Of a DNA stretch of 64,000 bases, positions 1 to 64,000 are shown in pieces. A program made the translations under genes and the position numbers. The DNA comes from a virus, in the IMG/VR virus record IMGVR_UViG_3300024239_000121, positions 7,923-71,922 of that record; one strand, written 5' to 3'. How positions within the stretch are numbered: position 1 is the stretch's first letter; the number at the start of each line of letters is the position of its first letter. The notes below the pieces were generated by a model. It was not told where the DNA came from and ran no database searches. It saw only the letters and a list, made by a program, of their open reading frames with translations.

Positions 1-1
1 G

Positions 2-70
2 CCTGAGTTCAATCCTCTGGCTCTGAGCGATGAAGAGTTCGCCAAGTTGGTTAATCCCAAATACATGTAA
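2..70 (+). CDS. 3' end of N4 gp57-like protein (truncated by window edge)
   Basis: Reads PEFNPLALSDEEFAKLVNPKYM*. An FNPLAxSDEEF-type tail is typical of the gene preceding MCP in N4-like phages. Confidence 0.65.
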   Translation, partial: PEFNPLALSDEEFAKLVNPKYM

Positions 71-85
71 CGACGAGGTGTTCTT

Positions 86-1258
86 ATGGGTATGCAATAC
101 AACGATCCTGCCGGTGGTGCTCCGTCCTCGGTCGGTAACCAGTTCAACACGTTCCACTACATCAAGCAGGCGCTGATCGAAGCTCGTAAAGAGCAGTATT
201 TCAGTCAGCTCGCTGATACCACTTCGATGCCCAAGAACATGGGCAAGAAGATCAAGCGTTACCACTACATCCCGCTGCTGGATGACGCGAACATCAACGA
301 CCAGGGCATCGATGCTGCTGGCGTGACCATCGCCAACGGTAACCTGTACGGCTCCAGCAAGGACGTGGGCACCATCACCGACAAGCTGCCCGTGCTCTCC
401 GAGACCGGTGGCCGCGTGAACCGTGTTGGCTTCAAGCGCAAGGAACTCGAAGGTTCGTTCGAGAAGTTCGGTTTCTTCGACGAATACACCCAGGAATCCC
501 TGGACTTCGATACCGACGCCGAGCTGCTGCAGCACATCAACCGCGAGATGCTCAACGGTGCCAACGAGATCACCGAAGACGCTCTGCAGATCGACCTGCT
601 GAACTCGGCTGGTGTGATCCGCTATGCCGGTGGTGCGACTCAGAACAGCGAGATCGATGGCACCGATCTGGTTGAGTTCGGCGATCTGATGCGTCTGTCG
701 ATCGACCTGGACAACAACCGTACGCCGAAGCACACCAAGATGATCACCGGTACTCGCATGGTCGATACCGCCACCATCCAGGGTGCTCGTGTCCTGTACT
801 GCGGCTCCGAGCTGATCCCGACCCTCAAGGGCATGAAGGATCTGCACGGCAACCCGGCGTTCATCTCCATCGAGAAGTACGCAGCTGGTGGCCAGACCCT
901 GACTGGCGAGATCGGCACCATCGATCAGTTCCGCATCGTCATCGTGCCGGAAATGCTGAAGTGGGCTGGTGCAGGTGCTGCTATCGCAGTGGGTGACGCT
1001 TCCCACTACGAGACGGGCGGCAAGTACGACGTGTTCCCGATGCTGGTCATCGGTAGTGAGTCCTTCACCACCATCGGCTTCCAAACCGATGGCAAGAGCG
1101 TGAAGTTCAAGATCTACCACAAGAAGCCGGGTGAGCAGACCGCTGACCGCAACGACCCGTACGGCGAGACCGGCTTCATGTCGATCAAGTGGTACTACGG
1201 CTTCATGGTCCTGCGTCCGGAACGCATCGGTCTGATCAAGACCGCCGCGAAGATCTAA
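86..1258 (+). CDS. Major capsid protein (N4 gp56-like)
   Basis: 390 aa with N4-type motifs ([14 protein letters not shown]...[29 protein letters not shown]), GAGG RBS and strongly biased codons. Confidence 0.95.
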
Positions 1259-1274
1259 CCACTGCGGTAACCCA

Positions 1275-1302
1275 GGGGGCAGGCAACTGCCCCCACTTCT
1301 TC
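1275..1302 (+). terminator. Hairpin or weak terminator after MCP
   Basis: GGGGGCAG-GCAA-CTGCCCCC followed by ACTTCTTCT. Confidence 0.55.
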
Positions 1303-1317
1303 TGCTGGAGTTAAGCA

Positions 1318-1881
1318 ATGTCCGATTTCGAACAAGACGATGAACTTCAAGTACCTGATGAACTGACCACTCTGAAGGCCCGTGCCGACCTGCTGGGTAT
1401 CAGCTACCACCCCTCCATTGGCGTGGAGAAGCTGCGCGAGAAGGTAGCGGCCAAGCTCGCCGAAGGCGAAGCGCCGGTCGCGGACGCTTCGAGCGTAGCG
1501 GCTGCCGAGGAAACGGAAGGTCAACGCCGCAAGCGTCTGCGTGACGAAGCCAGTGCCCTGGTGCGTATCCGCGTCACCTGCATGAACCCGTTCAAGAGCG
1601 AATGGGAAGGCGAGATCATCACGGCGGGTAACCGCTATGCCGGTACTCACAAGAAGTACGTGCCGTTCAATGCCGACGAAGGCTGGCATGTGCCGCGCAT
1701 CATCTACAACCAGCTGGCTCAGCGTCAGTGCCAGGTGTTCCACACCGTCACCCTGCCGGGTGGCAAGAAGATCCGTAAGGGCAAGTTGATCAAGGAATTC
1801 GCCATCGAGGTTCTGCCTCCGCTGACCAAGGAAGAGCTGCATGACCTGGCTCAGCGTCAAGCAATGGCCGGTGGCCTGTAA
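1318..1881 (+). CDS. N4 gp55-like conserved virion-module protein
   Basis: Position after MCP; LKARADLLGI..HP.IG.EKLR and RIRVTCMNP motifs. Confidence 0.8.
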   Translation: MSDFEQDDELQVPDELTTLKARADLLGISYHPSIGVEKLREKVAAKLAEGEAPVADASSVAAAEETEGQRRKRLRDEASALVRIRVTCMNPFKSEWEGEIITAGNRYAGTHKKYVPFNADEGWHVPRIIYNQLAQRQCQVFHTVTLPGGKKIRKGKLIKEFAIEVLPPLTKEELHDLAQRQAMAGGL

Positions 1882-1906
1882 CCCTTAGCGAACCCAGGAA
1901 CGATCT

Positions 1907-3064
1907 ATGAGCGATATCCCGAACATTTCCCTGACCGACCTTACCGAGGCCAGCCTCAAGGGCAACGGTGTCTTCGACGTACTGATGCGTGCCAGCAAGG
2001 CCCATCTGGACGAAGAGTTCACCCGCAACCGGATCAAGGGTGCCGAGTACGCTCAGGTCTACCTGGGTTCGCTGACCCAGATTCTGCAGACTGCCACCCA
2101 GTTCCTGTTGGAAAAGGACCAGTCTGCGTTGCAAGCCAAGCTGATCGAGGCCCAGGTGAAACTGGCCGAACAGCAGGCGCTCAATGCCGTCATCGAAGGC
2201 CAGAACCTCGTTCTGCAGGCCGAAGTGTTGCGTCAGCAGGCACTGAAGACGGCTGCCGAGAAAGACAACATCATCAGCCAGCGTGAGCTGCAAGCTCAGC
2301 AGATCCTGAACCTGCAAGGCGAGTTGCTGCAGACCACTGCCCAGACGGCACTGATCGAGCAGAACACTCGCAATGCGATCCAGGAAGAGCTGCGTACGGT
2401 TGCCCAAACCAACCAGGTGACTCAGGAGATCCTGAACCTGAAGGCATCAGCTCTGCATGTCGAAGCCCAGACTGCACACGTCAAGCAGCAGACCACGCTC
2501 CTGTTGAACCAGGACAAGCTGGTCATTGCCCAGACGGCTCAGACCACCCAGGAAACCAAGAACCTGGTGGCCACCGAGAAGCACATCACGGCTCAGACCG
2601 CGCATGTGACTCAACAGACGGCCAACCTGGTGAACCAGGACAAGCACGTTCAGGCACAGACCAAGCTGGTCACCCAGCAGACCGTCAACGCCGAGGTCGA
2701 GTCGCGGGTGATGGAATCCACCATCTGCAAGCTCAAGGCCGAGTACGACATTCTGCTGGAGCAGCGTCTGAAGACCATTTCGGAAACCACCTTGCTGGCT
2801 CAGAAGACGGCAACCGAGAAGGCCCAGACTATCGGTGCCGGTGTCGATGCGGACAGTGTGATTGGTCGCCAGCGGATGCTGTACCTGGCTCAGGCCGATG
2901 GCTTCAAGCGCGATGCGGAGCAGAAGGCAGCGAAGATCCTGGTCGATACCTGGAACGTACGACGCACCACGGACGAAGGCACGGTTGCCGATTCGACCAA
3001 CATGCTGAACGACGCGACCATTGGTCGAGCGATCTCCAAGCTGTTGACTGGTGTAGCGGCCTGA
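1907..3064 (+). CDS. N4 gp54-like structural protein (probable tail tube)
   Basis: Synteny; N-terminal G.GVFD.LMRA and C-terminal [14 protein letters not shown] motifs; internal 21-aa repeats. Confidence 0.75.
2339..2716 (+). repeat. Six degenerate in-frame 63-bp (21-aa) tandem repeats
   Basis: AQT recurs every 21 aa: AQTALIEQ.., AQTNQVTQ.., AQTAHVKQ.., AQTAQTTQ.., AQTAHVTQ.., AQTKLVTQ.. Confidence 0.85.
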
Positions 3065-3122
3065 TCCAAGGCAGTGAGTTGAACAGGGAGCCTACATGGC
3101 TCCCTTTTCTTTAGGGGGAAGC

Positions 3123-5417
3123 ATGGGACTGTTCAGTAGCAAGAAGAAGACCGAAGTCGAAACCACGGTGGTGCGTGTGGTTGAGGACAACCTGATCCCG
3201 GAGACGGCCAAGGCCTCGTTGCTGCGGTACAGCATGAACGGTGACGTGAATGCCTCGGTGGCCGAATCCATGCTCGATGACATGCTAGGTTCCCTGGCTT
3301 TCCGGGGCGATCGTATGTACGAGTACGCCAAGAAGAGCTATGCCTACGGACTGCCCAAGAGCAACCTAGTGTCGGTGACCCAGGGCAATGACGTGGTGCG
3401 TCAGGTGGTCAGCAGTGTGGTCGGCAAGGCGGTCACTCTGGAGTACTGCCACTACGCCGCCTACAACTCGATCCACTACGGCTGGAAGACCATCACCGAG
3501 CAGTATGGCTACGACGCCAACAGCAACGAGCTGAAGAAGCTCTCGACACAGCTGGGCACTACCGTCTGGCTCAAGGACATGGTGGCCGTGTTCTGTCAGA
3601 ACACTGTGAACCAGGCTGAGCCTGGCATCTTGGATACGTGGGGCACTGCGGCCAATGCCGGTTACACACCAGCTCGTTTGCTTGGTGGTCTGGTCAATGA
3701 GGTCATGGAGCCTACGCCCTACGTGATCGATACCCTGGCTGGGCACGACACGGTAGAGGTCACCTACACGTACCGTAAGGACGGCAAGCTGGTCGACGGC
3801 AAGCTGGTACTGAATGTCGATCCACCAGACGAGGAGGGCGAGTACTTCCAGGTGAAGTACCGCTATTCCACCTTGGTGGCTGGCAAGACCGTAAACCATT
3901 ACGGCTACTGGACCTATCAGGCCGACACAGGTCTGTTCCCGGAACTCGACAAGCTCTTCGAGACCGACTTCTCGGCACTGGGGAGCTACATGCCCAGGGC
4001 CTATTTCCGCCTGGATCGAAAGAACCTGGCCATCGTGGAACGCAAGAACACGGCTGAGTACAAGACCACCAAGAAGCTGCTCAAGTACTTGAGCATCGAC
4101 TACCAGGACATGGCCGACTCGATCTACGACAACACAGATCTGGAATACATCGAACAGGCCTTCCTGATGATGGGCGTACCTATCAACGGAAAGAGTGAGG
4201 CTGAGCGGCAGTACCTATTCAACTACTTCAACGCACTGTTCTACTCAACCGAAGGAGCCTTCGCCTACAACAACCCATTGCGTGAAGCGGCCAACGAGTT
4301 CACTCGCCGGGGCAGCCGTGCCATACGTATCCAGGACAAAGGGTTCACCATGACCCTGGCTTATCAAGGCATTGCCAAGCGACGTATGTCAGGCAAGATC
4401 GGCCCTATCGGGTCTCACTCGTACTCCAGTGGAACGGAGCAGTACAAGGAGACTGTGACGTACCGTGAAGGCACACGCCAAACCAGCGGCACCCGAACGG
4501 TGAGCGTGAAGTACCACGCCTACAAGCGGCAGCTGACCTCGGCTCTGTATGACGAAGTGCGGGTGTATGAGCCACGACTGACGTACCACATCTGGAGCAA
4601 GTACAACTACGTCGCCGGCAGTGGCAAAAACCAGTTGCTGGTGCCACTGGATCATGCAATCACCGATCTGATTCCGTTGAGCGAGCGGGAAACGCTCTAC
4701 TACAAGGCCTTGCACTTCGTCTTCAACTCACGGGTGACGACCAAGACCAAGTGGTATCAGACCGGTGTCTTCAAGATCGTGGTGGTCATCGTGGCCATCG
4801 TCATTGCCGTGTTCACCGGTCAGTGGCAGGCCGCTTACGCTGCCCTGGCTGCTGCTGCAGCTGCCGGTATGGTGGCATTGGCTCTGACCATCCTGACCTT
4901 CATCGTCAAGACGTTGGTGGTGCAGTACACCTTCAAGCTGTTCGCCAAGGCAGTAGGGCCTGAGTTTGCTCTGGTGGCTGCCGTGGTGGGGGCCATCGTC
5001 GGTGTGGGTATGTCGATGACTTCAGCACAGGGATCGTCTACGGCCCTGTGGGGAGAGCGTCTGCTGCAGTCCTCGGTTGGTCTGTCGAAGGGTGCTGGTG
5101 GTGCGATCCAGGAGGATATGAATGACCTGCAGGGTGACTGGACCGACTTCCAGTCCTATCAAGAGACGCAGAACGCTGCCTTGAAGGCAGGTCAGGATCT
5201 TCTGCAGACCACGAACCTGCTCGATCCACTGATGTTCACCGAGGCACACCTGACGCCGCAGATCCGCTTTGGGGAAAGTCCTCAAGACTACTTCACCCGA
5301 ACTATTCATGCCGGCAACGTGGGTGTGGTAGGGATCGACGCCGTGGCCTACTACCACGATATGGCCCTGACGCTCCCCCGGTTGTCGGATTCTGTTGAAG
5401 AATCTGCTTGGGGGTAG
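3123..5417 (+). CDS. N4 gp53-like structural protein with hydrophobic C-terminal segments
   Basis: MGLFSSKKK start with GGGGGA RBS (ATG 3123 preferred over 3096); synteny; long hydrophobic helices near the C-terminus. Confidence 0.75.
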   Translation: MGLFSSKKKTEVETTVVRVVEDNLIPETAKASLLRYSMNGDVNASVAESMLDDMLGSLAFRGDRMYEYAKKSYAYGLPKSNLVSVTQGNDVVRQVVSSVVGKAVTLEYCHYAAYNSIHYGWKTITEQYGYDANSNELKKLSTQLGTTVWLKDMVAVFCQNTVNQAEPGILDTWGTAANAGYTPARLLGGLVNEVMEPTPYVIDTLAGHDTVEVTYTYRKDGKLVDGKLVLNVDPPDEEGEYFQVKYRYSTLVAGKTVNHYGYWTYQADTGLFPELDKLFETDFSALGSYMPRAYFRLDRKNLAIVERKNTAEYKTTKKLLKYLSIDYQDMADSIYDNTDLEYIEQAFLMMGVPINGKSEAERQYLFNYFNALFYSTEGAFAYNNPLREAANEFTRRGSRAIRIQDKGFTMTLAYQGIAKRRMSGKIGPIGSHSYSSGTEQYKETVTYREGTRQTSGTRTVSVKYHAYKRQLTSALYDEVRVYEPRLTYHIWSKYNYVAGSGKNQLLVPLDHAITDLIPLSERETLYYKALHFVFNSRVTTKTKWYQTGVFKIVVVIVAIVIAVFTGQWQAAYAALAAAAAAGMVALALTILTFIVKTLVVQYTFKLFAKAVGPEFALVAAVVGAIVGVGMSMTSAQGSSTALWGERLLQSSVGLSKGAGGAIQEDMNDLQGDWTDFQSYQETQNAALKAGQDLLQTTNLLDPLMFTEAHLTPQIRFGESPQDYFTRTIHAGNVGVVGIDAVAYYHDMALTLPRLSDSVEESAWG

Positions 5418-5418
5418 G

Positions 5419-5447
5419 TGGCAGAAGGCCAGGCCTGAGATACGATG
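5419..5447 (+). promoter_or_regulatory. Possible sigma70 promoter for the inserted small gene
   Basis: GTGGCA-17 bp-TACGAT; each hexamer matches consensus at 4/6. Confidence 0.35.
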
Positions 5448-5471
5448 CCCTTTTAGCCAAGGAGATTCAGC

Positions 5472-5753
5472 ATGCGGTGGATGATGGTTGTGGGGCTGAT
5501 GGCAGCAGGTGTAGCGAATGCTGAGCCAATTACATGGGAGCCTGTAGGTACTGAAAGCTCTACTAATTACGACAGTTACTACGAGAGTTCATCGGGTAAT
5601 AGGTATGAGTACAACCTAAATAATCGCGTGGATCAGATTCAGTACGAGTATGACCGCCCCGCTCAAATTAGGGATGCTTATAATCCACGTACAGGTATAG
5701 ATAGAAGCATGGGTCAGTATGGAGGAGGGATTTACTCGGAAGACCAAGATTGA
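5472..5753 (+). CDS. Small secreted/periplasmic protein, moron-like insertion
   Basis: AAGGAG RBS; signal peptide ending ANA-E; AT-richer than flanking genes; has its own terminator. Confidence 0.75.
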   Translation: MRWMMVVGLMAAGVANAEPITWEPVGTESSTNYDSYYESSSGNRYEYNLNNRVDQIQYEYDRPAQIRDAYNPRTGIDRSMGQYGGGIYSEDQD

Positions 5754-5771
5754 ATACCTGCTGATGCAGAC

Positions 5772-5801
5772 AAGGCCCCCTAAATTGGGGGCCTTTCTTT
5801 T
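5772..5801 (+). terminator. Rho-independent terminator
   Basis: AAGGCCCCC-TAAATT-GGGGGCCTT followed by TCTTTT. Confidence 0.85.
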
Positions 5802-5859
5802 GTGGTGGGGTTAATAACTTACCTATACTCACGCAACCTATATCTAAGTTGGAGGTTTT

Positions 5860-6336
5860 ATGGCCACTACCGATTTTAATTTTGGCCTCGGAGGCGGTAT
5901 CGCCTCTCTTGGTACATACGGGCAACCTACTGAAGCTCAAACTGGATTCAACTTGGGGCAGGCTTTAGTGCAAGGAGACGTTGCCTCTGCAAGTCCTGCG
6001 TCTATTGCTGGTAGTACAACTGGTTTGCCTGATCCAGGCTTCTGGAAATCTATGCTTGGCTTCACTGATACGTCTTCTGGTGTTCACCAACAAGGCTGGG
6101 GTGGTATGGCTATTGGTGGCTTGAGCGCACTCAGTAACGCCTACATGGGCATGAAGCAATATGGACTGGCCAAAGAACAGTTCGCCGAAAGCAAACGTCA
6201 GTACAACCAGAACTATGCGGCACAACGAACTCTGACCAACTCGCAGCTGGAAGATCGCCAGCGTGCTCGCGTGGCTTCCAATGCGGGTGCGTATGAGTCG
6301 GTGGGCAGCTACATGAACCGTAACGGGATCAAATAA
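5860..6336 (+). CDS. N4 gp52-like ejection/structural protein
   Basis: Synteny; Gly-rich hydrophobic segment followed by YMGMKQYGLAK; no Cys. Confidence 0.8.
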   Translation: MATTDFNFGLGGGIASLGTYGQPTEAQTGFNLGQALVQGDVASASPASIAGSTTGLPDPGFWKSMLGFTDTSSGVHQQGWGGMAIGGLSALSNAYMGMKQYGLAKEQFAESKRQYNQNYAAQRTLTNSQLEDRQRARVASNAGAYESVGSYMNRNGIK

Positions 6337-7850
6337 TGACCATTACCTGGCGAAACGTAGGCATGCCTCAAGCAGGCGGTGCCGGTGTGCTTTTGCGTGG
6401 TGCTGCCCAGTCCTTGAACAGAGGGTTCCAGGATCTGCGGGGTGTCCTCACTGATTATGATCAGGGTGTTCGTCACCAGGCCGATGCTACCCGGACGATC
6501 AACACTCAGGCTTTCCTGGATCGCCTGTCTAGCTACCGTGATCCGGCTGCCCTGCAGGCTGCTATTCAGAGCGGTGAGGTGGACGCTTTCCGGCAGCAAC
6601 TAGGTCCGCTGATCAATCGGGATGCGGTACGAGGAGCAGCCGAACAGCGTTTGGCTTCGCTGCAGGATCAGACACTCAAGCAGAACCTCTTCGCAGATGA
6701 CATCCGTCAGCGTAGCGAACGAGGTATCCGCGACCAGGCTGTCTCTGCTGCAGCCCAGGGAAACCAGACCCTATTCCGTCAGCTGTTGGACGGCAACGAC
6801 CTGCTCAACGAAGGTGAGCTGGAAGGTATGTGGGTCAAGAGTGAACGTGAACGTGCCCAGGAATCCCGTGCGGTCAAGCAGGACCAGCGGGCAGAAGAGT
6901 CCTTGGGCATGCAGCGGACCCGGTTCAACCAGCAAACTCAGGACTGGAACGAAAACCAGGCCTTGAAGGGCACTGCTCGTGAGGTCAGTGAGTTGCTGCG
7001 TAGCCAAGTACAGGCTCGTGCTGAGCAGGAAGACGCCAACTGGAAAGGCTATGAGTCCGTCGCCCAAGGCATGGCAGATCAAGGCGTGCGACTGGTCAAC
7101 GGTGTCCCTGACTTCTCAGGTGTGCCTGAGGAATCCCGCGCTGCCGTAGTGGCCGACTTCAGCAAGCGCGCCGAAGAGGCTGGTGTGAAACCCCTGGCTT
7201 CACAGACCGAACTGCGTCGGCAGATGGTTGACACACTGTCGCAGTACAAGAATCTGCCTGTAGAAAAGATCGCCCCTCTGGCAGACAACTTCCTGGCCAC
7301 ATTGGCCAGTCGTAATGCACTGGCTCCGGAAGATCAGGCTGTCCTGGATAACGCCATCAAAGTGGAACAAGGCATTTACCAGGAACAACAGAAAAACGAT
7401 CCGTACACCAAGACCGAGTTCAATCCGGCCAAGGTCACGGCTGAGTTGTTGGATAAGGCTACAGGCAAGGACTGGAACCCTTGGGGCCTCTCCAACAACT
7501 CCACTGTTCGCAATGAACTTATGACGGCACTCAATGAGTCGCTGACCAAAGGAGTTGAAGTAACACGCAAGGATGGAAGCAAAGTAAACGTTCCGGTTCC
7601 AAGGGAACTTGCTGAGTTGGCGATCAGTGGCGTCGAAGATATTGAGGCGGACGATTACAAGTCCAACTTAATCAATCTTTTGAGCCGTCCGGAGGTATTA
7701 GAACAAGTTGAAAGAGGGCAGAATGTACACACCAATTACGCCAACCGAGTTTCTGCCTTGAAAGAGCAGTTCCACGGGGCAAAAGGCGTACGTCCATTCT
7801 CGCTCGAACAATTCGAACGCAGTCTCAAGAACGCAAACAGGAATAACTGA
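6336..7850 (+). CDS. N4 gp51-like ejection protein
   Basis: Starts MTITWRNV; lies directly upstream of vRNAP with TGATG coupling; no Cys. Confidence 0.8.
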   Translation: MTITWRNVGMPQAGGAGVLLRGAAQSLNRGFQDLRGVLTDYDQGVRHQADATRTINTQAFLDRLSSYRDPAALQAAIQSGEVDAFRQQLGPLINRDAVRGAAEQRLASLQDQTLKQNLFADDIRQRSERGIRDQAVSAAAQGNQTLFRQLLDGNDLLNEGELEGMWVKSERERAQESRAVKQDQRAEESLGMQRTRFNQQTQDWNENQALKGTAREVSELLRSQVQARAEQEDANWKGYESVAQGMADQGVRLVNGVPDFSGVPEESRAAVVADFSKRAEEAGVKPLASQTELRRQMVDTLSQYKNLPVEKIAPLADNFLATLASRNALAPEDQAVLDNAIKVEQGIYQEQQKNDPYTKTEFNPAKVTAELLDKATGKDWNPWGLSNNSTVRNELMTALNESLTKGVEVTRKDGSKVNVPVPRELAELAISGVEDIEADDYKSNLINLLSRPEVLEQVERGQNVHTNYANRVSALKEQFHGAKGVRPFSLEQFERSLKNANRNN

Positions 7851-10800
7851 TGCCCAACTTTGACCTGGATACTTACTTTGCGAACAGGGAAGCTCGCACT
7901 CTCGGAGTAGCTACTCCCGAGGGCGTTACAGACTTGAATGCCAAACAGGCTCAAGTTGCTTCCGCGTCCGCAAAGAAAGTCCAGGTTCTTCAAGAACTGG
8001 TCGAACGTCGTGAAAACAATGAGCGGGATACCGTAGTTGGCTGGCTGGGTCTCGACCCGAACAGCACAGGAGGCAACGTAGTGAACACTGCGGTGTCCTC
8101 GCTCAGTGCCATCGAAGACATTGCAGGGACTGTAGCCCCTGAAGCTGTGCGTGAAGCCATCGACATGGATAGTCTGATCGCCACGCAACATGCCGGCACC
8201 AAGCCATCCAGTGTTCAACGTCGCCTGATTGGTGACGGTGCTGTCTCTGGCTTGAAGAGTGCGATCGCCGTACCGGAAATGGCTGTCGGTCTGGCTGACC
8301 TGGTGTCTTCCGGGCATGCAGGTAAAGCCCTGGAGGAAGCCGGTTTCCGTCCAGAGGAGGCCAAGCAGTTCCTCGATACGCTGAAGACCCACGAGCAGCA
8401 AGCGGCCAGTGGTTCCGTCGAAGATGCTCAAGGCTTCTGGGGCACTCTGGCTGAAATCGCCGAGAACCCCAGCTTCATTCCTCATGCCGTCACCGAATCG
8501 CTGTTCCCGATGCTAGCGGGAGGTGTAGTAGGCCGTGGTCTGCAGGCACTTGGCATGGGTGTGAAAGCCGCCTCCGCCATAGGTGAAGGTGCGGTCATGG
8601 CAGGCAGTGCTGCCGAAGGTATTCGTCAACAGACCGAAGACGGACTACTGACGCCGAAGCAGGCTGCAGCTGCCGGCCTTACCGGCGTCATGGGTGCAGG
8701 TGTTGCTCGCCTGGGCAATGCTGTTGGCGGGCGCACGGGCCTGCGTGATATCGACGAAGCCGTGACGGCAGGCACTCTAGGCACCAGCCAACGGAATGCC
8801 CTGGCTCGTGGTGCTGGCGGTGCTGTCATTGAAGGTGCCGAAGAGACCCTGCAATCCGCTGGCGAGCAGATGCTGCAGAACGTGGCATTGGACCGCGAGC
8901 TGACCGAGGGTGTTGGTAACGCTGCTGCAATGGGTCTGGTGACTGGTGCTGCCATGGGTAGTGTCATGACTGGTAGTGCTCGTGAAGCGAACGAAGAGGA
9001 AGTTGAGCAGGCCAGTGAGACCGGCAACGTGTCCTCGCTGCTACAACCAGGTGCCTATGCACCGGAGAAGGCAGCCAAGGCACTGGCCACGCACAGCCTG
9101 AAGAACGAAGACCCTCAGGTCCGTCAGGACAACCTGGCCAAGCTGGGTGAGATCCGTTCTGCCCTGGAAGACGAAGCCAAGGCTGAAGCCATGGTCGAGC
9201 GTATCCAGCAGCGCATGGAATCGGCTCCTCAAGAGCAGCAGCCTCAGCTGGAAGCCTTGCTGGCTCAGGCCACCGAGTCGCTGACTACCATTCGTGCTGC
9301 ACTGGGTCTGCAGGATGTACCGGCTGCCGAGCGTAAAGAAGCACTGGCCAAGCAGCTGGATCAGGTGAAGCAGGCAGAGGCCTCGATCACTCAGCTGATG
9401 GAACCGGAGAAGCAGGATCTGTCCTCGCAGATCGAGCTGGCCGATACCGTACTCGAGAACGTCACCCCTGAAGTCCAGCAGACTGCCCGTAAGGCAGCCG
9501 AGCGTGTGGTCTCTCTGGCCATGGAATCGCCAGAAGCCCTGGATGTGGAGGTGGCTAATCGCCTGGCCAGCAACATGGCCAACAGCCTCACCGAGCCTGA
9601 GCGTGTCGTGCTGCGTACCTTCGCCAAGGCCAAGGCACTGGCTCACCAGGTCAAAGGCCTGGAAGGCGTCAACAGCGATATCTTCAACGGCAATAAGAAG
9701 GAAGGGTACAAGGGCCTCAACGAGTACAGCAGCAACGTGCGTCGTGCTCTGGCCTACAAGACCCCCGATCTGGAAGCGGCTCAGCACGAGATCGATGGCC
9801 TGGCCAAGTTCGTGGAATCGCGCAAGGCCAAGCTGGCTGTGGCTCAGAAAGCCTTCGATGAAGTGGCTGGATCTGCCAACACCCAACAGTGGGTCCGCGA
9901 TCGATCAGGCACCTGGATGCCTGCTGATCGTCAGTACAGCTACGACGAGATGTACGCGATGGGTGGTATGACCATCCACGGTGGATCTGGGAACCTGGTA
10001 GCCAATATCGCTCAGGAAACTGAAGCCCTGGAAGCTGGCCTGCAATCGCTGCAGGCGCTGTACGACATGAAGTCTGCTGCTCCGGTACAAACAACCGTGA
10101 ATCAGCCGGAGGCTGCTGCCCCTCAGGCTATCGAGCCTGTTGAACAGAAGGCTCCAGTCGAGACACCGGAGCAGGAAGCCGGCATTGCCGAAGATGCCCC
10201 GGAAGCGGTGAAGTACCGCAAGACGAACAACCTCAAGCGTCTGTTCTCTCAGCAGCCAGGTAATCCGACAACCGGAACTCAGCGTCCGCTGGTGGCCACC
10301 GAGAACTTCCTGACCAAGCTCAGCCAGGGCGAAGTGAACACCCTGGATTACGTGCAGCAGGAAGACCTGAGCGAAGAGCAGCTGGGGCTGCCGAGTGCGT
10401 TCATCCGTATGGCCAAGGCCTGGATGCCAACCATCGAAGACAACTTCTTCAAGCGGACCACTCAGGCCAGTCACAAGACCGATGCACGGGATCACTACTA
10501 CAACGACTACACCCAGTACCTGCAGGATGAACAGGGGCAGGTGGACGAGAACGTGAAGACGGCCATTGCAGCTGCTGCGTTCGCGCATGTGGCTGACAAC
10601 GGCGGTCAGACGCTGAACGACAACACCACTATCAACAAGACCCTGGGCAAGGACAAGGATGCCTCGATCACCCCGGCAGCCAACCAGAAGCTACGCAGGA
10701 TCGGCACGCTGCGTGGTGCCCTGATCAACTCGCTGGGTCAGGCCGTTGTGCAGTCGCTGGGTTATCAGCTTAAGGACGATGCCCCGCAGAGCGAGAAGGC

Positions 10801-13800
10801 CAAGCTAGAAGTAGCCCTTGGTGCTCAGGCACTGGCTCTGCTGCTGGATCAAGGCATTGTCGAGCAGACCACCCTCACCAAGGGCGAGCTGGATGATCTC
10901 AAGGGTGTGGACTTCAATGGCCAGATCAAGGCCATGCGTGCAGTCGCCAAGACTCAGGCCGATCGGGATGCTATCACCAAGCTGATCGAGTCTCGCAAGA
11001 ACGAGGTGGCCTTCATTCGCTTCGTGACCAACAAGGATGGCTCCCTGACTCAGGAAGCTCAGGCGATTCGAGATGCCAGCAAGAACACAGGCGGTCTGTT
11101 CACCAAGCTGTTCGGTATCGAGACCGGTCCTCGTGAACCGAGCTTCAAGCCACTTAAGTACAACCAGAAAACGGCGAACAACTCCACCAAGCCGATCTCC
11201 GACAAGGAGCGTGCTGCGTTGGAGAAGGAAGCCAAGGCACCCTACATCCTGCAAAAAGACATGTGGGCCGTACTGGAGAAGATCGCCAACCCGGCGATGA
11301 TTCTGCAGATGGCAGGCGTGCAGGATGAGGCGTTGGAGACCTTGCACAAGACCAACCGTGACGGTGTGATCGCCAAGAACCAGGGCTTGCTGCGCGAATG
11401 GGAACGTCTGGTGGCGTTCGTGGGTGATCTCAGCCGTCAGAAGGCTGGCCAGGACACCAAGTTCTACCTGATGCCGAGTGCCTGGAAGAACGATCGTGTG
11501 GGCCTGGATTCTGCCATCAACCCGCAAACCAGCAAGATCCACCGTTTTGTTGTTGGCAAGCAGAGTGCTGAAACCGTAGTTCGCTGGACTGAAGACGACC
11601 AGACGAATCTGGATGTGTTCAAGCTGCGTGTGGCTGAAGGTCTGGGCGTGAAGACCGACAAGCAGGACAACAAGCGTTCGTTGGCTGCCTACGAAGCCGA
11701 GATGCAGAAGCCGGTGTACCAGGATGCAGTGGCTGCCCTGCGTAAGGCTCTGCTGGATCAGGACCTGACCTCGGGCGAGCAGCAGGCGATCGTAGAAGGC
11801 GTGAAGGCCGGACGTGCGAACTTCCATTCGCTGTCGTCGCTGGTAGCTCAGGCCACCTACGAGAACGCCCGTGAGGCTGGGCAGCAGAAGTTCACCACCA
11901 TGCTGCTGGCCGAAGTGGACGGCGTGACCAATGGCCCGATGCTGAGTCACCTGCTGTTCGGTGCCTTCGGTTCGCTGAAGGATGCGATGACTCGGCTTAA
12001 CAAGGGTGGGTTCTTCGAGATCGGCAACGCTTTCGAGCAATACAACCTGTGGCGCGCAGCACCCGGTCAGAGTGACCTGTACGAGTCGACCGCTATCGAC
12101 CTGAACAAGGTGGTGCAGAAGAAGTGGCAGAACAAGAAGCTGCAGCCCATGTACAGCGCGTTGTTCTACGTCACAGGAAAACTGGACGACAATGGCTCGC
12201 CTACCAGGGCAGGCCGAGAACTGATGAAGCCTCCGGTGACCAAGAGTGGTTACGGCGAAGGTCTGGGCAAGACCGTCGAAACCATGGCTGAGGATTTCAT
12301 TCAGCAGGTCTACGACCACATCCAGGAGATCTCGGCAGGCAAGTCCAAACTGGAGCTGCAACCGCTGCTGTCTTCTGTTCGTCTGCTGATCAGTAAGGCC
12401 GATGAGAAGGCGGCTGCAGAGTTGGACGTGGACATGCCGATCGAGAAGGCGATGGAGTTCACCTTCACTAACCAGCAGTTCAAGGCGTTGAAGGCCACCT
12501 ATCTGAACACGCTTGGTAGCGATATCACCGACACCATCAGTAAAGCCTTTGGCCGATTCACCCAGCGTCGTCAGGTGTTCAATCAGGCTGCCAACCTGGC
12601 GTTCGACCTGTACCAGCAGCTGTACCAGTCCAAGCGTCGTGCCCTGATCGAGCAGCTGATCGCCGAAGGCAAGATGGCCACGGATGCCAAGGGTGTTCCG
12701 CTGCATGACCTGACCAACAAGCAGGAAGCTGAGTTGCAGGCTTCGCTGACTGATGTGGCTCCAATCCTGCACACCGCATTCTCCAGTGCCGGCGATCAAC
12801 TGGAGGCAGGTATGCGTCTGGCCAAGCGAGACAAAGGCCTCAGTAATGAGGCCGCCTACCGCAACGAGGTGAAGTTCGGCAAGAAGGGCAAGAAGCCAAT
12901 GGCTGGTTTGCGCGCCTTCGGCTACAAGATCGGCGAAGTAGGACCAGGTGTGTCCGGTGCCGTGGGTTCGGTTCACTCAACTGATGCGGCGATCTCGATC
13001 AATGCCGGTGCCGAGGTGGATTCGATCAACGTCCACGATGCCCGTATATACGGACTGAAGGATGTACATGCGGGTGCCCGTAGCCTGAACAAGCAGACCT
13101 TCCTGCAGGCGCTGGAATACTCCCCGATGGACCAGATGCTGGCCACCCTGGAGCGTTCGATCAAAGGACTGGCGGATGCACTGGCTCAGGAAAACGATGC
13201 AACCCTGAAGGCAGGCGTGGCTTCGCTGCTGGCCGAGAAAATCGCTTCGCTGAGCGAAAACCAGCGCGAGACACTCAGTCAAAGTGGCAAAGGTCCTATC
13301 GAGTTCCAGCTGGATCAGCTCCGTGCTACCGCACTGGCTGCCGAATCCATGAAGCTGGAGATCCTGGCCAACCTGCAGGCGGTCGACCAGTACGCCTTCG
13401 AAGGTGGTGCCTACCGGGTCACCGAGCAGGATCGTGCAAAGGCCCAGCAAAAGCTGGAGGAGCGTAAGAATCGTCCTGCTGATGAAGCTGCTACTGAAGC
13501 AGCAAAGCGGATTGATGCGACGCTTAACCAGAAGACTGCGCAGGCAAAGCCGGCTCCAGTGGTACAGAGTGAACCTACTCTGGTCGATGATGCCGATCTG
13601 GGTATTCCTGAGCGTCAGGAAGATCCTGTTGTAACCACCAGTGCCTGGGGTGAGTTGGGCAAGTCGCCGATCGAGCATGACAGTGAGCTGGTTCAGTTCT
13701 TCAAGAGCAACCCTCAGCCTTCGCTCAAGGACGTACTGAAGGTCCTGCGTGCGCGTATCGAAGCGACCAGCACCGGACGGACTCAGGAGTTCAACCGCGA

Positions 13801-16800
13801 ACTGTGGAAAGCCCTGGCCAAGCACGTCAATCCGGCGATGAAGATCGTCTATGTCACGCCTGAGATGGCGATCCCGGAAGGTGTGGCCGAGAAGCAGGCA
13901 CAGTCTGCCCGTGGTCTCTACAGCTTCAGCGATTCGATGGACACGCTGTACATCAAGAGTGATGCGTTCCGTCGTTCGGGTGTGACGACCGAGCTGCTGA
14001 TGCACGAGCTGGTTCACTCGGTGGTGGCACGTACCATCGATCTGGCCGAGCAGGGTAAGCCTTTGCCGGATACGGCTGATCTGGTGGCTGAACTGGGTGT
14101 GCTGCTGGAGCGTAGCCGTCAGCATGTGGCCGATAAGCCTGAACTGGCTCAGCGGTACAGCAATGCCCTGGCCAACGTGCAGGAGTTTGTGGCGTGGGGC
14201 ATGACCAACCAGGGTTTCCAGCGTGATGTGCTGAACCAGTTCACCCTGCAGACCAAGACCTCGCGCAACGTGCTGGTCAAGGCCATGGAAGCTCTGACCA
14301 ACGTCCTGCGTGACATTCTGTTCCGTGGTTCGGACAAGTCGGCACAGAAGATCCAGGTCACTGGCTTGAAGACGCTGCTGGCCAACGTCTCCGGTCTGAT
14401 GGCGACTGCTGAGCAGGCGCGTGAAACCGTGGGTACTCAACGCACTCTGGCCATGGAAGATCCGGTTCTGGATATGGACGTGGCTGATCTGTTCGATGGC
14501 CTGCGTAACCCCGAGCAGCCACTGGATGTTGGCTTCGAGAGCCACCTGCGTGAGCTGCTGGATAATGTGGTACGTCCGCTGCATGGTCCGTTTGGTGCTG
14601 TGCGTCTGGAAGCCCTGGACGATCAGGCGATCGGTGCCCGTGAGCGTTTCCTCAAGGCCCTGGCGACTGGCAAGGCGCCTTTCGCTGCCAAGCTCAGCGA
14701 GGTGGTGAAGCTGTCCGATCAGGAAGCGTTCCTGGCCGAGAGCATTGAAGTCGCCCTGCGTACTGCCCTGGAGTCGAAGGATCGTTCGTCCTCGCTGGTC
14801 TACCGCGAGCTGAAGGGTCTGTACAACGAGGTCAAGGCCTCGCTGCCGGTATCGGCATTCTTCGATGGCGACTGGACCCAGGCCAACGATGAACAGAAGG
14901 CAGAGGCCCAATCCCTACGTGAGTTCTTCCTGGAGATCCCGGACGGGGAAGGGCAGTCCGACTACCTGAGCCGCTTCGCTGCTCTGGGTCTGGCCTACCG
15001 TCCGCTGTGGAAGCTGCTGGATCGATCCACTCAGCAAGACACTCGTGTCCTGCGTGATCTGACCTGGATGCAGCGTCTGCAGGCTCTGGTCGAGCGTGCC
15101 ATGGCCTATCTGGCCGGCAAGTGGACGCACACCTATGCCGGTCAGCAGGCCAACGACAAGCTCAAGACCCTGGTCGGTGAGCTGGTGGATATCGAAGCCA
15201 AGTACCGGGAGAAGGCTGCACGTCCGAACAACCAGTGGATCGAGATGGCCGAGAACGCTCTGGCCGGTGTCCAGGGCAAGGCCAAGGACATGATCGACCA
15301 GGTGGCCAAGTCGGACATGGTGCGCAACTCGAAGATCAGCGGTGTACGTCTGATGGGCCGGGTGGCCAGCCTGGCTGCTGATGACCGTCTGGAAGCCGTG
15401 ATCGATGCAGGTAACCAGCTGCGTGACCGTCTGTTCAAGGGTCGTCAGGGTCTGATAGCCGGCACATTCAACGAGATGAAAGGCCCGAACGAGATCATGC
15501 TGGCCCTGCTCAACTTCGCCAAGCGCAACGAGCAGGAACGAAAGCACCTGATCAACTGGACCCGTGATACAGCCCTGGGGAGCTTTGCCAACAAAGGTAA
15601 GCACCTGACTGCCAAGGATAAGGACGCCTTGGCTCTGCTGCTGCGTGCTGATCTGGCTTCGCTGCTGGATTACGGCTACTCGCTGGAGGAGATACAAAGC
15701 CTGCTAAGTCCCAATGGCAGCCTGCAGCAGCGGATTGGTGATCTGAGAAAGCAGCTAATGTCCTCGACTCATGCAGCAATGTACCTGCGTCGCGCCGAGG
15801 CATTAGGTGCCTACATGGTTACAGGAAAGGCTCGGATCAAAGGCTTGATGAAAAATGCGGACAACATCGCTCGCATGTTGGGCACCAAACATGCACATAG
15901 CATCCCGGATGCTGAGCTGGAACGAGTACGTCCCCTTATCGATCAACTGGCTTCTCTGTACGCATTGGAATACGCCAACCAATCCGACAAGGACCGGATT
16001 GCCAATGTGCTGGCGACCGAGCTGCAGCGTACCGATGGTGGTAACGGGGTGACTTTCGTGCTGAAGATGCACCGTGCCATGCAGCAGGAAGCCAAGGAAA
16101 AGCTGTTCGAGAATAGTGAGGCCGTGTTCACCAAGGGCTACACACCGGAGATCCACAACCCGCACATCGAGGTACTGGCTGCCACCGAGGAAGAGGGCGC
16201 AGCATTGGAACGCCAAGGCTTCCAGCGTGTAGCAGGTAATCCGTTGAATCAGGATATCGATGATTTAGACAAGCGAGCCAAATACCTCTATGTCCTCAAG
16301 GGCCGTGGTATGCAGCAGCGTCTGACCGGTGCCCTGTCCTACACAGGTGAGCGCGCCAAGGGTAGTCGCAAGCATAGCGGGATAGTCAACACGATCACTG
16401 GCAGTATCAACACTCATAATCAACAGGTGACTCAGCGGATTGCCCGTGCCGCCTCGATTCGAGAAGAGCGGGCAATTCAACAGAGGATGGGGCTTGGAGG
16501 AAGCAACAACTTAATTCCAATCTTAAATGCTGCTGGAGATATCGTTGGGCACCGGTATGAGATGAGCAACAAGGTACGGGATTCCCTGCTGGAGCGAACC
16601 AATGCGTTCGACACTCTGCTGGGTACGCTGCACGGCAACGTGTTCGATAAGCAGGCGTCCCGTGAGCAGAACGCCCAGGTGGTCCAGGCCTTGTTCGATC
16701 AGTGGAATGCCGACAAGGACAGTCGTCGTGACGCCTACATCATGGTGGGTCCGGACAGCAGCGATGACGAAGGTGTAGAGACCTGGCGTCTACTACCGCA

Positions 16801-17962
16801 CCACACCCAGGAAGTGATTCGTCAGGTGTGGAAGGGCAACAACATGATGGTGCGCAACGATCAGATCGACCTGATCGCTGGTTACCGCAAGTACAGCCTG
16901 GCCGACATGTTCGACAAGGATGAGCGTACGACCAAGGGCTGGAAGAACCTGCTCAAGCATCAGGAAGATGAACGCAACATGCTGGAACAGATGTTCGTCT
17001 GGTTCACCGAAGACTTCTTACGGCTGGATAAGAAAGCTGCATTGCGTGTTCGCCAGGCAGAGGATTTCTGGCAGGCGGTAGTACAGGAGGTAAAGGACAT
17101 TATAGTGGTGCGTACTGGCCTGGTTCTGTTATGGAACATGATCAGCAACATGACTGTACTTCTGTGGCAGGGTGTTCCGATCAAGGATCTGATGCGGAAT
17201 CACTGGGTAGCATGGCGTGGGGCAGTCAACTATCGGAAGGATTCCGAAGAGCTGTTCCGTCTGGAAGCAGCACTGTCGACTGGCACGTCTGGGGATGCGA
17301 AGGCTACACAGCAGCGTATTCGCCAATTGCAGGATTCTCTGGCACGTAACCCGGCCAAGGAACTGATTGATGCGGGGATGTTGCCGACCATCGTCGAAGA
17401 CGTGGCCTTGGAGGAAGACCCTTACTCCTATCGCAGCAAGCTGAAGGAGAAGGTGGATCAGTACACCAGCAAGCTCAACCCCACGGTCAAGCAAGCGGCT
17501 GCGTTCGTTTACATGGCTCCGGGTACTCCGTTGCACACGGCGATGAGCCAGGCCACTCAGTACTCGGACTTTGTGGCTCGCTACACGCTGTATCAGCACC
17601 TGATCAACAACAAGAAGGCGCCGAAATCCAAGCAGGAAGCCTTGAAGCGGATCTCCGACAGCTTCGTCAACTACGACGTGCCGTCGCACCGCCACATGCA
17701 GTACCTGAACGACATGGGCTTGCTCATGTTCACCAAGTACTACCTGCGGATTCAGAAGGTGATCATGCAGATGTTCCGGGAGCATCCGGCTCGGGCGATC
17801 ATGATGGTGACCCTGGATAGCTACCTGCAGGGCATGCAGACCATCGTCGACTCCTCGATGTGGGGCCGACTGGGTAATCCGCTGGAGTGGGGTGCCTTGC
17901 AGTACCCTGGCACGCTGGATGAACTGGCCACCATCAAGGGAATGATGAGCCTGATCAAGTGA
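7850..17962 (+). CDS. Virion-encapsidated RNA polymerase (N4 gp50-like)
   Basis: 3370 aa with no Cys seen. Motif A EVDGVTNG, motif B RELMKPPVTKSGYG, motif C NVHDA, and a downstream HELVH zincin-like motif. Confidence 0.97.
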   Translation: MPNFDLDTYFANREARTLGVATPEGVTDLNAKQAQVASASAKKVQVLQELVERRENNERDTVVGWLGLDPNSTGGNVVNTAVSSLSAIEDIAGTVAPEAVREAIDMDSLIATQHAGTKPSSVQRRLIGDGAVSGLKSAIAVPEMAVGLADLVSSGHAGKALEEAGFRPEEAKQFLDTLKTHEQQAASGSVEDAQGFWGTLAEIAENPSFIPHAVTESLFPMLAGGVVGRGLQALGMGVKAASAIGEGAVMAGSAAEGIRQQTEDGLLTPKQAAAAGLTGVMGAGVARLGNAVGGRTGLRDIDEAVTAGTLGTSQRNALARGAGGAVIEGAEETLQSAGEQMLQNVALDRELTEGVGNAAAMGLVTGAAMGSVMTGSAREANEEEVEQASETGNVSSLLQPGAYAPEKAAKALATHSLKNEDPQVRQDNLAKLGEIRSALEDEAKAEAMVERIQQRMESAPQEQQPQLEALLAQATESLTTIRAALGLQDVPAAERKEALAKQLDQVKQAEASITQLMEPEKQDLSSQIELADTVLENVTPEVQQTARKAAERVVSLAMESPEALDVEVANRLASNMANSLTEPERVVLRTFAKAKALAHQVKGLEGVNSDIFNGNKKEGYKGLNEYSSNVRRALAYKTPDLEAAQHEIDGLAKFVESRKAKLAVAQKAFDEVAGSANTQQWVRDRSGTWMPADRQYSYDEMYAMGGMTIHGGSGNLVANIAQETEALEAGLQSLQALYDMKSAAPVQTTVNQPEAAAPQAIEPVEQKAPVETPEQEAGIAEDAPEAVKYRKTNNLKRLFSQQPGNPTTGTQRPLVATENFLTKLSQGEVNTLDYVQQEDLSEEQLGLPSAFIRMAKAWMPTIEDNFFKRTTQASHKTDARDHYYNDYTQYLQDEQGQVDENVKTAIAAAAFAHVADNGGQTLNDNTTINKTLGKDKDASITPAANQKLRRIGTLRGALINSLGQAVVQSLGYQLKDDAPQSEKAKLEVALGAQALALLLDQGIVEQTTLTKGELDDLKGVDFNGQIKAMRAVAKTQADRDAITKLIESRKNEVAFIRFVTNKDGSLTQEAQAIRDASKNTGGLFTKLFGIETGPREPSFKPLKYNQKTANNSTKPISDKERAALEKEAKAPYILQKDMWAVLEKIANPAMILQMAGVQDEALETLHKTNRDGVIAKNQGLLREWERLVAFVGDLSRQKAGQDTKFYLMPSAWKNDRVGLDSAINPQTSKIHRFVVGKQSAETVVRWTEDDQTNLDVFKLRVAEGLGVKTDKQDNKRSLAAYEAEMQKPVYQDAVAALRKALLDQDLTSGEQQAIVEGVKAGRANFHSLSSLVAQATYENAREAGQQKFTTMLLAEVDGVTNGPMLSHLLFGAFGSLKDAMTRLNKGGFFEIGNAFEQYNLWRAAPGQSDLYESTAIDLNKVVQKKWQNKKLQPMYSALFYVTGKLDDNGSPTRAGRELMKPPVTKSGYGEGLGKTVETMAEDFIQQVYDHIQEISAGKSKLELQPLLSSVRLLISKADEKAAAELDVDMPIEKAMEFTFTNQQFKALKATYLNTLGSDITDTISKAFGRFTQRRQVFNQAANLAFDLYQQLYQSKRRALIEQLIAEGKMATDAKGVPLHDLTNKQEAELQASLTDVAPILHTAFSSAGDQLEAGMRLAKRDKGLSNEAAYRNEVKFGKKGKKPMAGLRAFGYKIGEVGPGVSGAVGSVHSTDAAISINAGAEVDSINVHDARIYGLKDVHAGARSLNKQTFLQALEYSPMDQMLATLERSIKGLADALAQENDATLKAGVASLLAEKIASLSENQRETLSQSGKGPIEFQLDQLRATALAAESMKLEILANLQAVDQYAFEGGAYRVTEQDRAKAQQKLEERKNRPADEAATEAAKRIDATLNQKTAQAKPAPVVQSEPTLVDDADLGIPERQEDPVVTTSAWGELGKSPIEHDSELVQFFKSNPQPSLKDVLKVLRARIEATSTGRTQEFNRELWKALAKHVNPAMKIVYVTPEMAIPEGVAEKQAQSARGLYSFSDSMDTLYIKSDAFRRSGVTTELLMHELVHSVVARTIDLAEQGKPLPDTADLVAELGVLLERSRQHVADKPELAQRYSNALANVQEFVAWGMTNQGFQRDVLNQFTLQTKTSRNVLVKAMEALTNVLRDILFRGSDKSAQKIQVTGLKTLLANVSGLMATAEQARETVGTQRTLAMEDPVLDMDVADLFDGLRNPEQPLDVGFESHLRELLDNVVRPLHGPFGAVRLEALDDQAIGARERFLKALATGKAPFAAKLSEVVKLSDQEAFLAESIEVALRTALESKDRSSSLVYRELKGLYNEVKASLPVSAFFDGDWTQANDEQKAEAQSLREFFLEIPDGEGQSDYLSRFAALGLAYRPLWKLLDRSTQQDTRVLRDLTWMQRLQALVERAMAYLAGKWTHTYAGQQANDKLKTLVGELVDIEAKYREKAARPNNQWIEMAENALAGVQGKAKDMIDQVAKSDMVRNSKISGVRLMGRVASLAADDRLEAVIDAGNQLRDRLFKGRQGLIAGTFNEMKGPNEIMLALLNFAKRNEQERKHLINWTRDTALGSFANKGKHLTAKDKDALALLLRADLASLLDYGYSLEEIQSLLSPNGSLQQRIGDLRKQLMSSTHAAMYLRRAEALGAYMVTGKARIKGLMKNADNIARMLGTKHAHSIPDAELERVRPLIDQLASLYALEYANQSDKDRIANVLATELQRTDGGNGVTFVLKMHRAMQQEAKEKLFENSEAVFTKGYTPEIHNPHIEVLAATEEEGAALERQGFQRVAGNPLNQDIDDLDKRAKYLYVLKGRGMQQRLTGALSYTGERAKGSRKHSGIVNTITGSINTHNQQVTQRIARAASIREERAIQQRMGLGGSNNLIPILNAAGDIVGHRYEMSNKVRDSLLERTNAFDTLLGTLHGNVFDKQASREQNAQVVQALFDQWNADKDSRRDAYIMVGPDSSDDEGVETWRLLPHHTQEVIRQVWKGNNMMVRNDQIDLIAGYRKYSLADMFDKDERTTKGWKNLLKHQEDERNMLEQMFVWFTEDFLRLDKKAALRVRQAEDFWQAVVQEVKDIIVVRTGLVLLWNMISNMTVLLWQGVPIKDLMRNHWVAWRGAVNYRKDSEELFRLEAALSTGTSGDAKATQQRIRQLQDSLARNPAKELIDAGMLPTIVEDVALEEDPYSYRSKLKEKVDQYTSKLNPTVKQAAAFVYMAPGTPLHTAMSQATQYSDFVARYTLYQHLINNKKAPKSKQEALKRISDSFVNYDVPSHRHMQYLNDMGLLMFTKYYLRIQKVIMQMFREHPARAIMMVTLDSYLQGMQTIVDSSMWGRLGNPLEWGALQYPGTLDELATIKGMMSLIK

Positions 17963-17964
17963 TG

Positions 17965-17991
17965 AAAAAGCCCTCTTCGGAGGGCTTCCTT
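17965..17991. terminator. Terminator between convergent transcription units (stronger on - strand)
   Basis: AAAAA-GCCCTC-TTCG-GAGGGC-TTCCTT. Confidence 0.85.
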
Positions 17992-17996
17992 CTGTA

Positions 17997-18196
17997 TGGG
18001 GGAATGTTCTGTTGCGGAGTACCTTACCGCCAAGCGTCTTTTGCTAACTCTGATACCGAGCGCAGGGGCATGACACAGAACACTCCCTGATAGAGAAGGG
18101 TGCCGGTCTTTCCCGGCTGTCATCTCGTCTGTAGCTTAACGTCCAACTGACACGAGCTTTCCGGACGGGTGTGACGACTTGCGTGAACGCCACACC
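17997..18196 (-). ncRNA. Candidate structured RNA locus
   Basis: 13-bp stem (18087-18075 with 18012-18000) ending in CCA; GCCGG-GAAAGA-CCGGC hairpin; 9-bp stem at 18168-18196. G-U pairs form only on the - strand. Confidence 0.5.
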
Positions 18197-18211
18197 AGCT
18201 CAGCGGAAGCG

Positions 18212-18412
18212 TTACCGCTTCCGACTGGGCTTTTTACTGGATTGGGTCATGTATGTGAAGGTCTCGTGCAACAACACGATCACGACCAACACAACGATCC
18301 CGACAACCGTCAGGATCGCCATCATCCAACCCAGGACCACACTGCCCACATAACAACCCCCAACGAGGATGACTGCGAGCAGTACCAGGAGCATCCCCTT
18401 GAGGGCTTTCAT
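18212..18412 (-). CDS. Small two-TM membrane protein
   Basis: 66 aa with two hydrophobic stretches and a basic C-terminus. Confidence 0.7.
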   Translation of the reverse strand: MKALKGMLLVLLAVILVGGCYVGSVVLGWMMAILTVVGIVVLVVIVLLHETFTYMTQSSKKPSRKR

Positions 18413-18423
18413 GGGAAGCTACC

Positions 18424-18792
18424 TTAGCCTCCGAAGAGGCTGGCCTTCTGAACGACAGGCTCTTCTTCTTCCTGAGGATCAGGCAGAACGTCTTCGGCAG
18501 CAGGCGAAGTTTCGACGACATGCAGCTGGGGAGCTGCGGTTGCTTCCTCTACGGCACCGACGCTGCCAGAGGTGGAAGCCTGGGTTTCGTAGACCGGACT
18601 GCACTGAGCAGCACCAGCACAGCCCATCACGGCAGCAGCATCGTGAATGTCCAGGTCAGCGGTCATGCCGCTGTCGCCACGACCGGCAGTGAACGAAATG
18701 TCCACGGTCTTGCGATCGAGGTTGAAGCCTTGCTTGACGATGAAGTCGCGCAGCGCTTCTTCGATCTCGGATTGTTTCAGTTTGATCAGCAT
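18424..18792 (-). CDS. Conserved N4-like hypothetical protein
   Basis: Starts MLIKLKQSEIEEAL with GAGGA RBS; FTAGRG motif; acidic tail. Confidence 0.75.
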   Translation of the reverse strand: MLIKLKQSEIEEALRDFIVKQGFNLDRKTVDISFTAGRGDSGMTADLDIHDAAAVMGCAGAAQCSPVYETQASTSGSVGAVEEATAAPQLHVVETSPAAEDVLPDPQEEEEPVVQKASLFGG

Positions 18793-18803
18793 ATTGAGTC
18801 CTC

Positions 18804-19379
18804 TCATGCTGCACGCAGGAACGGCAGCGTCTGTTGGAATTGGTTGCTGGCCAGGCCAGCATGTATTGCGGCTACTGCATCGGCCATGTGCTCAGCTTTG
18901 GCTTCGCTGATCACGTCCTGTCCGTGCTGCTTGTAGGTGGGCCACTTGGCCTCGGGGTGGCGGTTGTACGCCCACTGGATCATCTCGCTCTTGGTGGCCG
19001 TCTTCTTGCCCACGGAGATCATCTTCACCTCGGTCGGGGTGACCTCGAAGAAGGGAATCCCGCTGGCTCGAAGGGCACCCAGTACGCCCACGCAGATGCC
19101 GTAGGAGGCCATTGCGCGTGCAGACTGGCTACCGATCGGCACCTCGACGAAGATCGCGTGAGCGCCCTGAGCCGCAGCCAGAGCCTGGGTACAGAGCTGA
19201 CGGGCAGACTCCAGATCCAGGCTGTTCTGGCGAACCTGCTTGCCGGTGGGGAGTACCGGCTGGATCACGTCCAGGTGATTGATTTCCAGACTGCCGGGAA
19301 TCTCAGCTGTCATCACTCCCTTGGCGATGCCCCAGTTGCGCAGGCTCGGATCAAACCCGACAACGTGGAGCAGGCTCAT
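18804..19379 (-). CDS. RuvC-like Holliday junction resolvase
   Basis: VVGFDPSLRNWG, FVEVP and EHMADA acidic catalytic pattern. Confidence 0.85.
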   Translation of the reverse strand: MSLLHVVGFDPSLRNWGIAKGVMTAEIPGSLEINHLDVIQPVLPTGKQVRQNSLDLESARQLCTQALAAAQGAHAIFVEVPIGSQSARAMASYGICVGVLGALRASGIPFFEVTPTEVKMISVGKKTATKSEMIQWAYNRHPEAKWPTYKQHGQDVISEAKAEHMADAVAAIHAGLASNQFQQTLPFLRAA

Positions 19380-19564
19380 GGATTGGCATCCGTACCGAAC
19401 CAGGCCGTTACCAGTGCTGCTGGGGGGATGATCCCCGCACCGTGGATTGCTTCGCAGCGATAGGAAGCCTCGAAGTCACAATCAGTGAGCTTCACGAGAT
19501 TGACGACCCAAGCGGTTCCGATAACAAGGAGAATGCACAGCTGGACGATGAAAAACGCTCTCAT
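19376..19564 (-). CDS. Small membrane protein
   Basis: Hydrophobic N-terminus; coupled to both neighbours by ATGA overlaps. Confidence 0.65.
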   Translation of the reverse strand: MRAFFIVQLCILLVIGTAWVVNLVKLTDCDFEASYRCEAIHGAGIIPPAALVTAWFGTDANP

Positions 19565-19959
19565 ACGTTTCCTCCTGCTTGTACCAGCCGGCTTTTCAGC
19601 TCGTAGCCCATCAGCGGCCAGATCTTGTCCACGGCATTGCGGCGAGCGATCTTCTGACCCACTTCAGCATCGAAGTTCTCCGGGCTGGCACAGGCCGACT
19701 CACCGGTGACGGTGAAGCCGTTCTTGAGAACCAGTACACAGAAAGTCAGCAGATGCAGTGCTTGCTGCTCTTGGCTTTCAAAGACAGGGACATACTTACC
19801 CTCCTTACGCATAAAACCAATACGGGTATCAACTCCGTACACACCCTTCGCTGCCGTGAAATAGTGCTCGCTGTGGATATTGGCTTCGATATCGGCCGGC
19901 GTGATGCGCGGTGCGGTCAGCCCCTTGTCCCGGATCTCCTGTTCGATGGGATCAACCAT
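19561..19959 (-). CDS. N4 gp49 / Sf6 gp66 family protein
   Basis: APRITPADIEA, LTFCVLVLKNGFTVTGESACASPENFD and LMGYELK motifs. Confidence 0.9.
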   Translation of the reverse strand: MVDPIEQEIRDKGLTAPRITPADIEANIHSEHYFTAAKGVYGVDTRIGFMRKEGKYVPVFESQEQQALHLLTFCVLVLKNGFTVTGESACASPENFDAEVGQKIARRNAVDKIWPLMGYELKSRLVQAGGNV

Positions 19960-20251
19960 TGGCTTCCTCCTGCTGGACTACACCTTCAGCCGGAGCCTGG
20001 GCTTCTTCTACCGGGGTAGCTGTGAAGGGCAGATCAGCGAACAGCGCCTTGGCCACGATCAGACCGGCCTTGAAGCCTTCACGCTGCTCGGCAGTCATCG
20101 GCACGTCTTCGCCGTTCTCACCTGGCTGACAGATCTCCACATCGTCAGGCACCTGCATCATCTGCTGCAGCTGTGCCAACTTGTTGGAGTGCCACATGGT
20201 GATCAGGGCTGCGAACTGATCGGCGGTTTTGATCTCGATGGTTTCGCTCAT
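19952..20251 (-). CDS. Conserved phage hypothetical protein
   Basis: Starts MSETIEIKTADQF with GAGG RBS, within the longer track ORF. Confidence 0.75.
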   Translation of the reverse strand: MSETIEIKTADQFAALITMWHSNKLAQLQQMMQVPDDVEICQPGENGEDVPMTAEQREGFKAGLIVAKALFADLPFTATPVEEAQAPAEGVVQQEEANG

Positions 20252-20268
20252 GTACACCTCTTGAGCAG

Positions 20269-20297
20269 AAATGAAAAGGGCCAGTTGCCTGGCCCTT
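20269..20297 (-). terminator. Terminator after SSB
   Basis: AAGGGCCAG/CTGGCCCTT stem; - strand tail TTTTCATTT. Confidence 0.75.
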
Positions 20298-20318
20298 GGG
20301 GGTGTTGCGAGAGGGGTG

Positions 20319-21059
20319 TTACGCGCCGAACAGGCTGGTGGTCGGACGGCTGTTGCCACCGGCTGCAGCTGCTTGACGCGGGGCACCGGCAGTACCGGTG
20401 CTGGCACCCTTGGTGGTCTTGTCCTTGACCTTGCCAGCCCACTTCTGCTCCCAGACGGCGAAGAAGTTGGCCTGTTCAGCCTGAGCACGGATTTCCGCCG
20501 TGGTCATCTTGTCGCGGGCACGGAAGATCTTGTCGACTTCGTTCTCCTCGCGGCTTTCGCCGGTCGGCTGGTAGACACCAGCAGCGTCCTTGGCGGTCTT
20601 GTCGACGGTCTGCTTGAGCAGGCCCAGCAGGACTTCCTGACCGATCAGGTCCATCAGCACGTCAACCTGAGTCGGCACCTCCTTCTTCTCGGTCGAGGAG
20701 TAGAGGTTGACCACTTTCTTCTCGGTGTCGAGCTGGCCGATCTCCTTGCCCACAGTGAGTAGGGTCAGAGCGTTGGCATGCACGAAGCCCGGCAGGTAGT
20801 GCTTCTGGCCCTGCTTGTCTTCGTAGTAGTTCTTGCAGCCCTTGGCAGTGCCGGAGGTCATCCAGAACTGCTGACGGACTTCACCATCGTCATCCTTGAA
20901 GGTGACGTTCAGTGCCAGGGCACCGGAGCTGGCCTTGGAGACGTAGGCCAGTGCGACTTTCATCGGGTACAGACCCGAGTCACGAACACGGGAACCACCA
21001 ACGGAATCTTTCTCGTCGGCGATATTGTTGTCAGTAGTTAGAGCAGCGAGCATGGACAT
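20319..21059 (-). CDS. ssb: N4 gp45-like single-stranded DNA-binding protein
   Basis: EKDSVGG, FWMTSG..KG.KNYY and C-terminal SLFG features; position after the AAA gene. Confidence 0.88.
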   Translation of the reverse strand: MSMLAALTTDNNIADEKDSVGGSRVRDSGLYPMKVALAYVSKASSGALALNVTFKDDDGEVRQQFWMTSGTAKGCKNYYEDKQGQKHYLPGFVHANALTLLTVGKEIGQLDTEKKVVNLYSSTEKKEVPTQVDVLMDLIGQEVLLGLLKQTVDKTAKDAAGVYQPTGESREENEVDKIFRARDKMTTAEIRAQAEQANFFAVWEQKWAGKVKDKTTKGASTGTAGAPRQAAAAGGNSRPTTSLFGA

Positions 21060-21120
21060 AAGAGTTACCTTTTGTTGAATTGAGTGGGGGCTTGGCGAAC
21101 TGTCGCCAGGGTGACTGGAA

Positions 21121-21846
21121 TCAGTCGTAGTACTTATGCAGATGATCGAGGATCGCCTGCATGTTGTTGTCGGTGAAGGTCTCGGAAGTATCGAACAAAC
21201 CGAGTGGGCCACGCAGACGCTCGCCTACAGTGTCCTTTGTCAGTTTGGTCTGGAAGACATACTTGAAACCAAGTGCTTCTTCTTCCGGAGTGATGTTCAA
21301 CAGCGGCGAAGAATAGTCCTTCAAGTTCTTCAAGGGAACTTTCTTCGAGGCAATTACTACAGTGAAGTAGCTTTCGATGCCGTTGTTCTTCAGTGCGCCT
21401 TTTACCGGGACACAAGTTTCCAGAATCATTTCAGATTCGTTCACAGTGTCTTTGGTGTGGGCGATGAAGATCACGTTCTTGGAGGACTTGGCTACATGCT
21501 GTTGCATGAGCGTCTTGAAGTACTGGGCAAAGTCGCTCCAAGATTTCATGGTGTTGGCTGAATTCAGCACGAACAGCGACTCGTACATATCCAGCAGATA
21601 GGTCAGCGAGTCCACCACGATGGTGTGGACCGTTGGATCTTTCTCAGCCACTTCGAAGGCTTCGAAGACCTGGTGGGGATCGGTGATGGTGTACTGACGG
21701 AACTTGGCTCGGAACGGCAGTTTCTTGCCAGCCTCGCAGTTCAGGTACATCACACCTTCCGGATTCTTCAGGCCCATCAGCGAGGCGGATTTACCGGTCG
21801 CGGACTTGCCACACAGCAGAATCAGGTGGTCGTTTACTTGGGTCAT
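21121..21846 (-). CDS. N4 gp44-like AAA/P-loop ATPase
   Basis: Walker A GKSATGKS, Walker B IVVDS; AAGGAG RBS before ATG 21846. Confidence 0.88.
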   Translation of the reverse strand: MTQVNDHLILLCGKSATGKSASLMGLKNPEGVMYLNCEAGKKLPFRAKFRQYTITDPHQVFEAFEVAEKDPTVHTIVVDSLTYLLDMYESLFVLNSANTMKSWSDFAQYFKTLMQQHVAKSSKNVIFIAHTKDTVNESEMILETCVPVKGALKNNGIESYFTVVIASKKVPLKNLKDYSSPLLNITPEEEALGFKYVFQTKLTKDTVGERLRGPLGLFDTSETFTDNNMQAILDHLHKYYD

Positions 21847-21874
21847 TGCAGACTCCTTGGTGGGAATTCGCCAA

Positions 21875-21889
21875 GTGCCCGGAGGGCAC
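21875..21889 (+). promoter_or_regulatory. GGA-triloop hairpin resembling a vRNAP promoter (template strand)
   Basis: GTGCCC-GGA-GGGCAC. N4 numbering puts +1 at C21871, 25 nt before the gp44-like start. Confidence 0.35.
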
Positions 21890-21895
21890 CTGAAA

Positions 21896-22387
21896 TTAAT
21901 TGTCGAACCAGAACACGATGCGGCGATCGTCCGGAGTGTCCGTGGCACCGAGGGTTGCCAGGGTTTCTTCCAGTCGCTTGATCAGGTGGTCGACGTTGTG
22001 GATCGAGGCTTCTTCGCTGGGAGCGATCAGCAGCTGGGCACGAGCGAGCTTCAGCTCTTCCAGCTTGGCGATTAGCTCGGCCTGAGTGCGGGCACCGTGG
22101 GAGTGGCCGTCAGAGTCGTAGTAGTCGCTACGGGCCTTCACTTCGCAGGACACGTCGTCAGGCAGTTCGCTGGTGTACGGGAACGACCAAGGCCAGTCTG
22201 TACGGACACCGTGGTTCAGCAGACCGAAAAACCAGTAGTCACGAGTACGTCCAGGCAGATCATCCATTACTGGATACTCTCGATCGCCTTCGAACTCTGG
22301 CGGCTCGAACTTGAAACTTACAGCTTGATCACACACCCAGATTCCATCTTTCTTGGTTTCTGAGTGCCAATGAATATCGCAACCCAT
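21896..22387 (-). CDS. Conserved phage protein (MGCDIH family)
   Basis: Starts MGCDIHWHSE with GGAG RBS; contains RDYWFFGLL and ends IVFWFDN. Confidence 0.8.
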   Translation of the reverse strand: MGCDIHWHSETKKDGIWVCDQAVSFKFEPPEFEGDREYPVMDDLPGRTRDYWFFGLLNHGVRTDWPWSFPYTSELPDDVSCEVKARSDYYDSDGHSHGARTQAELIAKLEELKLARAQLLIAPSEEASIHNVDHLIKRLEETLATLGATDTPDDRRIVFWFDN

Positions 22388-22456
22388 GTTTGTTATCTCC
22401 GATAAACGGAAGCCAAGCGAGTCCATGTAGTCATCATGGCTTAGCCTGACTTCTGA

Positions 22457-22488
22457 ATAAGAAAAGGAACCCCAAGAGAACTTGGGGT
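22457..22488 (-). terminator. Terminator after primase
   Basis: ACCCCAAG-TTCT-CTTGGGGT followed by TCCTTTTCTT on the - strand. Confidence 0.65.
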
Positions 22489-22500
22489 AAATGGATGCAG

Positions 22501-24642
22501 TCATCGCTTGGAGAGTGCTTTGCCGACCGTGACCATGATGGAACTCATGATTTCCACTTCGTCCAACTTGTCTGGCAACTTGTCGTTCAATGCCACCACG
22601 CGAGAGCGGATACCATCGAAGTCGAAGTTGGCGTCAACCAGGATGAACGCATACTTCATCAGCATGTTGTTCCGGTTGCCGTCGCCCGTGTTGTTGATTA
22701 CCCAGCGTTCCAGATTGTCGAGCGATTGTTGGGAGTCGAAGCGCTGCTTGCGCTCTTCGTTCTTGCTGGTCTTCGGGATGAAGGGCAGAACATCGAACAC
22801 TTCGCCTTCGGTGTATTCATGGTGACCGGGGTGGGTCAGCCACTTCTTGCACCGATGGGCGCAGGACGGATCAGCATCGAACGGCAACCACTGCAGGACG
22901 TTGTTGTAGAACTCCTTGTAGTCCTTGGCATCCATCTTCAACTCGTAGTTGGTAGGCAGGATGATGCGGAACCGGTGGTTCTGGTCGGTGTGGCTCTTGG
23001 TGGTGTAGTACAGCGCCTTGTAGTCCTTGAGCAGCAGCTTGGCCGTGTTCAGGTTGCAGGTGCCGTCCACGTCGATGACCAGCAGGTTGAAGCCTGGCTC
23101 GGCGTTGTCCTCGTTGCGGTAACCACCCTTGAGGTGATGGTTGATCCAGTGCATGCCTGGGGCCTGAGTCAGCAGGTGCAGCTTGTCGAACGGTGCCGTC
23201 TCGTTGTTGTAGCCGGTGGTCATGTCGCTGGAGTAGCTGACGATCATCTTCGCCAAGTCGGTTTCCTTGAGGCTTTCGCCACGCAGGAACTCGATGCCAT
23301 CGTTGAAGGCCTTCTTGATGATGATGTTGTTCTTGTACCCGTAGGCGGTGGCCAGGGTCAGCATCTCCTGCTTCTGGCTCGACGAACCCTTGTAGTAGGG
23401 CAGGTCTTCGACCAGATCAGCCTGAGTCACTTCCTTGCCGATCGCTGCCAGGTACTTGGCCAGCTTCACGTACGGACGGTCCCGCGAGAGCATCTGGCCG
23501 AACGCAGCACCACTGTCCTCCACCAGCCTGATGGCATTGTGCAGGTGGCCGATGGTCAGCTCGGGCGAGTCGTCCACGAAGGCATAGGCACCGGCCAGCT
23601 TGAGCGCCTTGAAGTAGCGGTGGCTCAGCTCTGCCTTGCGGATCTCGTCGTGTTCAGGCATGGCGTCAGCCTGCTTCTCGCACAGCAGCTTGTACTGGAT
23701 CAGCTCCAGGCTGGTGTCCCGGCTCATCACCAGACGCTTGTTGGCGTTGATGATATCGGCCAGGCGCTCCAGCTTGTCGGCCAGCTCTTCGAGGAACTGG
23801 TTGGTCTGCTGGCTGGTTTGCAGCTCGTAGACCTGCTCCGGGGTGAGATCCAGGTTCTTGCTGGCACCCTTGAGGTAGCCGAACAGACAGCGACGTGCGT
23901 AGCCGGTATCCAGCATCGAGTACAACGCCTGCTCGGTGGCAGCACCGTCGAACAGCTTGGATGGTGTACCGAAGAGCATCATGTTGGTCGGCGTGGTGCC
24001 CTTGATCTCCTCGAAGCGGGAGTTGTCGGAGGTTGACTTGACCAGCTTGGTCTTGACCTTGCCCTTGTCGTACAGCTCAAGGAACACGGTCAGCACCTCG
24101 GTGTTGCCCACCAGGTTCAGGCCGATCTCATCGATCTCCAGGTTCACTGCACCGGCATCGGCCATCAGCAACTTGTGACGCATCTGCTTGACCGCAGGGC
24201 TGGTGCCGGAGTCGAAGCTGAACAGCAAGGAACCCAGCTGCTCGAACTCCTTCTGTACCCGGATCAGCTCCTCATCCGGATCGCTGTTCTTGCGCATGGC
24301 ACGCTTGTTGGCCAGCACCGGGAGGTTGCGTTCGGCCAGCAGGGGGAAGGTCTCTTCCAGGAAACGATCGCGGAACTGGTGAATCACCTCGTCCTCGATG
24401 ATGCTGGTCGAGTGGCCCTTGCCCGTACCGGAAGGAGACAGGTTCAACGCATAGACGTTGACCGGAATGTCACCCCGATCGGGTGTGCCTATGATGCAGC
24501 GCATCTGCGAGGCCACTACCGCGAAGTAGTAGCCGACCAGGACACGGAAGAATAACGGCTCCGTGTTCTGAGTTCGGTTGCAGAGTATCTGCACGAGTTG
24601 TTCTGCCGTGGGGTGATACGGCATCTGATTGACGGGAAGCAT
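22501..24642 (-). CDS. N4 gp43-like DNA primase
   Basis: SPSGTGKG P-loop, EIDEIG, and C-terminal GNRNNMLMKYA PriCT-like region; synteny. Confidence 0.9.
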   Translation of the reverse strand: MLPVNQMPYHPTAEQLVQILCNRTQNTEPLFFRVLVGYYFAVVASQMRCIIGTPDRGDIPVNVYALNLSPSGTGKGHSTSIIEDEVIHQFRDRFLEETFPLLAERNLPVLANKRAMRKNSDPDEELIRVQKEFEQLGSLLFSFDSGTSPAVKQMRHKLLMADAGAVNLEIDEIGLNLVGNTEVLTVFLELYDKGKVKTKLVKSTSDNSRFEEIKGTTPTNMMLFGTPSKLFDGAATEQALYSMLDTGYARRCLFGYLKGASKNLDLTPEQVYELQTSQQTNQFLEELADKLERLADIINANKRLVMSRDTSLELIQYKLLCEKQADAMPEHDEIRKAELSHRYFKALKLAGAYAFVDDSPELTIGHLHNAIRLVEDSGAAFGQMLSRDRPYVKLAKYLAAIGKEVTQADLVEDLPYYKGSSSQKQEMLTLATAYGYKNNIIIKKAFNDGIEFLRGESLKETDLAKMIVSYSSDMTTGYNNETAPFDKLHLLTQAPGMHWINHHLKGGYRNEDNAEPGFNLLVIDVDGTCNLNTAKLLLKDYKALYYTTKSHTDQNHRFRIILPTNYELKMDAKDYKEFYNNVLQWLPFDADPSCAHRCKKWLTHPGHHEYTEGEVFDVLPFIPKTSKNEERKQRFDSQQSLDNLERWVINNTGDGNRNNMLMKYAFILVDANFDFDGIRSRVVALNDKLPDKLDEVEIMSSIMVTVGKALSKR

Positions 24643-24660
24643 GGAGCACTCCTGTTGTGG

Positions 24661-25635
24661 TTAAAGCTGAAGTTCCCCCGATTCGAGGTACTTGTCCTTC
24701 TGGGTGCAGGCATAGAACCCAGGACAGTAACGACAAGCCTTTACTTGACCCGGTACTTCAACCACCTTGCCGACATTGCCATCTTTGGCCAGTTGCATAT
24801 AAGCATCTTGCTTATTGTCGAAGTTCTTGGTTGAGCGTTGGGTTTTCGCGGGGTTCTTGTAGTACTTGAACTGAGGGGCAGACCGCCAGAGATCTTCTTC
24901 GGTACAAAGCGGGATCTCATTTTCCGGTGCATTCCAGAACTTATCCAGATTACGAATCTTGTTTCGGATGAATTCTTCGATGAACTCCAGGGAGGGCAGA
25001 CGCAACACATGTTCCAGTGTTCGGCTGGCAGGATAGTTCGGAGAACTCTTTGCCTGTGCCTGGCTCCAGTCAGTGAAGATGAACTGAATGGCCATGGTGT
25101 CTTGCGTGATGATCTTCGGATTCAACCAGCGATAAATACCGCCCTGAAGTCGGTACTTCTCATCGTTGGTGTTGTTGATGTAGGTGTACACCGAAGTGGA
25201 TTTGAAGTCTTCCACTCGGCCATCGCCCACGAAGTCGAACTTGCCGGAAACTTTCCGACCCTCGATCTCACGGTAGGCCCGTTGTTCCAGATAGACCGGG
25301 ATGATGCCCGGACCCAGTTCTTCAGGTGTGGGGTTGATCCGTACCTGGGCGATGACCTTCTTGGGGTAACCCAATGCGGTCATGGCTTCAACGTGCTTGT
25401 GCAGCCAGGCCCGCTCGATGCTGTCATGGATCGCGCTGCCCATGCGGGAGCTGACCATGCCTGACACGTCCACCAGACCCTGCTCCTGAGGAACACGGGC
25501 AGCGAGGATGATCTGGCGCAGGGGTTTGATCAGGGTGGTGGCACTGATGGTGTCCGACTCGTGGTCGTAATTGTCTACTGCTAAAAAGACCGCAACAGAC
25601 AAGGGGACGTTGGAGTTGTTCAGGTATTTACGCAT
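24661..25635 (-). CDS. N4 gp42-like PD-(D/E)xK exonuclease
   Basis: SATTLIKP, GSAIH, SGKFD..EDFKSTS and C-terminal CRYC..FYACTQ motifs. Confidence 0.88.
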   Translation of the reverse strand: MRKYLNNSNVPLSVAVFLAVDNYDHESDTISATTLIKPLRQIILAARVPQEQGLVDVSGMVSSRMGSAIHDSIERAWLHKHVEAMTALGYPKKVIAQVRINPTPEELGPGIIPVYLEQRAYREIEGRKVSGKFDFVGDGRVEDFKSTSVYTYINNTNDEKYRLQGGIYRWLNPKIITQDTMAIQFIFTDWSQAQAKSSPNYPASRTLEHVLRLPSLEFIEEFIRNKIRNLDKFWNAPENEIPLCTEEDLWRSAPQFKYYKNPAKTQRSTKNFDNKQDAYMQLAKDGNVGKVVEVPGQVKACRYCPGFYACTQKDKYLESGELQL

Positions 25636-26125
25636 GGGCTTTTCTCCCGTGATTACAATGGAATCCGTAAAGAGCTTCTGCTTGTTTACGGGTCGCTGCG
25701 GCTGTGTTTAGGTCGTCGAAATACCCAAGAAACTTTTCTTTGTAATCAACAGTGATTTTCGCCATCCACTTAGCTTTGCGTTTATCCCACACCACCCCGG
25801 TGACACCGGATGTGTTGTTTACAGATATGGCGCAATTACGCACATTGTCTTGGGATGTGGCTTCTCGTAGATTTGCCCACGAATTATCAGACGGGTTTCC
25901 GTTGATATGGTCTACCTGCGCTGCGGGTATATATCCGACCATGTATAGGAACGCCAAGCGATGGGCGTAATAAAGCGTTCCGTCTAAGCGGATTTGGGTG
26001 TAACCGTTCTTCTTATAGCCTGCGGGGTGGCCGGGTTTTATCCAGGCTGCCTTACTTACTAACCAAGAAAATGCGCCTGATGCAGGATCATAGTGCAAGC
26101 GCTTCTTAAGTTCGTCTTGTGTCAT
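25628..26125 (-). CDS. HNH homing endonuclease with AP2 domain
   Basis: YYAHRLAFLY, VDHINGNPSDNSWANLR, SGVTGV.W and YLG-like AP2 region; AT-richer than neighbours. Confidence 0.93.
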   Translation of the reverse strand: MTQDELKKRLHYDPASGAFSWLVSKAAWIKPGHPAGYKKNGYTQIRLDGTLYYAHRLAFLYMVGYIPAAQVDHINGNPSDNSWANLREATSQDNVRNCAISVNNTSGVTGVVWDKRKAKWMAKITVDYKEKFLGYFDDLNTAAATRKQAEALYGFHCNHGRKAHA

Positions 26126-26164
26126 GGGTCTGCCTTCTCAATGGAGGCGACCCACGCACTAGAC

Positions 26165-26383
26165 TCAGTGGCGGGTCACCTTAACTTTTATGAACTTTGG
26201 GAAGCCAAAGAAGTTGAAGTAACTCACCTGATGAACAAGATCACCAGGTTGAATAAACTTCGGGGATTTGCAGCACAACAAGGTCAACTTACCGGTATTA
26301 CTTCTTTCCACAGAAATGCGATAGATGTAATACCGGGTCATGAACCGTGGAAAGATGTAAACCAGTAAGCTGATCATGGTCAC
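26165..26383 (-). CDS. Hypothetical protein (AT-rich)
   Basis: GTGA overlap with the upstream stop; fills the gap. Confidence 0.45.
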   Translation of the reverse strand: MTMISLLVYIFPRFMTRYYIYRISVERSNTGKLTLLCCKSPKFIQPGDLVHQVSYFNFFGFPKFIKVKVTRH

Positions 26384-26706
26384 TCGCCTGCCAGGATGGC
26401 AGCTCCTTGCTTGTCTTCTTGAATCATTTCCTGCCAGCGGTTCAATGCCTCCATGGCATTTTCAACCAACTCTTCTTGCCACTCATCTGCAGCCTTGCCT
26501 GATTCCAGCAAGTTGCGGATGGCTTCCTGCAAACAGGGATGGTTGATATTGAAGAGGTGATTGACCCGGTAGGTGTCGATACTGCGTAGATGGCCGAAGT
26601 TTTGAACAGCGTTCTTGTCTCGGCACCTTGGGCAGTAGTCGTTGAGTTCTTCGCTGCGCCAGTTCATGGAGCAGCCAATACTCTTGCAGTGTTGCAGGTC
26701 GTGCAT
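26380..26706 (-). CDS. Conserved phage hypothetical protein
   Basis: IDTYRVNHLF..HPCLQEAI..LL and ALNRWQEM pattern; N-terminal Cys pairs. Confidence 0.75.
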   Translation of the reverse strand: MHDLQHCKSIGCSMNWRSEELNDYCPRCRDKNAVQNFGHLRSIDTYRVNHLFNINHPCLQEAIRNLLESGKAADEWQEELVENAMEALNRWQEMIQEDKQGAAILAGE

Positions 26707-26769
26707 GGTTACTTCCTGGGGTTATTGCGTCCATGCAGTTTATTTCGGGTGTTGGATTAATCCAGTGAC

Positions 26770-27273
26770 CTATTCAGGTGTCTGGATCTGTTGTTTGTTG
26801 ATGTGCCTCTGGATGTGGAACAGACACAACTTGATCGCCTTCAGGTACTTCTGTGCCTGACGGGTATCCACGCCGAGCATGTAGCGAATCTCCTGAGTGT
26901 TGATCACATCCATGCACTGCAGGATGTTGTAGATACGGGTCACACTCAGCGGGATGGAATGCTTCCCAGCCTTGCTGTGGTGATCCAGTCGAGCGATGCC
27001 CAGGATGATGTCGTCCACCGGACTGCCATCGTATGCCTTGTAGTGCTGCATGAAGCTCAGCAAGGTGTTTGGCGTGTTACGTGGAGACGGAGGTCGTGGG
27101 TAGGTGAAGCTGGAGCTGTAGCGAATCCGATCGACTCGTGCCTTACCCAGGCGGGCTGCGAGAGTTGGCATTTGATCGATCGGGTAGGTGCTGATGTAGG
27201 CGTCCAAGATGAACCTCGAAAACGACGCATATATAAAAGGGGTTCTCCCCTGTGCCTTCGGCTCACTCGTCAC
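26770..27273 (-). CDS. Hypothetical protein with probable C-terminal HTH
   Basis: NTQEIRYMLGVDTRQAQKYLKAI fits an HTH pattern; the GTG start is uncertain. Confidence 0.65.
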   Translation of the reverse strand: MTSEPKAQGRTPFIYASFSRFILDAYISTYPIDQMPTLAARLGKARVDRIRYSSSFTYPRPPSPRNTPNTLLSFMQHYKAYDGSPVDDIILGIARLDHHSKAGKHSIPLSVTRIYNILQCMDVINTQEIRYMLGVDTRQAQKYLKAIKLCLFHIQRHINKQQIQTPE

Positions 27274-27303
27274 AGGCTCGAACCCCCTTCAAAACCCTGA
27301 CCA

Positions 27304-27591
27304 GATCCGAGGCGCGAACGCAGCACAAGGCGACGCAGGCGCAGCCGAGTACGCCGCCAGTGCGGAGGTTCGTGTCGAGGATCAGGGAAGGAGAGTTGGT
27401 GTAGCGAGTCGTGATGCCGTGACCGAAGGGTCGGGAGGGCGCGCATTCTAGTGAACGGGTTCACTGAAATTGCTTGACCTGGATCAACTGGCATATAGCC
27501 ATCAGATCGTGTCGATGAATGGTCACTGCAATGTCGCATCCGCACCTGGCGCTCGCAAGCTCGCTGGGTGCTGCGCTCCGCTGCAGTGACC
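27304..27591 (+). ncRNA. Candidate structured RNA or ssDNA-hairpin (origin-like) locus
   Basis: 16-position stem (27304-27319 with 27368-27383) containing tandem G-A and two G-U pairs; AGTGAAC-GG-GTTCACT; 10-bp inverted repeat (27521-27530 / 27582-27591) enclosing a further G-U-containing hairpin. Confidence 0.45.
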
Positions 27592-27658
27592 TGTTCTTCC
27601 TTGAAATCACACTGAACCTCTTCTCAATGGTTCGTCATCGAACGCCCGGAAGGGCGTC

Positions 27659-29893
27659 TCAGAAGGTCAACTCGCAGACACCCCCTGCACAGGCTTGAGC
27701 GCCCATGGTGGATACATCCGTGTAGGTCTGCTTGCCCAGTTCCTTGGCAAAGTCGATGCCTACCATCTGACGCTCGATCGACTTCCAGCGATGGAAGTTG
27801 TGAACGTCCTTCAGGCAGCCAACCATCTCTTCCACGTTGCCCTGGAAGTAGTTGTCGGTGAAATTCTTCGCACGACGCACCCAGTCACGCTTGAGCAGGT
27901 CCTTGGAGTGGCTGGCATGCAGCTTCAGGCCCTTGCCCTGCAGGGTGTCGCAGGCTTGCCAGAGGTTGTCGTTGAAGGCATACAGCCCATCGACGATCAG
28001 GCCAGAGGCGAAGATCGAGGCATCACCGTACTTCTCGGAGATCTCCTGACGGGTCAGGACCTCGGTGAACGGGGCCTGGGGATAGGCCTTGTCACCTTCA
28101 CCAGCCAGCAGGCTGATACCAGCGAACCACTGACGGTTGTCGAAGATGTACTGCTCGACTGCATCCCAGTCGTCCACCGTGATGGTGTTCGACACGTTGT
28201 GACGCAGCTTAGGATCGGTACACAGCTCCACGTTGGTGCCGTACTCGACCCAGAACTGCTGAGCCTTCTTCACGTAGTCCAGCTGCTTCACACCGAGCAG
28301 GTCGTTCTTGTAGATCGACCCAGGCTTGCTGGTCACCGGGAAGCTGACCACCTTGTCGGTGCCGGTACTGGACCACACGCTGTCTTCAACCATGCAGCCG
28401 TTGCGTTCCACCATGGTTTCGCACACCAGATCCGCATCGTTCATCTGCACGTTGCGGAAGTAGCGAGGCGAGTGCTCACCGTGGATACCGGAGGCCGTGC
28501 CCAGCAGGACCGAGGCATTACCGGATGGCTTGACGCAGGTGGTACGTGCTGCTGCGTTGATACCCAGCAGGGCGGCCACTTCAGCGTTGACCTTCTTCAC
28601 CAGCTCGGCACCGTCGATCATGTTCTGCTCATCGAACAACACGTCCGGATTGTTCATCCAGCCGGTGATGGAAACGCCGATCAGGGCTTCCCGTGCGACG
28701 ATCTCCTGGGTGGCCTGGCTCAGGTAGGTGAAGTTGGTGTAGCCCGCTTGCAGAGTGCCCAGAATGGCTCCAGCACGGCACGCATCCATGAAGCTGTCCC
28801 AGTCGTTGCAGTAGCTGCCGTTGATCTCGGACAGGTTGCACATCTGGAAGCCTGAGCGACCGTCTTCGGTCAACGGCAGCATGCCGATCTCGACGCACGG
28901 GTTGTAGGCGTGATCGAGGTTGTCGGTGAAGATGAAGCCAGGCTCACCGAAGTCCTTGACCGACTTCATGATCACTGACCACTCCTCACGAGTGATCTTG
29001 TCACGCTCGATCAGCACGGAGTTGTTGGAGCGACCACGCTGCGGGTTGTTGACGAACCAGTCACCGGTCTTGGCGTTCAGCATCTCCTGATCGTCCTTGC
29101 TGAACAGGCAGATGGTCGCACTGCGACGCACGCCACCGGACAGTACGGCATCGGCCATGAACATCACGAAGTCGTAGGCGACGATCGAGGTCATGCGATT
29201 GCTGGTCTGGGTGTGGCGATCCAGCAGGCTTTCGCACTTGGCCAGGGCCATGCGCAGGCCATCCGGACCAGGTGCCTTGAAGCCACCGCTGATGAACGCA
29301 CCCTTGGCACGGATCAGGCCGAAGTCGAAGACGACGTGGCAGCCCTGGTACTCGGGGAACGGTGCATCGGATTCCAGGTAGCTGGAGAGCAGCACGCCGA
29401 AGGCATCGGCCCAGCCCTCGATCGAATCCGGGATCTCGAAGACCTTGGTCTGGCCAGACCGATGAGGTGCCAGGTTGGGCAGCTTGTCGATGTGCTGCTT
29501 CTGCACCGAGAAGCCTACGCCACAGCCACACAGCAGCAGGTACATGGCTTCCTGGAAGAAGGTGGGGCGATCGACGTGGCTGGAGCTGCAGTTGTAGAGA
29601 CGGGCTTCGTGCTTGAACAGCTGCTCGCCACCGAATTGCAGAGCACGTTGGGCACCCAGGACTGCTTGCTTGGCGTACATGTCTTGGGCGAACTGGATGT
29701 GCTTTTCCAGTTCAGGGGTCATTACATCCTTGTATTTTTCCCGGTGCATATCCATTACACGGGCTACCGACTCTTCCCAGGTTTCATAGCGGTTGAGCGA
29801 GTCAATCCAACGGGAATAACCCATATAGAACTTCGACTGGCTCAACATACGCTTGCCCAGGGTTTCGAAAGACAAGGAACTACTTGCAGACAT
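27659..29893 (-). CDS. nrdJ: Class II (adenosylcobalamin-dependent, monomeric type) ribonucleotide reductase
   Basis: GGVRRSA, NPCVEI, CNLSEIN, KPSGNAS and C-terminal CAGGVCE; no small-subunit gene present. Confidence 0.9.
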   Translation of the reverse strand: MSASSSLSFETLGKRMLSQSKFYMGYSRWIDSLNRYETWEESVARVMDMHREKYKDVMTPELEKHIQFAQDMYAKQAVLGAQRALQFGGEQLFKHEARLYNCSSSHVDRPTFFQEAMYLLLCGCGVGFSVQKQHIDKLPNLAPHRSGQTKVFEIPDSIEGWADAFGVLLSSYLESDAPFPEYQGCHVVFDFGLIRAKGAFISGGFKAPGPDGLRMALAKCESLLDRHTQTSNRMTSIVAYDFVMFMADAVLSGGVRRSATICLFSKDDQEMLNAKTGDWFVNNPQRGRSNNSVLIERDKITREEWSVIMKSVKDFGEPGFIFTDNLDHAYNPCVEIGMLPLTEDGRSGFQMCNLSEINGSYCNDWDSFMDACRAGAILGTLQAGYTNFTYLSQATQEIVAREALIGVSITGWMNNPDVLFDEQNMIDGAELVKKVNAEVAALLGINAAARTTCVKPSGNASVLLGTASGIHGEHSPRYFRNVQMNDADLVCETMVERNGCMVEDSVWSSTGTDKVVSFPVTSKPGSIYKNDLLGVKQLDYVKKAQQFWVEYGTNVELCTDPKLRHNVSNTITVDDWDAVEQYIFDNRQWFAGISLLAGEGDKAYPQAPFTEVLTRQEISEKYGDASIFASGLIVDGLYAFNDNLWQACDTLQGKGLKLHASHSKDLLKRDWVRRAKNFTDNYFQGNVEEMVGCLKDVHNFHRWKSIERQMVGIDFAKELGKQTYTDVSTMGAQACAGGVCELTF

Positions 29894-29916
29894 ATGCCTA
29901 CCTGTTGGTGGGGTGG

Positions 29917-29963
29917 AAAAAAGAAGCCAATGCCCTCGCAGGAAAAGTTCGGGGCACTGGCTT
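29917..29963 (-). terminator. Terminator after thyX
   Basis: AAGCCAGTGCCC...GGGCATTGGCTT followed by CTTTTTT on the - strand. Confidence 0.7.
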
Positions 29964-30009
29964 AAAGGTGAGGAGAGTTACAGCGGGTGTATTAGAACAC
30001 TGACGCTAG

Positions 30010-30654
30010 TTACTGAGTCAACGCTTTCCACGATGCTGGGTACAACGGTGCGATAATTTCGCCCCATTGTTTGGCCAGGTCCTGAATCTCAACCTGAGCA
30101 TGCGCGTCGATGCGTTGTCTGTACGCACGGGCAAAAGCAGCCAGAGATCCAGTCACGTAATAACTGGTGTACATGGACTGTGGCAAAGCCATGCGGGCTT
30201 GTTCTGGAGCAACACCAAGAGCAAGCAACTCTTTGTATGCTTCAGCTGCTTTATCCATTGCCCAGCGATAACGATCTTGTGCCGCTTTCATGTGTTGCAC
30301 AGGGCCTCCACTACCTTGCTTGAGGCTTCCTTCCGGTCTGGTGCGCCATACTTCTGGGAAGAAGAACTCCGGAGTATCATCCACATAGCGGCGAGACACT
30401 TCGTTGTAAGTGAAGCCGACCATGTGCTTGAAGCGCTGGCGTGCGACGAAGATCGGTACGGTTTCACGCAGAGTGATCTGCGGATGGCTGAACGGAGTCC
30501 AGTGGCCGTGGGTGGCGAGATAGTTGATCAACTTCTCGTCACGGGGTTCTACTTTACCGTCGAGATCGAACTCGGATTCCTTCAAGAAGGATACGCGAGC
30601 AGCGTTGACGACCATCAGGTCGTCGCCCAGGTGGGCAATGTAATCGGCTTTCAA
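30010..30654 (-). CDS. thyX: Flavin-dependent thymidylate synthase
   Basis: VVNAARVSF, HWTPF, NEVSRRY, PEQARMALPQ and HAQVEIQ motifs; TTG start with CAGGAG RBS. Confidence 0.93.
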   Translation of the reverse strand: MKADYIAHLGDDLMVVNAARVSFLKESEFDLDGKVEPRDEKLINYLATHGHWTPFSHPQITLRETVPIFVARQRFKHMVGFTYNEVSRRYVDDTPEFFFPEVWRTRPEGSLKQGSGGPVQHMKAAQDRYRWAMDKAAEAYKELLALGVAPEQARMALPQSMYTSYYVTGSLAAFARAYRQRIDAHAQVEIQDLAKQWGEIIAPLYPASWKALTQ

Positions 30655-30668
30655 GATGATCTCCTGGA

Positions 30669-30869
30669 TCAGGATTGAGTTGGGCGTTGAGTGAGACAGC
30701 CGGAACACAGGCAAACATCGCCGTGCTCAACTTCCTTGGCTTGAAGTCCAAAGCACCAGCAAGTGCTCTTGCCGGCTGTAATGTCACAGCGAACAGGCGA
30801 GTTGCACTTCGGGCAGGAATGGAAGGGTTGCGCAGGAAGTTTCCTGAGCAGAGTGCGGTGGTCGCTCAT
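30669..30869 (-). CDS. Cysteine-rich CWC-family small protein
   Basis: CPKC..C..TCWC...CLC..CL pattern. Confidence 0.75.
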   Translation of the reverse strand: MSDHRTLLRKLPAQPFHSCPKCNSPVRCDITAGKSTCWCFGLQAKEVEHGDVCLCSGCLTQRPTQS

Positions 30870-30937
30870 GATAATTCCAGTATCTAAAGCAAGTCTCTGT
30901 ACACTTGTCTGAAAGTTACATTCAGAGGTGTGACAGA

Positions 30938-32191
30938 ATGTCTGAAGGATGGGTATGTGGAACTGGTACAGGGAACTTCCCCAAACCGGGGGACCCGGAT
31001 AATAGTTCAACTCTGACAGCTACTGCTGCATTCGGTGGTATTGATGTGGAGTGGACGTACCCGCTACTCAATCCACATGCAGTAGCGCATACCATTCTAT
31101 ATCGTGGGCTTTCCGATAAGGTCGATGACGCAGTTCGCCACAAAGTAGTGGACGGGACGTTCTTCTACGACAAGACCACAACTGCGACCCAGGTGAAGTA
31201 CTACTACTGGATCGAGTTCGTTTCCGTGAATGGCACGATCGGAAAGAAGATTGGTCCTGCCTCGGCGACTGCGCGTCCGACTGTGCAGCAGGTCATGGAA
31301 ATGCTCACTGGGCAGATTGATGCCGGTGTGCTGGCTCAGAGCCTGAAGAAGAGCATCGACCAGATCCAGCTGAACATGCTTGGGATCAACGCCGAAATGA
31401 TCGAGCGCGCTCGCAGTGACGATGCCTTGGGTGTGTCCTACGCAGAGGTGCAGGCACACAGCGAGAAGACCCGTGCCTTGCTGCAGGAAGAAGTAGTGGC
31501 CCGTACCACCCAGGACAGTGCCGTGGTCCAGGCGGTGAACACGATGTACGCCAACGTGGACAGCACGATTGCTGCTATCCAGACGGATCAGAAGGCCATG
31601 GCCACCAAGCAGGAGGCCCTGGCTCAGTCGCTTACCACGACGCAGACCCAGCTCAGCGACAACATCGCCTCTGTGCAAACCACGATGCAGAGCAGGATCG
31701 ACACGCTCGACGGCAAGGTCACCGAGATCGGTGCGCTGTACACGGCTAAGGTCGACGTGAATGGTCTGATCGGGGGCTTCGGGGTCTACAACGACGGCAA
31801 GATCGTTGAGGCTGGTTTCGATGTGGATCGCTTCTGGGTGGGGCGTACAACCAACAAGGTCAAGCCTTTCATCATCGAGAACGATGAGGTCTTCATCAAC
31901 CGAGCTGCAATTGCCCATGCCTCTATCGACTCGGCACGCATCCAGGATGCAGCTATCACCTCAGCCAAGATCGCCAATGCTGCAATCACCATGGCCAAGA
32001 TCTCCGGTTCGTTGCAGTCGGACAACTTCCAGAAGGGTACTTCCGGTTGGCGTCTGACCAAGGACGGTGAGTTCGAGATGAATGGCAACGTGCCAGGGCA
32101 GGGCAGGACGGTTCGAACTGCCCGCTCCACTCGTGTGTACGATGAGAACGGACGGCTACGTGTACAGATGGGAGACCTAGACGAAAAATGA
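30938..32191 (+). CDS. Tail tip / host-specificity protein resembling the GpJ C-terminus (DUF1983-like)
   Basis: FN3-like N-terminus, coiled coil, AGFDVDRFWV..PFII..VFI..A.I, and C-terminal VYDENGRLRVQMG; GAGG RBS. Confidence 0.8.
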   Translation: MSEGWVCGTGTGNFPKPGDPDNSSTLTATAAFGGIDVEWTYPLLNPHAVAHTILYRGLSDKVDDAVRHKVVDGTFFYDKTTTATQVKYYYWIEFVSVNGTIGKKIGPASATARPTVQQVMEMLTGQIDAGVLAQSLKKSIDQIQLNMLGINAEMIERARSDDALGVSYAEVQAHSEKTRALLQEEVVARTTQDSAVVQAVNTMYANVDSTIAAIQTDQKAMATKQEALAQSLTTTQTQLSDNIASVQTTMQSRIDTLDGKVTEIGALYTAKVDVNGLIGGFGVYNDGKIVEAGFDVDRFWVGRTTNKVKPFIIENDEVFINRAAIAHASIDSARIQDAAITSAKIANAAITMAKISGSLQSDNFQKGTSGWRLTKDGEFEMNGNVPGQGRTVRTARSTRVYDENGRLRVQMGDLDEK

Positions 32192-32571
32192 CATACGGTC
32201 TCCTTACACGTCGCACAGACGGCACTTCGATCCTGACTCCCAGCACATTCACCGTTCGCGTGGTGGATGTGTTCTTCGTATCGCTTCCACAAGTGGTTGG
32301 GGCACAACGTGCTTCGGGTGCCACACCGATTCATCGAGTGGCGAGGGCGAAAGTAAGGCCAGGTATGTTCGGTACGTGTACCCCATCGAAGGCCTATACA
32401 CCTATCGATCCCAAGAAAAACAACGCAGGTATGGCGATGGCTCAGTTGGGGAATCAGGCCGCTCAACTACCCAAGATCACTTGCGAAAGTGGGCAAGTTG
32501 CTCTGTCCGTACCCATTACCAATGGAAAGTTTGGTGGTGATTTCTACGTTCACATTTATGAGTACTTGTGA
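32188..32571 (+). CDS. Putative tail-associated protein
   Basis: Starts MTYGL; coupled to the upstream gene. Confidence 0.65.
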   Translation: MTYGLLTRRTDGTSILTPSTFTVRVVDVFFVSLPQVVGAQRASGATPIHRVARAKVRPGMFGTCTPSKAYTPIDPKKNNAGMAMAQLGNQAAQLPKITCESGQVALSVPITNGKFGGDFYVHIYEYL

Positions 32572-33446
32572 TGTTTGGGATCAACATTCTAGGCGAAGCC
32601 AACAACATCATTCTGGGTGATGAGAATCCAGTTCTGATCCGCAAGTTCCGTGGCCGGTTGAAAGTTACAGTTGCCGGAGCACCGATCTATTGGAAGATCT
32701 ACAACGGGGCGTCGCCGACAGAGGCACATTATGGCTACTGTCAGGTGACTTACCCGGAAGTGATCACTGACCCTCATCCTCCGTTTGTTTTTGCGACTCC
32801 TAGTTCTGCGACGAAGGGGGCTATGGGGTTATTTGCTCATACTGGAGCACCAGGGGCATGGACAGGCTTCTCAGTTCTCTATATCCCGGTAATGACATAT
32901 CAGAATGGCAAGCGTCCTGCTGTTGGAACTGACACCGGATGGGACTACCACGTATGCAAGTTCGGGGACGCGCCCAGTAACGAACGATGGGGTATGCGTG
33001 TCTGGAACTCTGTAGGAAAGCTGACCTTTGACAGTTCCTGGGATGTGGTTCCGTTTCGTTCATTGCTTACAGGCTGGACGAAGATCAGCGGTGGCAAGTA
33101 CGGGGGAGGTAATATCAACGCCAACCACTACTGGGGCAACCGTGTTTACAACGGGTACAAAGACTGTGACGTAGCGTACGAGGTATACAGCCACCCCTGG
33201 GGAGTGGAGAACGGAACTCTTGGCGTAATGGTCTCTTCACTGTCCTCGTTGAGGTGTACAGCAGATGTGGGTTATTCGGAAGACTACCAATTCACCACTG
33301 CTCCGATGATTGGATTTCTTGGAGCTGATCGTAAGACGATCAATGCAAGTGTCTGTTTCGGTCACCTGCAGCACGCCAGTACTGTATATCCTGCAATGAA
33401 TAGCTTTGCATTGATGACGGCGGACTTTGCACACTCTATTGCCTAA
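32571..33446 (+). CDS. Putative tail / receptor-associated protein
   Basis: MFGINI start; WGMRVWN..GKLTFDS motif; lower GC. Confidence 0.65.
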   Translation: MFGINILGEANNIILGDENPVLIRKFRGRLKVTVAGAPIYWKIYNGASPTEAHYGYCQVTYPEVITDPHPPFVFATPSSATKGAMGLFAHTGAPGAWTGFSVLYIPVMTYQNGKRPAVGTDTGWDYHVCKFGDAPSNERWGMRVWNSVGKLTFDSSWDVVPFRSLLTGWTKISGGKYGGGNINANHYWGNRVYNGYKDCDVAYEVYSHPWGVENGTLGVMVSSLSSLRCTADVGYSEDYQFTTAPMIGFLGADRKTINASVCFGHLQHASTVYPAMNSFALMTADFAHSIA

Positions 33447-33447
33447 T

Positions 33448-33476
33448 TTGATTTTCAATAGTTGTCTCTATAGATT
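33448..33476 (+). promoter_or_regulatory. Possible sigma70 promoter
   Basis: TTGATT-17 bp-TAGATT. Confidence 0.45.
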
Positions 33477-33518
33477 CCGCCTGAACATGTATGGGTGGAT
33501 TAAGAGACTGTGAGACGA

Positions 33519-33579
33519 AGATCTCCAGCAACACTTAGGCCGCGCTCATAGTTGCCATCCTTATTGTTGCTGGAGATCT
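33519..33579 (+). promoter_or_regulatory. Perfect 15-bp inverted repeat occluding the RBS of the gene at 33582
   Basis: AGATCTCCAGCAACA / TGTTGCTGGAGATCT; the GGAG RBS lies in the 3' arm. Confidence 0.75.
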
Positions 33580-33581
33580 CT

Positions 33582-33986
33582 ATGTCTGCCTTTTCCGATT
33601 ACCTGGAAGCTCAGCTGATCAACACCACTCTGCGTGGTGCCACTTACACCGGGGGCAGTGTTTTCATTGCTCTGTTCACTGCCGATCCGACTGATGCCGG
33701 AACCGGTGCTGAACTGACCGACAGCGGTTATATCCGTCAGCGTGCCCACACTACTGTGGCCTCCGATGGCTTCACCGTGCCGGCCAACGGTTCTTCGAGT
33801 AATACCAAGAACATCATCTTCCCGGCCATCGTCGATGCCCAGAAGACGATCACCCATTGGGGCATCTTCGATGCACAAACCAGTGGCAACTTGCTGTATC
33901 ACTCCTCGATGCTGAACCCGAAAACCCTGGACCCGACCGACGTTCTGTCGTTCCCGGTTGGCTCGCTCATCGTCACGCTGAGCTAA
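33582..33986 (+). CDS. Virion/tail structural protein
   Basis: SDYLE..L, ALFTADPTD, ITHWGIFDA..SGNLL family pattern. Confidence 0.8.
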   Translation: MSAFSDYLEAQLINTTLRGATYTGGSVFIALFTADPTDAGTGAELTDSGYIRQRAHTTVASDGFTVPANGSSSNTKNIIFPAIVDAQKTITHWGIFDAQTSGNLLYHSSMLNPKTLDPTDVLSFPVGSLIVTLS

Positions 33987-33990
33987 GCCC

Positions 33991-35508
33991 ATGTCCGTGC
34001 GCTTTGGTCAAACGCTATTCGGTGGAGGCTCCGTTGCAGGCTTGGTTGCTGCAGCGGGCCTTGCCGTGTGTATGGCCCAGGCGCAGGCGTCTGGAGTCAT
34101 CACCAAACGGGCTGTGCCTGCATCTGTTGTGGCGAAAGCCACCGTGCAGGCCACGCCTCGTCGTTCTGTCTATGGCCGTGGAAAGCTGGCTGCTTGTATC
34201 GCACAGGCTTACGGCAACTCGGCTGCGACCTACATGGGTCGCGGTGTCCTGCAGGCTGGGGCCAATGCCTCCGGCTATTCACGGGTAGATTTCTCTGGCT
34301 ATGGCGATGCGTTCGCCAAGGCCACTCTCAACGGCAAGCCTGTCCGTCTGGCCAAGTGCCGGACTGTGGCTGCTCGTGCTTATGCCTTTGGTGAGGCAGA
34401 CGCGCTTGTAGCCTTGATGGCTCAAGCCAATCCGGCTGTGGCTACAGCCACCCTGTTCGGTACGACTCACCATGTCGGTCATGGCCTGGCTCACGGCATT
34501 GCCTCGGTTCAAGCCCGAGCCAGTTACACCTATGGGGGTGCCGGCCAGGCTGAGGCCACGTCCTACCTGGAGGGGGAAGCACGCTTCCAGATCGGTGGTG
34601 CAGGCGTCGCCAACGGAACTGTTCACGTCTCCGGTGAACCAGCAGTCACGAAGGACGGTATTCGCTACTTCACCACCTGGGGTGAAGCACTCTGCTTTGC
34701 GGATGCCTACGCCGGTACGGTAGGTATCCACCAGGCTCAGACCGGGCGTGCATATGCCACGTTGACCGGCAAGGCCAACTATCGACTGGGTGGGGCAGGG
34801 CATGCCCGTGCCTACGCCATTTTGTGGGCAGATCCGTTGGCTGCATCCACGGCAGCTACTGCACTAGGAGGTAGCTGCAAGGCGGATGCTCATGCCGAAG
34901 GACAGGTGTTGTTCAGCAGCAAGGGTCATGCAGTGGCTCGGGCAACTGGCTATGGCGATGCCCAGGTCAAGACAACCAAGGCTCTACCCAAGGCTGCTAC
35001 TGCCAAGGCTACCGTCACGTCTGGTCAGGCTCTGGTGATCAACACCAAGGCCAATCCTGACGATGCCTACGGGTTTGCCCACGCCAGAGGACGTGCCAGC
35101 AAGCTGGTTGAGGCGTTCACCCATCCGATTGCACTGGCTTACGTCGCGTCTGGTAATGGCATCAAGACCCTGACTGGCTACGCCATTGGAGTGGGTCGTG
35201 CTGCTCTCACTGGCCAGCCCGTACGGACTCACTTCGCTTCCGGCCATGCCGAGTGTGCGGCTGAAGCCTGCAACGTCGAGGTTGGTGTCGGGGTGTTCCC
35301 GTTGCCTGCTCAGGCCGTTGTGGAAGTCCATTCCTCCGAGGCTCTGCGTACCCACGCGGGCAAGGGTGTTGCCCTGGCCACTGCTCAGGCAGTCGGCATG
35401 AACCAGGTCAATGACCTGACTCGGGCACCTGCCGATCGCACCGTCTTCGTCGAAGCCGAATCCCGAAACATCACCGTCGAGTTTGAAGACCGACGCATCG
35501 TCGTGTGA
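33991..35508 (+). CDS. Ala/Gly-rich tail structural protein
   Basis: 505 aa with alternating small-residue repeats, within the tail operon. Confidence 0.7.
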   Translation: MSVRFGQTLFGGGSVAGLVAAAGLAVCMAQAQASGVITKRAVPASVVAKATVQATPRRSVYGRGKLAACIAQAYGNSAATYMGRGVLQAGANASGYSRVDFSGYGDAFAKATLNGKPVRLAKCRTVAARAYAFGEADALVALMAQANPAVATATLFGTTHHVGHGLAHGIASVQARASYTYGGAGQAEATSYLEGEARFQIGGAGVANGTVHVSGEPAVTKDGIRYFTTWGEALCFADAYAGTVGIHQAQTGRAYATLTGKANYRLGGAGHARAYAILWADPLAASTAATALGGSCKADAHAEGQVLFSSKGHAVARATGYGDAQVKTTKALPKAATAKATVTSGQALVINTKANPDDAYGFAHARGRASKLVEAFTHPIALAYVASGNGIKTLTGYAIGVGRAALTGQPVRTHFASGHAECAAEACNVEVGVGVFPLPAQAVVEVHSSEALRTHAGKGVALATAQAVGMNQVNDLTRAPADRTVFVEAESRNITVEFEDRRIVV

Positions 35509-35515
35509 GGACATT

Positions 35516-35833
35516 ATGGAAACGAAGCTGAAACAACCCCGTGAAGTCCTCGATTACGACGTGGACCTGAGTGCCTGGTTCGCCTCGATCCCGACTGACG
35601 ACATTCAGTCGGTGGACATTTCCATCAGCAGTTATCAGGAGGAGGTCCCGACCCTGGTGTTGGGACCTGCTCCACACCAGCCCTACATCCTGATGGGGGA
35701 GACCCCGGTCTCTTTCAAGATCTGGTTGGGTGGTGGCACGGATCGCACCGAATACATCGTCACCTGCGTGGTTCGTACCGAGCAGGACCGGCAGAAAGAA
35801 GTTGAATTCAAGATCAAGGTGCGAAACGTATGA
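35516..35833 (+). CDS. Tail-associated (head-tail adaptor-like) protein
   Basis: KQPREVLDYDVD..W and KIWLGGG..Y.VTC pattern; GAGG RBS. Confidence 0.75.
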   Translation: METKLKQPREVLDYDVDLSAWFASIPTDDIQSVDISISSYQEEVPTLVLGPAPHQPYILMGETPVSFKIWLGGGTDRTEYIVTCVVRTEQDRQKEVEFKIKVRNV

Positions 35834-38406
35834 GCGTAAAGAACCTGGTTCAGTGCCCGCTGATCACGCCGGTATCCTCGACTGCCACTGAGTTGCTGCT
35901 CGGTGCGGTATCGGCTCCCTACAGCCTGCCTCCTCTGGATGGTGGGATTCTGGTCATCGCTGATAGCCCCTCGAAGCCCAGCTTCGTCGAGTTCATCACG
36001 TACACCCATCGGATTGACAACGTGCTCTACGGTGTCAGCCGTGGACAGGAAGAGACTGCTGCGCGTGCCTGGTCTGGTGTGACCTACGTCTACCAGGCCC
36101 TGACGGCTGATCAGTACACCAGCGAGCTGGCTTCCAAGGAGCCAGTGATTCCTCCGGGAACAACTGCTCAGTACTGGCGTGGTGATAAGTCGTTCCAGGA
36201 TCTGGCCACGGCTATTCGTGCTGCCAACCTGACTGGTTTCTCGACGGCTACCAACTCGCCTGTGGTATCAACCGATACCTTGCTGGCTGCGCTTGGAAAG
36301 CTGCAGGCCCAGGTCAGTGCGCGACTGTTGTCAACTGCTAATGCCGTGTCTGCCACCAAGTTGCAGACTGCCCGGACTATCTCCGTGGCGGGTGATGCAA
36401 CTGGATCGTTGACCTTCGACGGTACAGCCAACGTCTCGATGGATGTGTCCTTGCAACCATCAGGGGTGTCGGCAGGTACATTTACCAAGGTGACGGTGGA
36501 TTCCAAGGGGCGAGTAACGGCAGGTACTTCACTGGTTGCGGCTGATATCCCTACACTGAACCAGAACACCACAGGCAACGCCGGTACTGCCACGAAGCTA
36601 CAGACCTCTCGCACGATAAACGGCGTAGCTTTTGACGGTACGTCGAACATCACTGTTGCTGACTCGACCAAGCTGCCTTTGACTGGCGGCTCCATTTCCG
36701 GCTACGTGACATTCACCACCCGCGAAGCTGGTATCTACGGCACCTACGACTCGACAAAGATCGACTCTATATGGTCGATGGGTACCGCGTATCGCGTAGC
36801 TGCTGACGGTTCGACGTTTGGGAACTTGTACGGCATGGCCTATAAGCACACCAACAATACGACCGGCGGTACAATGGCTGCTGGCCACCAGGTCGTGTTC
36901 TGTAGCAATGGATCGCCAGGTGTTGCAATAGGTCTTGCCGGTAACGTATGGAACTCAGGTATCTATTACGGTAGCGGCGCAGGTCTAACAGCAATCCCTG
37001 CTGCACAGCTCACTGGCACCGTTCCAGATGCTGTTCTACCTGCGAGCATCACGTCGAGCATCACTGGTAACGCCGCTACTGCTACCAAGCTGGCCACTGC
37101 TCGATCCATTGCCCTGGCTGGTGATGTGACTGGCTCGGCTACTTTCGATGGCTCGGCAAACGTGTCGATCTCGGCAACGGTCGCTAATGATAGTCATACG
37201 CACGACACGCGCTATCCAGTGCTTTCGGCGGAGCGCGTTCTGGCAGCTGTTCCTGCTGGTAGCTGGGTGACGATTGCTCAAGTACCAAGTAACGGCGGTC
37301 GGGCTTATGGTGAGTTCATCGTCTACGATACGGATTCCGCTAAGCACAATTTCGTCAAGATCATCGCCTCGCACAGCTACGGTCAGAGTGTGGTTGCATG
37401 TGTCGGCGGTAACCGCTTCGGCACACGAACCATCGCTCACGTCAGAGTCCTGTATGCAACGGCAGATCGAACTTATGGCGGCGCTAAGCTTCAGGTGTAC
37501 ATTGAGAACACTTGCAACCTTCGTGTTCGCGCGCTGATGATCAACCAGATCAACGGCTGGAGCGCGTGGTCTGAAATGACGCCGGTGGTCGAAGGAACAC
37601 CTACTGGCTGGGCGGAAGATACGACTACCCGCTACGACGACATCACCAACACCGCAACCGGCTTCAGCGGTTCGTTCTCAGGCAATGGCGCGCTGCTGAC
37701 AGGTCTGAATGCCGCAAATCTGGCATCCGGCACGATCCCTGACGCTCGCTTGAGCGGCACCTACACCGGCGTGAATATCACCGGTAACGCCGCTACAGCA
37801 ACTGCCCTGCAGACCGCGCGAACTATCAACGGGGTGAGCTTTAACGGCACGTCGAACATCACCATTGCTGACTCCACGAAGCTCCCCCTGGCCGGGGGAA
37901 GTCTGAGTGGAGCGCTGAAGGTGGTCGTCAACACTGCTGGTTCCAACTACGGAGACGGCCAGCTGGAGCTCCGTAACAGCGATGGGGGCCACGTTTCGAT
38001 GGGCTTCCACCGTGGCGGTTACACCGCGTGCCAGCTTCGCCACTCCGGCAACGGCCTGATTCTCTCAGGTACCGGCCAGACGACGGCTGCTGACCTGTAC
38101 GTCTACGGTAACGTGACGGCCTACTCGGACGAGCGGCTCAAGACTGACATCGAGACCATCCCGGAAGCTCTGGCGAAGGTCGAGCAGATGAATGGCGTCA
38201 CCTTCGCCAAGACCAACGAGGAAGAGGCGCGCCGCCACACGGGCGTTATCGCACAGGAAGTGCTGGCCGTTCTCCCTGAAGCAGTTCACATGGGCGATGA
38301 CGGGTTCTACTCCGTAGCCTACGGCAACCTGGTTGGTCTGCTGGTTGAGGCGATCAAGGAGCTGAAAGCTGAGGTCGACGAGCTGAAATTGAAGGTGGCT
38401 GCCTGA
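35830..38406 (+). CDS. Long tail fibre with C-terminal intramolecular chaperone (peptidase S74)
   Basis: Repeated ATKLxTART..FDG modules, TKVTVDSKGRVT, and C-terminal YSDERLKTDI..GVIAQEV..V.YGNLVGLLVEAIKEL. Confidence 0.92.
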   Translation: MSVKNLVQCPLITPVSSTATELLLGAVSAPYSLPPLDGGILVIADSPSKPSFVEFITYTHRIDNVLYGVSRGQEETAARAWSGVTYVYQALTADQYTSELASKEPVIPPGTTAQYWRGDKSFQDLATAIRAANLTGFSTATNSPVVSTDTLLAALGKLQAQVSARLLSTANAVSATKLQTARTISVAGDATGSLTFDGTANVSMDVSLQPSGVSAGTFTKVTVDSKGRVTAGTSLVAADIPTLNQNTTGNAGTATKLQTSRTINGVAFDGTSNITVADSTKLPLTGGSISGYVTFTTREAGIYGTYDSTKIDSIWSMGTAYRVAADGSTFGNLYGMAYKHTNNTTGGTMAAGHQVVFCSNGSPGVAIGLAGNVWNSGIYYGSGAGLTAIPAAQLTGTVPDAVLPASITSSITGNAATATKLATARSIALAGDVTGSATFDGSANVSISATVANDSHTHDTRYPVLSAERVLAAVPAGSWVTIAQVPSNGGRAYGEFIVYDTDSAKHNFVKIIASHSYGQSVVACVGGNRFGTRTIAHVRVLYATADRTYGGAKLQVYIENTCNLRVRALMINQINGWSAWSEMTPVVEGTPTGWAEDTTTRYDDITNTATGFSGSFSGNGALLTGLNAANLASGTIPDARLSGTYTGVNITGNAATATALQTARTINGVSFNGTSNITIADSTKLPLAGGSLSGALKVVVNTAGSNYGDGQLELRNSDGGHVSMGFHRGGYTACQLRHSGNGLILSGTGQTTAADLYVYGNVTAYSDERLKTDIETIPEALAKVEQMNGVTFAKTNEEEARRHTGVIAQEVLAVLPEAVHMGDDGFYSVAYGNLVGLLVEAIKELKAEVDELKLKVAA

Positions 38407-38407
38407 T

Positions 38408-39268
38408 ATGACACTTCAAACTTCTGGCGCAATCAGCCTATCTGACGTCAACTTGGAGTTGAAACTCTCAGCTACCGCGACGATCAGCCTTAACGACTCT
38501 GCGGTGCGTGGTTTGTTCGGTAAAGCCAGTGGGGTTATCTCCCTGAGCGACGGCTATGGTAAGGCAAGCGAGATTCGCTACATCAACACCGCAAATCGAA
38601 CTGCTGCAAGCATCTACGAGCTGATGGGTTCCCCCACCCAACCTGGGAACTACATCTTCGAGAACCAGGCCACGATTTCAGCAGGTACTGGCACATACGC
38701 GCTCCGTACCGGGGTTTTCCCTGCTGGCTCGACGCTGTTGATCGTCAACAAAGGGTACATCCGAGGTAAAGGTGGGAACGGCGGCACCCCAGGAGTGGCC
38801 GGTGCTGCCGGTGGTACCGCGCTTTACGTGGACATGGACTGCACCATCGACAACACCAATGGGTACATCTTCGGCGGTGGTGGAGGTGGTGGAGGTGCAT
38901 CTTGTGTCAATAGCTCCATCTCCGTGTCCCTGTACGCCAGTGGCGGCGGGGGAGCCGGTAGTGCAGAAGGCGCAGGAGGCTCCACAACGCAGGTTGGTTC
39001 CCCTGGCACAGCCACGACTGGAGGGGCAGGAGGCTCTGCGACCTACACATTTGCTGTCACTGGCAAGACTTGGGGGGCCGTTGGTGGTGCCGGTGGTGCT
39101 AACGGCGCTGCCGGTGTTAACGGCTCCTATATCACAGCAGGGGGCACCGGCTGGACTTACATCACAACAACAGGTGGCGCTGCTGGAGCAGCCATCGCCA
39201 GGAACGGTAAGACCGTAACCATCACTGCAGGCAACGACACAACACGAATCAAAGGGGCAGTTGCATGA
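38408..39268 (+). CDS. Gly-rich tail-fibre tip adhesin (T-even gp38-like)
   Basis: MTLQTSGAISLSDVN N-terminus; GKGGNGG, IFGGGGGGG and further Gly-rich motifs. Confidence 0.75.
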   Translation: MTLQTSGAISLSDVNLELKLSATATISLNDSAVRGLFGKASGVISLSDGYGKASEIRYINTANRTAASIYELMGSPTQPGNYIFENQATISAGTGTYALRTGVFPAGSTLLIVNKGYIRGKGGNGGTPGVAGAAGGTALYVDMDCTIDNTNGYIFGGGGGGGGASCVNSSISVSLYASGGGGAGSAEGAGGSTTQVGSPGTATTGGAGGSATYTFAVTGKTWGAVGGAGGANGAAGVNGSYITAGGTGWTYITTTGGAAGAAIARNGKTVTITAGNDTTRIKGAVA

Positions 39269-39876
39269 CCGATTTTAAAGTGCTTTCCATCGACACCGAA
39301 ATGAAGCAGATGGTGGTGGATTGGGGGTTTGTGACCCTCAACCACGATATTCCACTCTACATCCTGGAGAACCCAGGTATCAGCCAAGAGCTGATGCTGG
39401 AGCATATTGGGTACATGCGACCTCCTGTTTCAGTCGATCTGCCGGTCCCTAATGACCTGTTGACACTTGTTCAGGCCGAGCCGGAACAAGAGCCAACGCT
39501 GGATGATTTGAAGGCCTATAAACGCGTGCAGATTGATGAATGGCGGGTACAGGCCGAGCAGAAGGGGCTGACTTACACCTTTCCTGGAGGCGCTGTCGAC
39601 TGCATCCAACTACGCCATGAACGGGATCTGGCTAATGTGAACGGCCAGGCTTCTGCGGCGCTGATCCTGCATGCGGATGGTGTCACCGATGCTGTGATTC
39701 CTCTGCGTGCCGAGAGCAACACGACCTACATGCTGACACCGGCTCAGGTGCTGGCAATGGGCATGGCTGTGAACCAGTTTGTGGGGCAGGGCTACCAGAT
39801 AGCGTGGACCCTAAAAGAGCAGGTGGAAGCGGCTACCACGCAAGATATGCTGGAGGCGATCAAATGGCCCGAATGA
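39265..39876 (+). CDS. Tail fibre assembly protein (DUF4376-like)
   Basis: C-terminal AW.LKEQVEAATT...IKWP; position in the tail operon. Confidence 0.7.
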   Translation: MTDFKVLSIDTEMKQMVVDWGFVTLNHDIPLYILENPGISQELMLEHIGYMRPPVSVDLPVPNDLLTLVQAEPEQEPTLDDLKAYKRVQIDEWRVQAEQKGLTYTFPGGAVDCIQLRHERDLANVNGQASAALILHADGVTDAVIPLRAESNTTYMLTPAQVLAMGMAVNQFVGQGYQIAWTLKEQVEAATTQDMLEAIKWPE

Positions 39877-40121
39877 GCTGGTTAAGAGCGGTGCTGATCG
39901 CTGTTGATCAGTTGATCAATACGATATTGGCAGGTACTCCTGATGAAACATTGTCCAGTCGTGCCTACCGGTGCGGGGTATTGGATCAATCGCCTAAGCG
40001 CCGTTGGGTATTCGCACACACCTGGATCAATAGGCTGTTTTTCTGGCAGCCGGATCATTGTTTCCAGGCCTACGAGAGCGAAAGGACTCGCTCCCATTTA
40101 GTAAGCGGATTTACGCAATGA
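39873..40121 (+). CDS. Conserved small phage protein
   Basis: IAVDQLINTILAG.PDETLSSRAY..IN.LFFWQPDHC motif. Confidence 0.8.
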   Translation: MSWLRAVLIAVDQLINTILAGTPDETLSSRAYRCGVLDQSPKRRWVFAHTWINRLFFWQPDHCFQAYESERTRSHLVSGFTQ

Positions 40122-40157
40122 CACCACAGTCATCGCCTAAGTAAGATATAAACAAAC

Positions 40158-40184
40158 AAGCCCACTTCGGTGGGCTTTTTATTT
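40158..40184 (+). terminator. Rho-independent terminator
   Basis: AAGCCCAC-TTCG-GTGGGCTT followed by TTTATTT. Confidence 0.9.
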
Positions 40185-40258
40185 GAATGAATCAAATTAG
40201 TGTAACTCCAGCCAACATTGGATAATCCTCTCGTTCATCAACAAGGGGGGGTTATACA

Positions 40259-40594
40259 ATGACACTTGGACAGAAACAGCGGCACTTCACTCGTCTGGTT
40301 GGTTTGTTGATTGAGTACGCCTACCAGAACGGCTACGAACTGACCTTCGGTGATGCCTACCGTGATCCGAAGGTGCATGGTCAGTTCGGGGAAAAGAAGT
40401 CCTACAGTGCAGCCAAGAGCGTTCACAAACTTCGCCTGGCGGTGGACTTCAATCTGTTCAAGGATGGCAAGTACCTGACTGCTACCGAGGACTACACCAA
40501 GCTGGGCGAGTACTGGGAATCGCTGGGGGGCAGCTGGGGTGGTCGCTTCAACGATGGCAACCACTTCAGCCTGGAGCATGAGGGCTGCAAATGA
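40259..40594 (+). CDS. Endolysin, M15-family peptidase
   Basis: SVHKLRLAVD, WESLGGSWGGRF and DGNHFS zinc-peptidase motifs. Confidence 0.9.
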   Translation: MTLGQKQRHFTRLVGLLIEYAYQNGYELTFGDAYRDPKVHGQFGEKKSYSAAKSVHKLRLAVDFNLFKDGKYLTATEDYTKLGEYWESLGGSWGGRFNDGNHFSLEHEGCK

Positions 40595-41016
40595 GCATCC
40601 TGGGAGTGGTGCCTTCGCTACTGGAAGTCGGTAGCAAGCTGATCGACAAGCTGATCCCAGATCCAGAGGCGAAAGCCAAGGCTCAACTGGATCTCTTGTC
40701 GCTTCAGCAGAACGGGGACCTGAAGGAACTGGAGACGCGCATGTCGGCCATCATCGCTGAGGCCAGCAGCACTGATCCATGGACCAGTCGGGCACGTCCG
40801 TCCTTCCTCTACGTGTTCTACTTCGTGATCCTGAGCCTGACGGTTGTGGCTCCGGTGATCGGGGTGTTCAACCCGGATGCCATGGCGTTGTTCTTCGAGA
40901 ACGTAGGCAAGGGTTTCGCTGCCATTCCGGAAGATCTCTGGTTTACATTCACTGCAGGCTACTTAGGATATGCAGGCTTTAGGACAGTAGAAAAGACAAA
41001 GGGACTCTCCCGGTGA
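40591..41016 (+). CDS. Holin (GTA-type 3TM holin family)
   Basis: KLIDKLIPDP, DPWTSRARPSF, TM segments and GYLGY..RTVEK. Confidence 0.85.
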   Translation: MSILGVVPSLLEVGSKLIDKLIPDPEAKAKAQLDLLSLQQNGDLKELETRMSAIIAEASSTDPWTSRARPSFLYVFYFVILSLTVVAPVIGVFNPDAMALFFENVGKGFAAIPEDLWFTFTAGYLGYAGFRTVEKTKGLSR

Positions 41017-41591
41017 AAAACTGCTTGTGGTGTAACACCCCTTTTGAGCCAAGACGTAAGGATGCGTCTTGCTGCTCTCGTAAGTGCGCAAAAGCCCGAT
41101 CAGCTCATCTATGGAGAGATGCAAACAGGGAAAAGCATAGGGAGTACAGCTCAAATTATTACCAAAAAAACCAAGAGGCCTGCTACAAGACAAGCAGGGA
41201 GTGGATCTCGGCTAACAGAGGGAAGGCGTCGTCTTACAAAAGAGCATGGGAGGCAAGAAACCCAGAAGCCAGTAAGAGGTGCAAACGGAATTGGGAACTC
41301 CTCAATCCAGCGGCAATGGCGAAGAAGGCTGCCACTAGAAGGGCAGCCAAACGGAACGCCTGCGTCGCTCGTGGCTCGGAATATCACGAGTTCTTCATGC
41401 AGGAAATTTACTTAACCAGACAGGCACTTTCTATAGCTACTGGAGTTGTTCATCATGTGGATCACATAGTGCCGCTGATTAGTAAACACGTCTGTGGGCT
41501 GCATGTACCCCTCAATCTTAGGGTGATTCCTTGGTATGAGAACCTGTCCAAAGGTAACCGCTTGATACAAGCGATGGGTGTAGCTGCGTAG
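41013..41591 (+). CDS. HNH endonuclease
   Basis: N-terminal CxxC..CSxxC; HHVDHIVPL..VCGLH...NL..EN..KGN; lower GC. Confidence 0.88.
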   Translation: MKNCLWCNTPFEPRRKDASCCSRKCAKARSAHLWRDANREKHREYSSNYYQKNQEACYKTSREWISANRGKASSYKRAWEARNPEASKRCKRNWELLNPAAMAKKAATRRAAKRNACVARGSEYHEFFMQEIYLTRQALSIATGVVHHVDHIVPLISKHVCGLHVPLNLRVIPWYENLSKGNRLIQAMGVAA

Positions 41592-41630
41592 CCTAATCAA
41601 GGAGTGGAACCGGTGAGAAAAACTCACAGA

Positions 41631-41660
41631 AAAAAGCCCCGGATCTCGGGGCTTTTCTTT
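41631..41660. terminator. Bidirectional terminator
   Basis: AAAAAAGCCCCG-GATCT-CGGGGCTTTTCTTT. Confidence 0.85.
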
Positions 41661-41666
41661 GCCCAT

Positions 41667-41690
41667 TTCGGGCCACTTTTCGGGCCAATT
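41667..41690 (+). repeat. Integrase arm-type sites, left
   Basis: Tandem TTCGGGCCACTT and TTCGGGCCAATT. Confidence 0.75.
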
Positions 41691-41761
41691 GGGTGTTTTT
41701 GAGGGCTGTTGAGGGGCCTGCAGCCCAGTAAATACGTTCAACAGACCTCAAAAAAACCCAC

Positions 41762-41797
41762 CTAGAACTGCATGGTGATGTTGGCGGTAGAAATCAA
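41762..41797 (-). other. attP core resembling the 5' end of a host YbiT-type ABC-F gene
   Basis: TTG ATT TCT ACC GCC AAC ATC ACC ATG CAG TTC TAG = MISTANITMQF*; 29 bp from the int stop; flanked by arm repeats. Confidence 0.8.
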
Positions 41798-41825
41798 GGT
41801 GCTCTATCTCGTGGGTTTCAGAGGG

Positions 41826-43013
41826 TTAGGTTTCGCTTCGGGCCAATTTCGGGGCAATTTTCAATTTCCCCATCTCGTTCCAGTCACCCTCACCATCGAT
41901 CCAGCGTGCGTATCGAGAGAGGAGAATTTGTAACGAATGGCCGAGCTGTTTGGCGATGAAGGCAGGAGTCATTCCAGCCATCAGGCACATGGTTGCGTAC
42001 GTGTGGCGCGCATTGTACGGAGGCCGGTAACGAATACCCAGCGCCTTCAGGGTTGGACGCCACTGATGGTGCAGGTCACTCGTCTGTTGGATGAACTGAT
42101 GCCCCTTGCTGGGCGGGAAGCAGTGAGGGAATTCCTTGATCCTTCCCGATCCCTTGGCTCGCCGTTCGGCATACGCCTTGGCGAACTCCAGGGCATGCAC
42201 AGCCCGGTCATTGAGCAGCACGTACCGATCCTTCTTGGTCTTGGTTCGGTCTTCCACTTCCTTGAGGGCAACTGTCCGACGAACCAGCACACGACGCTTC
42301 TCCAGCTCGACGGAATCCCACTGCAGTGCAGCGATCTCACCCAGGCGCATGCCTGTGTAGAAGGCGAACTCGAAGAAGGCAGCGTAGATACCACTTGGCC
42401 AGTGCTCGGTGGCATACAGCCTGTCGATGATCAGATCAGCCTCTTCCTGAGAGAACGGATCGATGGTCTTTTCCTTGGGACGGGGAATGTCCAGATCGAC
42501 CATGGGGTTCTCGGCGATGAGCTTGTCGCTCACAGCCGATTCCAGGATGGTGCTCAGCTTGTTCATCGCATTGGCTTTGACGCCATCGGTGGTCCAGGGA
42601 ATGCGTACCACCAGCTCACGCATGAATGCCGTGGTCAGGGCCGTGATCGGCGTGGTGGCCAGGTACTTCATCCACCAGTGGTTGAGCACTGACCGGTAGT
42701 TGACCCGTGTGCCCTCAGCCAGCTCACGGCTATCGAGCCAGACCTGAGCGTACTGACCGAAGGTGTAGCTGACGGCAGCCATGGAATTGGTGGAGTTGGG
42801 GAACAGCTCGGCATAGGCCTCGGGGGTGAGGGTGCCGTGCTTGGCCATCTGGACTACTTTATCTCGTAGACGGGATGCAGCCGTGATCCCCGCTTGCGTC
42901 GTGGGGTAGTCAAGGGTCTCGGAGCAGCGTTTTCCGTTCCAACTGAATCGGATACGGAGCGCACCGTAATGGAGTTCAACTCCTGTGGGCAGTGCCACTG
43001 GCTTTCTTGCCAT
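41826..43013 (-). CDS. int: Tyrosine integrase with N-terminal arm-binding (DUF3596-like) domain
   Basis: TGMRLGEI, YNARHTYAT, IAKQLGH and YARW catalytic motifs; N-terminal LRIRFSWNGKRCSETL. Confidence 0.95.
   Translation of the reverse strand: MARKPVALPTGVELHYGALRIRFSWNGKRCSETLDYPTTQAGITAASRLRDKVVQMAKHGTLTPEAYAELFPNSTNSMAAVSYTFGQYAQVWLDSRELAEGTRVNYRSVLNHWWMKYLATTPITALTTAFMRELVVRIPWTTDGVKANAMNKLSTILESAVSDKLIAENPMVDLDIPRPKEKTIDPFSQEEADLIIDRLYATEHWPSGIYAAFFEFAFYTGMRLGEIAALQWDSVELEKRRVLVRRTVALKEVEDRTKTKKDRYVLLNDRAVHALEFAKAYAERRAKGSGRIKEFPHCFPPSKGHQFIQQTSDLHHQWRPTLKALGIRYRPPYNARHTYATMCLMAGMTPAFIAKQLGHSLQILLSRYARWIDGEGDWNEMGKLKIAPKLARSET
41837..41859 (+). repeat. Integrase arm-type sites, right (inside the int 3' end)
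   Basis: TTCGGGCCAATT and TTCGGGGCAATT. Confidence 0.75.
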
Positions 43014-43204
43014 GTTTCAAACCTCGATCGGCTGTAGTAAATGCGGCCATTCATGCGGTTCCAGACCCCTTCAGGGATCTGCTTCCTTGCTCTTCTGGCT
43101 TCCAGAGAGCGGTCGGTGGTGCCCAGAATTTCAGCCATCTGCTGCTCGGTTACCTTGTCGGGATACCATTCTGGGAGTTCCTTGATCTGCTTTTCTACGG
43201 ACAT
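42854..43204 (-). CDS. xis: Excisionase-like winged-helix protein overlapping the int 5' end
   Basis: EQQMAEILGTT.RSL..RR..IPEGVW..GRIYY; directly upstream of int. Confidence 0.75.
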   Translation of the reverse strand: MSVEKQIKELPEWYPDKVTEQQMAEILGTTDRSLEARRARKQIPEGVWNRMNGRIYYSRSRFETWQESQWHCPQELNSITVRSVSDSVGTENAAPRPLTTPRRKRGSRLHPVYEIK

Positions 43205-43208
43205 GACG

Positions 43209-43245
43209 AATCCTTCCCCTGGTCGAGCCAGGGGAATGCAAGGAT
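43209..43245 (-). promoter_or_regulatory. Hairpin sequestering the xis RBS
   Basis: UUCCCCUGG-CUCGA-CCAGGGGAA, extendable by AUCC/GGAU, ending 5 nt before the AUG. Confidence 0.6.
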
Positions 43246-43264
43246 GTTGTGGGGGAGTGGGGTG

Positions 43265-43708
43265 TTACTGAATCAGTTCAGAGGGGATCTGAACGGTGTC
43301 ACCGAGCTTGCTAGCAACGAGGCAGCGCATGGCGGCGATGAGTGGTGTGGGGCCGTAGGAGTGCTCGCTTCGGCCACGATTCATGCACGCACGCCAATCC
43401 GGAGAGGCGTCCTTGAATCGGCTGGCCTGCTCAGCGCTCAGGTTGCAGAACACCTCGATGCCGTGCTGCTCGATCAGCGGCCCGCCCTGGTTCCAGTCGG
43501 TGGATGGTGAGCGCCAGTACCGCCCAAGATGCTGGTCGTATCCCATCTGGCGAGGGCCAACTATGCATACGTCATATTGAGTCGCGGAAATTTTGCGTCT
43601 CAGCTGACCATCCTGTGGGCGGTCGCTTTCCCAACCTTCGGCAACCAGCACCACCCAGTCCAGCGCCGGCCCGATAAGCTCGGCGGTTTTCACTTCAACT
43701 TGGTTCAT
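43265..43708 (-). CDS. NinX/DUF2591-like phage protein
   Basis: VKTAELIGPALDW.V, PSTDWNQGGPLI, GPTPLIAAMRCLV.SKLGD motifs. Confidence 0.85.
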   Translation of the reverse strand: MNQVEVKTAELIGPALDWVVLVAEGWESDRPQDGQLRRKISATQYDVCIVGPRQMGYDQHLGRYWRSPSTDWNQGGPLIEQHGIEVFCNLSAEQASRFKDASPDWRACMNRGRSEHSYGPTPLIAAMRCLVASKLGDTVQIPSELIQ

Positions 43709-44195
43709 CGGATGCCTCCTTCGCAGCCATGGCGGCACGAACGCACCCCATATGCTCTCTATGGTGAGTCATGTACCCACATCCCTCGCATCGAATCTCT
43801 GCCATGCGTGCGACGTTTGCAACCATGCTCGGGAAGTCATCCCCTCCCACGATCTGCCGCACATCGGATAGATAACCCATAGCTGTGCGGTCATTCGCTT
43901 GCGACTCGGCCAGCTGGCCGCGCAGCGCCTCGATCTCGTCTCGCAGCCTATCCCGCTCGGCGGTCACGGCTGACAGGTCAGAACGCAGTTGCTCGACCAG
44001 TCGCTTTGAATGCCGAGCGATCTCGAAGCCCTCAGGGTCTTCTGGCTTGGCGAGGATGGCGCGAAGTTCTGCCCACGCCCTGTCTAGTCGATCTGATGCG
44101 TCCAACGTAAATGACGCAGACCCTTCGCGCCCCATATCAGCATCAGCGCGCATGAGCCGCTCCAGCAGATCCCGATCAACCAATACCTTACTCAT
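43695..44195 (-). CDS. Temperate-phage accessory protein (coiled coil)
   Basis: MSKVLVDRDLLERL start with AAGGAG RBS; VTAERDRLR; C-terminal CEGC..C. Confidence 0.7.
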   Translation of the reverse strand: MSKVLVDRDLLERLMRADADMGREGSASFTLDASDRLDRAWAELRAILAKPEDPEGFEIARHSKRLVEQLRSDLSAVTAERDRLRDEIEALRGQLAESQANDRTAMGYLSDVRQIVGGDDFPSMVANVARMAEIRCEGCGYMTHHREHMGCVRAAMAAKEASDEPS

Positions 44196-44814
44196 GGCTT
44201 TCTCCTTGGGCTGATAGGGCGGCGCGGATGGCGTCACGGTCGGCGGTGACTTCGTTTCGCCCGCACGAATGGCCTGACTCGCACTCGCAGCAATTCAGCT
44301 CAAGCCAGTCAGTCAAGCGGCGCTCGATTCGCTCCAGGCGTGTGCGGGGAAGGGATAGCCCACTCGGCTCCGGCTGCGGGGCGGTCTGCTCTACCCGCGC
44401 AATCAACTTCTCGATCACCTCGCGCGCCAGCCCACCGATACCGTGCGGTGCGAGTGATCCCTTTTCATCTAGTGCAAGCAGCGCTTTTGCGCTCTTGATT
44501 AGTGTGTCACTGGTCGTGCCCTGCGGGGCGGTCTGCGCGATGGGGGCGGCGTAGATCTCGCGCACCGGCCAGCCTTTGGCGCGCCAACGGTCGGCAACTA
44601 CCTGGTCGTATGTCGTTGCGGACTTGTCGGTCAGGTAGTCCTCGGTGACCCAGCCGAAGGGCTGCTGCTCGGCCTGCGCCGGGGCTGGCTCGGCCTGCTG
44701 GGATAGGGCGGTGTCAATACTCGCCGCCAGCTTTGGATACCCTACTTCCCTGACGATCATGCGGCAGTCACGCAGTAGCTCACGAAGCCTTTTATTTTCC
44801 TGTTCCGATGTCAT
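44188..44814 (-). CDS. Temperate-phage accessory protein
   Basis: AALSQ/AEPAP/QPFGW/AAPIAQTAPQ modular pattern typical of lambdoid early-left genes. Confidence 0.7.
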   Translation of the reverse strand: MTSEQENKRLRELLRDCRMIVREVGYPKLAASIDTALSQQAEPAPAQAEQQPFGWVTEDYLTDKSATTYDQVVADRWRAKGWPVREIYAAPIAQTAPQGTTSDTLIKSAKALLALDEKGSLAPHGIGGLAREVIEKLIARVEQTAPQPEPSGLSLPRTRLERIERRLTDWLELNCCECESGHSCGRNEVTADRDAIRAALSAQGESHE

Positions 44815-44815
44815 C

Positions 44816-45511
44816 TCACACCTCGATGGGTTTACGAACTTTTTGCCACCCTCTGCAATTGGCGCATTGCAGCAGTTCGGTGGATTGGTAGAACACGGCT
44901 CCGGTGCCTTGCAGCTTGTGGTCGCAACGGCAGAGCTTGGGTTGGGTTTCCTGAGAGAAGACCTTTACCTGCTCGATGAATCGGGTGAATTCTTCGCCCT
45001 GGTAGGCTTCCTCAACCTTCAGGTACAGATCTTCGAGCGAACCGTTGTTCTCGATGGTCTTCAGTGGCCAGCGACCCCAGTCAGCTGTTTCGCTGCTGTG
45101 CGGATTGACCTGCTCCGAGGTGTTACGAGACACGAACCAGAGTTCGCCACCGTGCTTGAGGATCATGTTCGCCTCGTTGTAGAAGCGAACGTCGCTGATC
45201 ACCAGCGGAAGGTTGAACTCCACGGCGTTCTTGACCTTCTGCTCGGCCAACATCACCCAGAGTTCCGGATGCACCTGGTTCCGGCCCCATTCAGTCCCGA
45301 GGGTCTGCATGAGTTGACGGGGTGACTTGCCGAGCCAGTCGATCGGTTTCTCACGATCACCGTCACGGAACAGGTCACCAAAGGCGACTTCCAGCATCTC
45401 CTTCACGGGGTCAGCGAAGGCGATGTGGGCGAACATGTGGCGTCTGGCCAGGTAGCCGGCCACGGTGTCTTTGCCACTACGGGCACGGCCAATCAAGCCG
45501 ATGAGTTTCAT
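44816..45511 (-). CDS. Deoxynucleoside monophosphate kinase
   Basis: LIGRARSGKDT, FADPVK, PRQLMQTLGTEWGR, SDVRF.NE and HSSE motifs. Confidence 0.92.
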   Translation of the reverse strand: MKLIGLIGRARSGKDTVAGYLARRHMFAHIAFADPVKEMLEVAFGDLFRDGDREKPIDWLGKSPRQLMQTLGTEWGRNQVHPELWVMLAEQKVKNAVEFNLPLVISDVRFYNEANMILKHGGELWFVSRNTSEQVNPHSSETADWGRWPLKTIENNGSLEDLYLKVEEAYQGEEFTRFIEQVKVFSQETQPKLCRCDHKLQGTGAVFYQSTELLQCANCRGWQKVRKPIEV

Positions 45512-45554
45512 GGATTGCTCCTGAGGGGAAAGTCCGCGTCCTTGCGGAGAGTGA

Positions 45555-47174
45555 TCAGGCTGCGGAGAGAATCTGCTTCTCTTCAGCCTCGGTAACACCC
45601 AGAGCCGACCAGCTCTTCTTGGCTGCCTTCTTGATCGAGACGATGTTGGAGGCATTGGTCTTGATGCCGGCAGTGATCAGGGCACGGATGCGCTCACGGG
45701 GAGTGCCAGTGGCGACCGGTGCAGCTTTCTTGGCTTTGGCTGCAGGGACGACGGCTTCAACACCGTTGGCGATGGCAGTGATGCTGGCCACCTGGCTTTC
45801 GGAGATACCCAGCTTGTCCCAGCTGACCTTGGCGGCCTTCTTGAATGCTAGGAGTTCCTTGGCCTTCTGGATCTGCACCTTGCCGGTCTTGCCTTCCAGC
45901 ACAGCCTTGAGCAGGGTTTCCGCTTGCTGCTGACGACCCGACTTGCGCTCGGTGACCACTTGCTTGGCTACCTTGGCTGCGTCGACGCTGGTGCCTTCCT
46001 TGGCAACTTCCGGCAGCTCGTCGAGCGAGACAGCCTGCGTGGTCTCTTCCATGACCACTTCGGTGGCTTCAGCAACTGGGGTGATGATCAGTCCACCCCC
46101 GTACTGCTCGGTGATTTCCACGGTCTCCAACACACCGACGTGGTTGCCTGCAGCTGCGTTGCCCAGCAGCACGGTGTCCTTCATCGGACGGTTGCTGCAC
46201 ACCAGGTCGGCGTCTTCCTTCGAGAGCTGAGCAATGATGTGGTAGCCCTTGGCACGCAGCTTCCGTGGATCACGATGAGGCACAGCGATCACGTCTTCCG
46301 GTGCCAGCTTGGCCAGCACACAGACGTTGCCACTGAAGCTGCTCAGGTAATCCCGGCGAGCCACATGCAGGCCGTTGGAACACTCGGTGTGGCGATCCGG
46401 ATCAACCAGGTCCTCGCTCATGAAGACCTTGCTGCCGACCTTCTGCTTGACGTTCTTGGAGTGGCAGTCGACGAACACGCCTTCTTCGTTGGTGGACTGC
46501 AGACGCTTGTACACCAGCACGGTGCCGTCGTCAGCGATCGGCAGTTCGCCTTTCTCCATGAAGGTCAGCAGATCCTGTACCGAGTGACGCCGCTGGACCT
46601 TGGAGACGCGCTCGAAGAAGTTCTTCACGCCTTCGGCACTGCCCAGCTTGCTGGCTACCGCCTGGATCTGCACATCGATCTTCTCGATGCCTGGGATGAT
46701 TCCACCGGAGGAGGTCACAGCCACCACGGTCTCATCTTCACCCAGCGGAGCGTGGAACTCCGGAGAGCTGACCGGTGTGGCATTGGCCATGATCTCGGCC
46801 ACAGCAGCCTGGCTGGCCGTCTGCGGTGCAGCAGCTTGAGCCACGTCACCGACTGCGATCGGAGCAACCGGTGCAGCCGAATCCAGATCAGCGAACTTGC
46901 TGAACATGTCCTCGATGGTGTTCTTGAACATGCGGAAGAACTGCACGAAGCCCCCCATACCGGCTTGGGCTTCGTTGTAGTGGTTGCTGATGGCGAGATC
47001 TTCGGCGGTCAGGTCGCAGAATTTGTCTGCTTCCAGTGCCGGGATCACTTTGTCCACCAGGGGACGGATACGGCTGTCGCCCTGGGGAACCAGGATGGTG
47101 GTGCCATCCTGTTTGTAGAGGGTAAGTCGCTGGGTATCGACTACGGCAGCGATGATACGAATAACTTCAGACAT
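45555..47174 (-). CDS. rIIB: rIIB-like protein
   Basis: LPIADDGTVLVYK, CSNGLHVA and PEDVIAVP..KLR motifs. Confidence 0.9.
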   Translation of the reverse strand: MSEVIRIIAAVVDTQRLTLYKQDGTTILVPQGDSRIRPLVDKVIPALEADKFCDLTAEDLAISNHYNEAQAGMGGFVQFFRMFKNTIEDMFSKFADLDSAAPVAPIAVGDVAQAAAPQTASQAAVAEIMANATPVSSPEFHAPLGEDETVVAVTSSGGIIPGIEKIDVQIQAVASKLGSAEGVKNFFERVSKVQRRHSVQDLLTFMEKGELPIADDGTVLVYKRLQSTNEEGVFVDCHSKNVKQKVGSKVFMSEDLVDPDRHTECSNGLHVARRDYLSSFSGNVCVLAKLAPEDVIAVPHRDPRKLRAKGYHIIAQLSKEDADLVCSNRPMKDTVLLGNAAAGNHVGVLETVEITEQYGGGLIITPVAEATEVVMEETTQAVSLDELPEVAKEGTSVDAAKVAKQVVTERKSGRQQQAETLLKAVLEGKTGKVQIQKAKELLAFKKAAKVSWDKLGISESQVASITAIANGVEAVVPAAKAKKAAPVATGTPRERIRALITAGIKTNASNIVSIKKAAKKSWSALGVTEAEEKQILSAA

Positions 47175-47184
47175 GATTGTTCCT

Positions 47185-49581
47185 TTACTTCAGAAGGTTG
47201 CGAACGAGGGTGTAAGGAATTTCACACTCGGCACTGCCTGGAGTGACTTCTTCCATCGCGTTGGCCAAGTGATTGAGATCGATGAAGTCCGCCCAAGGCG
47301 AGGTCTCCATCTTTTCTTTGCATGTCTTGAGCAACGGGTGCTCCTTGACATGTTGTGTCGCTTCCTTGCACTTCTCGAAGCTGCTCAGTACTTGTTCCAT
47401 GTTGCGGCAGATCTTCATCAGAACAGCGTTTTCCGGGGAGATATGGAAACGCAGTCCCATGGATTTCATCAGCTCTTCATGGAAGCAAGCATTGAACAGA
47501 ATCTTGTGTGTGTCGTAGTACCGGGGTTGCAAGTGTCCTGCGAATGCAGCAAAACGCTTGATATCCTGAGAAGTTGACAGCTTCTCATCGGCATACTTGG
47601 TGAGGAACTTGGTCACGTTCTCGATCCCTTGTTCTTTGAGTTTATTGGCTTGTGTGTTGGTGACAACAGCAATCCGATCGCCCCACTGTTGCTGAATGAG
47701 GCGGGAAGTAGCTGCATCGAATCTCTCCACTTTGGTGGAATTATCTCCGTTAGGGCGAAGAATGACCCACGCAATAGGATCTTCCACCAATGTTTCATCG
47801 GTGAAGTTCTCCCGAGCATGTGAAAGCAGGAATTTCCTGTTCACGTTGTTGTAACTGTGAGTCAGCGACAAGTAGCCATCTTTCTTCTTACGACGCATCG
47901 GCTCTTTCTTCGGCAGAGTTGGGTCGCGTACTACACGTACCCGCTCAGGAAGATGAACTTCAACGGCATAACCCTGTTGCTTCAGGAATGTGTTGATCAG
48001 TTCCTTGGTTTCCTCGGACTTCTTGTTGTAACCAACATACATCACCAGATAAGTCCGGAAGCGAGTAGCTGGAGTTTTTTGGAAATACTCGTTTGCCTGC
48101 TTCTGGTTGCGGGTGATCAGTGCATGCTTGTTCAGCATCACTGTTATGTCGCGTCGCTCTTCGAAAGCAGCCACATAAGTGGGGCAGAAGTAACTGTAGT
48201 TCCAGCTACCATTGTTCAGGTATATCTGGAACTTCAGCTCCCCCAACTCCGGGGCTGCGCTCAACGCCTGCTTGAGGGGATAGTCGAGGTAACGGCTCAC
48301 CAGGCTTCTGCCTGCTTTCCGGTTATGCCAGCGACCCAGATCCAAACCGTTCAGGCGCAGCAGTGCTTTAGCCATTGGCTTGAACACTTCACCTCGACGT
48401 ACCAGCTCTTCCAGCATGCGTATTTGCATCAGCTCACTAGGGATACGAGACCCCAGATGCCGTGCCGCTACCTGCATGGATGCCTGTTTGATCGTCGTGG
48501 AGAAGCGACCGACGACTGTTTCTTTGGCAATAGCAGGGGAGCAGTCAAGGCGCTCTTTAGCGGTGTACCAGGTACGCAAAGTGGCTGTTTCTGCCTCACG
48601 AACCTGTGTGTTCAGCCTGGCGTAACAGAGCTGCCGTACCACTTTCTCGCTGGATTCACGCCCTTTGAAGTCGTAGTTATCCAACAGACTCTTGACCGTG
48701 TTCACCGTGGCATCGGTCAGAATGATCGCTTCCCGGTTGGGGGCAATCGAGATGCTGTCTGGTGGAGCCATGAAGGTGATCGTGGCGTTGCTCCACAGAC
48801 GCCGCAGGTCGTTGACGATGTAGTGGTACTGGGTGCCGTACTCATCGCGATAGGGCACCGGGTACACCACATTGCCGTAACGCAGGTTGATCTCCTGGCC
48901 AACGGTTCCCCGGAAGTCGGTGATCGCGTAGCCGGTCGGGCTGGTCGACAGGGGCAGGGTGACCAGAGGGTCTGCACCATTGATGCTGGCCTGGATCTCG
49001 CCCAGGATCAGCACCTCACGGATCAGCTTCAGGAACTCCTGCTGGTCCTGAGCCTGGATACCGAACGACACGGCAATGCCGGTCTCATCGGTCGGCAAGG
49101 ACATGATCTTGTTGATCGAGGGCTTACCGCCTTTCTCCATCGAGGACTTGGAGACTCGGTAAATGGTCTTCACGCCCAGGTGGTGAGAGGCCACCTCGAA
49201 GTTGTCGGTGTAGGCGAACGGAGCCTTGCTGCCCAGACCAAAACCACCGGTCGACTTGGAGTCGCCACGCTTGGTGGAATTGCCGTAGACCCCGTAGATC
49301 GGGCCGATCTCGGCATGAGCAATACCGAAGCCGAAGTCACGCACGGTCAGTTGTGTGCCGGTGAGGGTGATCTGCAGCGGGGTATTGGTCTTGCCTGCAG
49401 CGATGTGAGCATCCCAGCCGTTACAGATGATCTCGCGCACCACAGCCAGCTTAGGGTGGGTGTACAGGGTGGAGGACAGGATGTGCATCAGGGCTGCGTC
49501 ATCGCTTACGCCCATTTCCACGGTTTCCTGGTTGCCTATCACGGCGTGCGTGATGAAATCGTCTTGTTGGGAGACCTGCAT
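47185..49581 (-). CDS. rIIA: rIIA-like protein
   Basis: N-terminal HATPase motifs: REIICNGWDAH, VRDFGFGI, STK..GGFGLGSK. Confidence 0.9.
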   Translation of the reverse strand: MQVSQQDDFITHAVIGNQETVEMGVSDDAALMHILSSTLYTHPKLAVVREIICNGWDAHIAAGKTNTPLQITLTGTQLTVRDFGFGIAHAEIGPIYGVYGNSTKRGDSKSTGGFGLGSKAPFAYTDNFEVASHHLGVKTIYRVSKSSMEKGGKPSINKIMSLPTDETGIAVSFGIQAQDQQEFLKLIREVLILGEIQASINGADPLVTLPLSTSPTGYAITDFRGTVGQEINLRYGNVVYPVPYRDEYGTQYHYIVNDLRRLWSNATITFMAPPDSISIAPNREAIILTDATVNTVKSLLDNYDFKGRESSEKVVRQLCYARLNTQVREAETATLRTWYTAKERLDCSPAIAKETVVGRFSTTIKQASMQVAARHLGSRIPSELMQIRMLEELVRRGEVFKPMAKALLRLNGLDLGRWHNRKAGRSLVSRYLDYPLKQALSAAPELGELKFQIYLNNGSWNYSYFCPTYVAAFEERRDITVMLNKHALITRNQKQANEYFQKTPATRFRTYLVMYVGYNKKSEETKELINTFLKQQGYAVEVHLPERVRVVRDPTLPKKEPMRRKKKDGYLSLTHSYNNVNRKFLLSHARENFTDETLVEDPIAWVILRPNGDNSTKVERFDAATSRLIQQQWGDRIAVVTNTQANKLKEQGIENVTKFLTKYADEKLSTSQDIKRFAAFAGHLQPRYYDTHKILFNACFHEELMKSMGLRFHISPENAVLMKICRNMEQVLSSFEKCKEATQHVKEHPLLKTCKEKMETSPWADFIDLNHLANAMEEVTPGSAECEIPYTLVRNLLK

Positions 49582-49598
49582 GATCTTTCCTTTGGCTG

Positions 49599-49628
49599 AA
49601 ATGAAAAAACCCGCACTAGGCGGGTTTT
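49599..49628 (-). terminator. Terminator upstream of rIIA
   Basis: AAAACCCGC/GCGGGTTTT stem; - strand tail TTTCATTT. Confidence 0.75.
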
Positions 49629-49679
49629 GGGGGTTGTTTAAGGTCAAGTTGCGATGCGTTGAAACAGCTAAGCGGTTGT

Positions 49680-49916
49680 TTAGACACAAGCCTCCTGGAT
49701 GGCCACCTGAGCCAGACGTGCTGCACGCGCTGTGAGCAGTTTGGATAAGGCATGGGTGTATTCATCCAGGTCAAGAGCGCCCCGCTCATAGAGCATGAAC
49801 AGGTCTTCTTGAGTTGATTTGCAGCGGACACGCACTTCGTACGCATCCTTGGAACGCTTGATCAATAACAACTTGGCGTTGAGCCATGTTTGAGCGAATT
49901 CATAAGTGAAGGTCAT
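49680..49916 (-). CDS. Hypothetical protein
   Basis: GGAG RBS before MTFTYEF. Confidence 0.6.
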   Translation of the reverse strand: MTFTYEFAQTWLNAKLLLIKRSKDAYEVRVRCKSTQEDLFMLYERGALDLDEYTHALSKLLTARAARLAQVAIQEACV

Positions 49917-49932
49917 ATGAACTCCATGCAAT

Positions 49933-49955
49933 AAAAAACGCCCCGAAGGGCGTTT
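49933..49955 (-). terminator. Rho-independent terminator
   Basis: AAACGCCC-TTCG-GGGCGTTT followed by TTTATT. Confidence 0.85.
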
Positions 49956-49969
49956 GTCATTTCCTTGGG

Positions 49970-50308
49970 TTACGGGCCAGGTGAATCACCGGGCTTGGGT
50001 AACGTGATGCGGTAACGCTTGGACAGTGCAGTTTCAATTCCCTGGAATGCGCGACCACCGATGTGTGCAGCCAAAGCCACCATGATAGGCAGAGTTGCCC
50101 ATTCTGGCAGTTGGGGTGCAAGTACGGGGTAGGCATCCGCCATGAGATAGCCGGCCAGAACAGCCGCAGAGAATTCACTGAGTATCCAGAGTTTAGAGGA
50201 GGGGTATCCTCTGGCGATGCGTTGAGCAATCGAGATGAAACCGCTGATGAGACTGATTGCAAGTGCCCATACGAGCGCATACAGATCGGGTTGGTTGCGC
50301 CAAGGCAT
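49970..50308 (-). CDS. Holin-like multi-TM membrane protein, separate from the lysis cassette
   Basis: Three hydrophobic segments; SLISGFISI..R, SEF..AVLAGY and AAHIGGR pattern. Confidence 0.6.
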   Translation of the reverse strand: MPWRNQPDLYALVWALAISLISGFISIAQRIARGYPSSKLWILSEFSAAVLAGYLMADAYPVLAPQLPEWATLPIMVALAAHIGGRAFQGIETALSKRYRITLPKPGDSPGP

Positions 50309-50376
50309 ATGGGAACCTCTGCAGTTGGATGGTTGGATTGAATTCTAAATGGGGTGGTGTAACTCCCCAAATCGCA

Positions 50377-50583
50377 TTACTTGAATAGCCGGCGTTTGTA
50401 GCGCCTCAAGTTGCGTCGAATCATCCGATCCATTGTCACTGCAATGGCAATGGCTACTTCCCGGTCGTGTGTAACAGTCCCTCCAGGAAGAACCCAGGCA
50501 ATTCCCGTCTTGGTCATTACAGCTGGAACTTCACCGGAACCTACGATGATGTTGTCGGTTTCGTACTGCAGAAGTTGTTGCAT
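50377..50583 (-). CDS. Conserved small phage protein
   Basis: W.LPGG..T pattern; basic C-terminus; GGAG RBS. Confidence 0.75.
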   Translation of the reverse strand: MQQLLQYETDNIIVGSGEVPAVMTKTGIAWVLPGGTVTHDREVAIAIAVTMDRMIRRNLRRYKRRLFK

Positions 50584-50648
50584 GGTTGATCTCCAGAATT
50601 AACTGGAGCGCATATTACAACAACTTAGTTAATTACAACTTCCTATAA

Positions 50649-50924
50649 TTACGCTGCAATAATCTGGCTTTCCTCTCGGGCCCAGACACCCACGTAGTCG
50701 ATGCCTTTGGACTTATCGAGCCAGGCTTCCAGCTCTTGCTCAGTCCAGCGAGTGTCCACCCACACTTGCGAGTAGCCCCGGTCTTCGCGGTAAGCACCTG
50801 CGTGGTGAATGGAATAGGTGGATTTCAAACCACCGAGGCGATGCACCAAGACGCTGGCGCAGTGGGTTTCCACGTCGATGCCGAAGCGATTGATCTTGGT
50901 TTTCTGAGGAACTTGATAAGCCAT
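50649..50924 (-). CDS. Hypothetical protein
   Basis: TGATG coupling; phage-like codon use. Confidence 0.7.
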   Translation of the reverse strand: MAYQVPQKTKINRFGIDVETHCASVLVHRLGGLKSTYSIHHAGAYREDRGYSQVWVDTRWTEQELEAWLDKSKGIDYVGVWAREESQIIAA

Positions 50925-51178
50925 CAGGCCACCTCCTGTTCCATGGATTGAAAGGCAAGGTCGTCCAGGTGTTGTTTAAACGCCTGGAACAACCGGTCTT
51001 CGGTCTGAGCGGTCAGATGGTCATCCAACCAGCGTGCCGGGTAGCCACGACGATCCAGCAGCCGGAACTCGAATTCCCCTGGTTGAGGGGGTTCGGTAAA
51101 GCTCCCCGGCAAGGCTGGCTCGTAGTGGGTGACCTCGCACTGGCAAGGGATGCCATTGATGCGAGTGGGGAAGATCAT
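50924..51178 (-). CDS. Conserved phage hypothetical protein
   Basis: INGIPC..V..Y and EFEF.LLDRRGY.A.WL motif. Confidence 0.8.
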   Translation of the reverse strand: MIFPTRINGIPCQCEVTHYEPALPGSFTEPPQPGEFEFRLLDRRGYPARWLDDHLTAQTEDRLFQAFKQHLDDLAFQSMEQEVA

Positions 51179-51363
51179 GGCTCCGGGCTGAACTCCAGCT
51201 GGTAGCTGCCGACCTTGTTGCCCTCGCGGTCGTGCAACGGGCCATCGAGACGACCCATCTGGATCATCGAAGCGGTCATGCGCAGGATGCGGGCCACTTC
51301 TTCACGCGGATCGGGATCGAAAGCACTGGCCATCTCATCGATGACCAAGGTGAGTTTGCGCAT
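51175..51363 (-). CDS. Small phage protein, paralogue A
   Basis: MRKLTLVIDE..AF..EVARILR..D.EGNKVG. Confidence 0.75.
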   Translation of the reverse strand: MRKLTLVIDEMASAFDPDPREEVARILRMTASMIQMGRLDGPLHDREGNKVGSYQLEFSPEP

Positions 51364-51373
51364 ACAGGACTCC

Positions 51374-51553
51374 TCAAAAGTCAGGTGTGTGAACGACGGA
51401 GTGCCCGTCCTTTTCAGCCAGCATGACGCTGACCATGTGCTGCTTGGATTTAGGCACCTTGAATGCAGCAATGGCTTGTTGTTTGGCATCCCATAAATCC
51501 TTGGCGTAAATCTCGATTTGCTTGCTTCCGAAGAAGGCGATGTATCCGTTCAT
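51374..51553 (-). CDS. 59-aa phage protein, not in ORF track
   Basis: MNGYIAFFGSKQIEIYAKDLWDAKQQAIAAFKVPKSKQHMVSVMLAEKDGHSVVHTPDF; GAGGGG RBS. Confidence 0.75.
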   Translation of the reverse strand: MNGYIAFFGSKQIEIYAKDLWDAKQQAIAAFKVPKSKQHMVSVMLAEKDGHSVVHTPDF

Positions 51554-51556
51554 TGC

Positions 51557-51742
51557 TCAGCCCCTCTCAAAATCGAGAGACCAGCGACCTACCTTGTTGC
51601 CATTGCTATCCCGGCAGTACCCGCTGGTGTGATGTTGCTCGATTTTGTCTGCCACCCTGCGAAGTACTTCAGCTACTTCACACTCAGGACGGTCTTCAAA
51701 GGCGGCGTTGGATACGTTATCGATTTCCAGTTGAAGCCCCAT
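51557..51742 (-). CDS. Small phage protein, paralogue B
   Basis: MGLQLEIDN..AAF..EVAEVLR..D.NGNKVG. Confidence 0.75.
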   Translation of the reverse strand: MGLQLEIDNVSNAAFEDRPECEVAEVLRRVADKIEQHHTSGYCRDSNGNKVGRWSLDFERG

Positions 51743-51754
51743 GGTTTTCTCCAT

Positions 51755-51783
51755 AAATGAAAAACCCCTCCGAAGAGGGGTTT
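51755..51783 (-). terminator. Terminator downstream of the DNA polymerase unit
   Basis: AAACCCCTC-TTCG-GAGGGGTTT followed by TTCATTT. Confidence 0.85.
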
Positions 51784-51785
51784 GG

Positions 51786-51992
51786 TTAGTGGTACTTAAC
51801 GTAGTTACCAACCGGAGAAGGGCCTGAGCACTCCTCCCAGTTGTTCTCCTTGCACCAATCGAATAACTCGACGCAGCCTGGCATAACAGGTGAAGCAAGC
51901 ACGTAGCCAGTTTCATCTTTTGATGAGTACAAGAACGTGCCTACCGTACCGTCAGGCGCTGTGCATTGGATTGCCAGATAGGCTTTCTTCAT
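51786..51992 (-). CDS. Hypothetical protein
   Basis: ATGA overlap with the DNA polymerase stop. Confidence 0.65.
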   Translation of the reverse strand: MKKAYLAIQCTAPDGTVGTFLYSSKDETGYVLASPVMPGCVELFDWCKENNWEECSGPSPVGNYVKYH

Positions 51993-54649
51993 GCAGCCTC
52001 CTTGTGGGATTCCAACTCCCCCAGCGCCTTTTCACATACCTCGCGGATCTGCTCAGGCGTGGCGTCGTTGGGTAGGGTGATTGGGTGTGCCCAGTCCGGG
52101 TAGAACAGGTCCAGTGCCGCACCGAGTTTCACGGTGTCGTGCTGGATCTCCGGCAGCTCCTGCCACTGCATCGACTTGATCAGTTCCCGGTTGGCCCAGG
52201 TGACCACATCGATCCGATCGCGGATGAGCAGGTAGATGGCGTCATGGATCAACGCCACCGGCAGCACGTCATAACGGAACGGGGAGTTCCAGACCTTCTG
52301 CATGAACTCGACTGCTGCCCGGTTGTTCAGCAAGCCGTAGGACTGACCCAGGGCGTTACCTGCGGTACGGCCTTCTGCTGCTGCCTCGTAGGGCATCTTC
52401 GAGCCTTTCCAGATCACCTGCTTGAGCAACGGGGTGCGTACCCGCAGTCCGAATGCCACCTCGACGTAACCGTCTTTGGCAGCCTGCTCCAGCCGTTTGG
52501 CCACGTACTCATCCGACACCTTGTAGAGGTCGTGGTAGTTGGCCTCGATCACCTTGGCCTTGTCCTCCGGCCAGCCCAGGTTGCTCATCATCCCGTGGTA
52601 GGTGCCACCGTAGGTGAGCAGGAAGGTCGGAGCCTTGGAGTCCTGGCGCAGATCCGGTGCCAGCTTCTTGATGGAGTTCACCGACGCTGGATCATCCAGT
52701 GCGATGCGGATGCCACGAGCCAGGAGGTCTTCCTGGAAGTAGTAGGCCGCCCGTAGACAGTGACCGTCGAAGCCCTTGATGTAGACGTTGAGCTTGTTCG
52801 GGTCCTTGGTCGTCAGGGCACTGATGTAGTCCTCCAGCGAGTTGAAGTCAGCCCCCGCGAAGATCCAGCCCTTGGGTGCCGAGAAGCAGCCCTTGATCAG
52901 CTTGCCGAACGTCGACCCCGATGGGATCTGTTGCATGTTCGGTTTGCTGGAGCTGAGGCGTCCGGAGACCGTACCACCCAGGTTGTAGCCGCCGTGCAGC
53001 CAGATCTTGCCGTCACCCTTGTCCAGTGCTTTTTCAAACGCCGGGATGAATGCCGACAGGATCTTGGTGACCCCGATGTACTCGACCATGGCCTGCAGGA
53101 AGGCTTTGTCCTCTGGTTTGCTGGCATGGTTGACCAGCTTCTCCAGGGTGTCACCGCCGGTAGCCGGTTGCTTGGTGTCTGTCAGGTCTAGGACCGGAAG
53201 GCCCATCTCCTGATACAGCAGTCGTTGCAGCTGCGGTCCTGAGTTGGGGTTGAACACCGACTTGGGGAAGAAGGTGCGGTCCTTGGGGAAGATCTTGTCG
53301 GGGTTCTTCGCCTTGTTACGGCGATCCTCGAAGTCCTTCTCCCAGGCCTCGTGGGTCATCTTTGCTTCCAGTGGAGCGATGAGCGGATGGCCCATGATCA
53401 CCTTGAGGTAACTGGCTTCCAGTCGCTCCAGTTCGGCTTTCGCTTCCTGTACCCGCGACCGCTCCATCGGCATGCCGGTCAATTCCATCTGGATGATAAC
53501 CTTCAGGCTCGGCAGCATCAGTGTGTGATACAGCTCCTCCTGCCGGTCGGCCACCATGATGGGGTAGTACTTGGCCTTGACGTAGTTGGTCGACAGACAG
53601 TCCACCAGGTTGTACTGCAGCAGCTTGGCTGGCTCGATGGCCAGGACGTTGTTGATCTCTTCCACCGCCCAGTTGCCGGCGAACTCATGAGCCAGTGCCT
53701 TCAGGCCCAGCACGTTACCGGCTGTACTGTTGGTGGCCAGGTAGGCAATGACCTTGGTGTCGTCGAACGATCGGGTGAGGATATCCAGCCCCAGCAGCAG
53801 GCCTTTCTGATCCAGCGGGTCTTTCATCCACAGTTCATAGATGATTGATCGCAGGTCATAAGAGGCGTTGTGCCAGGTCAACTTACCATTGTAGCTGGTA
53901 AGGAACTTGAGCAGCAGTTGCTTGACTGGCTTGTTGTCCCTACGTTCACCAAAGGGAGCTGACGTAGCGCCCGCGATCGGCTTGTAGTCGACCAGGAACG
54001 AGACACCGTTGTGCTGGTCCCAGGCGAAGCCCATCGAGGCAATACCGGCTTCGTTGAAAGCCAGTCCGAAGGCCTCGATATCTGCCGATAGCTCAGGGTA
54101 CTGATGGAGCGAGTCGAGAGCGGCTGCAATGTCGTCATAGGTGGATGGGTACTGGGCCGAGTGGATGATGTTGTGGCCCAGCGGTTGGTAGCTGCCTTGC
54201 ACGGCATCGGCGAGGGTCTGCAACGACATGTCCAGCTTCTGGTACAACTCGGGGTTGTAGACCAGCTGCTGATAGTTCAGGCCCAACACCACCTGCATGT
54301 GCTCGAATCCCTGGATTTTGCAGGGCAGCACATAGCCGTAGTGAGGTTCGGCCTTGGACATTTTGGTCAGTGTCTTGAAGTACGCTGCATCGGTGCAGAA
54401 CAGGTACTTCACACCCAGGCTGTTCAGCGCGACTAGCAGCTTGTCGAGGTAGTCCTTGATAAAGGCTACCGGGACCTTGCCGGCCTCGTTGTATTCCAGG
54501 GTGAAGCCGATCATGCGGTTGGGGGCTACACCGAGCTTTTGCAACGGCTCGATGTAGTGGTTACGCATAGCCATCTCGTTGAAGGCTGCCGCCTTTGTCA
54601 GCACGGCAACCTCATAACGCTCGGCCTGCTCGAAGATCAGGTGGCGCAT
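51989..54649 (-). CDS. Family A DNA polymerase (N4 gp39-like)
   Basis: Exo ADIEAF; TVSGRLSSSKPNMQQ; motif A DFNSLE, motif B RQDSKAPTFLLTYG, motif C IHDA. Confidence 0.96.
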   Translation of the reverse strand: MRHLIFEQAERYEVAVLTKAAAFNEMAMRNHYIEPLQKLGVAPNRMIGFTLEYNEAGKVPVAFIKDYLDKLLVALNSLGVKYLFCTDAAYFKTLTKMSKAEPHYGYVLPCKIQGFEHMQVVLGLNYQQLVYNPELYQKLDMSLQTLADAVQGSYQPLGHNIIHSAQYPSTYDDIAAALDSLHQYPELSADIEAFGLAFNEAGIASMGFAWDQHNGVSFLVDYKPIAGATSAPFGERRDNKPVKQLLLKFLTSYNGKLTWHNASYDLRSIIYELWMKDPLDQKGLLLGLDILTRSFDDTKVIAYLATNSTAGNVLGLKALAHEFAGNWAVEEINNVLAIEPAKLLQYNLVDCLSTNYVKAKYYPIMVADRQEELYHTLMLPSLKVIIQMELTGMPMERSRVQEAKAELERLEASYLKVIMGHPLIAPLEAKMTHEAWEKDFEDRRNKAKNPDKIFPKDRTFFPKSVFNPNSGPQLQRLLYQEMGLPVLDLTDTKQPATGGDTLEKLVNHASKPEDKAFLQAMVEYIGVTKILSAFIPAFEKALDKGDGKIWLHGGYNLGGTVSGRLSSSKPNMQQIPSGSTFGKLIKGCFSAPKGWIFAGADFNSLEDYISALTTKDPNKLNVYIKGFDGHCLRAAYYFQEDLLARGIRIALDDPASVNSIKKLAPDLRQDSKAPTFLLTYGGTYHGMMSNLGWPEDKAKVIEANYHDLYKVSDEYVAKRLEQAAKDGYVEVAFGLRVRTPLLKQVIWKGSKMPYEAAAEGRTAGNALGQSYGLLNNRAAVEFMQKVWNSPFRYDVLPVALIHDAIYLLIRDRIDVVTWANRELIKSMQWQELPEIQHDTVKLGAALDLFYPDWAHPITLPNDATPEQIREVCEKALGELESHKEAA

Positions 54650-54657
54650 AGCGTCTC

Positions 54658-55176
54658 CTACAGCAGCAGGTTCAGCACCTGTCGCTGTTTCATCAGGTCA
54701 ATCGAAAGCTGGTTCTTTTCCCTGATTGCCTGAATGTCTTCTTCTGTCAGTTTGACCGTTCGACAAGGGCAGCTTGCCTGCATGGCTCGGATGGGTCCGT
54801 GGATCGACTCCGGCAACAGGCGCAGGTAGTCCTCGAAGGTGTTCGAGGCGTTCAGCACCTGGTTGACGAAGCCCATGACGAACGGGACTTCGTTGTCGTT
54901 CAGCCGTTTGACTTCAGCCAGATAGGCCTCCATCTGCGGCTGCAGGCTTGGAACCAGCCGGTTCATCTTGCGGGGCATCGTTGCCTTGGCGTCGATCACG
55001 TAGATCTGGCCACGGTAGGTAAACGATTCGTGAGGGCTGCGCAGAATCCGGGAGTTGTCCCGAATGATCTGCTGCAGCTTGTGGTTGTAGGACCGTTTCA
55101 CAGGCTCGTAGAGGTGGTTGTAAATCGCATCCTTGAGATGCTGCTTGGTCCGAGGATCATGCAGGACTTCATCCAT
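54658..55176 (-). CDS. N4 gp38-like conserved protein
   Basis: Between helicase and DNA polymerase; TAATG coupling. Confidence 0.75.
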   Translation of the reverse strand: MDEVLHDPRTKQHLKDAIYNHLYEPVKRSYNHKLQQIIRDNSRILRSPHESFTYRGQIYVIDAKATMPRKMNRLVPSLQPQMEAYLAEVKRLNDNEVPFVMGFVNQVLNASNTFEDYLRLLPESIHGPIRAMQASCPCRTVKLTEEDIQAIREKNQLSIDLMKQRQVLNLLL

Positions 55177-56426
55177 TACACGAGATCTCCCGTGAAGACC
55201 ACCTGCTCGCTGGCACGGCTCGTCCCGACGTACATCAGGCGTGCGATCTGGCTGCCCAGGGTGCATTTCTTGATGTCGTCGAGGTCGATGAATACCTTGC
55301 GGAACGTGCTGCCCTGGCTCTTGTTGATGGTGCAGGAGAAGGCAGCTCGCAGGTCGATCCAGTTGTTGTTGATTTCGTACAGCACCGTGGCATTGCCTTC
55401 GGCTTCTGCCTGTCGGATCAGTGCCTTCTTCTCGGTCAGGGAGTCGGGCATGAACTTCTCGACGGCGTTGTCCACCGTGAAGTATTTGCCTGCCAGGCCA
55501 TGCTCATACGAGGGTTCGCTGATATCGGTGATCTGCACCAGCTGATCGGTCTTGATGCTGTAGCCCTTTCTCCCAACGACGAAGGAGTTGCACACGGCGT
55601 AGTCACCGATCTGGAAGTCAGGATCTCCCTGCACGTACTCACGGATGCCTCGGTTGTAGGCCACCACGCACTTGTTGGTCCAAGCCAGGACCTTGGAGTC
55701 GTGGTAGTGCCAGTCAGGGCGTCCGAACTCGGCCAGGATGGCCTGATCGAAGTCCTCCCGCTTCAGGTGTTGGATGAAGTGACCATCCGGCTGGAAGCTG
55801 AAGAACTCGCCCGAGGAGACCGTCTCGCGGAACTTGGTGGACAGCTCGATGATCGGGTTGCCCTCGGCCTGGCGAACCACCTTGGACAGGTGAGCGCCCT
55901 CGAAGCCACGGTGAAAGACCGGAGGCACATCACAGCCCACGTTGAGCAGCTGGGCCGGATCGCCGATGAAGACGATCTTGCAGCGTTCGGTGCGCTTGAA
56001 GATGTGCCGCAGCAGTGGTTCGTCGACGAAGCTGGCTTCATCCACGAACAGCACGGTGTCACGGACGATATCGGCACCCTGACGTACCACCAGCGTGCTC
56101 TTGTTGGTGCTGTAGTCGGTATGCACACGCAGCCCCAGGGCCGAGTGAATGGTGACCACCTCCCGGTGGGTGATGAACCGAAGCGCCTCACAGGCCTTGT
56201 TGGTCGTCGCCGTGAGCTTCACGTCGAAGGCGGGGTAGGTGGGGTTGATCAAGTGGGCCATCTTGAAGAGGTTGTCGATCTCCCCCAGCAGTGTGCGAAC
56301 CAGAGTGCTCTTGCCGGTGCCGCTATACCCTGCCAGGACAAACACAGACTTACTTGGGTCCAACAGAAAACTGGAAAAGGCCTCATAGCCTGCTTGTTGA
56401 TCAGGTGACAGGGTAAGTGCGTTCAT
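55176..56426 (-). CDS. SF1 (Dda/RecD-like) DNA helicase
   Basis: GYSGTGKS, VDEAS, GDPAQL, TINKSQGST and YVGTSRA motifs. Confidence 0.93.
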   Translation of the reverse strand: MNALTLSPDQQAGYEAFSSFLLDPSKSVFVLAGYSGTGKSTLVRTLLGEIDNLFKMAHLINPTYPAFDVKLTATTNKACEALRFITHREVVTIHSALGLRVHTDYSTNKSTLVVRQGADIVRDTVLFVDEASFVDEPLLRHIFKRTERCKIVFIGDPAQLLNVGCDVPPVFHRGFEGAHLSKVVRQAEGNPIIELSTKFRETVSSGEFFSFQPDGHFIQHLKREDFDQAILAEFGRPDWHYHDSKVLAWTNKCVVAYNRGIREYVQGDPDFQIGDYAVCNSFVVGRKGYSIKTDQLVQITDISEPSYEHGLAGKYFTVDNAVEKFMPDSLTEKKALIRQAEAEGNATVLYEINNNWIDLRAAFSCTINKSQGSTFRKVFIDLDDIKKCTLGSQIARLMYVGTSRASEQVVFTGDLV

Positions 56427-56434
56427 GGCTTTCC

Positions 56435-56749
56435 TTAGGCTGCTTGAGTAAGTTCCAGGGAAGGGACTTCGCTGAGAGGTACACCCATTAACTGAGCCAC
56501 CTTGTAGCGGAGGTATTCATTCTCTGAAACTACTTTAATATCGATAGTTGATGAATCCAGCCCTTTAACTACAGGAGGGCTGGAAAAAGGGGTTTCTACC
56601 TGTTCAGCTTTTTCAAGACTTCCAATAAAGACCATTCCATCTTTATAGGGAAGAAGTATGTTGGTGTTGTAGCCAAGGTTGATTTGCAAGTAGTTACTTG
56701 CTCTTCCCTTTTCTGCCTTGATCTTTTGCAGTGCTTCTCGGAGTTCCAC
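56435..56749 (-). CDS. Conserved hypothetical protein
   Basis: Fills the gap between vWA and helicase genes; AT-rich. Confidence 0.7.
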   Translation of the reverse strand: MELREALQKIKAEKGRASNYLQINLGYNTNILLPYKDGMVFIGSLEKAEQVETPFSSPPVVKGLDSSTIDIKVVSENEYLRYKVAQLMGVPLSEVPSLELTQAA

Positions 56750-56757
56750 GAGACACC

Positions 56758-57864
56758 TCAGATGTTGTAGTGGATTACTTTCCCGTAGGGTGCGGTGAAC
56801 TTCTTGTTATTGTGGATGACCCACAATACCGGGCATTTAGGTGCAGGCATTACATGTCTGAACTCGCCGTCACTGAATAACAAGAGTGCAACTGGTTTGT
56901 TGTCTCTTGCCCACTGGATTACTTCTGAAACATTCGTACCACCACGTCCGTGGAACGTGACCTGTTGCAAGTCAGATACACTCTTGAGTACATCCTTTTT
57001 GTGGATACGTGTATCAAACTGCAGCAAGGTTATTTGCGATGGCTTCAACTTCTTCATGATTCCATTTACTTCACTGATGAAGCGATGGAAGTCTGAGTCG
57101 CTGACCGAGCCAGAAGTATCAACAGCAATGGCTATTTCGCCGAGGGTAATGCCATAGAGAGTTGGGAGAATGTGTTCAGGCATGAAACGGCGATTGGGCC
57201 GTTTCCAGGTGTAGTCCGTCTTGGCGAACTGATTGAAGAACTTCCGCAGTAACTTGTCCCACGGAAGAATCGGGTTGAGGTATTCATCCAGGAAGATCTG
57301 GATATCACCCGGAATGGTGCCTGGCTTGTCACCGCTCATGGCTGACTGCGTAGCGGCACGCATGATGATATCGGTGATGTGCTGCTCGGCCTGTTTCTGC
57401 TGCTCAGGGGATTGAGGGCCTGGCGGCAGATCCTGCATGCGAGGCTGACCTGGATTGTCAGGCAGCAGGTCGTACACCTGAAGGGTGCTCATGCCCTTGA
57501 ACTGAGGATCTTTGAGAACCCAATCAGGCATCTTGAAGCCACGCTCCAGCAGCATCAGGTTGATGACATGATCGCCAGCGATGTTCCACTTGTCTGGGCA
57601 ACGATCACCACGACGCACGGTGTGCATTAAGGCAGGGTGCATGCACTCATGCACCAGCACGAAGATCCGCTCTTCTTCGGAGAGCGAGAGGAAGAATTGG
57701 GGGTTGATGCCGATGGTTGTGTCGTTCACATACGCAGTCGGCTGAGTATCGTCAAAGACAATACGGAACGAAAAACAGAGGGTGGTAAAGAAAGCACTAT
57801 CAGGCTTACTCATAAGGCCGATCTTGGCTTTGTCGAGAGCCTTATTGGCATCTTGCAATGACAT
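56758..57864 (-). CDS. vWA / metallopeptidase-like protein (N4 gp25-like)
   Basis: HECMH and AVDTSGS MIDAS motifs; GRGGT. Confidence 0.9.
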   Translation of the reverse strand: MSLQDANKALDKAKIGLMSKPDSAFFTTLCFSFRIVFDDTQPTAYVNDTTIGINPQFFLSLSEEERIFVLVHECMHPALMHTVRRGDRCPDKWNIAGDHVINLMLLERGFKMPDWVLKDPQFKGMSTLQVYDLLPDNPGQPRMQDLPPGPQSPEQQKQAEQHITDIIMRAATQSAMSGDKPGTIPGDIQIFLDEYLNPILPWDKLLRKFFNQFAKTDYTWKRPNRRFMPEHILPTLYGITLGEIAIAVDTSGSVSDSDFHRFISEVNGIMKKLKPSQITLLQFDTRIHKKDVLKSVSDLQQVTFHGRGGTNVSEVIQWARDNKPVALLLFSDGEFRHVMPAPKCPVLWVIHNNKKFTAPYGKVIHYNI

Positions 57865-57967
57865 GGTGAACTTCCTTTGAAGTTGATAGTTACAACTAAC
57901 CGGACAATAAAAGTCCAACTTGCAGGCGTAACTATCCTGCAAATTGAACTTCTAAAGTGTGCTGGGG

Positions 57968-58090
57968 TTACTTACGATTCCGACGAATCTCGGAACACTT
58001 CCTGTGACTGATAGGGGAACTTCCCCCTCGGTGCCTTCCGCAAATATCGCAAGTGCTTCGCAATGTATCTTCCAGTGATTTGCTTCGCAA
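57968..58090 (-). CDS. Possible small Cys/His Zn-binding peptide; start uncertain
   Basis: CDICGRHRGG..SHRKCSEIRR in the 3' part of the track ORF; the obvious ATG (58106) is out of frame. Confidence 0.35.
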   Translation of the reverse strand: MRSKSLEDTLRSTCDICGRHRGGSSPISHRKCSEIRRNRK

Positions 58091-58115
58091 AGTACTGGGT
58101 TTCCATTGCGCCTTA

Positions 58116-58292
58116 CTACTCACTGACAACTTCCGGTTTTTTCTTGTTCTTGATGTTATCCCGTTGGATCTCAATTTCTTTCGGGGCATCAATACCAATA
58201 CGGGTTTGACCGTTCTGGGTGCCAAGAATACGGACAACAATGTTGTCACCAATGTGGACTGCTTCACCTGCCTTGCGGGTAATTACGAGCAT
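58116..58292 (-). CDS. csrA: CsrA/RsmA-family RNA-binding translational regulator, not in ORF track
   Basis: MLVITRKAGEAVHIGDNIVVRILGTQNGQTRIGIDAPKEIEIQRDNIKNKKKPEVVSE*; AAGGAAG RBS. Confidence 0.92.
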   Translation of the reverse strand: MLVITRKAGEAVHIGDNIVVRILGTQNGQTRIGIDAPKEIEIQRDNIKNKKKPEVVSE

Positions 58293-58381
58293 TACGACTT
58301 CCTTACTGCTACTACTTGGTTGGGTTGAGTGTTTTGCACTTCGGCATCGCTATTCCATCTGATTATTCAGCGGAACAGTCG

Positions 58382-58876
58382 TTATGTGTTAAGAACCAAC
58401 TGTGTTGTATTACCAGCGATCAGCTGTCTGGCTCGGTAAATCTTTCCGTACTCGACCTGGTTGTCCCAGGACGGCGGATTGACAGCCTCGTTGTGCCGCT
58501 TCAGAAGATCCTTCACGGCATCCAGCGAGTTGTGTTCTTCAATGACCTTTCCCAGGACCGAGGGGTGGATGTAGTAATCACTTCCACTGACGGTCTTGAG
58601 TGTGAGGTCACCGGTTTCAGTGAAACGACAGTACTGCACCCCCTCTTCATATTCGGAGCCTTCGTCCCAGTCCATGTTGTAGGGGATGCCGGCTGACTGC
58701 AGCTCCTTTATGCAGCACAGCTCTCCGTAGTTCACTTCTTCGAAACCCATGTAGTGAACTTCGTCGTTAAGGATGTTCTCCTCGTTGGGTTCCCCGTCAT
58801 GCTTGATGGCGATCTCCTTGGCCTGCTCGAACAACTCGGCAGGCACATAGAGGTACACGTAAGTACGGTCGCCCAT
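58382..58876 (-). CDS. Hypothetical protein
   Basis: AAGGAG RBS before MGDRTY; acidic. Confidence 0.7.
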   Translation of the reverse strand: MGDRTYVYLYVPAELFEQAKEIAIKHDGEPNEENILNDEVHYMGFEEVNYGELCCIKELQSAGIPYNMDWDEGSEYEEGVQYCRFTETGDLTLKTVSGSDYYIHPSVLGKVIEEHNSLDAVKDLLKRHNEAVNPPSWDNQVEYGKIYRARQLIAGNTTQLVLNT

Positions 58877-58877
58877 G

Positions 58878-59090
58878 TCAGCTCCTTTTCTCGCGGATCG
58901 GAACCAGGGCACGAGTCAGATCCATACTGGATCGCTTGAGTGCTCCAGACTCCTTGGGGTTGTTGTGGCTGTAGCCCCGTGAAATCAGCTGCTTGGCTTG
59001 AAGTTCTCGTTCGGCGTGCAACCAGGTTTCAGCCCGTGCAAGGAAGCGCTTGGCTTCCTCGACGGCTTCCTCGACACGCTGGATGTTCAT
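58878..59090 (-). CDS. Hypothetical protein
   Basis: TGATG coupling; KESGALKRSSMDLTRAL motif. Confidence 0.7.
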   Translation of the reverse strand: MNIQRVEEAVEEAKRFLARAETWLHAERELQAKQLISRGYSHNNPKESGALKRSSMDLTRALVPIREKRS

Positions 59091-60103
59091 CAGAACAACT
59101 CCTTCGCGTTCTTGGTGATCCACGCCTGAACGGACTTGTGGTTCATCAGCTCAGGGCTGCGACGCACCATCTCGCGCAGGGTGACGACCTGGAACTCGAT
59201 CGGCAGACGCAGCACGAAGTCCATCAACGGACCTGTGTTTTCGTTGTTGGCGTTGTGGGCGATCGAACCGGTCAGGGCGAACAGGATGCTGGGTTCCTGA
59301 GGCACCGGCAGGGTGGTGGCCTGCTCCATCATCTGGTTCAGGGTAGGCAGCCTGGAGTAGATCTCGGTGAAGGTACGGAACTCGCGTGCCACGCCTTCGG
59401 AGATCGTGCCAGCCAGCAGGGGAATGTCCTCGATACCGATCTCTTTGTCCTTGACCAGACGGTTGACGAACTCCCAGGTACGGGGGCTGGCGTAGGTACA
59501 GTCGGTGTGATCCGGACTGAAGGTGTACAACATGCCTGGCTTGAACTTGATGAAGCTGGTGATGCGGTGGTCGATACCATTCTTCATGGCCCAGCCTTCA
59601 CACCAGTCGATGTGATCCACCGTGACTTCCATGTGAACCAAGCGAGATTCCAGAGCCGTGCTCATCTCTTCGACGATGGCTCCGTCTGTCTCCAGGTTGC
59701 CTGCACAGACGATGGCAACCTTCTTGTGCAGACGGTGAGTGCCGACCATGCGATCCAGCACGAGCTTGTAACTTGCCGCTTGAACGGCACGCGGCGCACT
59801 GGTGAACTCATCGAGAAATAAAAGCCATCCGTTGTAGCCTTTTGGAACCTCGTCACCCTCTACGGGAAAGGTTTCCATGGGGAAGTACCTGCCTCGGCCA
59901 CCTTCGGTGCTTGGAAATCCAAGAATGTCTGTCGGGTCGCACTGAGCCAATCGCAGGTCGATGACTTTGAGTCCGTATTCTTTGGCGATCTGGTGAACGA
60001 TGGAGGACTTGCCCACGGCAGGGCTGCCCTTGACGATCGGGACCAGGCCGACCTTGATGCACTGCACGATCATGTCGTGTGCTTGGGATAGTTTTACCTT
60101 CAT
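59090..60103 (-). CDS. AAA+ ATPase (N4 gp24-like, MoxR-like)
   Basis: GSPAVGKS, DLRLAQCDPTD, LFLDEF, CAGN and SPRTW motifs. Confidence 0.93.
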   Translation of the reverse strand: MKVKLSQAHDMIVQCIKVGLVPIVKGSPAVGKSSIVHQIAKEYGLKVIDLRLAQCDPTDILGFPSTEGGRGRYFPMETFPVEGDEVPKGYNGWLLFLDEFTSAPRAVQAASYKLVLDRMVGTHRLHKKVAIVCAGNLETDGAIVEEMSTALESRLVHMEVTVDHIDWCEGWAMKNGIDHRITSFIKFKPGMLYTFSPDHTDCTYASPRTWEFVNRLVKDKEIGIEDIPLLAGTISEGVAREFRTFTEIYSRLPTLNQMMEQATTLPVPQEPSILFALTGSIAHNANNENTGPLMDFVLRLPIEFQVVTLREMVRRSPELMNHKSVQAWITKNAKELF

Positions 60104-60106
60104 GGA

Positions 60107-60325
60107 TCAATTCCTTTGTTGGGTGTGCGCGACCTGCTCGGTCTCGACGGTTTTACATTCGTAGCGAATGAATTGATTGGGCAGGACGCTGGCTTCGGCC
60201 AGATCGCGCTCGGCGGTGCAGTAGACGGGTGCTGCTGCACCGGTCCAACGCTTCTCCTGCCAGACGGAACAGTTATCCATGGCAGGGGAAGTGCAGAGGT
60301 AAACCAGGAGGATGGTGATGCTCAC
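60107..60325 (-). CDS. Small exported/membrane Cys-containing protein
   Basis: Hydrophobic N-terminus and spaced Cys; GTGA coupling. Confidence 0.6.
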   Translation of the reverse strand: MSITILLVYLCTSPAMDNCSVWQEKRWTGAAAPVYCTAERDLAEASVLPNQFIRYECKTVETEQVAHTQQRN

Positions 60326-60462
60326 GGAAGTGCCTCCATCAGGGCTTCAGAGACAGCCTCCTTGTAGGCAGACATGATCTCGTTACGGCCCCAGCCAGTT
60401 TTGTTCTGGAGCTTGGCCTGGAATAGTTCTTCGATGCGGAGAAGTAGTTGTTTGGTGTTCAT
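60322..60462 (-). CDS. 46-aa phage protein, not in ORF track
   Basis: MNTKQLLLRIEELFQAKLQNKTGWGRNEIMSAYKEAVSEALMEALP; AGGAAG RBS. Confidence 0.7.
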   Translation of the reverse strand: MNTKQLLLRIEELFQAKLQNKTGWGRNEIMSAYKEAVSEALMEALP

Positions 60463-60477
60463 GTATCTCTTCCTGGA

Positions 60478-60558
60478 TCAATGAAGCGTCATGGTTTTCT
60501 GGAAGGTCACCTTATCGAGGATGCGGCTGATGGCTTTAAGCGCTTGTTGATTACTCAT
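60478..60558 (-). CDS. Possible 26-aa peptide
   Basis: ATG overlaps the upstream gene end, with AAGGAAG RBS. Confidence 0.3.
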   Translation of the reverse strand: MSNQQALKAISRILDKVTFQKTMTLH

Positions 60559-61039
60559 TGGATTCTTCCTTGGGCGTGAGCAGCTGTTGTAGCTGCATGA
60601 AGTTGTCGAGGAATTTGCTAGGGGACAGAGAGTCGATGAGGGCCTGGGCATCTGCTTCGGCTTTCCTCACTGCAGCCTTAGAGATGTAAGAACGAAAGGC
60701 TTCTTTGTAAGCACTAGCGAAGCTCTTACTTAACTGAGCTGTTTCCGTTTTGTTGAGTTCGGGCAAGGGGATCTTGGCAAACCACTCGTGCAGGATTTGT
60801 TCCTGGGTTTTCTTGAGATAATCGCCAATCACAGAGTTGCCACTACGGCCATTACAATGATCAAGTTCCCAGCGGTCTCCCCGGCGAGAGGTAAAGCCGA
60901 GTAACTTCAGGACAACTTCCTTGGAAGAGTTATCCAGGCTCTTATGAACCTTCTCACGAATGGCTTCAGGAGTATTAGCTGCATGCCAACTCTCCAAAGC
61001 GGAGTTGATAACCTCTACCAGGTCTTCTTGGGTATTCAT
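60551..61039 (-). CDS. Conserved phage hypothetical protein
   Basis: KLLGF..WELDHCNGRSG motif. Confidence 0.75.
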   Translation of the reverse strand: MNTQEDLVEVINSALESWHAANTPEAIREKVHKSLDNSSKEVVLKLLGFTSRRGDRWELDHCNGRSGNSVIGDYLKKTQEQILHEWFAKIPLPELNKTETAQLSKSFASAYKEAFRSYISKAAVRKAEADAQALIDSLSPSKFLDNFMQLQQLLTPKEESNE

Positions 61040-61049
61040 TACTACTCCC

Positions 61050-61244
61050 TTACGCCGCTTTACTGCGATTGAGTTCTGCCAACAATGTGTTGTTGAACAT
61101 CATCAGCAGGCTGAACATCTTGTTGCGATCGGTAACTGGAACTTGTGACTCGATGTAAGTAATTGCATCAGTCACGGAGTCCATAGTGGGATACAGACTC
61201 ATGTGTTCTGGGGCAGACTTTTTGCCTTCAATTGCTTTCAACAT
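61050..61244 (-). CDS. Conserved small N4-like protein
   Basis: LYPTMDS..AI..SQ..LLMMFNNTLL. Confidence 0.7.
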   Translation of the reverse strand: MLKAIEGKKSAPEHMSLYPTMDSVTDAITYIESQVPVTDRNKMFSLLMMFNNTLLAELNRSKAA

Positions 61245-61617
61245 GTTGTTCTTCCTTGGGTTGTAGAGAGAGCAGCCAGTTACCAATGGAAGTACGCGAG
61301 AACAAGGTGATGAGTCTGTCTTGTTCCAATCCTTCCAGGTAACGCTGGACATTGGGGAAAGTAACTGCCGGCAAGTTGAGTGCTTCTTCCAACTTGGCAG
61401 CGGTGAGTTTGTACTTGTCGGCAACTTGCAACAGGTTGGCTTGCTCGACAGTGATTACAGGAGCCTTACCAGTTACACCTTTCTCGCGCAGCACCTTGGA
61501 AATGGTGCCTACGGACACTCCGTACTTGTCCGCGAGTTGGTACTGGTTATGAAACTTCAAAGAATAGATACGAGCGATCTCGTTCTGCTCTTTGTCAGAG
61601 AGAATCCAAACGGTCAT
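61228..61617 (-). CDS. HTH DNA-binding protein
   Basis: QYQLADKYGVSVGTISKVLR. Confidence 0.75.
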   Translation of the reverse strand: MTVWILSDKEQNEIARIYSLKFHNQYQLADKYGVSVGTISKVLREKGVTGKAPVITVEQANLLQVADKYKLTAAKLEEALNLPAVTFPNVQRYLEGLEQDRLITLFSRTSIGNWLLSLQPKEEQHVESN

Positions 61618-61763
61618 TGATGGAGTCCTAAAGAGGGAGTCTGTCTATCGGCTGCACATAGTAGAAAAAGACAAAAACCTAAGAGTTAGCTTATAGGTTT
61701 AGAAGTTTGGAGAACTTCTCCGAGACTTCTCTGACTGTCTGTTTTCAGCTGTGCTGGTGCTGG

Positions 61764-61792
61764 AAAAAAGATGCAACCCCGAAGGGCTGCAT
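61764..61792 (-). terminator. Terminator after RNAP2
   Basis: ATGCAGCCC-TTCG-GGGTTGCAT followed by CTTTTTT. Confidence 0.85.
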
Positions 61793-61810
61793 AAGGAATT
61801 GCTTCACACA

Positions 61811-61825
61811 GTGCGCGGAGCGCAC
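61811..61825 (+). promoter_or_regulatory. GC-GGA-GC triloop hairpin matching the N4 vRNAP promoter core
   Basis: GTGCGC-GGA-GCGCAC; predicted +1 at template C61807. Confidence 0.4.
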
Positions 61826-61834
61826 CTGTTCAGC

Positions 61835-63070
61835 TCAGGAAAGTGCATAGTTTGAATTGCGGATCAGAGTGCTCAGCCCCTGCATACGCTTGGGCACATT
61901 GCCTGCTACACCATGGATCTGGCTCAGAATGTCACTGAGGACTTCCGAGTCAGCCAGTTCTGCAAGTATCTCCTTGTACCAGTGACGCACCCAGTTGACG
62001 TTGTTGGCATGGGCCGCGAACGAGTCATGGATAGTGATCACAGGGAAGGGACGGTACTGAAGCATCTCATTGGTGATGCGCTTGAGTGCCTTCAGGTGAG
62101 TTGTACCCAGACACTCGATGCTGTGGCTGTTAAGGAATGGCAGGATTACCACACTGGCTTGGCCACTTCGTACGAATTGCTCGCCGAAGTAGTCAATATC
62201 GGAGTCCCCTTGAACAGGGGTCCAGCCATTCATGTGACGCTCCAGCAGCTCAGCCTCGATCAGTTCATTGGCATAGCTGACGATGGCCTCATCGTAGTTA
62301 CAGCGACGCAGCAGCTCACGCAGGATGAAGGCGTCGATGGAGTGGATGACATTGGCCACGTTGGCACGGCCAGTCTTCTCACCCTCGTTGACGTAGTACT
62401 CGTAGGTGAAGGTAGCGTGGTCCAGCTCATCCACCTCGATACGAGTGGTCTCCTTGACCATCACCTTGACCTTGGCATCGAAGCCGTCAGGCAGCTTCCA
62501 CGCATGGCTCAGTGCGAATGGCTGCCAGCTGGCCAGCAGATCCTGCAGCAGCTCCCATGCACCTGGTGCCACGATCTCGACAGCCTCATAGAAGGCGTTG
62601 AGTTCTTCAGTGCCTTCACCGAACAGGACCTTCGGCACCTTCTTGGAGCCGTAGCAGCTGGTCATCAGTGCCTGCTTGGTGTGCTTGCGAGGGACGGAGA
62701 ATCCGCCACCCAACAGACCATTCATGCACTCGTTCAGGTCGGTGTAGGCATCGGCACGACGGTCAGGATCAACCAGACCGGTAGCCTTGGCACCTGCGAT
62801 GCAGCCGGTGAGTACCGACATGATCTGCACACCCGAGCAGGTGGCATCCATGGCCACGAGATGACCGGTGGGCTGGCCAGCTTGAGCCTTGCGAATGGCC
62901 ATCACAGCCTTGAGGTACAGCGGCTTGGTTTCAGCCTGATCGAGCAGGTCCTCCAGATGGTCGAGGTTGTCCCGTGCCCATTGTATGCGATCTTCGAAGC
63001 GGAGCTTGTCGAGGCCAAAGTTGTTTGCAGCGTCGATCAGCAGGTATTCAAAGCCTGTGAATGTGATCAT
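61835..63070 (-). CDS. RNA polymerase II subunit 2 (N4 gp16-like)
   Basis: MDATCSGVQI (motif A), RKHTKQALMTSCYG (motif B), NVIHSIDA and TIHDSF (motif C). Confidence 0.95.
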   Translation of the reverse strand: MITFTGFEYLLIDAANNFGLDKLRFEDRIQWARDNLDHLEDLLDQAETKPLYLKAVMAIRKAQAGQPTGHLVAMDATCSGVQIMSVLTGCIAGAKATGLVDPDRRADAYTDLNECMNGLLGGGFSVPRKHTKQALMTSCYGSKKVPKVLFGEGTEELNAFYEAVEIVAPGAWELLQDLLASWQPFALSHAWKLPDGFDAKVKVMVKETTRIEVDELDHATFTYEYYVNEGEKTGRANVANVIHSIDAFILRELLRRCNYDEAIVSYANELIEAELLERHMNGWTPVQGDSDIDYFGEQFVRSGQASVVILPFLNSHSIECLGTTHLKALKRITNEMLQYRPFPVITIHDSFAAHANNVNWVRHWYKEILAELADSEVLSDILSQIHGVAGNVPKRMQGLSTLIRNSNYALS

Positions 63071-63145
63071 GGTTTCAATTCCTTTGGGCAATAGGGTGCC
63101 GTTCAGGGCCTTTTCAGGCTCTGACTGCAGTGATTGGGGTTGGAT

Positions 63146-63358
63146 TCAGCTCATGAGCAGAGCGAGGACTTTGACTTCAGGCGGTATGTCGCACTTGTTG
63201 ATGGGTACAAAAGAGCACCATTTGTGCTCATACCAGTAGTCGATTGCATGCGCCCGCTCACGGATGAAGGCTCCATCAGGGAGGTCTCTAGGCAAGCCTT
63301 CGTCTGTGCTGTACTCGCCGTAGAGCAGGTTGGCGTAGAACACAGTCCAGCGTTTCAT
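63146..63358 (-). CDS. Hypothetical protein between RNAP subunits
   Basis: ATGA coupling. Confidence 0.65.
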   Translation of the reverse strand: MKRWTVFYANLLYGEYSTDEGLPRDLPDGAFIRERAHAIDYWYEHKWCSFVPINKCDIPPEVKVLALLMS

Positions 63359-63633
63359 GTGTTGTACCCAGCCAATAAAGCAACGGCTTTGATCTCAGGG
63401 AGTAAGTAATCGTCCCGCAGGACATAGAGAGAATGTGGCGTTATAGGGAGGATTATTTCTGGTTGATCACCGGTCCAGTTGGCGTACCAACGCCCTCTAC
63501 CAGATGACCGGTTGTATAACCGCACTAGAGGGTCCCCCTCCCAGTTTTTTAGAAAGGAATACTCCTGTGATTTAGGTATCAGACGGTAGGTTAGGGACCC
63601 TTGCGGGTCCTTCCAGATGAACAGTTCGTTCAT
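63355..63633 (-). CDS. Hypothetical protein between RNAP subunits
   Basis: ATGA coupling; C-terminal IKAVALL resembles the VKVLALL end of the next gene. Confidence 0.65.
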   Translation of the reverse strand: MNELFIWKDPQGSLTYRLIPKSQEYSFLKNWEGDPLVRLYNRSSGRGRWYANWTGDQPEIILPITPHSLYVLRDDYLLPEIKAVALLAGYNT

Positions 63634-64000
63634 ACGCCCTCCACGATCTCTTCATCGGCCAGCTCAACGATGGCCTTCTTGAATGCACTGCCTTGGGTTG
63701 TGATGTGATAGCCGATGGCATACAGCCGGCCACGCTTGTCCACCTTGTTGGTCAGGTAGAAGCGATTGCCTTGGTTGATCATCAGCATGTACATCTGGTT
63801 GGACTCAGCCTTGAAGGTGTCCCAGTTGTCTATCTGCTGTTGCAGGATCTCCTTGGCTTGAGCATCAGTCAGCACTTCACCCTCTTCAAGGGCCTTGTCC
63901 TTCACGTTCTCTACGCTGAAGGGTTTGTTGGGTTCCTCTTCCATGGCCAGCAGGAAGTCCACGTCCAGCTTGAGCGGGATCTGGTTCTGCAGGTTGATCA
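63630..64000 (-). CDS. RNA polymerase II subunit 1, 3' part (N4 gp15-like; truncated)
   Basis: FYLTNKVDKRGRLYAIGYHITTQG; the frame stays open to the window edge. Confidence 0.93.
   Translation of the reverse strand, partial: INLQNQIPLKLDVDFLLAMEEEPNKPFSVENVKDKALEEGEVLTDAQAKEILQQQIDNWDTFKAESNQMYMLMINQGNRFYLTNKVDKRGRLYAIGYHITTQGSAFKKAIVELADEEIVEGV

Follow-up and report, generated by a model that had tools for sequence, protein, structure and literature searches.

An attachment site whose core copies the start of the host ybiT gene was located on the minus strand of a 64,000-nucleotide stretch of viral DNA (the window; positions 7,923 to 71,922 of IMG/VR record IMGVR_UViG_3300024239_000121). 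It is very probable that the carrier is a temperate N4-like phage of Pseudomonadaceae and that it holds a functional lambda-type attP with the ybiT start as its core. Integrase-mediated recombination with the ybiT start inserts the phage inside the first 11 codons of that gene, as hybrid junctions recovered from viral contigs and metagenomes show. An attP that carries a replacement for the displaced end of a gene is a known strategy; particular to the present case are that a 5' end is replaced, that the target is ybiT, that the carrier is N4-like and that scars are widespread. The use of ybiT as a target has not previously been described at this level.

The window is part of a 74,540-bp record rated 100% complete. 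A terminal direct repeat of 154 bp was found outside the window (record positions 1-154 and 74387-74540), its two ends differing by one G in a homopolymer run; such a repeat fits an assembly that is circular or terminally redundant, though IMG/VR lists the record as linear. A 3370-aa ORF matched the PHROGs profile phrog_2206 'virion RNA polymerase' at 1968 bits with nearly the whole profile covered, and gave a weak match to Pfam vRNAP_dom_2. Proteins for rIIA, rIIB, DNA polymerase, primase and ribonucleotide reductase were also identified by PHROG matches to each module. The genes for the virion RNA polymerase, rIIA, rIIB and DNA polymerase occupy window positions 7850-17959 on the plus strand and 45558-49761 and 51992-54697 on the minus strand. 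A giant virion-packaged RNA polymerase and a genome that falls within about 70-75 kb and includes modules for rIIA/rIIB, DNA polymerase and primase place the phage among the N4-like viruses (Schitoviridae).

To our knowledge, N4-like phages have long been held to be strictly lytic, with lysogeny suggested by metagenome surveys only. The N4-type life cycle depends on an injected virion RNA polymerase, and this counted against the reading of a temperate N4-like phage. Integrase-encoding N4-like genomes from metagenomes, together with N4-like proviruses in bacterial contigs, mostly of Moraxella, are reported in the available part of one survey (PMC10654107). An integrase in an N4-like genome is the feature shared with those viruses. 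The available part of that survey gives neither attachment sites nor targets, whereas attP, attL, attR and the target are defined for the present phage, which belongs to a Pseudomonadaceae lineage.

In this complete, non-integrated genome the 30-nt core is present as a single copy, and the site is therefore an attP. The minus strand from 41797 to 41762 reads TTG ATT TCT ACC GCC AAC ATC ACC ATG CAG TTC TAG, that is, (M)ISTANITMQF and a stop. The core proper (41765..41797, minus strand) comprises the TTG and 30 nt identical to ybiT codons 2-11, as delimited by the exact 30-mer at 22 gene starts and by the homology edges of junction contigs; identity with the host extends over 32 nt for GTG-start hosts and over 35 nt for the hosts in runs X2 and X5. 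The TAG at 41762..41764 closes an 11-codon stub and ends that stub at attL. TAG or TAA was present at the stub end in 9 of 9 attP or attL sequences from two close integrase groups and was absent in attP of the JBD44 type described below. Between the int stop codon (41826-41828) and the TTG, which starts at the 29th nucleotide, lies a purine-rich leader of 28 nt (GAGATAGAG; 41798..41825, minus strand), unchanged in the attR loci L033, L035 and L036. At attR the leader would serve as the ribosome-binding region of ybiT.

Arm-type repeats of the form TTCGGG(C/G)CA(A/C)TT start at 41667, 41679, 41837 and 41848/49, all in the same orientation, and a weaker fifth copy starts at 41655. Two repeats inside the last 11 int codons form the P arm (41837..41860, minus strand), and two repeats with a degenerate third form the P' arm (41655..41690, minus strand). 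No copy of the strict motif was found outside the att site in the 74,540-bp genome. Across three integrase subfamilies the repeat sequence co-varies between the P and P' arms; this joint change with the integrase supports the repeats as real arm sites, and the N-terminal domain of the integrase is proposed to bind them on both sides of the core. The first-pass annotation had described an intact attP with a TTG-ISTANITMQF-TAG frame 29 bp past the int stop, a GAG-containing leader and four arm-type repeats flanking the stub. Each of these was recovered on re-reading: the leader holds GAGATAGAG, a fifth, weaker repeat was added, and the attP is intact.

A 23-nt inverted repeat around a 25-nt centre was measured at 41690-41712 / 41738-41760 (91% complementary; z = -4.35 for the 191-nt region). 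The earlier annotation had noted the repeat itself and had put it at about 41692-41712 / 41737-41757, coordinates which are corrected here. The group whose integrases are 77% identical retains the outer part of this repeat and its centre, but not the inner stem. A role as terminator was considered for this repeat and dropped, because consensus folding of P' arms across integrase groups did not recover a long hairpin. At the outer edge of attP, a GC-rich hairpin between A and T runs (41627..41661) folds with 12 pairs followed by a U run and is predicted to be a clear bidirectional intrinsic terminator; it was revealed by the fold and is absent from the list produced by a simple terminator scan. 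Two variations bordering the site were also observed. An extra 12-nt arm-type repeat is inserted at window position 41667 in the relatives X15, X3, X5, L037 and L051, so that the number of P' sites varies by single repeats. A 192-aa ORF (41013-41591, plus strand) with an HNH- or endonuclease VII-like product adjoins attP, and the region 40974-41591 is missing from three close relatives (the run X15 contig, L037 and L051); the ORF looks like a free-standing homing endonuclease insertion.

The int gene (41826..43013, minus strand) encodes a tyrosine integrase of 395 aa with a catalytic domain (PF00589, Phage_integrase; 2.5e-19, 70.2 bits against a cut-off of 27.1) and an N-terminal arm-binding domain (PF12167, Arm-DNA-bind_2; 6.5e-12, 45.7 bits against a cut-off of 22). 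Directly upstream of int, an ORF at 42854..43204 on the minus strand encodes the excisionase, or recombination directionality factor (phrog_9668 'excisionase', 6.4e-33); its Pfam HTH_17 match fell below the cut-off. Catalytic and arm-binding domains, arm repeats on two sides, a core equal to the chromosomal attB, hybrid junctions and an adjacent excisionase together mark the att site of a lambda-type (arm-binding) tyrosine integrase. A search with the integrase returned 17 relatives in viral contigs. Neither near nor distant DNA searches with the int-att region matched anything in the phage collection, where relatives were obtained through the protein search only.

Matching the core against contigs sampled at one genome per species gave exact copies of the 30-mer in 23 loci. 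At 22 of these it lies directly after a start codon and the sequence runs on past the core as GAKPLFENVSVKFG; the remaining one is a related attP (L013). Since all but that attP are the first codons of the same gene, a chance match is excluded. The core-bearing genomes were mostly Pseudomonas, Stutzerimonas, Azotobacter and Azomonas, plus some MAGs. The product of the target gene is a YbiT-type ABC-F ATPase of 528-529 aa (NCBIfam NF011646, 1014-1020 bits against a cut-off of 762) with two ABC_tran domains and an ABC_tran_Xtn linker; the YbiT-like ABC-F of P. aeruginosa is PA1964 (PMC13159725). The assignment of the core to the 5' end of a ybiT-type ABC-F gene, which the first-pass annotation had made and had proposed to check against Pseudomonas chromosomes, was thus borne out by 22 exact ybiT starts, mostly in Pseudomonadaceae. 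No second core copy was found within the 8-kb genome loci. The exact 30-mer was also seen in MAGs labelled Coriobacteriia (L013), Sulfuricella (L015), Halioglobus (L017) and Endozoicomonadaceae (L009). The Coriobacteriia contig carries the attP of a related phage and was probably mis-binned; the 30-mer in these MAGs reflects binning errors or else a ybiT start that is conserved very widely at the nucleotide level.

Both types of integration junction were recovered. In five viral contigs the body of ybiT, not TAG, comes after the int stop, leader, TTG and core, as expected of attR; their integrases are 99% (L033), 97% (L035 and L036), 92% (L038) and 73% (L048) identical to that of the window at the amino acid level. 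In L035 the rebuilt ybiT is intact, with 529 codons. The public-run data compared with the window were contigs; one from run X2, which belongs to the same study as the likely source, matches window positions 42498 to 41765 at 100% identity and then continues with codons for GAKPLFENVS. In run X5, long phage contigs stop at the core in both directions, and short contigs contain the core alone between foreign sequence; these short contigs are the unoccupied site (attB). Two close relatives are classed by IMG/VR as proviruses ending at int. For attL, metagenomes were scanned for the end of the core joined to the start of the P' arm, which yielded one attP and one attL. The attL (L051) lies in a 73-kb contig and shows a non-phage flank, TTG, ten codons, TAG and the P' arm, with 92% identity to window 41592-41797; it occupies an older integrase scar. 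The nucleotide match with the window ends at 41765 in the attR contigs and at 41797 in the attL contig. A core-plus-TAG scan of viral contigs gave attP only and no attL, and an attL with a native GTG-type promoter and stub was found neither in the viral-contig nor in the metagenome scans. The samples that gave attR are not the one that gave attL, and no lysogen was recovered in which both junctions of this very phage are present.

These junctions are those anticipated in the first-pass annotation, which had placed integration within the first 11 ybiT codons, had expected a rebuilt gene downstream of int and had suggested looking for attL and attR; the five viral contigs and the run X2 contig supply attR, the int-core-ybiT order and the 529-codon ORF of L035 the rebuilt gene, and L051 the attL. 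Its further expectation of an 11-aa stub followed by a terminator held in part: stub, TAG and P' arm are present in L051, but the inverted repeat that directly follows the stub lacks the form of a canonical terminator, and a clear one stands about 100 nt further on.

Integrases about 52% identical over 97% of the length are encoded by the P. aeruginosa phages JBD44, YMC/01/01/P52, DO4, phi1 and vB_Pae_U7/U9. In JBD44 about 30 nt separate the int stop from TTG ATA TCT ACA GCT AAC ATC ACC ATG C, with two repeats in the 3' end of int and two in the P' arm. Phages of the JBD44 type thus share the layout described here, with ybiT-like codons after the int stop and arm repeats in the 3' end of int and in the P' arm. 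They differ in that core identity is lost after ATGC with no immediate stop codon, and in that the arm repeat is of the TGGTACAG type rather than TTCGGG(C/G)CA(A/C)TT. JBD44 and its kin are lambda- or D3-like siphoviruses, whereas the present phage is an N4-like podovirus. A third repeat sequence, again matched between both arms, was found in the group with 77% identical integrases. The vB_Pae_U9 record is trimmed at the int stop and is without att sequence. Available portions of the literature place such prophages near ybiT: YbiT is listed as a flanking gene of vB_Pae_U7 and U9 (PMC11381890), and a 58-kb prophage lies between PA1965 and PA1964 (PMC8088628). The neighbourhood of ybiT rests on these two sources, JBD44 itself having been mapped between PA14_39110 and PA14_39130 (PMC9112912, as far as its available text goes). 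In the available text of the three papers the insertion site is treated as intergenic, and neither a crossover within a gene nor replacement of a start is described (PMC11381890, PMC8088628, PMC9112912).

Metagenome assemblers can join contigs at short repeats, and the run X5 assembly does break at the core. The stretch might on that account be a host fragment acquired by imprecise excision, not an integration site, with the junction contigs as assembly chimeras across the 32-bp repeat. We regard this as barely credible. Junctions were recovered repeatedly, from independent samples and studies, and each time the break is exactly at the core edges; isolate genomes hold full-length related integrases in the same arrangement; and the arm repeats are symmetric around the core and co-vary with the integrase subfamily. 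JBD44, with the same layout, was experimentally integrated at one defined locus, between PA14_39110 and PA14_39130 (PMC9112912, available text).

Integration at the ybiT start proceeds as follows. The core is identical to the last two bases of the start codon and codons 2-11 of host ybiT. At attR the int-proximal arm provides the leader, the TTG start and the left-hand portion of the core, and a full-length ybiT thereby stands behind int on the same strand, 28 nt past its stop. At attL the former upstream region keeps an 11-codon stub, closed by the phage stop codon and followed by the P' arm and the terminator. The crossover can be narrowed from few variant positions: in attL L051 the left core codons (ATC TCC ACC GCT) are of host type and the remainder on the right matches the phage exactly, the synonymous ACA GCT of a 92% relative is present both in its attP (L037) and in an attR (L038), and identity in JBD44-type cores is lost after ATGC. 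Strand exchange is accordingly placed, provisionally, within AACATCACCATGC. The ybiT start may have been chosen as a site because this stretch is nearly invariant across the family.

Traces of related integrations are common upstream of ybiT. At 11 of the 23 exact-core loci an integrase lies directly upstream of the gene (1 full-length, 10 C-terminal remnants); a twelfth integrase match is the related attP L013. A 357-nt remnant plus leader taken from L022 recurred at close to full length in about 30 of the 301 species sampled from the genus of L022, and a remnant of this type stands directly beside ybiT in G003 and G258, genomes that have core coordinates too. Genome G001 contains two core copies 11.5 kb apart, the upstream one behind an older integrase remnant, and the arrangement is therefore tandem. 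Along the locus (L032 2200-2520 / 13750-13990, G001:C9) come first the remnant and a core-like copy that has 3 mismatches, then an element of 11.5 kb whose full integrase is 48% identical, and last ybiT; this order suggests that a later element integrated into the attR of an earlier one.

Of 401 Pseudomonadaceae species, 182 gave a match to a degenerate core pattern, and 100 of those loci were taken (L059-L158), a sample limited to pattern-matching genomes. The start codon of ybiT was TTG in 77 and GTG in 23. Integrase homology was present upstream in 34 of the 77 TTG loci and in 0 of the 23 GTG loci (Fisher p = 2e-5, a value uncorrected for shared ancestry, the species not being independent). 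The 34 comprise 9 full-length integrases, 21 fragments next to the gene and 4 that lie 134-182 nt away from its start. Among the other 43 TTG loci, 29 share leader motifs with the integrase-bearing loci and 21 keep residual nucleotide similarity to the flanks of those loci, as no GTG locus does. The GTG loci have an element of their own: CTACAAT, located about 50 nt upstream, was common to 19 of 23 within 90 nt of the start and is likely the native -10 of ybiT. The conserved Tyr-Asn codons of int (window ~42015-42025, minus strand) read TACAAT and then GCGCGCC, resembling the CTACAATCGCGCC element that precedes ybiT in unscarred loci; the int-internal TACAAT showed no -35 partner, and the likeness may be chance.

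The TTG and leader could also be native and merely copied by attP, in which case TTG-start ybiT genes would not be scars and integration would leave the translation signals unchanged. In its favour, CC-TTG already precedes the core in the hosts of runs X2 and X5, the leader common to some TTG loci and the integrase-bearing ones is no longer than about 20 nt, and in a few distant MAGs the TTG stands behind AT-rich upstream DNA of native appearance. This explanation is nevertheless unlikely, given that upstream integrase homology is confined to TTG loci (with the same reservation on shared ancestry), that 21 further TTG loci and no GTG locus resemble the integrase-bearing flanks, and that most GTG loci have a different, promoter-like upstream motif. 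The TTG starts are thus likely to be integration scars rather than native TTG codons copied by phages; because the species are not independent and the sample is pattern-limited, this direction of change is likely but not proven. A broader form, that in most Pseudomonadaceae repeated integration by this integrase family has overwritten the original promoter, leader and start codon of ybiT, that TTG and the 5' flank are mobile-element scars, and that ybiT in lysogens depends on xis-int transcription, is offered tentatively, as a possibility to which we give less than even weight.

Lysogeny would, by the same layout, rewire the expression of ybiT. Integration would sever the gene from its native promoter (the CTACAAT conserved in unscarred genomes), and ybiT in a lysogen would be transcribed from the prophage side, either by xis-int read-through or from an unmapped promoter. 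Promoter scans found no consensus sigma-70 promoter in the int-att region, in one scar locus or in one unscarred locus. The outcome might instead be effective silencing, with the promoter lost and a weak TTG behind a repressed int, the prophage acting as a reversible off-switch of the active-lysogeny type. No promoter-like site was detected from xis to the core, the TTG start has a weak Shine-Dalgarno match, and int is normally poorly expressed in lysogens of lambdoid phages. Silencing is nonetheless distinctly improbable: all ybiT frames checked behind an element-type TTG were open, with 528-539 codons wherever the locus reached the stop, and they include ybiT behind the integrase remnant of about 350 bp, held at 76-96% identity across some 30 of the 301 species. 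Such long-term retention argues for expression from a 5' end of this kind.

The site resembles known cases in that attP copies the displaced end of its target gene. Phage 21 and e14 at icd, as well as elements that integrate in tRNA genes, reportedly replace the 3' end of the target, and since attP carries a copy of that end the gene is whole after integration. At icd and tRNA sites it is the 3' end that is exchanged, whereas at ybiT it is the 5' end including the translation start, and the exchange therefore takes in expression signals in addition to sequence. Functionally, the nearest precedent is coliphage HK022 at torS, where integration removes the native promoter, a mapped phage promoter drives the gene and host physiology is changed (Carey et al. 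2019, PMC6814406). Both are insertions by a tyrosine integrase at the 5' side of a gene. HK022 inserts upstream of the coding sequence, whereas the crossover here is inside that of ybiT; unlike HK022, the present phage supplies the start codon, the leader and the left core codons too, and the promoter is mapped in HK022 only.

Concrete attP, attB, attL and attR are now given for a temperate N4-like phage. The core and arms provide primers for the detection of lysogens, the integrase with attP is a candidate integration tool for Pseudomonadaceae, and the scars are a marker of past integrations. The 'intergenic' prophage locus of P. aeruginosa appears to lie inside the first codons of a gene, with the translation start replaced. 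The expression signals of a conserved host translation factor may have been replaced repeatedly by mobile elements, and, if the overwriting reading is true, a ribosome-associated ATPase would be tied to the state of the prophage.

Follow-up and report, generated by a model that had tools for sequence, protein, structure and literature searches.

An N4-like phage with an int/xis/attP module, integrated relatives and no recognisable CI/Cro-type switch

We conclude that this N4-like phage is very probably temperate: judged from sequence, its int, xis and attP together appear to form a lambda-type recombination module that sets the prophage before a host ABC-F gene. This reading follows from a working-looking int/xis/attP module and from close relatives integrated in Stutzerimonas-type chromosomes. 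Lysogeny here may do without a CI/Cro-type switch, and we propose that it could do so because the N4 transcription cascade is off by default.

The genome is complete and N4-like, about 74.4 kb in length, and the window (the whole stretch of DNA analysed, 64,000 nt) leaves 10.5 kb of it outside. All three N4 polymerase tiers are encoded (vRNAP, RNAPII and SSB).

7850..17962, + strand: virion RNA polymerase (vRNAP), 3370 aa, encoded at the end of the main late operon
61835..63091, - strand: RNAPII large subunit (N4 gp16-like; phrog_2051, E 6.7e-149)
63630..64000, continuing beyond the window end, - strand: RNAPII small subunit (N4 gp15-like), 363 aa in total (phrog_2166, E 9.8e-103)
20319..21212, - strand: N4-type single-strand DNA-binding protein (SSB; phrog_743, E 1e-71)

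The major capsid protein (MCP), portal and TerL are also of N4 type (phrog_1357, phrog_1216 and phrog_38), and the MCP is 99% identical to a JGI-source protein labelled "N4-gp56 family major capsid protein". The giant vRNAP gene, the gp15/gp16-like RNAPII with SSB, and the N4-type MCP, portal and TerL place the phage in the Schitoviridae. The 10.5 kb outside the window encode a TerS-like protein, TerL, a virion protein, a dUTPase, the portal, a tail-type protein, the RNAPII small subunit and six small early ORFs.

In N4 and LUZ7, injected vRNAP acts on GC-rich hairpin promoters whose loops are 3 nt long, a two-subunit RNAPII transcribes the middle genes, and host RNAP transcribes the late genes, that for vRNAP among them, with the help of SSB (PMC4496689, PMC9163698). 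The phage described here resembles them in having vRNAP, two-subunit RNAPII, SSB and candidate hairpin promoters. Its SSB is presumed, by analogy with the role known from N4 (PMC4496689), to activate late transcription by host RNAP. The strictly lytic N4 and LUZ7 lack int, xis and attP, all three of which are present here. The vRNAP is also distant from known ones: in tblastn, a 2000-aa fragment of it (window 10850-16849) was only 32-33% identical to annotated vRNAPs over 97% of the query. Pfam vRNAP domains are present in the homologue from a chromosomal prophage. A further difference from N4 and LUZ7 is the distal end of the middle-gene array, which carries rIIA/rIIB, a dNMP kinase and the lysogeny module.

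41826..43013, - strand: tyrosine integrase int, 395 aa, with arm-binding N-domain, SAM-like core-binding domain and catalytic domain
42854..43204, - strand: excisionase xis, HTH_17-like, 116 aa (phrog_9668, E 6.4e-33)
43209..43245, - strand: hairpin over the xis ribosome-binding site, -19.2 kcal/mol, z -2.2, only mildly unusual
43265..43738, - strand: NinX-like gene (PF10765, E 3e-17), always adjoining xis-int in the clade
41013..41591, + strand: HNH endonuclease gene beside attP (phrog_26577/1035), an insertion specific to the window genome

The earlier note had described int and xis as complete and as closing the - strand middle-gene array, and both descriptions hold. The array runs RNAPII, replication genes, rIIA, rIIB, dNMP kinase, NinX, xis and, last, int. 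Int matches Pfam Arm-DNA-bind_2 (PF12167, E 6.5e-12), Phage_integrase (E 2.5e-19) and the phrog_1 integrases (E 3.8e-56). Alignment to XerA and inspection of the sequence showed an intact catalytic R-K-(H/Y)xxR-H-Y set, comprising Arg (TGMRLGE), Lys (KKDR), Y-x-x-R-H and LGH, followed by Tyr in SRY. Most gene calls use a later start for Int, giving a protein of 340 aa. The match of xis to HTH_17 scored 23.8 bits, under the Pfam cut-off of 27; the gene overlaps int by 160 nt and is kept at 74-99% in every int-bearing relative. The hairpin over its ribosome-binding site could possibly damp Xis translation. All int-bearing relatives have the NinX-like gene, at 40-48% identity, and the HNH endonuclease gene is missing from genomes G001 and G003 and from run X15.

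Int is 72-99% identical to integrases adjoining ABC-F genes in Pseudomonas/Stutzerimonas contigs. The same combination of Arm-DNA-bind_2 and catalytic domains is found in the JBD44 group of Pseudomonas temperate siphophages (52% identity) and in integrases of Stutzerimonas/Pseudomonas chromosomal elements (72-76%). The integrase of Stutzerimonas sp. NM35 (76%) adjoins the same ABC-F gene within a non-N4 element, in the one context fetched. Unlike in JBD44 and the chromosomal elements, the int/xis module here is grafted on a genome of N4 type, at the point where the middle array and the lysis genes converge; the nearest int-less relative has no recombinase there.

The attachment site lies just downstream of int.

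41765..41797, - strand: attP core, 33 nt, matching the opening 11 codons (TTG start) of a host ABC-F gene exactly or almost exactly
41837..41860, unstranded: P-arm, two putative arm-type Int sites, TTCGGGCCAATT-like (direct-repeat family D1), within the int C-terminal codons
41655..41690, unstranded: P'-arm, three putative arm-type sites of the same direct-repeat family
41690..41760, unstranded: 23-nt inverted repeat (pair I1), 91% complementary, with a 25-nt spacer, separating the P' arm from the core
41627..41661, unstranded: bidirectional intrinsic terminator beyond the P' arm, -21.2 kcal/mol (-) and -19.5 kcal/mol (+), z about -3.6

The host gene encodes an ABC-F ATPase of the NCBIfam PRK15064 type. 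When the window and free relatives were aligned with the attL contigs and one attR contig, phage and host sequence diverged exactly at 41764/41765 and 41797/41798. Five arm-type repeat copies in all flank the core on both sides. In L006, a relative of 79% identity, the repeat word is altered to the GGGACCAAAA type on both arms, and the arm-site word covaries with the Int variant. The 23-nt inverted repeat is conserved in G003 and may be a site for an accessory protein or a bend.

The earlier note had called this a temperate N4-like phage, and relatives carrying junction sequences or lying in chromosomes bear it out. Metagenome contigs L004, L012 and L014 have attL junctions into ABC-F, and L030 has an attR junction with host flank on the AcnB side; both attL and attR were seen in JGI contigs. 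The core is shared between attP and attB and the hybrid attL and attR sites exist, the junctions being those of the window phage's relatives. Free attP forms came from the source run and two other runs, and near-identical int-attP segments occurred in free and integrated form within one study. A 74.6-kb relative (G001) is recorded as an IMG/VR provirus whose ends coincide exactly with the stop codons of int and holin; almost all of its ORFs, including vRNAP, align at about full length as single tblastn HSPs.

Two NCBI contigs, located through near-identical capsid proteins, each contain int-attL-ABC-F plus host genes: SPFI01000013.1 (GCA_009360415.1; 335 kb) and JAOCAE010000006.1 (GCA_029839225.1; 284 kb). 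On the 335-kb contig, int-attL is found near 117 kb and an MCP-to-vRNAP block, 34 kb further along and fetched for this contig only, at 141-162 kb; at least 140 kb extend past the expected prophage end, and these were taken as host from their length alone. The 284-kb contig has the same host neighbourhood. We found no mention of either assembly accession in the literature, and a search of genome contigs with rIIB returned no close prophage among species representatives. The integrated relatives are of genus level, aligning over about 75% of the genome at about 90% identity, and are distinct from the window's exact genome.

It is possible in principle that the module is inert or that the junctions are assembly chimeras, leaving an effectively lytic phage. 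Logan contigs are assembled from short words, and a 33-nt core shared by phage and host could misguide the assembly. Against this, the layout of the 335-kb contig would demand two exact chimeric joins, the second NCBI contig repeats its host neighbourhood, attL and attR are present in JGI contigs, and G001 is classed as a provirus. The intact catalytic residues and the covariation of arm sites with the Int variant likewise argue against an inert module, and we regard this explanation as close to refuted.

On the integrated reading, Int would bind the arm-type repeats on both sides of the 33-nt core, and recombination would insert the prophage ahead of the ABC-F gene. In the prophage, int would then read straight into an intact ABC-F ORF with a phage-supplied leader. 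The displaced host promoter would face the phage terminator, which would block it from entering the phage; in the free form, the same terminator is predicted to close the int transcript.

Integrase-bearing N4-like viruses and proviruses have been known since 2023, and the window phage adds one more together with a mechanistic question. Zheng et al. (2023, mSystems, PMC10654107) reported 54 N4-like genomes with lysogeny hallmark genes and also 40 integrated proviruses, and proposed a horizontal origin for the integrase and its restriction to particular subfamilies. The novelty claimed in the earlier note was overstated in this respect. The survey offers no mechanism: the word "repressor" occurs 0 times in its text (PMC10654107). 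Their set is likewise integrase-bearing, with some members integrated in bacterial contigs, but the survey names mainly Moraxella hosts and its text does not mention stutzeri or Stutzerimonas, whereas the hosts here are of Stutzerimonas type (PMC10654107). The survey also gives no att sites, excisionase or control mechanism (PMC10654107); in the present clade, attP, attL and attR were mapped to the ABC-F start and a complete genome was checked for repressors.

No lambdoid CI/Cro immunity switch was found, in the form of either repressor/Cro genes or operator/SOS features. Across the whole 74.4 kb, about 75 distinct ORFs compared with PHROGs and/or Pfam gave no match to CI/Cro, LexA-like, MarR or antirepressor (Ant) families. 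About 25 small ORFs are without any family, and such a family scan would pass over a repressor of a new type or a small RNA. Beside int and xis there is no HTH repressor or divergent switch on either strand, antisense ORFs near int included; the earlier note, too, had seen no CI/Cro-like divergent switch next to them. That note had suspected that the switch lies partly outside the window, had allowed for a CI/Cro switch there and had advised searching that part for repressor genes and sigma70 promoters. The suspicion finds no support: none of the ORFs in the remaining 10.5 kb has a recognisable regulator domain, CI/Cro included. The early region has zero sigma70-like sites. A LexA-box scan returned 22 one-mismatch matches against 34 expected and 0 perfect ones; a genome scan for operator palindromes gave no family recurring in control regions; no 9-mer was shared by three or more of 32 intergenic regions; and an Rfam scan of the whole genome found no RNA. 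The earlier note's non-lambdoid switch agrees with the lack of a lambdoid CI/Cro pair beside int and xis, and the support for it is negative evidence only.

The genome also has candidate promoter hairpins of N4 style.

61811..61825, - strand: GC-rich hairpin with a 3-nt TCC loop directly after the RNAPII genes, a candidate N4-style early promoter

Four to five further GC-stem hairpins with TTC or TCC loops lie between genes in the early region outside the window. The early hairpins are conserved, one with a compensatory stem change in G003, and hairpins of matching style occur in the early region of the lytic phage phCDa and are kept in a chromosomal prophage. We regard them as candidate early promoters read by vRNAP. 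Sigma70-like sites number 9 in the genome against about 31 expected, and no convincing sigma70-type promoter precedes xis, int, the RNAPII genes or the HTH gene described below. We considered this depletion as an adaptation to lysogeny and rejected the idea: the int-less relative G005 is equally depleted (11 against 37), so the depletion is a lineage trait. Lytic phCDa is less depleted.

These signals suggest how a prophage could stay silent with no CI/Cro-type switch, the cascade being off by default and restarted through vRNAP or RNAPII made by host RNAP; we consider this possible, though short of probable. The early and RNAPII genes would sit behind hairpin promoters usable by vRNAP only, and the late genes, including that for vRNAP, behind weak host-RNAP promoters requiring phage SSB. 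Loss of the few vRNAP molecules brought in at injection would then silence the prophage. Int and Xis would be made as distal middle-gene products in every infection. For restart, leakage or stress would let host RNAP make a little vRNAP (or RNAPII), and the new polymerase would fire the prophage's own hairpin promoters in a positive loop leading from vRNAP to RNAPII, to SSB, and to the late genes with more vRNAP; the middle operon would supply Xis. In LUZ7, late promoters proved active with only host RNAP present in reporter assays (PMC9163698), a point in favour of this reading. The loop would require unpackaged vRNAP in the cytoplasm to work on chromosomal DNA, and the proposal accounts for silence and restart rather than for the choice of lysogeny at infection or for immunity to superinfection. 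A similar control, sporadic expression of the phage polymerase by host RNAP followed by positive feedback, has been proposed for temperate T7-like phages, which also belong to a lineage once deemed strictly lytic, with their own RNA polymerase and an integrase (PMC10134795). In those phages, however, host RNAP reads the early genes and a MarR-like repressor gene lies beside int (PMC10134795), whereas the window phage yielded neither a MarR-like gene nor an operator set, and its first polymerase is brought in by the virion. The wider idea of repressor-free lysogeny, in which a virion-delivered first polymerase and avoidance of host promoters give silence and noise or stress triggers an autocatalytic loop, is more doubtful still.

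The late promoters are a difficulty for default silence. If they were leaky, the lysis genes would be expressed as well, and the late genes would thus seem to need some control. This favours an unrecognised dedicated repressor as the keeper of lysogeny, which we hold to be nearly as likely as silence by default: it might be the product of a family-less small early ORF (many small ORFs have no family match), a small RNA, or the following protein.

61228..61617, - strand: clade-specific HTH protein, 129 aa, preceded by a terminator and a 217-bp spacer; the sole repressor candidate found

Such a repressor would block the early hairpin, RNAPII or late promoters, with induction by its inactivation, as in the T7-like MarR model; the pairing of integrase and MarR-like regulator in temperate T7-like phages lends this some weight (PMC10134795). 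The HTH gene stands alone behind its terminator and occurs in three int-bearing genomes, and it is missing in five int-less relatives (G005-G009, two of them complete), a co-occurrence that may nevertheless reflect mere shared ancestry. The homologues are all at least 66% identical. Within the conserved 217-bp upstream region lie a 13-nt palindrome and a stem that shows compensatory changes, but the palindrome (GGAGAA-N-TTCTCC) has a single copy in the genome, and the lack of a sigma70-like promoter before the gene gives no hint of expression by host RNAP in a lysogen. Matches to HTH_3, HTH_38 and Sigma70_r4 are weak and the HTH class is generic; the AlphaFold model (pLDDT 55) was too poor for a fold search, and look-alikes in the Atlas were generic HTH leads below 0.9.

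A third explanation dispenses with self-induction: the prophage would be a dead-end or nearly dead-end passenger, or would be woken by the vRNAP of a related superinfecting virion. No vRNAP-independent start for the early genes is visible, there is neither a LexA box nor an SOS-type regulator, and if Int is a middle-gene product in every infection, occasional integration could be a by-product. Yet xis accompanies int throughout the relatives, the prophages are intact (full-length vRNAP, retained hairpins and nearly all ORFs at about full length), and the near-identical free and integrated segments of one study speak against a dead end. As for superinfection, injected vRNAP is reported to work within the ejection complex, which argues against action in trans (PMC13434306). 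We consider this explanation improbable.

N4-type phages generally count as safely lytic, for example when phages are chosen for therapy. In this clade the site-specific lysogeny module is complete, and hosts of Stutzerimonas type carry real prophages in their chromosomes. With the first polymerase carried in the virion, silencing and restart must proceed in an unusual way, and the att sites together with the two NCBI assemblies provide a concrete system for addressing both. Repressor-free lysogeny, if true, would mean that the switch between lysis and lysogeny can follow a new logic.

By every hallmark tested in its sequence, the phage is N4-like. Capsid, portal and terminase are all N4-type, and a single long minus-strand array holds the early, RNAPII (two-subunit phage polymerase; small and large subunits, phrog_2166 and phrog_2051), replication, rIIA, rIIB and dNMP kinase genes. 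Two more markers could be placed:

7850-17962, plus strand: virion RNA polymerase (vRNAP) ORF, 3370 aa; a 2000-aa fragment is 32-33% identical over 97% of length to annotated vRNAPs
20319-21212, minus strand: N4-type SSB

The window covers bases 7923-71922 of a 74,540-bp IMG/VR record with a CheckV completeness of 100%. At its end the record repeats its first 153 bases, apart from a single indel within a poly-G run. Since this stretch is single-copy in an integrated relative, we take the record to be a complete, non-integrated genome of ~74.4 kb. The homopolymer G/C run (record bases 27-37 and 74414-74423, outside the window) varies in length, with 11 versus 10 at the two record ends, 10 and 9 in the integrase-bearing relatives G001 and G003, and 9-10 in chromosomal prophages. 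It lies in a conserved 290-bp region from which the early and late genes diverge, the first putative hairpin promoter being ~100 nt downstream of it, and its variability probably accounts for the terminal repeats going unscored by IMG/VR.

The vRNAP is mosaic within the clade: it is 85% identical in G001 and only 33% in G003, where flanking genes are ~90% identical, which suggests whole-gene replacement. A 744-aa gene in the second middle array (27659-29893, adjoining a 385-bp non-coding stretch at 27274-27658) looks like a recent insertion, because the gene, which alone was compared, has no tblastn match in G001 or G003. A 93-aa gene between virion genes (5472-5753) has neither a family match nor a counterpart in G001, G003 or the integrase-less G005; by this comparison it is an accessory of this genome alone, with no part in lysogeny control. 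Outside the window (L007, 3400-4166), two ORFs lie on the opposite strand within the late operon, with portal on one side and a virion protein gene on the other: one encodes a dUTPase, the second is 114 aa long and has no family match. The dUTPase position is as in the lytic Pseudomonas N4-like phage phCDa.

The recombination module closes the minus-strand array:

41826-43013, minus strand: tyrosine integrase (Int), 395 aa, with Arm-DNA-bind_2 and Phage_integrase domains
42854-43204, minus strand: excisionase (Xis), 116 aa

The earlier note had described both genes as complete, placed them at the end of the array and seen no CI/Cro-like divergent switch beside them, and on each point we agree. 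They are its last two genes and overlap by 160 nt; the catalytic Arg, Lys, YxxRH, His and Tyr positions of Int are all intact; and neither an HTH repressor nor a divergent pair adjoins them on either strand. A NinX-like gene is the constant companion of xis-int.

The module is a graft and marks out a subclade (the window, G001, G003, L004, L006, L012, L014 and the NCBI prophages), as indicated by its Int affinities, its codon usage and its absence from integrase-less relatives. Int is 52% identical to integrases of JBD44-type Pseudomonas siphophages and 72-76% identical to those encoded in Stutzerimonas/Pseudomonas chromosomes. The 76% homologue (Stutzerimonas sp. NM35), the sole one whose context was fetched, lies in a non-N4 element adjoining the same ABC-F ATPase gene that serves as attB here; this element (L005) retains a very similar ABC-F leader. 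Tested against a codon-usage model built from the long genes of the phage, xis, NinX and their neighbours were rejected. Relatives with rIIB at most 58% identical carry no integrase, and in the nearest of them the corresponding convergent junction lacks a recombinase. Unique to this genome is an HNH endonuclease gene (41013-41591) lying between attP and the gene for holin; in its place, 35 different letters stand in G001, in G003 and on the contig from metagenome run X15.

Judged from sequence, the anatomy of the module together with the relatives' junctions shows site-specific insertion. The 33-nt attP core runs from 41797 down to 41765 (minus strand), begins 28 nt past the int stop and reads as eleven codons, the first a TTG start. 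From 41764 onward the window and the free relatives L006 and G003 continue into phage sequence, whereas L004, L012 and L014 continue into an ABC-F ATPase ORF (NCBIfam NF011646/PRK15064; 1012 bits, cut-off 762). Over xis, int and the arm, L014 and the window share 98.8% identity. The reciprocal junction is found on a 73-kb JGI contig, L030, which reads from the phage P' arm through the core into host DNA ending in the AcnB C-terminus (~19.5 kb lie beyond attR, the first ~1.1 kb of which was read). Five arm-type repeats flank the core, two in the C-terminal codons of int and three past the core, and the region also has an inverted repeat of 23 nt together with a strong terminator acting in both directions. 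In L006 (79% identical) the arm word is changed on both arms; it would be expected that arm sites covary with their integrase.

Long bacterial contigs carry capsid proteins 99% identical to that of the window. On SPFI01000013.1 (335,095 bp; NCBI assembly GCA_009360415.1), early genes and the structural operon up to the start of a 3368-aa vRNAP occupy 141-162 kb, and DNA polymerase through rIIA, rIIB, NinX and int occupy 107-118 kb. Past int come a complete 529-aa ABC-F gene and then host genes (BacA, chemoreceptor, topoisomerase IB, GGDEF, response regulator, NifU-like). A 284-kb contig of GCA_029839225.1 has the same layout and host neighbourhood, and one member of the Int cluster bears the RefSeq name Stutzerimonas kunmingensis. 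G001 (74,640 bp), classed by IMG/VR as a provirus, ends exactly at the int and holin stops, a cut equivalent to linearisation at attP. Single tblastn HSPs cover almost every ORF in it, vRNAP included, at approximately full length. The probable source run holds a 74,417-bp attP contig (depth 30) alongside short core-ABC-F contigs (depth ~5), and intact attP occurs in two other runs.

A chimera formed through the 33-nt core does not account for the prophage inside the 335-kb contig, which extends >100 kb on either side and was read for 10 kb beyond attL. An artefact or an inert module is nearly excluded. Lysogens of this clade exist, to judge from these contigs, and the earlier note's claim of a temperate N4-like phage is borne out by attL/attR junctions and chromosomal prophages, all in relatives (~90% identity over ~75% of the genome) rather than in the window's exact genome. 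In the lysogens, int runs directly into the host ABC-F gene through a phage-derived 28-nt leader, with no terminator (L048 and L049, 11186-11250), and ABC-F expression probably depends on transcription exiting the prophage.

The earlier note expected that a switch might partly lie outside the window. We scanned ~75 distinct ORFs against PHROGs and/or Pfam; they were drawn from all of the genome, with the 10.5 kb beyond the window and antisense ORFs near int among them, and none belonged to a CI, Cro, LexA-like, MarR, antirepressor or ImmA family. The outside portion, with no canonical CI/Cro, encodes TerS-like, TerL, virion, dUTPase, portal and tail-type proteins, most of the RNAPII small subunit and six small early ORFs. 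Two genes are regulator-like:

58116-58292: CsrA-like regulator, 58 aa (phrog_9500, E 5.9e-18; 98% in G001, 78% in G003)
61228-61617, minus strand: HTH protein, 129 aa

The HTH protein has weak, generic HTH matches only and a poor structure model; it is restricted to the clade and missing in five integrase-less relatives. Its gene is preceded by a terminator and a conserved 217-bp spacer, has no host-type promoter, and its palindrome occurs once in the genome. A conserved 64-aa ORF (61050-61244; no significant family match) overlaps the gene's end and occupies an apparent 188-bp intergenic gap. No LexA box, repeated operator or Rfam RNA was found in the genome. A hidden repressor maintaining lysogeny is almost as likely as a cascade that is off by default, and it is favoured in part by the consideration that late promoters, if leaky, would also drive the lysis genes.

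The minus strand of the early region carries five to six hairpins that have GC stems and loops of TTC or TCC. A GAG...TGGAAT-like stretch follows them, and each hairpin stands ahead of an early ORF or the RNAPII genes. One more lies just past the latter:

61811-61825, minus strand: further putative hairpin promoter

One stem is changed in a compensatory way in G003, the phCDa early region has the same hairpin type, and the chromosomal prophage retains them. These putative promoters match those published for N4 and LUZ7, in which inverted repeats flank a GC-rich heptamer, the stem has 4 bp or more and the loop has 3 nt (PMC4496689, PMC9163698). The sigma70 promoters that the earlier note would have sought outside the window, along with repressor genes, are scarce: the early region has none, and the genome has 9 sigma70-like sites versus ~31 expected from shuffled sequence. 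Relative to shuffled sequence, such sites are depleted three- to five-fold in this genome, G001, G003 and G005, and much less so in phCDa (32 versus 47). We rejected this depletion as evidence of lysogeny because G005 is equally depleted.

A 2023 report (PMC10654107) described N4-like genomes with an integrase as well as N4-like proviruses found integrated, mainly from Moraxella, and gave no att sites, excisionase or control mechanism; the earlier note likewise mentioned integrase-bearing N4-like sequences from genome surveys. The present case differs in its Stutzerimonas-type host, mapped att sites and named chromosomal lysogens. How the cascade is silenced and restarted is a legitimate question, which the evidence narrows rather than answers. 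A prophage that is non-inducible or helper-dependent seems unlikely. At the recombination step, Int acting with the arm and core sites inserts the phage at the ABC-F start; that ORF is rebuilt right behind int with a leader of phage origin, no terminator between them, and the displaced host promoter meets a phage terminator. For control, we tentatively prefer a default-off cascade and polymerase restart. The cascade would silence itself when virion-delivered vRNAP is absent, and host RNAP making some vRNAP or RNAPII could set off a positive loop and hence restart. Similar polymerase feedback has been proposed in LUZ100, a temperate phage of the T7-like kind that does have a MarR-like repressor (PMC10134795).

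Follow-up and report, generated by a model that had tools for sequence, protein, structure and literature searches.

The 64,000-nucleotide stretch analysed here (the window; positions 7,923 to 71,922 of IMG/VR virus record IMGVR_UViG_3300024239_000121) contains, on its minus strand, a short gene of the csrA family embedded between conserved phage genes and several candidate RNA elements (Table 1). A preliminary description made from the letters alone had pointed to a 58-aa reading frame resembling CsrA, and this frame lies exactly where it had been placed, on the minus strand and with an ATG start. The gene is part of a co-directional block of middle (replication) genes and does not lie beside the integrase gene or the immunity region. 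The local block is headed by a gene for a MoxR-like ATPase, which is 45-50% identical to the ATPases of cultured Schitoviridae, and the next conserved gene downstream of csrA in the relatives is always the one encoding the DUF2201/vWFA protein.

Table 1 Features of the csrA locus and of the integration region in the window
Feature	Position	Strand	Basis or remark
MoxR-like AAA ATPase, N4 gp24-type, heading the local gene block	59090..60103	minus	phrog_1297 at 1e-124
Upstream neighbour of csrA, 164 aa as called in relatives	58382..58912	minus	no Pfam match
Conserved hairpin TTCCGCTGA-ATAA-TCAGATGGAA	58353..58375	minus	fold and conservation; in the 89-nt gap from the stop of the upstream gene to csrA
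Shine-Dalgarno-like AAGGAAGT	58297..58304	minus	read from sequence; ends 4 nt before the ATG
csrA-family gene, 58 aa	58116..58292 (stop codon included)	minus	ATG start; intact ORF
Structured non-coding spacer, 251 nt, between csrA and the DUF2201 gene	57865..58115	minus	fold z-score -5.9
Terminator-like element: long hairpin (-27 kcal/mol, z -6.6), then UUUUAUUGU (U-run)	57904..57954	minus	fold
DUF2201_N + DUF2201/vWFA protein, N4 gp25-type, 368 aa from the ATG at 57864	56758..57864	minus	Pfam, 128 and 106 bits
Tyrosine integrase	41826..43013	minus	PF00589, 70 bits; Arm-DNA-bind_2, 46 bits
attP side: phage copy of the leader and initial 33 nt of a host ABC-F (ybiT-type) gene	41765..41825	minus	identity with the L068 junction, then break

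A near-minimal CsrA-family protein

The Pfam CsrA profile PF02599 matches the 58-aa protein with 72 bits (E=3.9e-20; cut-off 27) over positions 1-50 of its 53, and the same match is recovered by a whole-genome search of the carrier. On dozens of public contigs the gene has been called with a precomputed Pfam CsrA match. Among the PHROGs families, phrog_9500 ('CsrA-like regulator') matches the protein at 5.9e-18 over its whole length. In a phmmer search against the PDB, residues 1-50 are colinear with RsmE (2jpp, E=2.7e-12) and equally with E. coli CsrA (1y00), Yersinia RsmA (2bti) and P. aeruginosa RsmA (1vpz), with E values of ~1e-11 to 1e-12, so the alignment to CsrA that had been drawn by eye along the protein was correct. 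The scores against the NCBIfam CsrA equivalogs NF002469 (64.8 versus 73 bits) and TIGR00202 (63.7 versus 70.1 bits) stay under the cut-offs, and we therefore regard the phage protein as a member of the family and not as an orthologue of the housekeeping CsrA, from which it may differ in specificity.

Across 36 aligned homologues, six residues never vary: M1, L2, R6, A36, P37 and R44. The positions that we take to be the RNA-binding set from mutagenesis of E. coli CsrA and the RsmE-RNA structure are, in E. coli numbering, L2, L4 and R6 in β1 and V40, V42, R44 and I47 in β5 and the start of the helix. The phage protein is identical at L2, R6, R44 and I47 and has Ile, a conservative replacement, at positions 4, 40 and 42. 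His43 is replaced by Gln and Glu45-Glu46 by Asp-Asn, and the segment QRDNI aligns with HREEI, with the Arg44 equivalent retained as had been proposed. The near-invariant Glu10 is Gln in the alleles of two divergent relatives (L076 and L077).

The AlphaFold2 model of the monomer has a mean pLDDT of 82, with values of ~90 over residues 1-40. The best 15 Foldseek matches to this model in the PDB are all CsrA, RsmA or RsmE chains (TM 0.55-0.80, rmsd 0.7-3.4 Å), and most of them fall within the narrower range of TM 0.76-0.80 and rmsd 0.9-1.3 Å. The C-terminal helix is reduced in the model to one turn (residues 45-48), beyond which come Lys-rich residues and then a disordered tail (residues 54-58). 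The preliminary description had the helix replaced by KNKKK; the shortening and the lysine-rich stretch are confirmed, the full replacement is not. A tail of the form K/R-x-EVVSE is conserved in all csrA alleles. By homology, the protein would form a homodimer in which β1 of one chain pairs with β5 of the other. A two-copy complex prediction scored 0.36, the mark being 0.42, and β1 and β5 are not assigned as strands in the monomer model, which is expected of a swapped dimer, though it is not proof of one.

At the nucleotide level, the last codons of csrA (58116-58135, minus strand), which read GGAAGTTGTCAGTGA and encode EVVSE, are nearly invariant even between alleles whose neighbouring codons have strongly diverged. 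Because of this invariance amid diverged codons, the segment may be subject to a constraint beyond coding, or the C-terminal tail may be functionally important.

A temperate N4-like carrier that integrates in Stutzerimonas

The window is taken from a 74,540-bp virus record that is rated complete. Its gene content is N4-like (Schitoviridae-type) and includes a T7-like RNA polymerase subunit (phrog_2051, 7e-149), the gp24-type ATPase, the gp25-type DUF2201/vWFA protein, a Dda-like helicase and a family-A DNA polymerase. A 3370-aa ORF (window 7850-17962, plus strand) encodes a putative virion RNA polymerase; it is matched weakly by vRNAP_dom_2 (22.9 bits versus a cut-off of 27), which makes it very divergent from gp50 of coliphage N4. 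The best matches of the carrier ATPase are to Schitoviridae. On its gene content, we assign the carrier to the N4-like podoviruses of Schitoviridae type.

The window encodes a tyrosine integrase, for which a look-up by exact sequence returned no record. A contig of an NCBI assembly (L068, 16438-20076) carries a close relative whose integrase gene directly precedes a bacterial ABC-F ATPase gene and bacA, and the ABC-F protein encoded there is identical to 'MULTISPECIES: ABC-F family ATPase [Stutzerimonas]'. Compared with this junction, the window shows no difference from the integrase gene across the leader to nucleotide 33 of the ABC-F gene, where the identity breaks off. Taken together, the integrase, the junction, the identity on the attP side and the identical Stutzerimonas protein indicate that the phage is temperate, that its integration site is the 5' end of an ABC-F gene and that its host is Stutzerimonas (P. 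stutzeri group). A strictly lytic phage, with the contigs of 284-335 kb explained as concatemers, was rejected since the integrase is real and the relative is integrated beside bacterial ABC-F and BacA genes.

The Pseudomonas setting assumed at the outset is therefore approximately right: a close relative sits in a Stutzerimonas chromosome, and the group has a working RsmA/RsmZ/RsmY network. The early mention of lysogeny is likewise justified by the integrase and the attP. The P. stutzeri group has both RsmA and RsmN (PMC7366521), and RsmA, RsmZ and RsmY control Psl biofilm and c-di-GMP there (PMC8249394). We found no published description of an N4-like prophage of Stutzerimonas.

Maintenance and origin of csrA in the phage lineage

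Proteins that are identical to the one in the window or 95-98% identical to it occur on dozens of contigs from many samples, and further alleles occur at 78-83% identity; beyond this phage lineage, everything else in a collection of 5.8 billion proteins is at most 64% identical. Within the main allele group (11 alleles), nine segregating sites are synonymous and two change an amino acid (pN/pS ~0.07), and dN/dS between the two csrA allele groups is 0.31. These ratios are those of a gene under purifying selection.

The place of csrA is constant in every related contig seen: it follows the MoxR-type ATPase gene and two small genes and directly precedes the DUF2201/vWFA gene. To guard against circularity, relatives were also fetched through the DUF2201 protein, independently of csrA, and all five retrieved in this manner carry CsrA in the same position, two of them at only ~83% nucleotide identity. 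The CsrA HMM finds no match anywhere in the three nearest cultured Schitoviridae (Pantoea G19, Vibrio PJN101 and Acinetobacter XC38), and the ATPase gene of G19 lies next to the vWFA gene. A megablast search of the csrA locus against cultured phages matched nothing. With tblastn, 93 phage records match at identities of at most 53%; the matches listed come from temperate Pseudomonas phages (39-66 kb), Vibrio phages (~50 kb), Xanthomonas jumbo phages and some others, and include none of the N4-like size class (70-80 kb). Species-representative bacterial genomes are without a close copy, the best match (57%) coming from a Pseudomonadales metagenome-assembled genome. Since the three nearest cultured relatives are without CsrA, the phage matches reach no more than 53% and the best bacterial match is at 57%, csrA is an old insertion, specific to this lineage, that separates two N4 core genes and for which these searches point to no donor.

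Signals around the gene and public transcript data

The Shine-Dalgarno-like AAGGAAGT in front of csrA is invariant in 20 close relatives and is replaced by AGGTAGT in the divergent L076 and L077. A promoter scan found no sigma-70-like promoter on the coding strand in 57700-59200, that is, within ~900 nt upstream of csrA.

The spacer behind csrA is better conserved than the synonymous sites of its neighbours: its mean pairwise identity is 0.962, versus 0.867 and 0.698 at the third codon positions of the flanking genes. A 44-aa ORF within it (57972-58106) was considered as a small protein and dismissed, because an in-frame TAG breaks it in many relatives, and for the same reason we take the spacer to be non-coding. 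The terminator-like hairpin and its U-run, with which the spacer ends, were missed by a simple terminator scan, its loop being 9 nt long and the limit of the scan 8. In two relatives (L010 and L015), an inserted gene of 219 aa starts right after this hairpin, which marks the hairpin as a module boundary.

One position in the spacer is occupied by three different hairpin sequences, UUUGC-GAA-GCAAA in the window, AGACUU...AAGUCU in L054 and CUUC-GCAA-GAAG in L076 and L077. That different self-complementary sequences occur at one position in different relatives argues that the hairpin as such is being maintained there. The spacer could serve as an RNA stabiliser, as a processed small RNA or as a DNA-level element.

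None of the public runs that contain the csrA locus is reliably RNA. Four runs labelled as RNA were inspected over 20 kb; three have even, DNA-like coverage and one is too sparse to interpret. The sparse run, labelled 'METAGENOMIC RNA-Seq', yields one 477-nt contig (window 57956-58423) that spans the upstream gap, csrA and the spacer and ends at the foot of the terminator hairpin, at a low depth that may make this a chance result.

Proposed function and alternative readings

CsrA and RsmA proteins are master switches of biofilm formation, motility, secondary metabolism and, in some bacteria, CRISPR-Cas. The 58-codon gene described here is a stripped-down relative of CsrA/RsmA in a temperate N4-like Stutzerimonas phage, and the claim of a phage-encoded homologue is borne out by the strong HMM match together with the fold, the conservation of residues, purifying selection and synteny. 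On this evidence, the protein is very probably a functional minimal member of the family, with the molecular function of a dimeric, GGA-binding translational regulator. Our confidence in any particular biological role is much lower.

We infer the dimerisation, GGA binding, targets, expression timing and benefit to the phage as follows. The protein would consist of the five-strand RNA-binding core and a stub of the usual C-terminal helix, and its dimer, by homology, would bind GGA-containing sites near ribosome-binding sites and thereby change the translation or stability of the target mRNAs. In the most likely scenario, it would be produced together with the middle genes, either in lytic growth or upon induction, would enlarge the host pool of RsmA and RsmN or compete with it, and would bias the translation of host mRNAs, phage mRNAs or both in favour of the phage. 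The preliminary description had suggested that a phage copy could reprogramme host translation, withstand sequestration by sRNAs or time the phage genes.

Alternatively, csrA, the spacer and the terminator may make up a stand-alone cassette, expressed from the prophage, that shifts Gac/Rsm traits of the lysogen (Psl biofilm, c-di-GMP, motility and possibly CRISPR-Cas), rather than acting mainly in lytic growth. Such lysogenic conversion would suit a temperate carrier whose csrA has its own terminator-like hairpin behind it, at a recombination or module boundary in relatives, and a host group in which RsmA controls biofilm (P. stutzeri; PMC8249394). It would also fit the repression of CRISPR-Cas by RsmA in Serratia, on account of which phage RsmA has been proposed as an anti-defence tool (PMC8450108). 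However, a cassette of this kind is hard to reconcile with a coding strand that offers no sigma-70-like promoter within ~900 nt upstream, with the location of csrA in the co-directional replication block, away from the integrase and immunity region, and with public runs that give no RNA support from lysogens. We consider lysogenic conversion as the main role unlikely.

The composition of the spacer raises the further prospect of a regulator encoded together with its cognate RNA, the spacer being a cis-encoded platform, either an autoregulatory 3' UTR or a sponge of the CsrB/RsmZ kind, acting as a buffer for the phage protein or titrating host RsmA. The spacer of the window contains nine GGA (P ~0.003) and five GGAAG, a number that none of 2000 shuffles reaches; these motifs are enriched in the close relatives as well, in a spacer that is highly structured and conserved above the synonymous sites of its neighbours, and one of them can form a CAC-AGGAA-GUG hairpin. 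GGAAG is not the usual ribosome-binding site of this phage, and a reading of the copies as decayed ribosome-binding sites was rejected because GGAAG stands upstream of only 4 of 82 genes. The TTGCGAAGCA repeats were also considered as a genome-wide operator or promoter word and rejected, since the word occurs in the spacer only. Against a cognate RNA, the GGA triplets of the spacer are not preferentially unpaired (0.40 versus 0.38 for all triplets), and several of them are halves of GGAA/TTCC stems. L076 and L077 keep both CsrA and the spacer, yet their GGA count falls to four, the background level, and their GGAAG count to one, and they are without the AGGAA hairpin and the GGA of the csrA ribosome-binding site. 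Rfam returned no match of the spacer to any family, the Csr/Rsm sponge families included; the 20 close sequences display no covariation, being too similar to show any; and five more distant csrA loci have no GGA-rich flank.

A conserved, dedicated sponge or platform for CsrA was rejected on these grounds (the pairing of the GGA, the Rfam result and the loss of most motifs in L076 and L077), and the loss of most GGA motifs from divergent relatives that keep csrA leads us to reject the idea of a cognate CsrA-binding RNA largely as well; we regard it as very unlikely. In its most developed form, csrA, the spacer and the terminator would be one mobile module in which the spacer RNA is a functional partner of CsrA, for instance as a small RNA released by processing or as a 3' UTR with an autoregulatory effect, with GGAAG recently enriched in this clade, a proposal to which we give equally little chance. 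If it were true, the module would be a phage-borne pair of protein and RNA like CsrA/CsrB, letting a temperate N4-like phage override the Gac/Rsm switch of its host.

Lastly, the truncated protein might form mixed dimers with host RsmA or RsmN, or occupy RsmZ or RsmY, and so disable or release the host regulator instead of repressing targets, and the conserved dimer-forming β core, the one-turn helix followed by the conserved K/R-x-EVVSE tail and an identity of ~45-54% to RsmA/RsmE that is compatible with heterodimers would agree with this, but the RNA-contacting residues are all kept and under purifying selection, whereas a pure poison subunit would need no such conservation; we regard interference as highly improbable.

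Relation to known systems

A phage-borne regulator of this kind is not new, and the novelty implied by the preliminary description was overstated: phage CsrA genes had already been surveyed and annotated. Sobrero & Valverde (2020) surveyed phage CsrA/RsmA proteins in 30 phages, including the RsmM type of P. aeruginosa phages (PMC7366521), and Campa et al. (2021), from searches of GenBank and IMG/VR, suggested that phage CsrA may act against CRISPR or in manipulating the host (PMC8450108). The present gene is thus a new example and not a new kind. Like the catalogued proteins (PMC7366521, PMC8450108, phrog_9500), it is a small CsrA-domain protein of a tailed phage, in a host group already equipped with a Csr/Rsm system, and the same role, the manipulation of host post-transcriptional control and possibly of defence, can be proposed for it; unlike the records listed, it resides in an N4-like carrier, and it is at most 53% identical to the 93 matching records.

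The only phage CsrA with a functional test that we found in the literature is PTXU04_00028 (gp28) of the lytic coliphage PTXU04. [quoted passage not shown] This homologue, from a podovirus-type phage, lends support to a function in productive infection. Its identity to the protein described here is only 43% over residues 2-45, and the phage type and host are different. The best phage matches in tblastn (44-53%) are RsmM/Bci proteins ('bacteriophage control infection') of F116, phi297, AUS531phi and YMC11/07/P54, which likewise have a CsrA domain and come from temperate phages of the Pseudomonas lineage. By contrast with our N4-like carrier, theirs are sipho- or podoviruses of 39-66 kb, and the matches cover residues 1-50 only, whereas the present protein stops at residue 58, its end formed by a Lys-rich stub and the EVVSE tail. 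With at most 53% identity over residues 1-50 and no C-terminal extension past residue 58, it falls outside the RsmM/Bci subfamily.

The chromosomal RsmA, RsmE and CsrA proteins (1vpz, 2jpp, 1y00 and 2bti) share with it the fold (TM ~0.8, rmsd ~1 Å) and the same β1 and β5 residues, Arg44 included. They differ in sequence (43-54% identity) and in the helix, which has one turn in the phage protein, and no recognisable sponge RNA accompanies the phage gene: the spacer has no Rfam match, and its GGA are neither preferentially exposed nor conserved, which sets it apart from dedicated sponge RNAs of the CsrB, RsmY or RsmZ type. As for the carrier, temperate N4-like proviruses are known from the genome mining of Zheng et al. 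(2023), in which Moraxella is the commonest host and CsrA is not mentioned (PMC10654107). The present phage fits this class, with its integrases and integrated copies, and differs in its Stutzerimonas host and in its site, the 5' end of an ABC-F gene.

What distinguishes the case is the temperate N4-like Stutzerimonas carrier, the near-minimal length of the protein and its conserved EVVSE tail. A csrA copy in a phage is a plausible tool for host takeover or lysogenic conversion, a point made by two published surveys, and a single knockdown study has started to put it to the test. The carrier is a clear case of an N4-like phage with csrA that is temperate, a way of life recognised in this group only recently, and its host has an Rsm network that has been characterised experimentally; a near-minimal protein of 58 aa could help to define what the CsrA family needs in order to function. 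Its acquisition, as a defined, lineage-specific insertion between two N4 core genes, suits model work on phage CsrA and opens no new question.

Mosaicism of the middle region

Genes for HNH, AAA_2 and DUF8224 proteins come and go between the RNA polymerase and ATPase genes in the relatives, so that the middle region is highly mosaic. The family-A DNA polymerase is encoded by one 886-aa ORF at window 51989-54649; in several relatives (L008, L009, L010, L012 and L055) the gene is in pieces (for example, of 570-692 aa), with an HNH/NUMOD4 homing-endonuclease gene adjoining them or lying between them.
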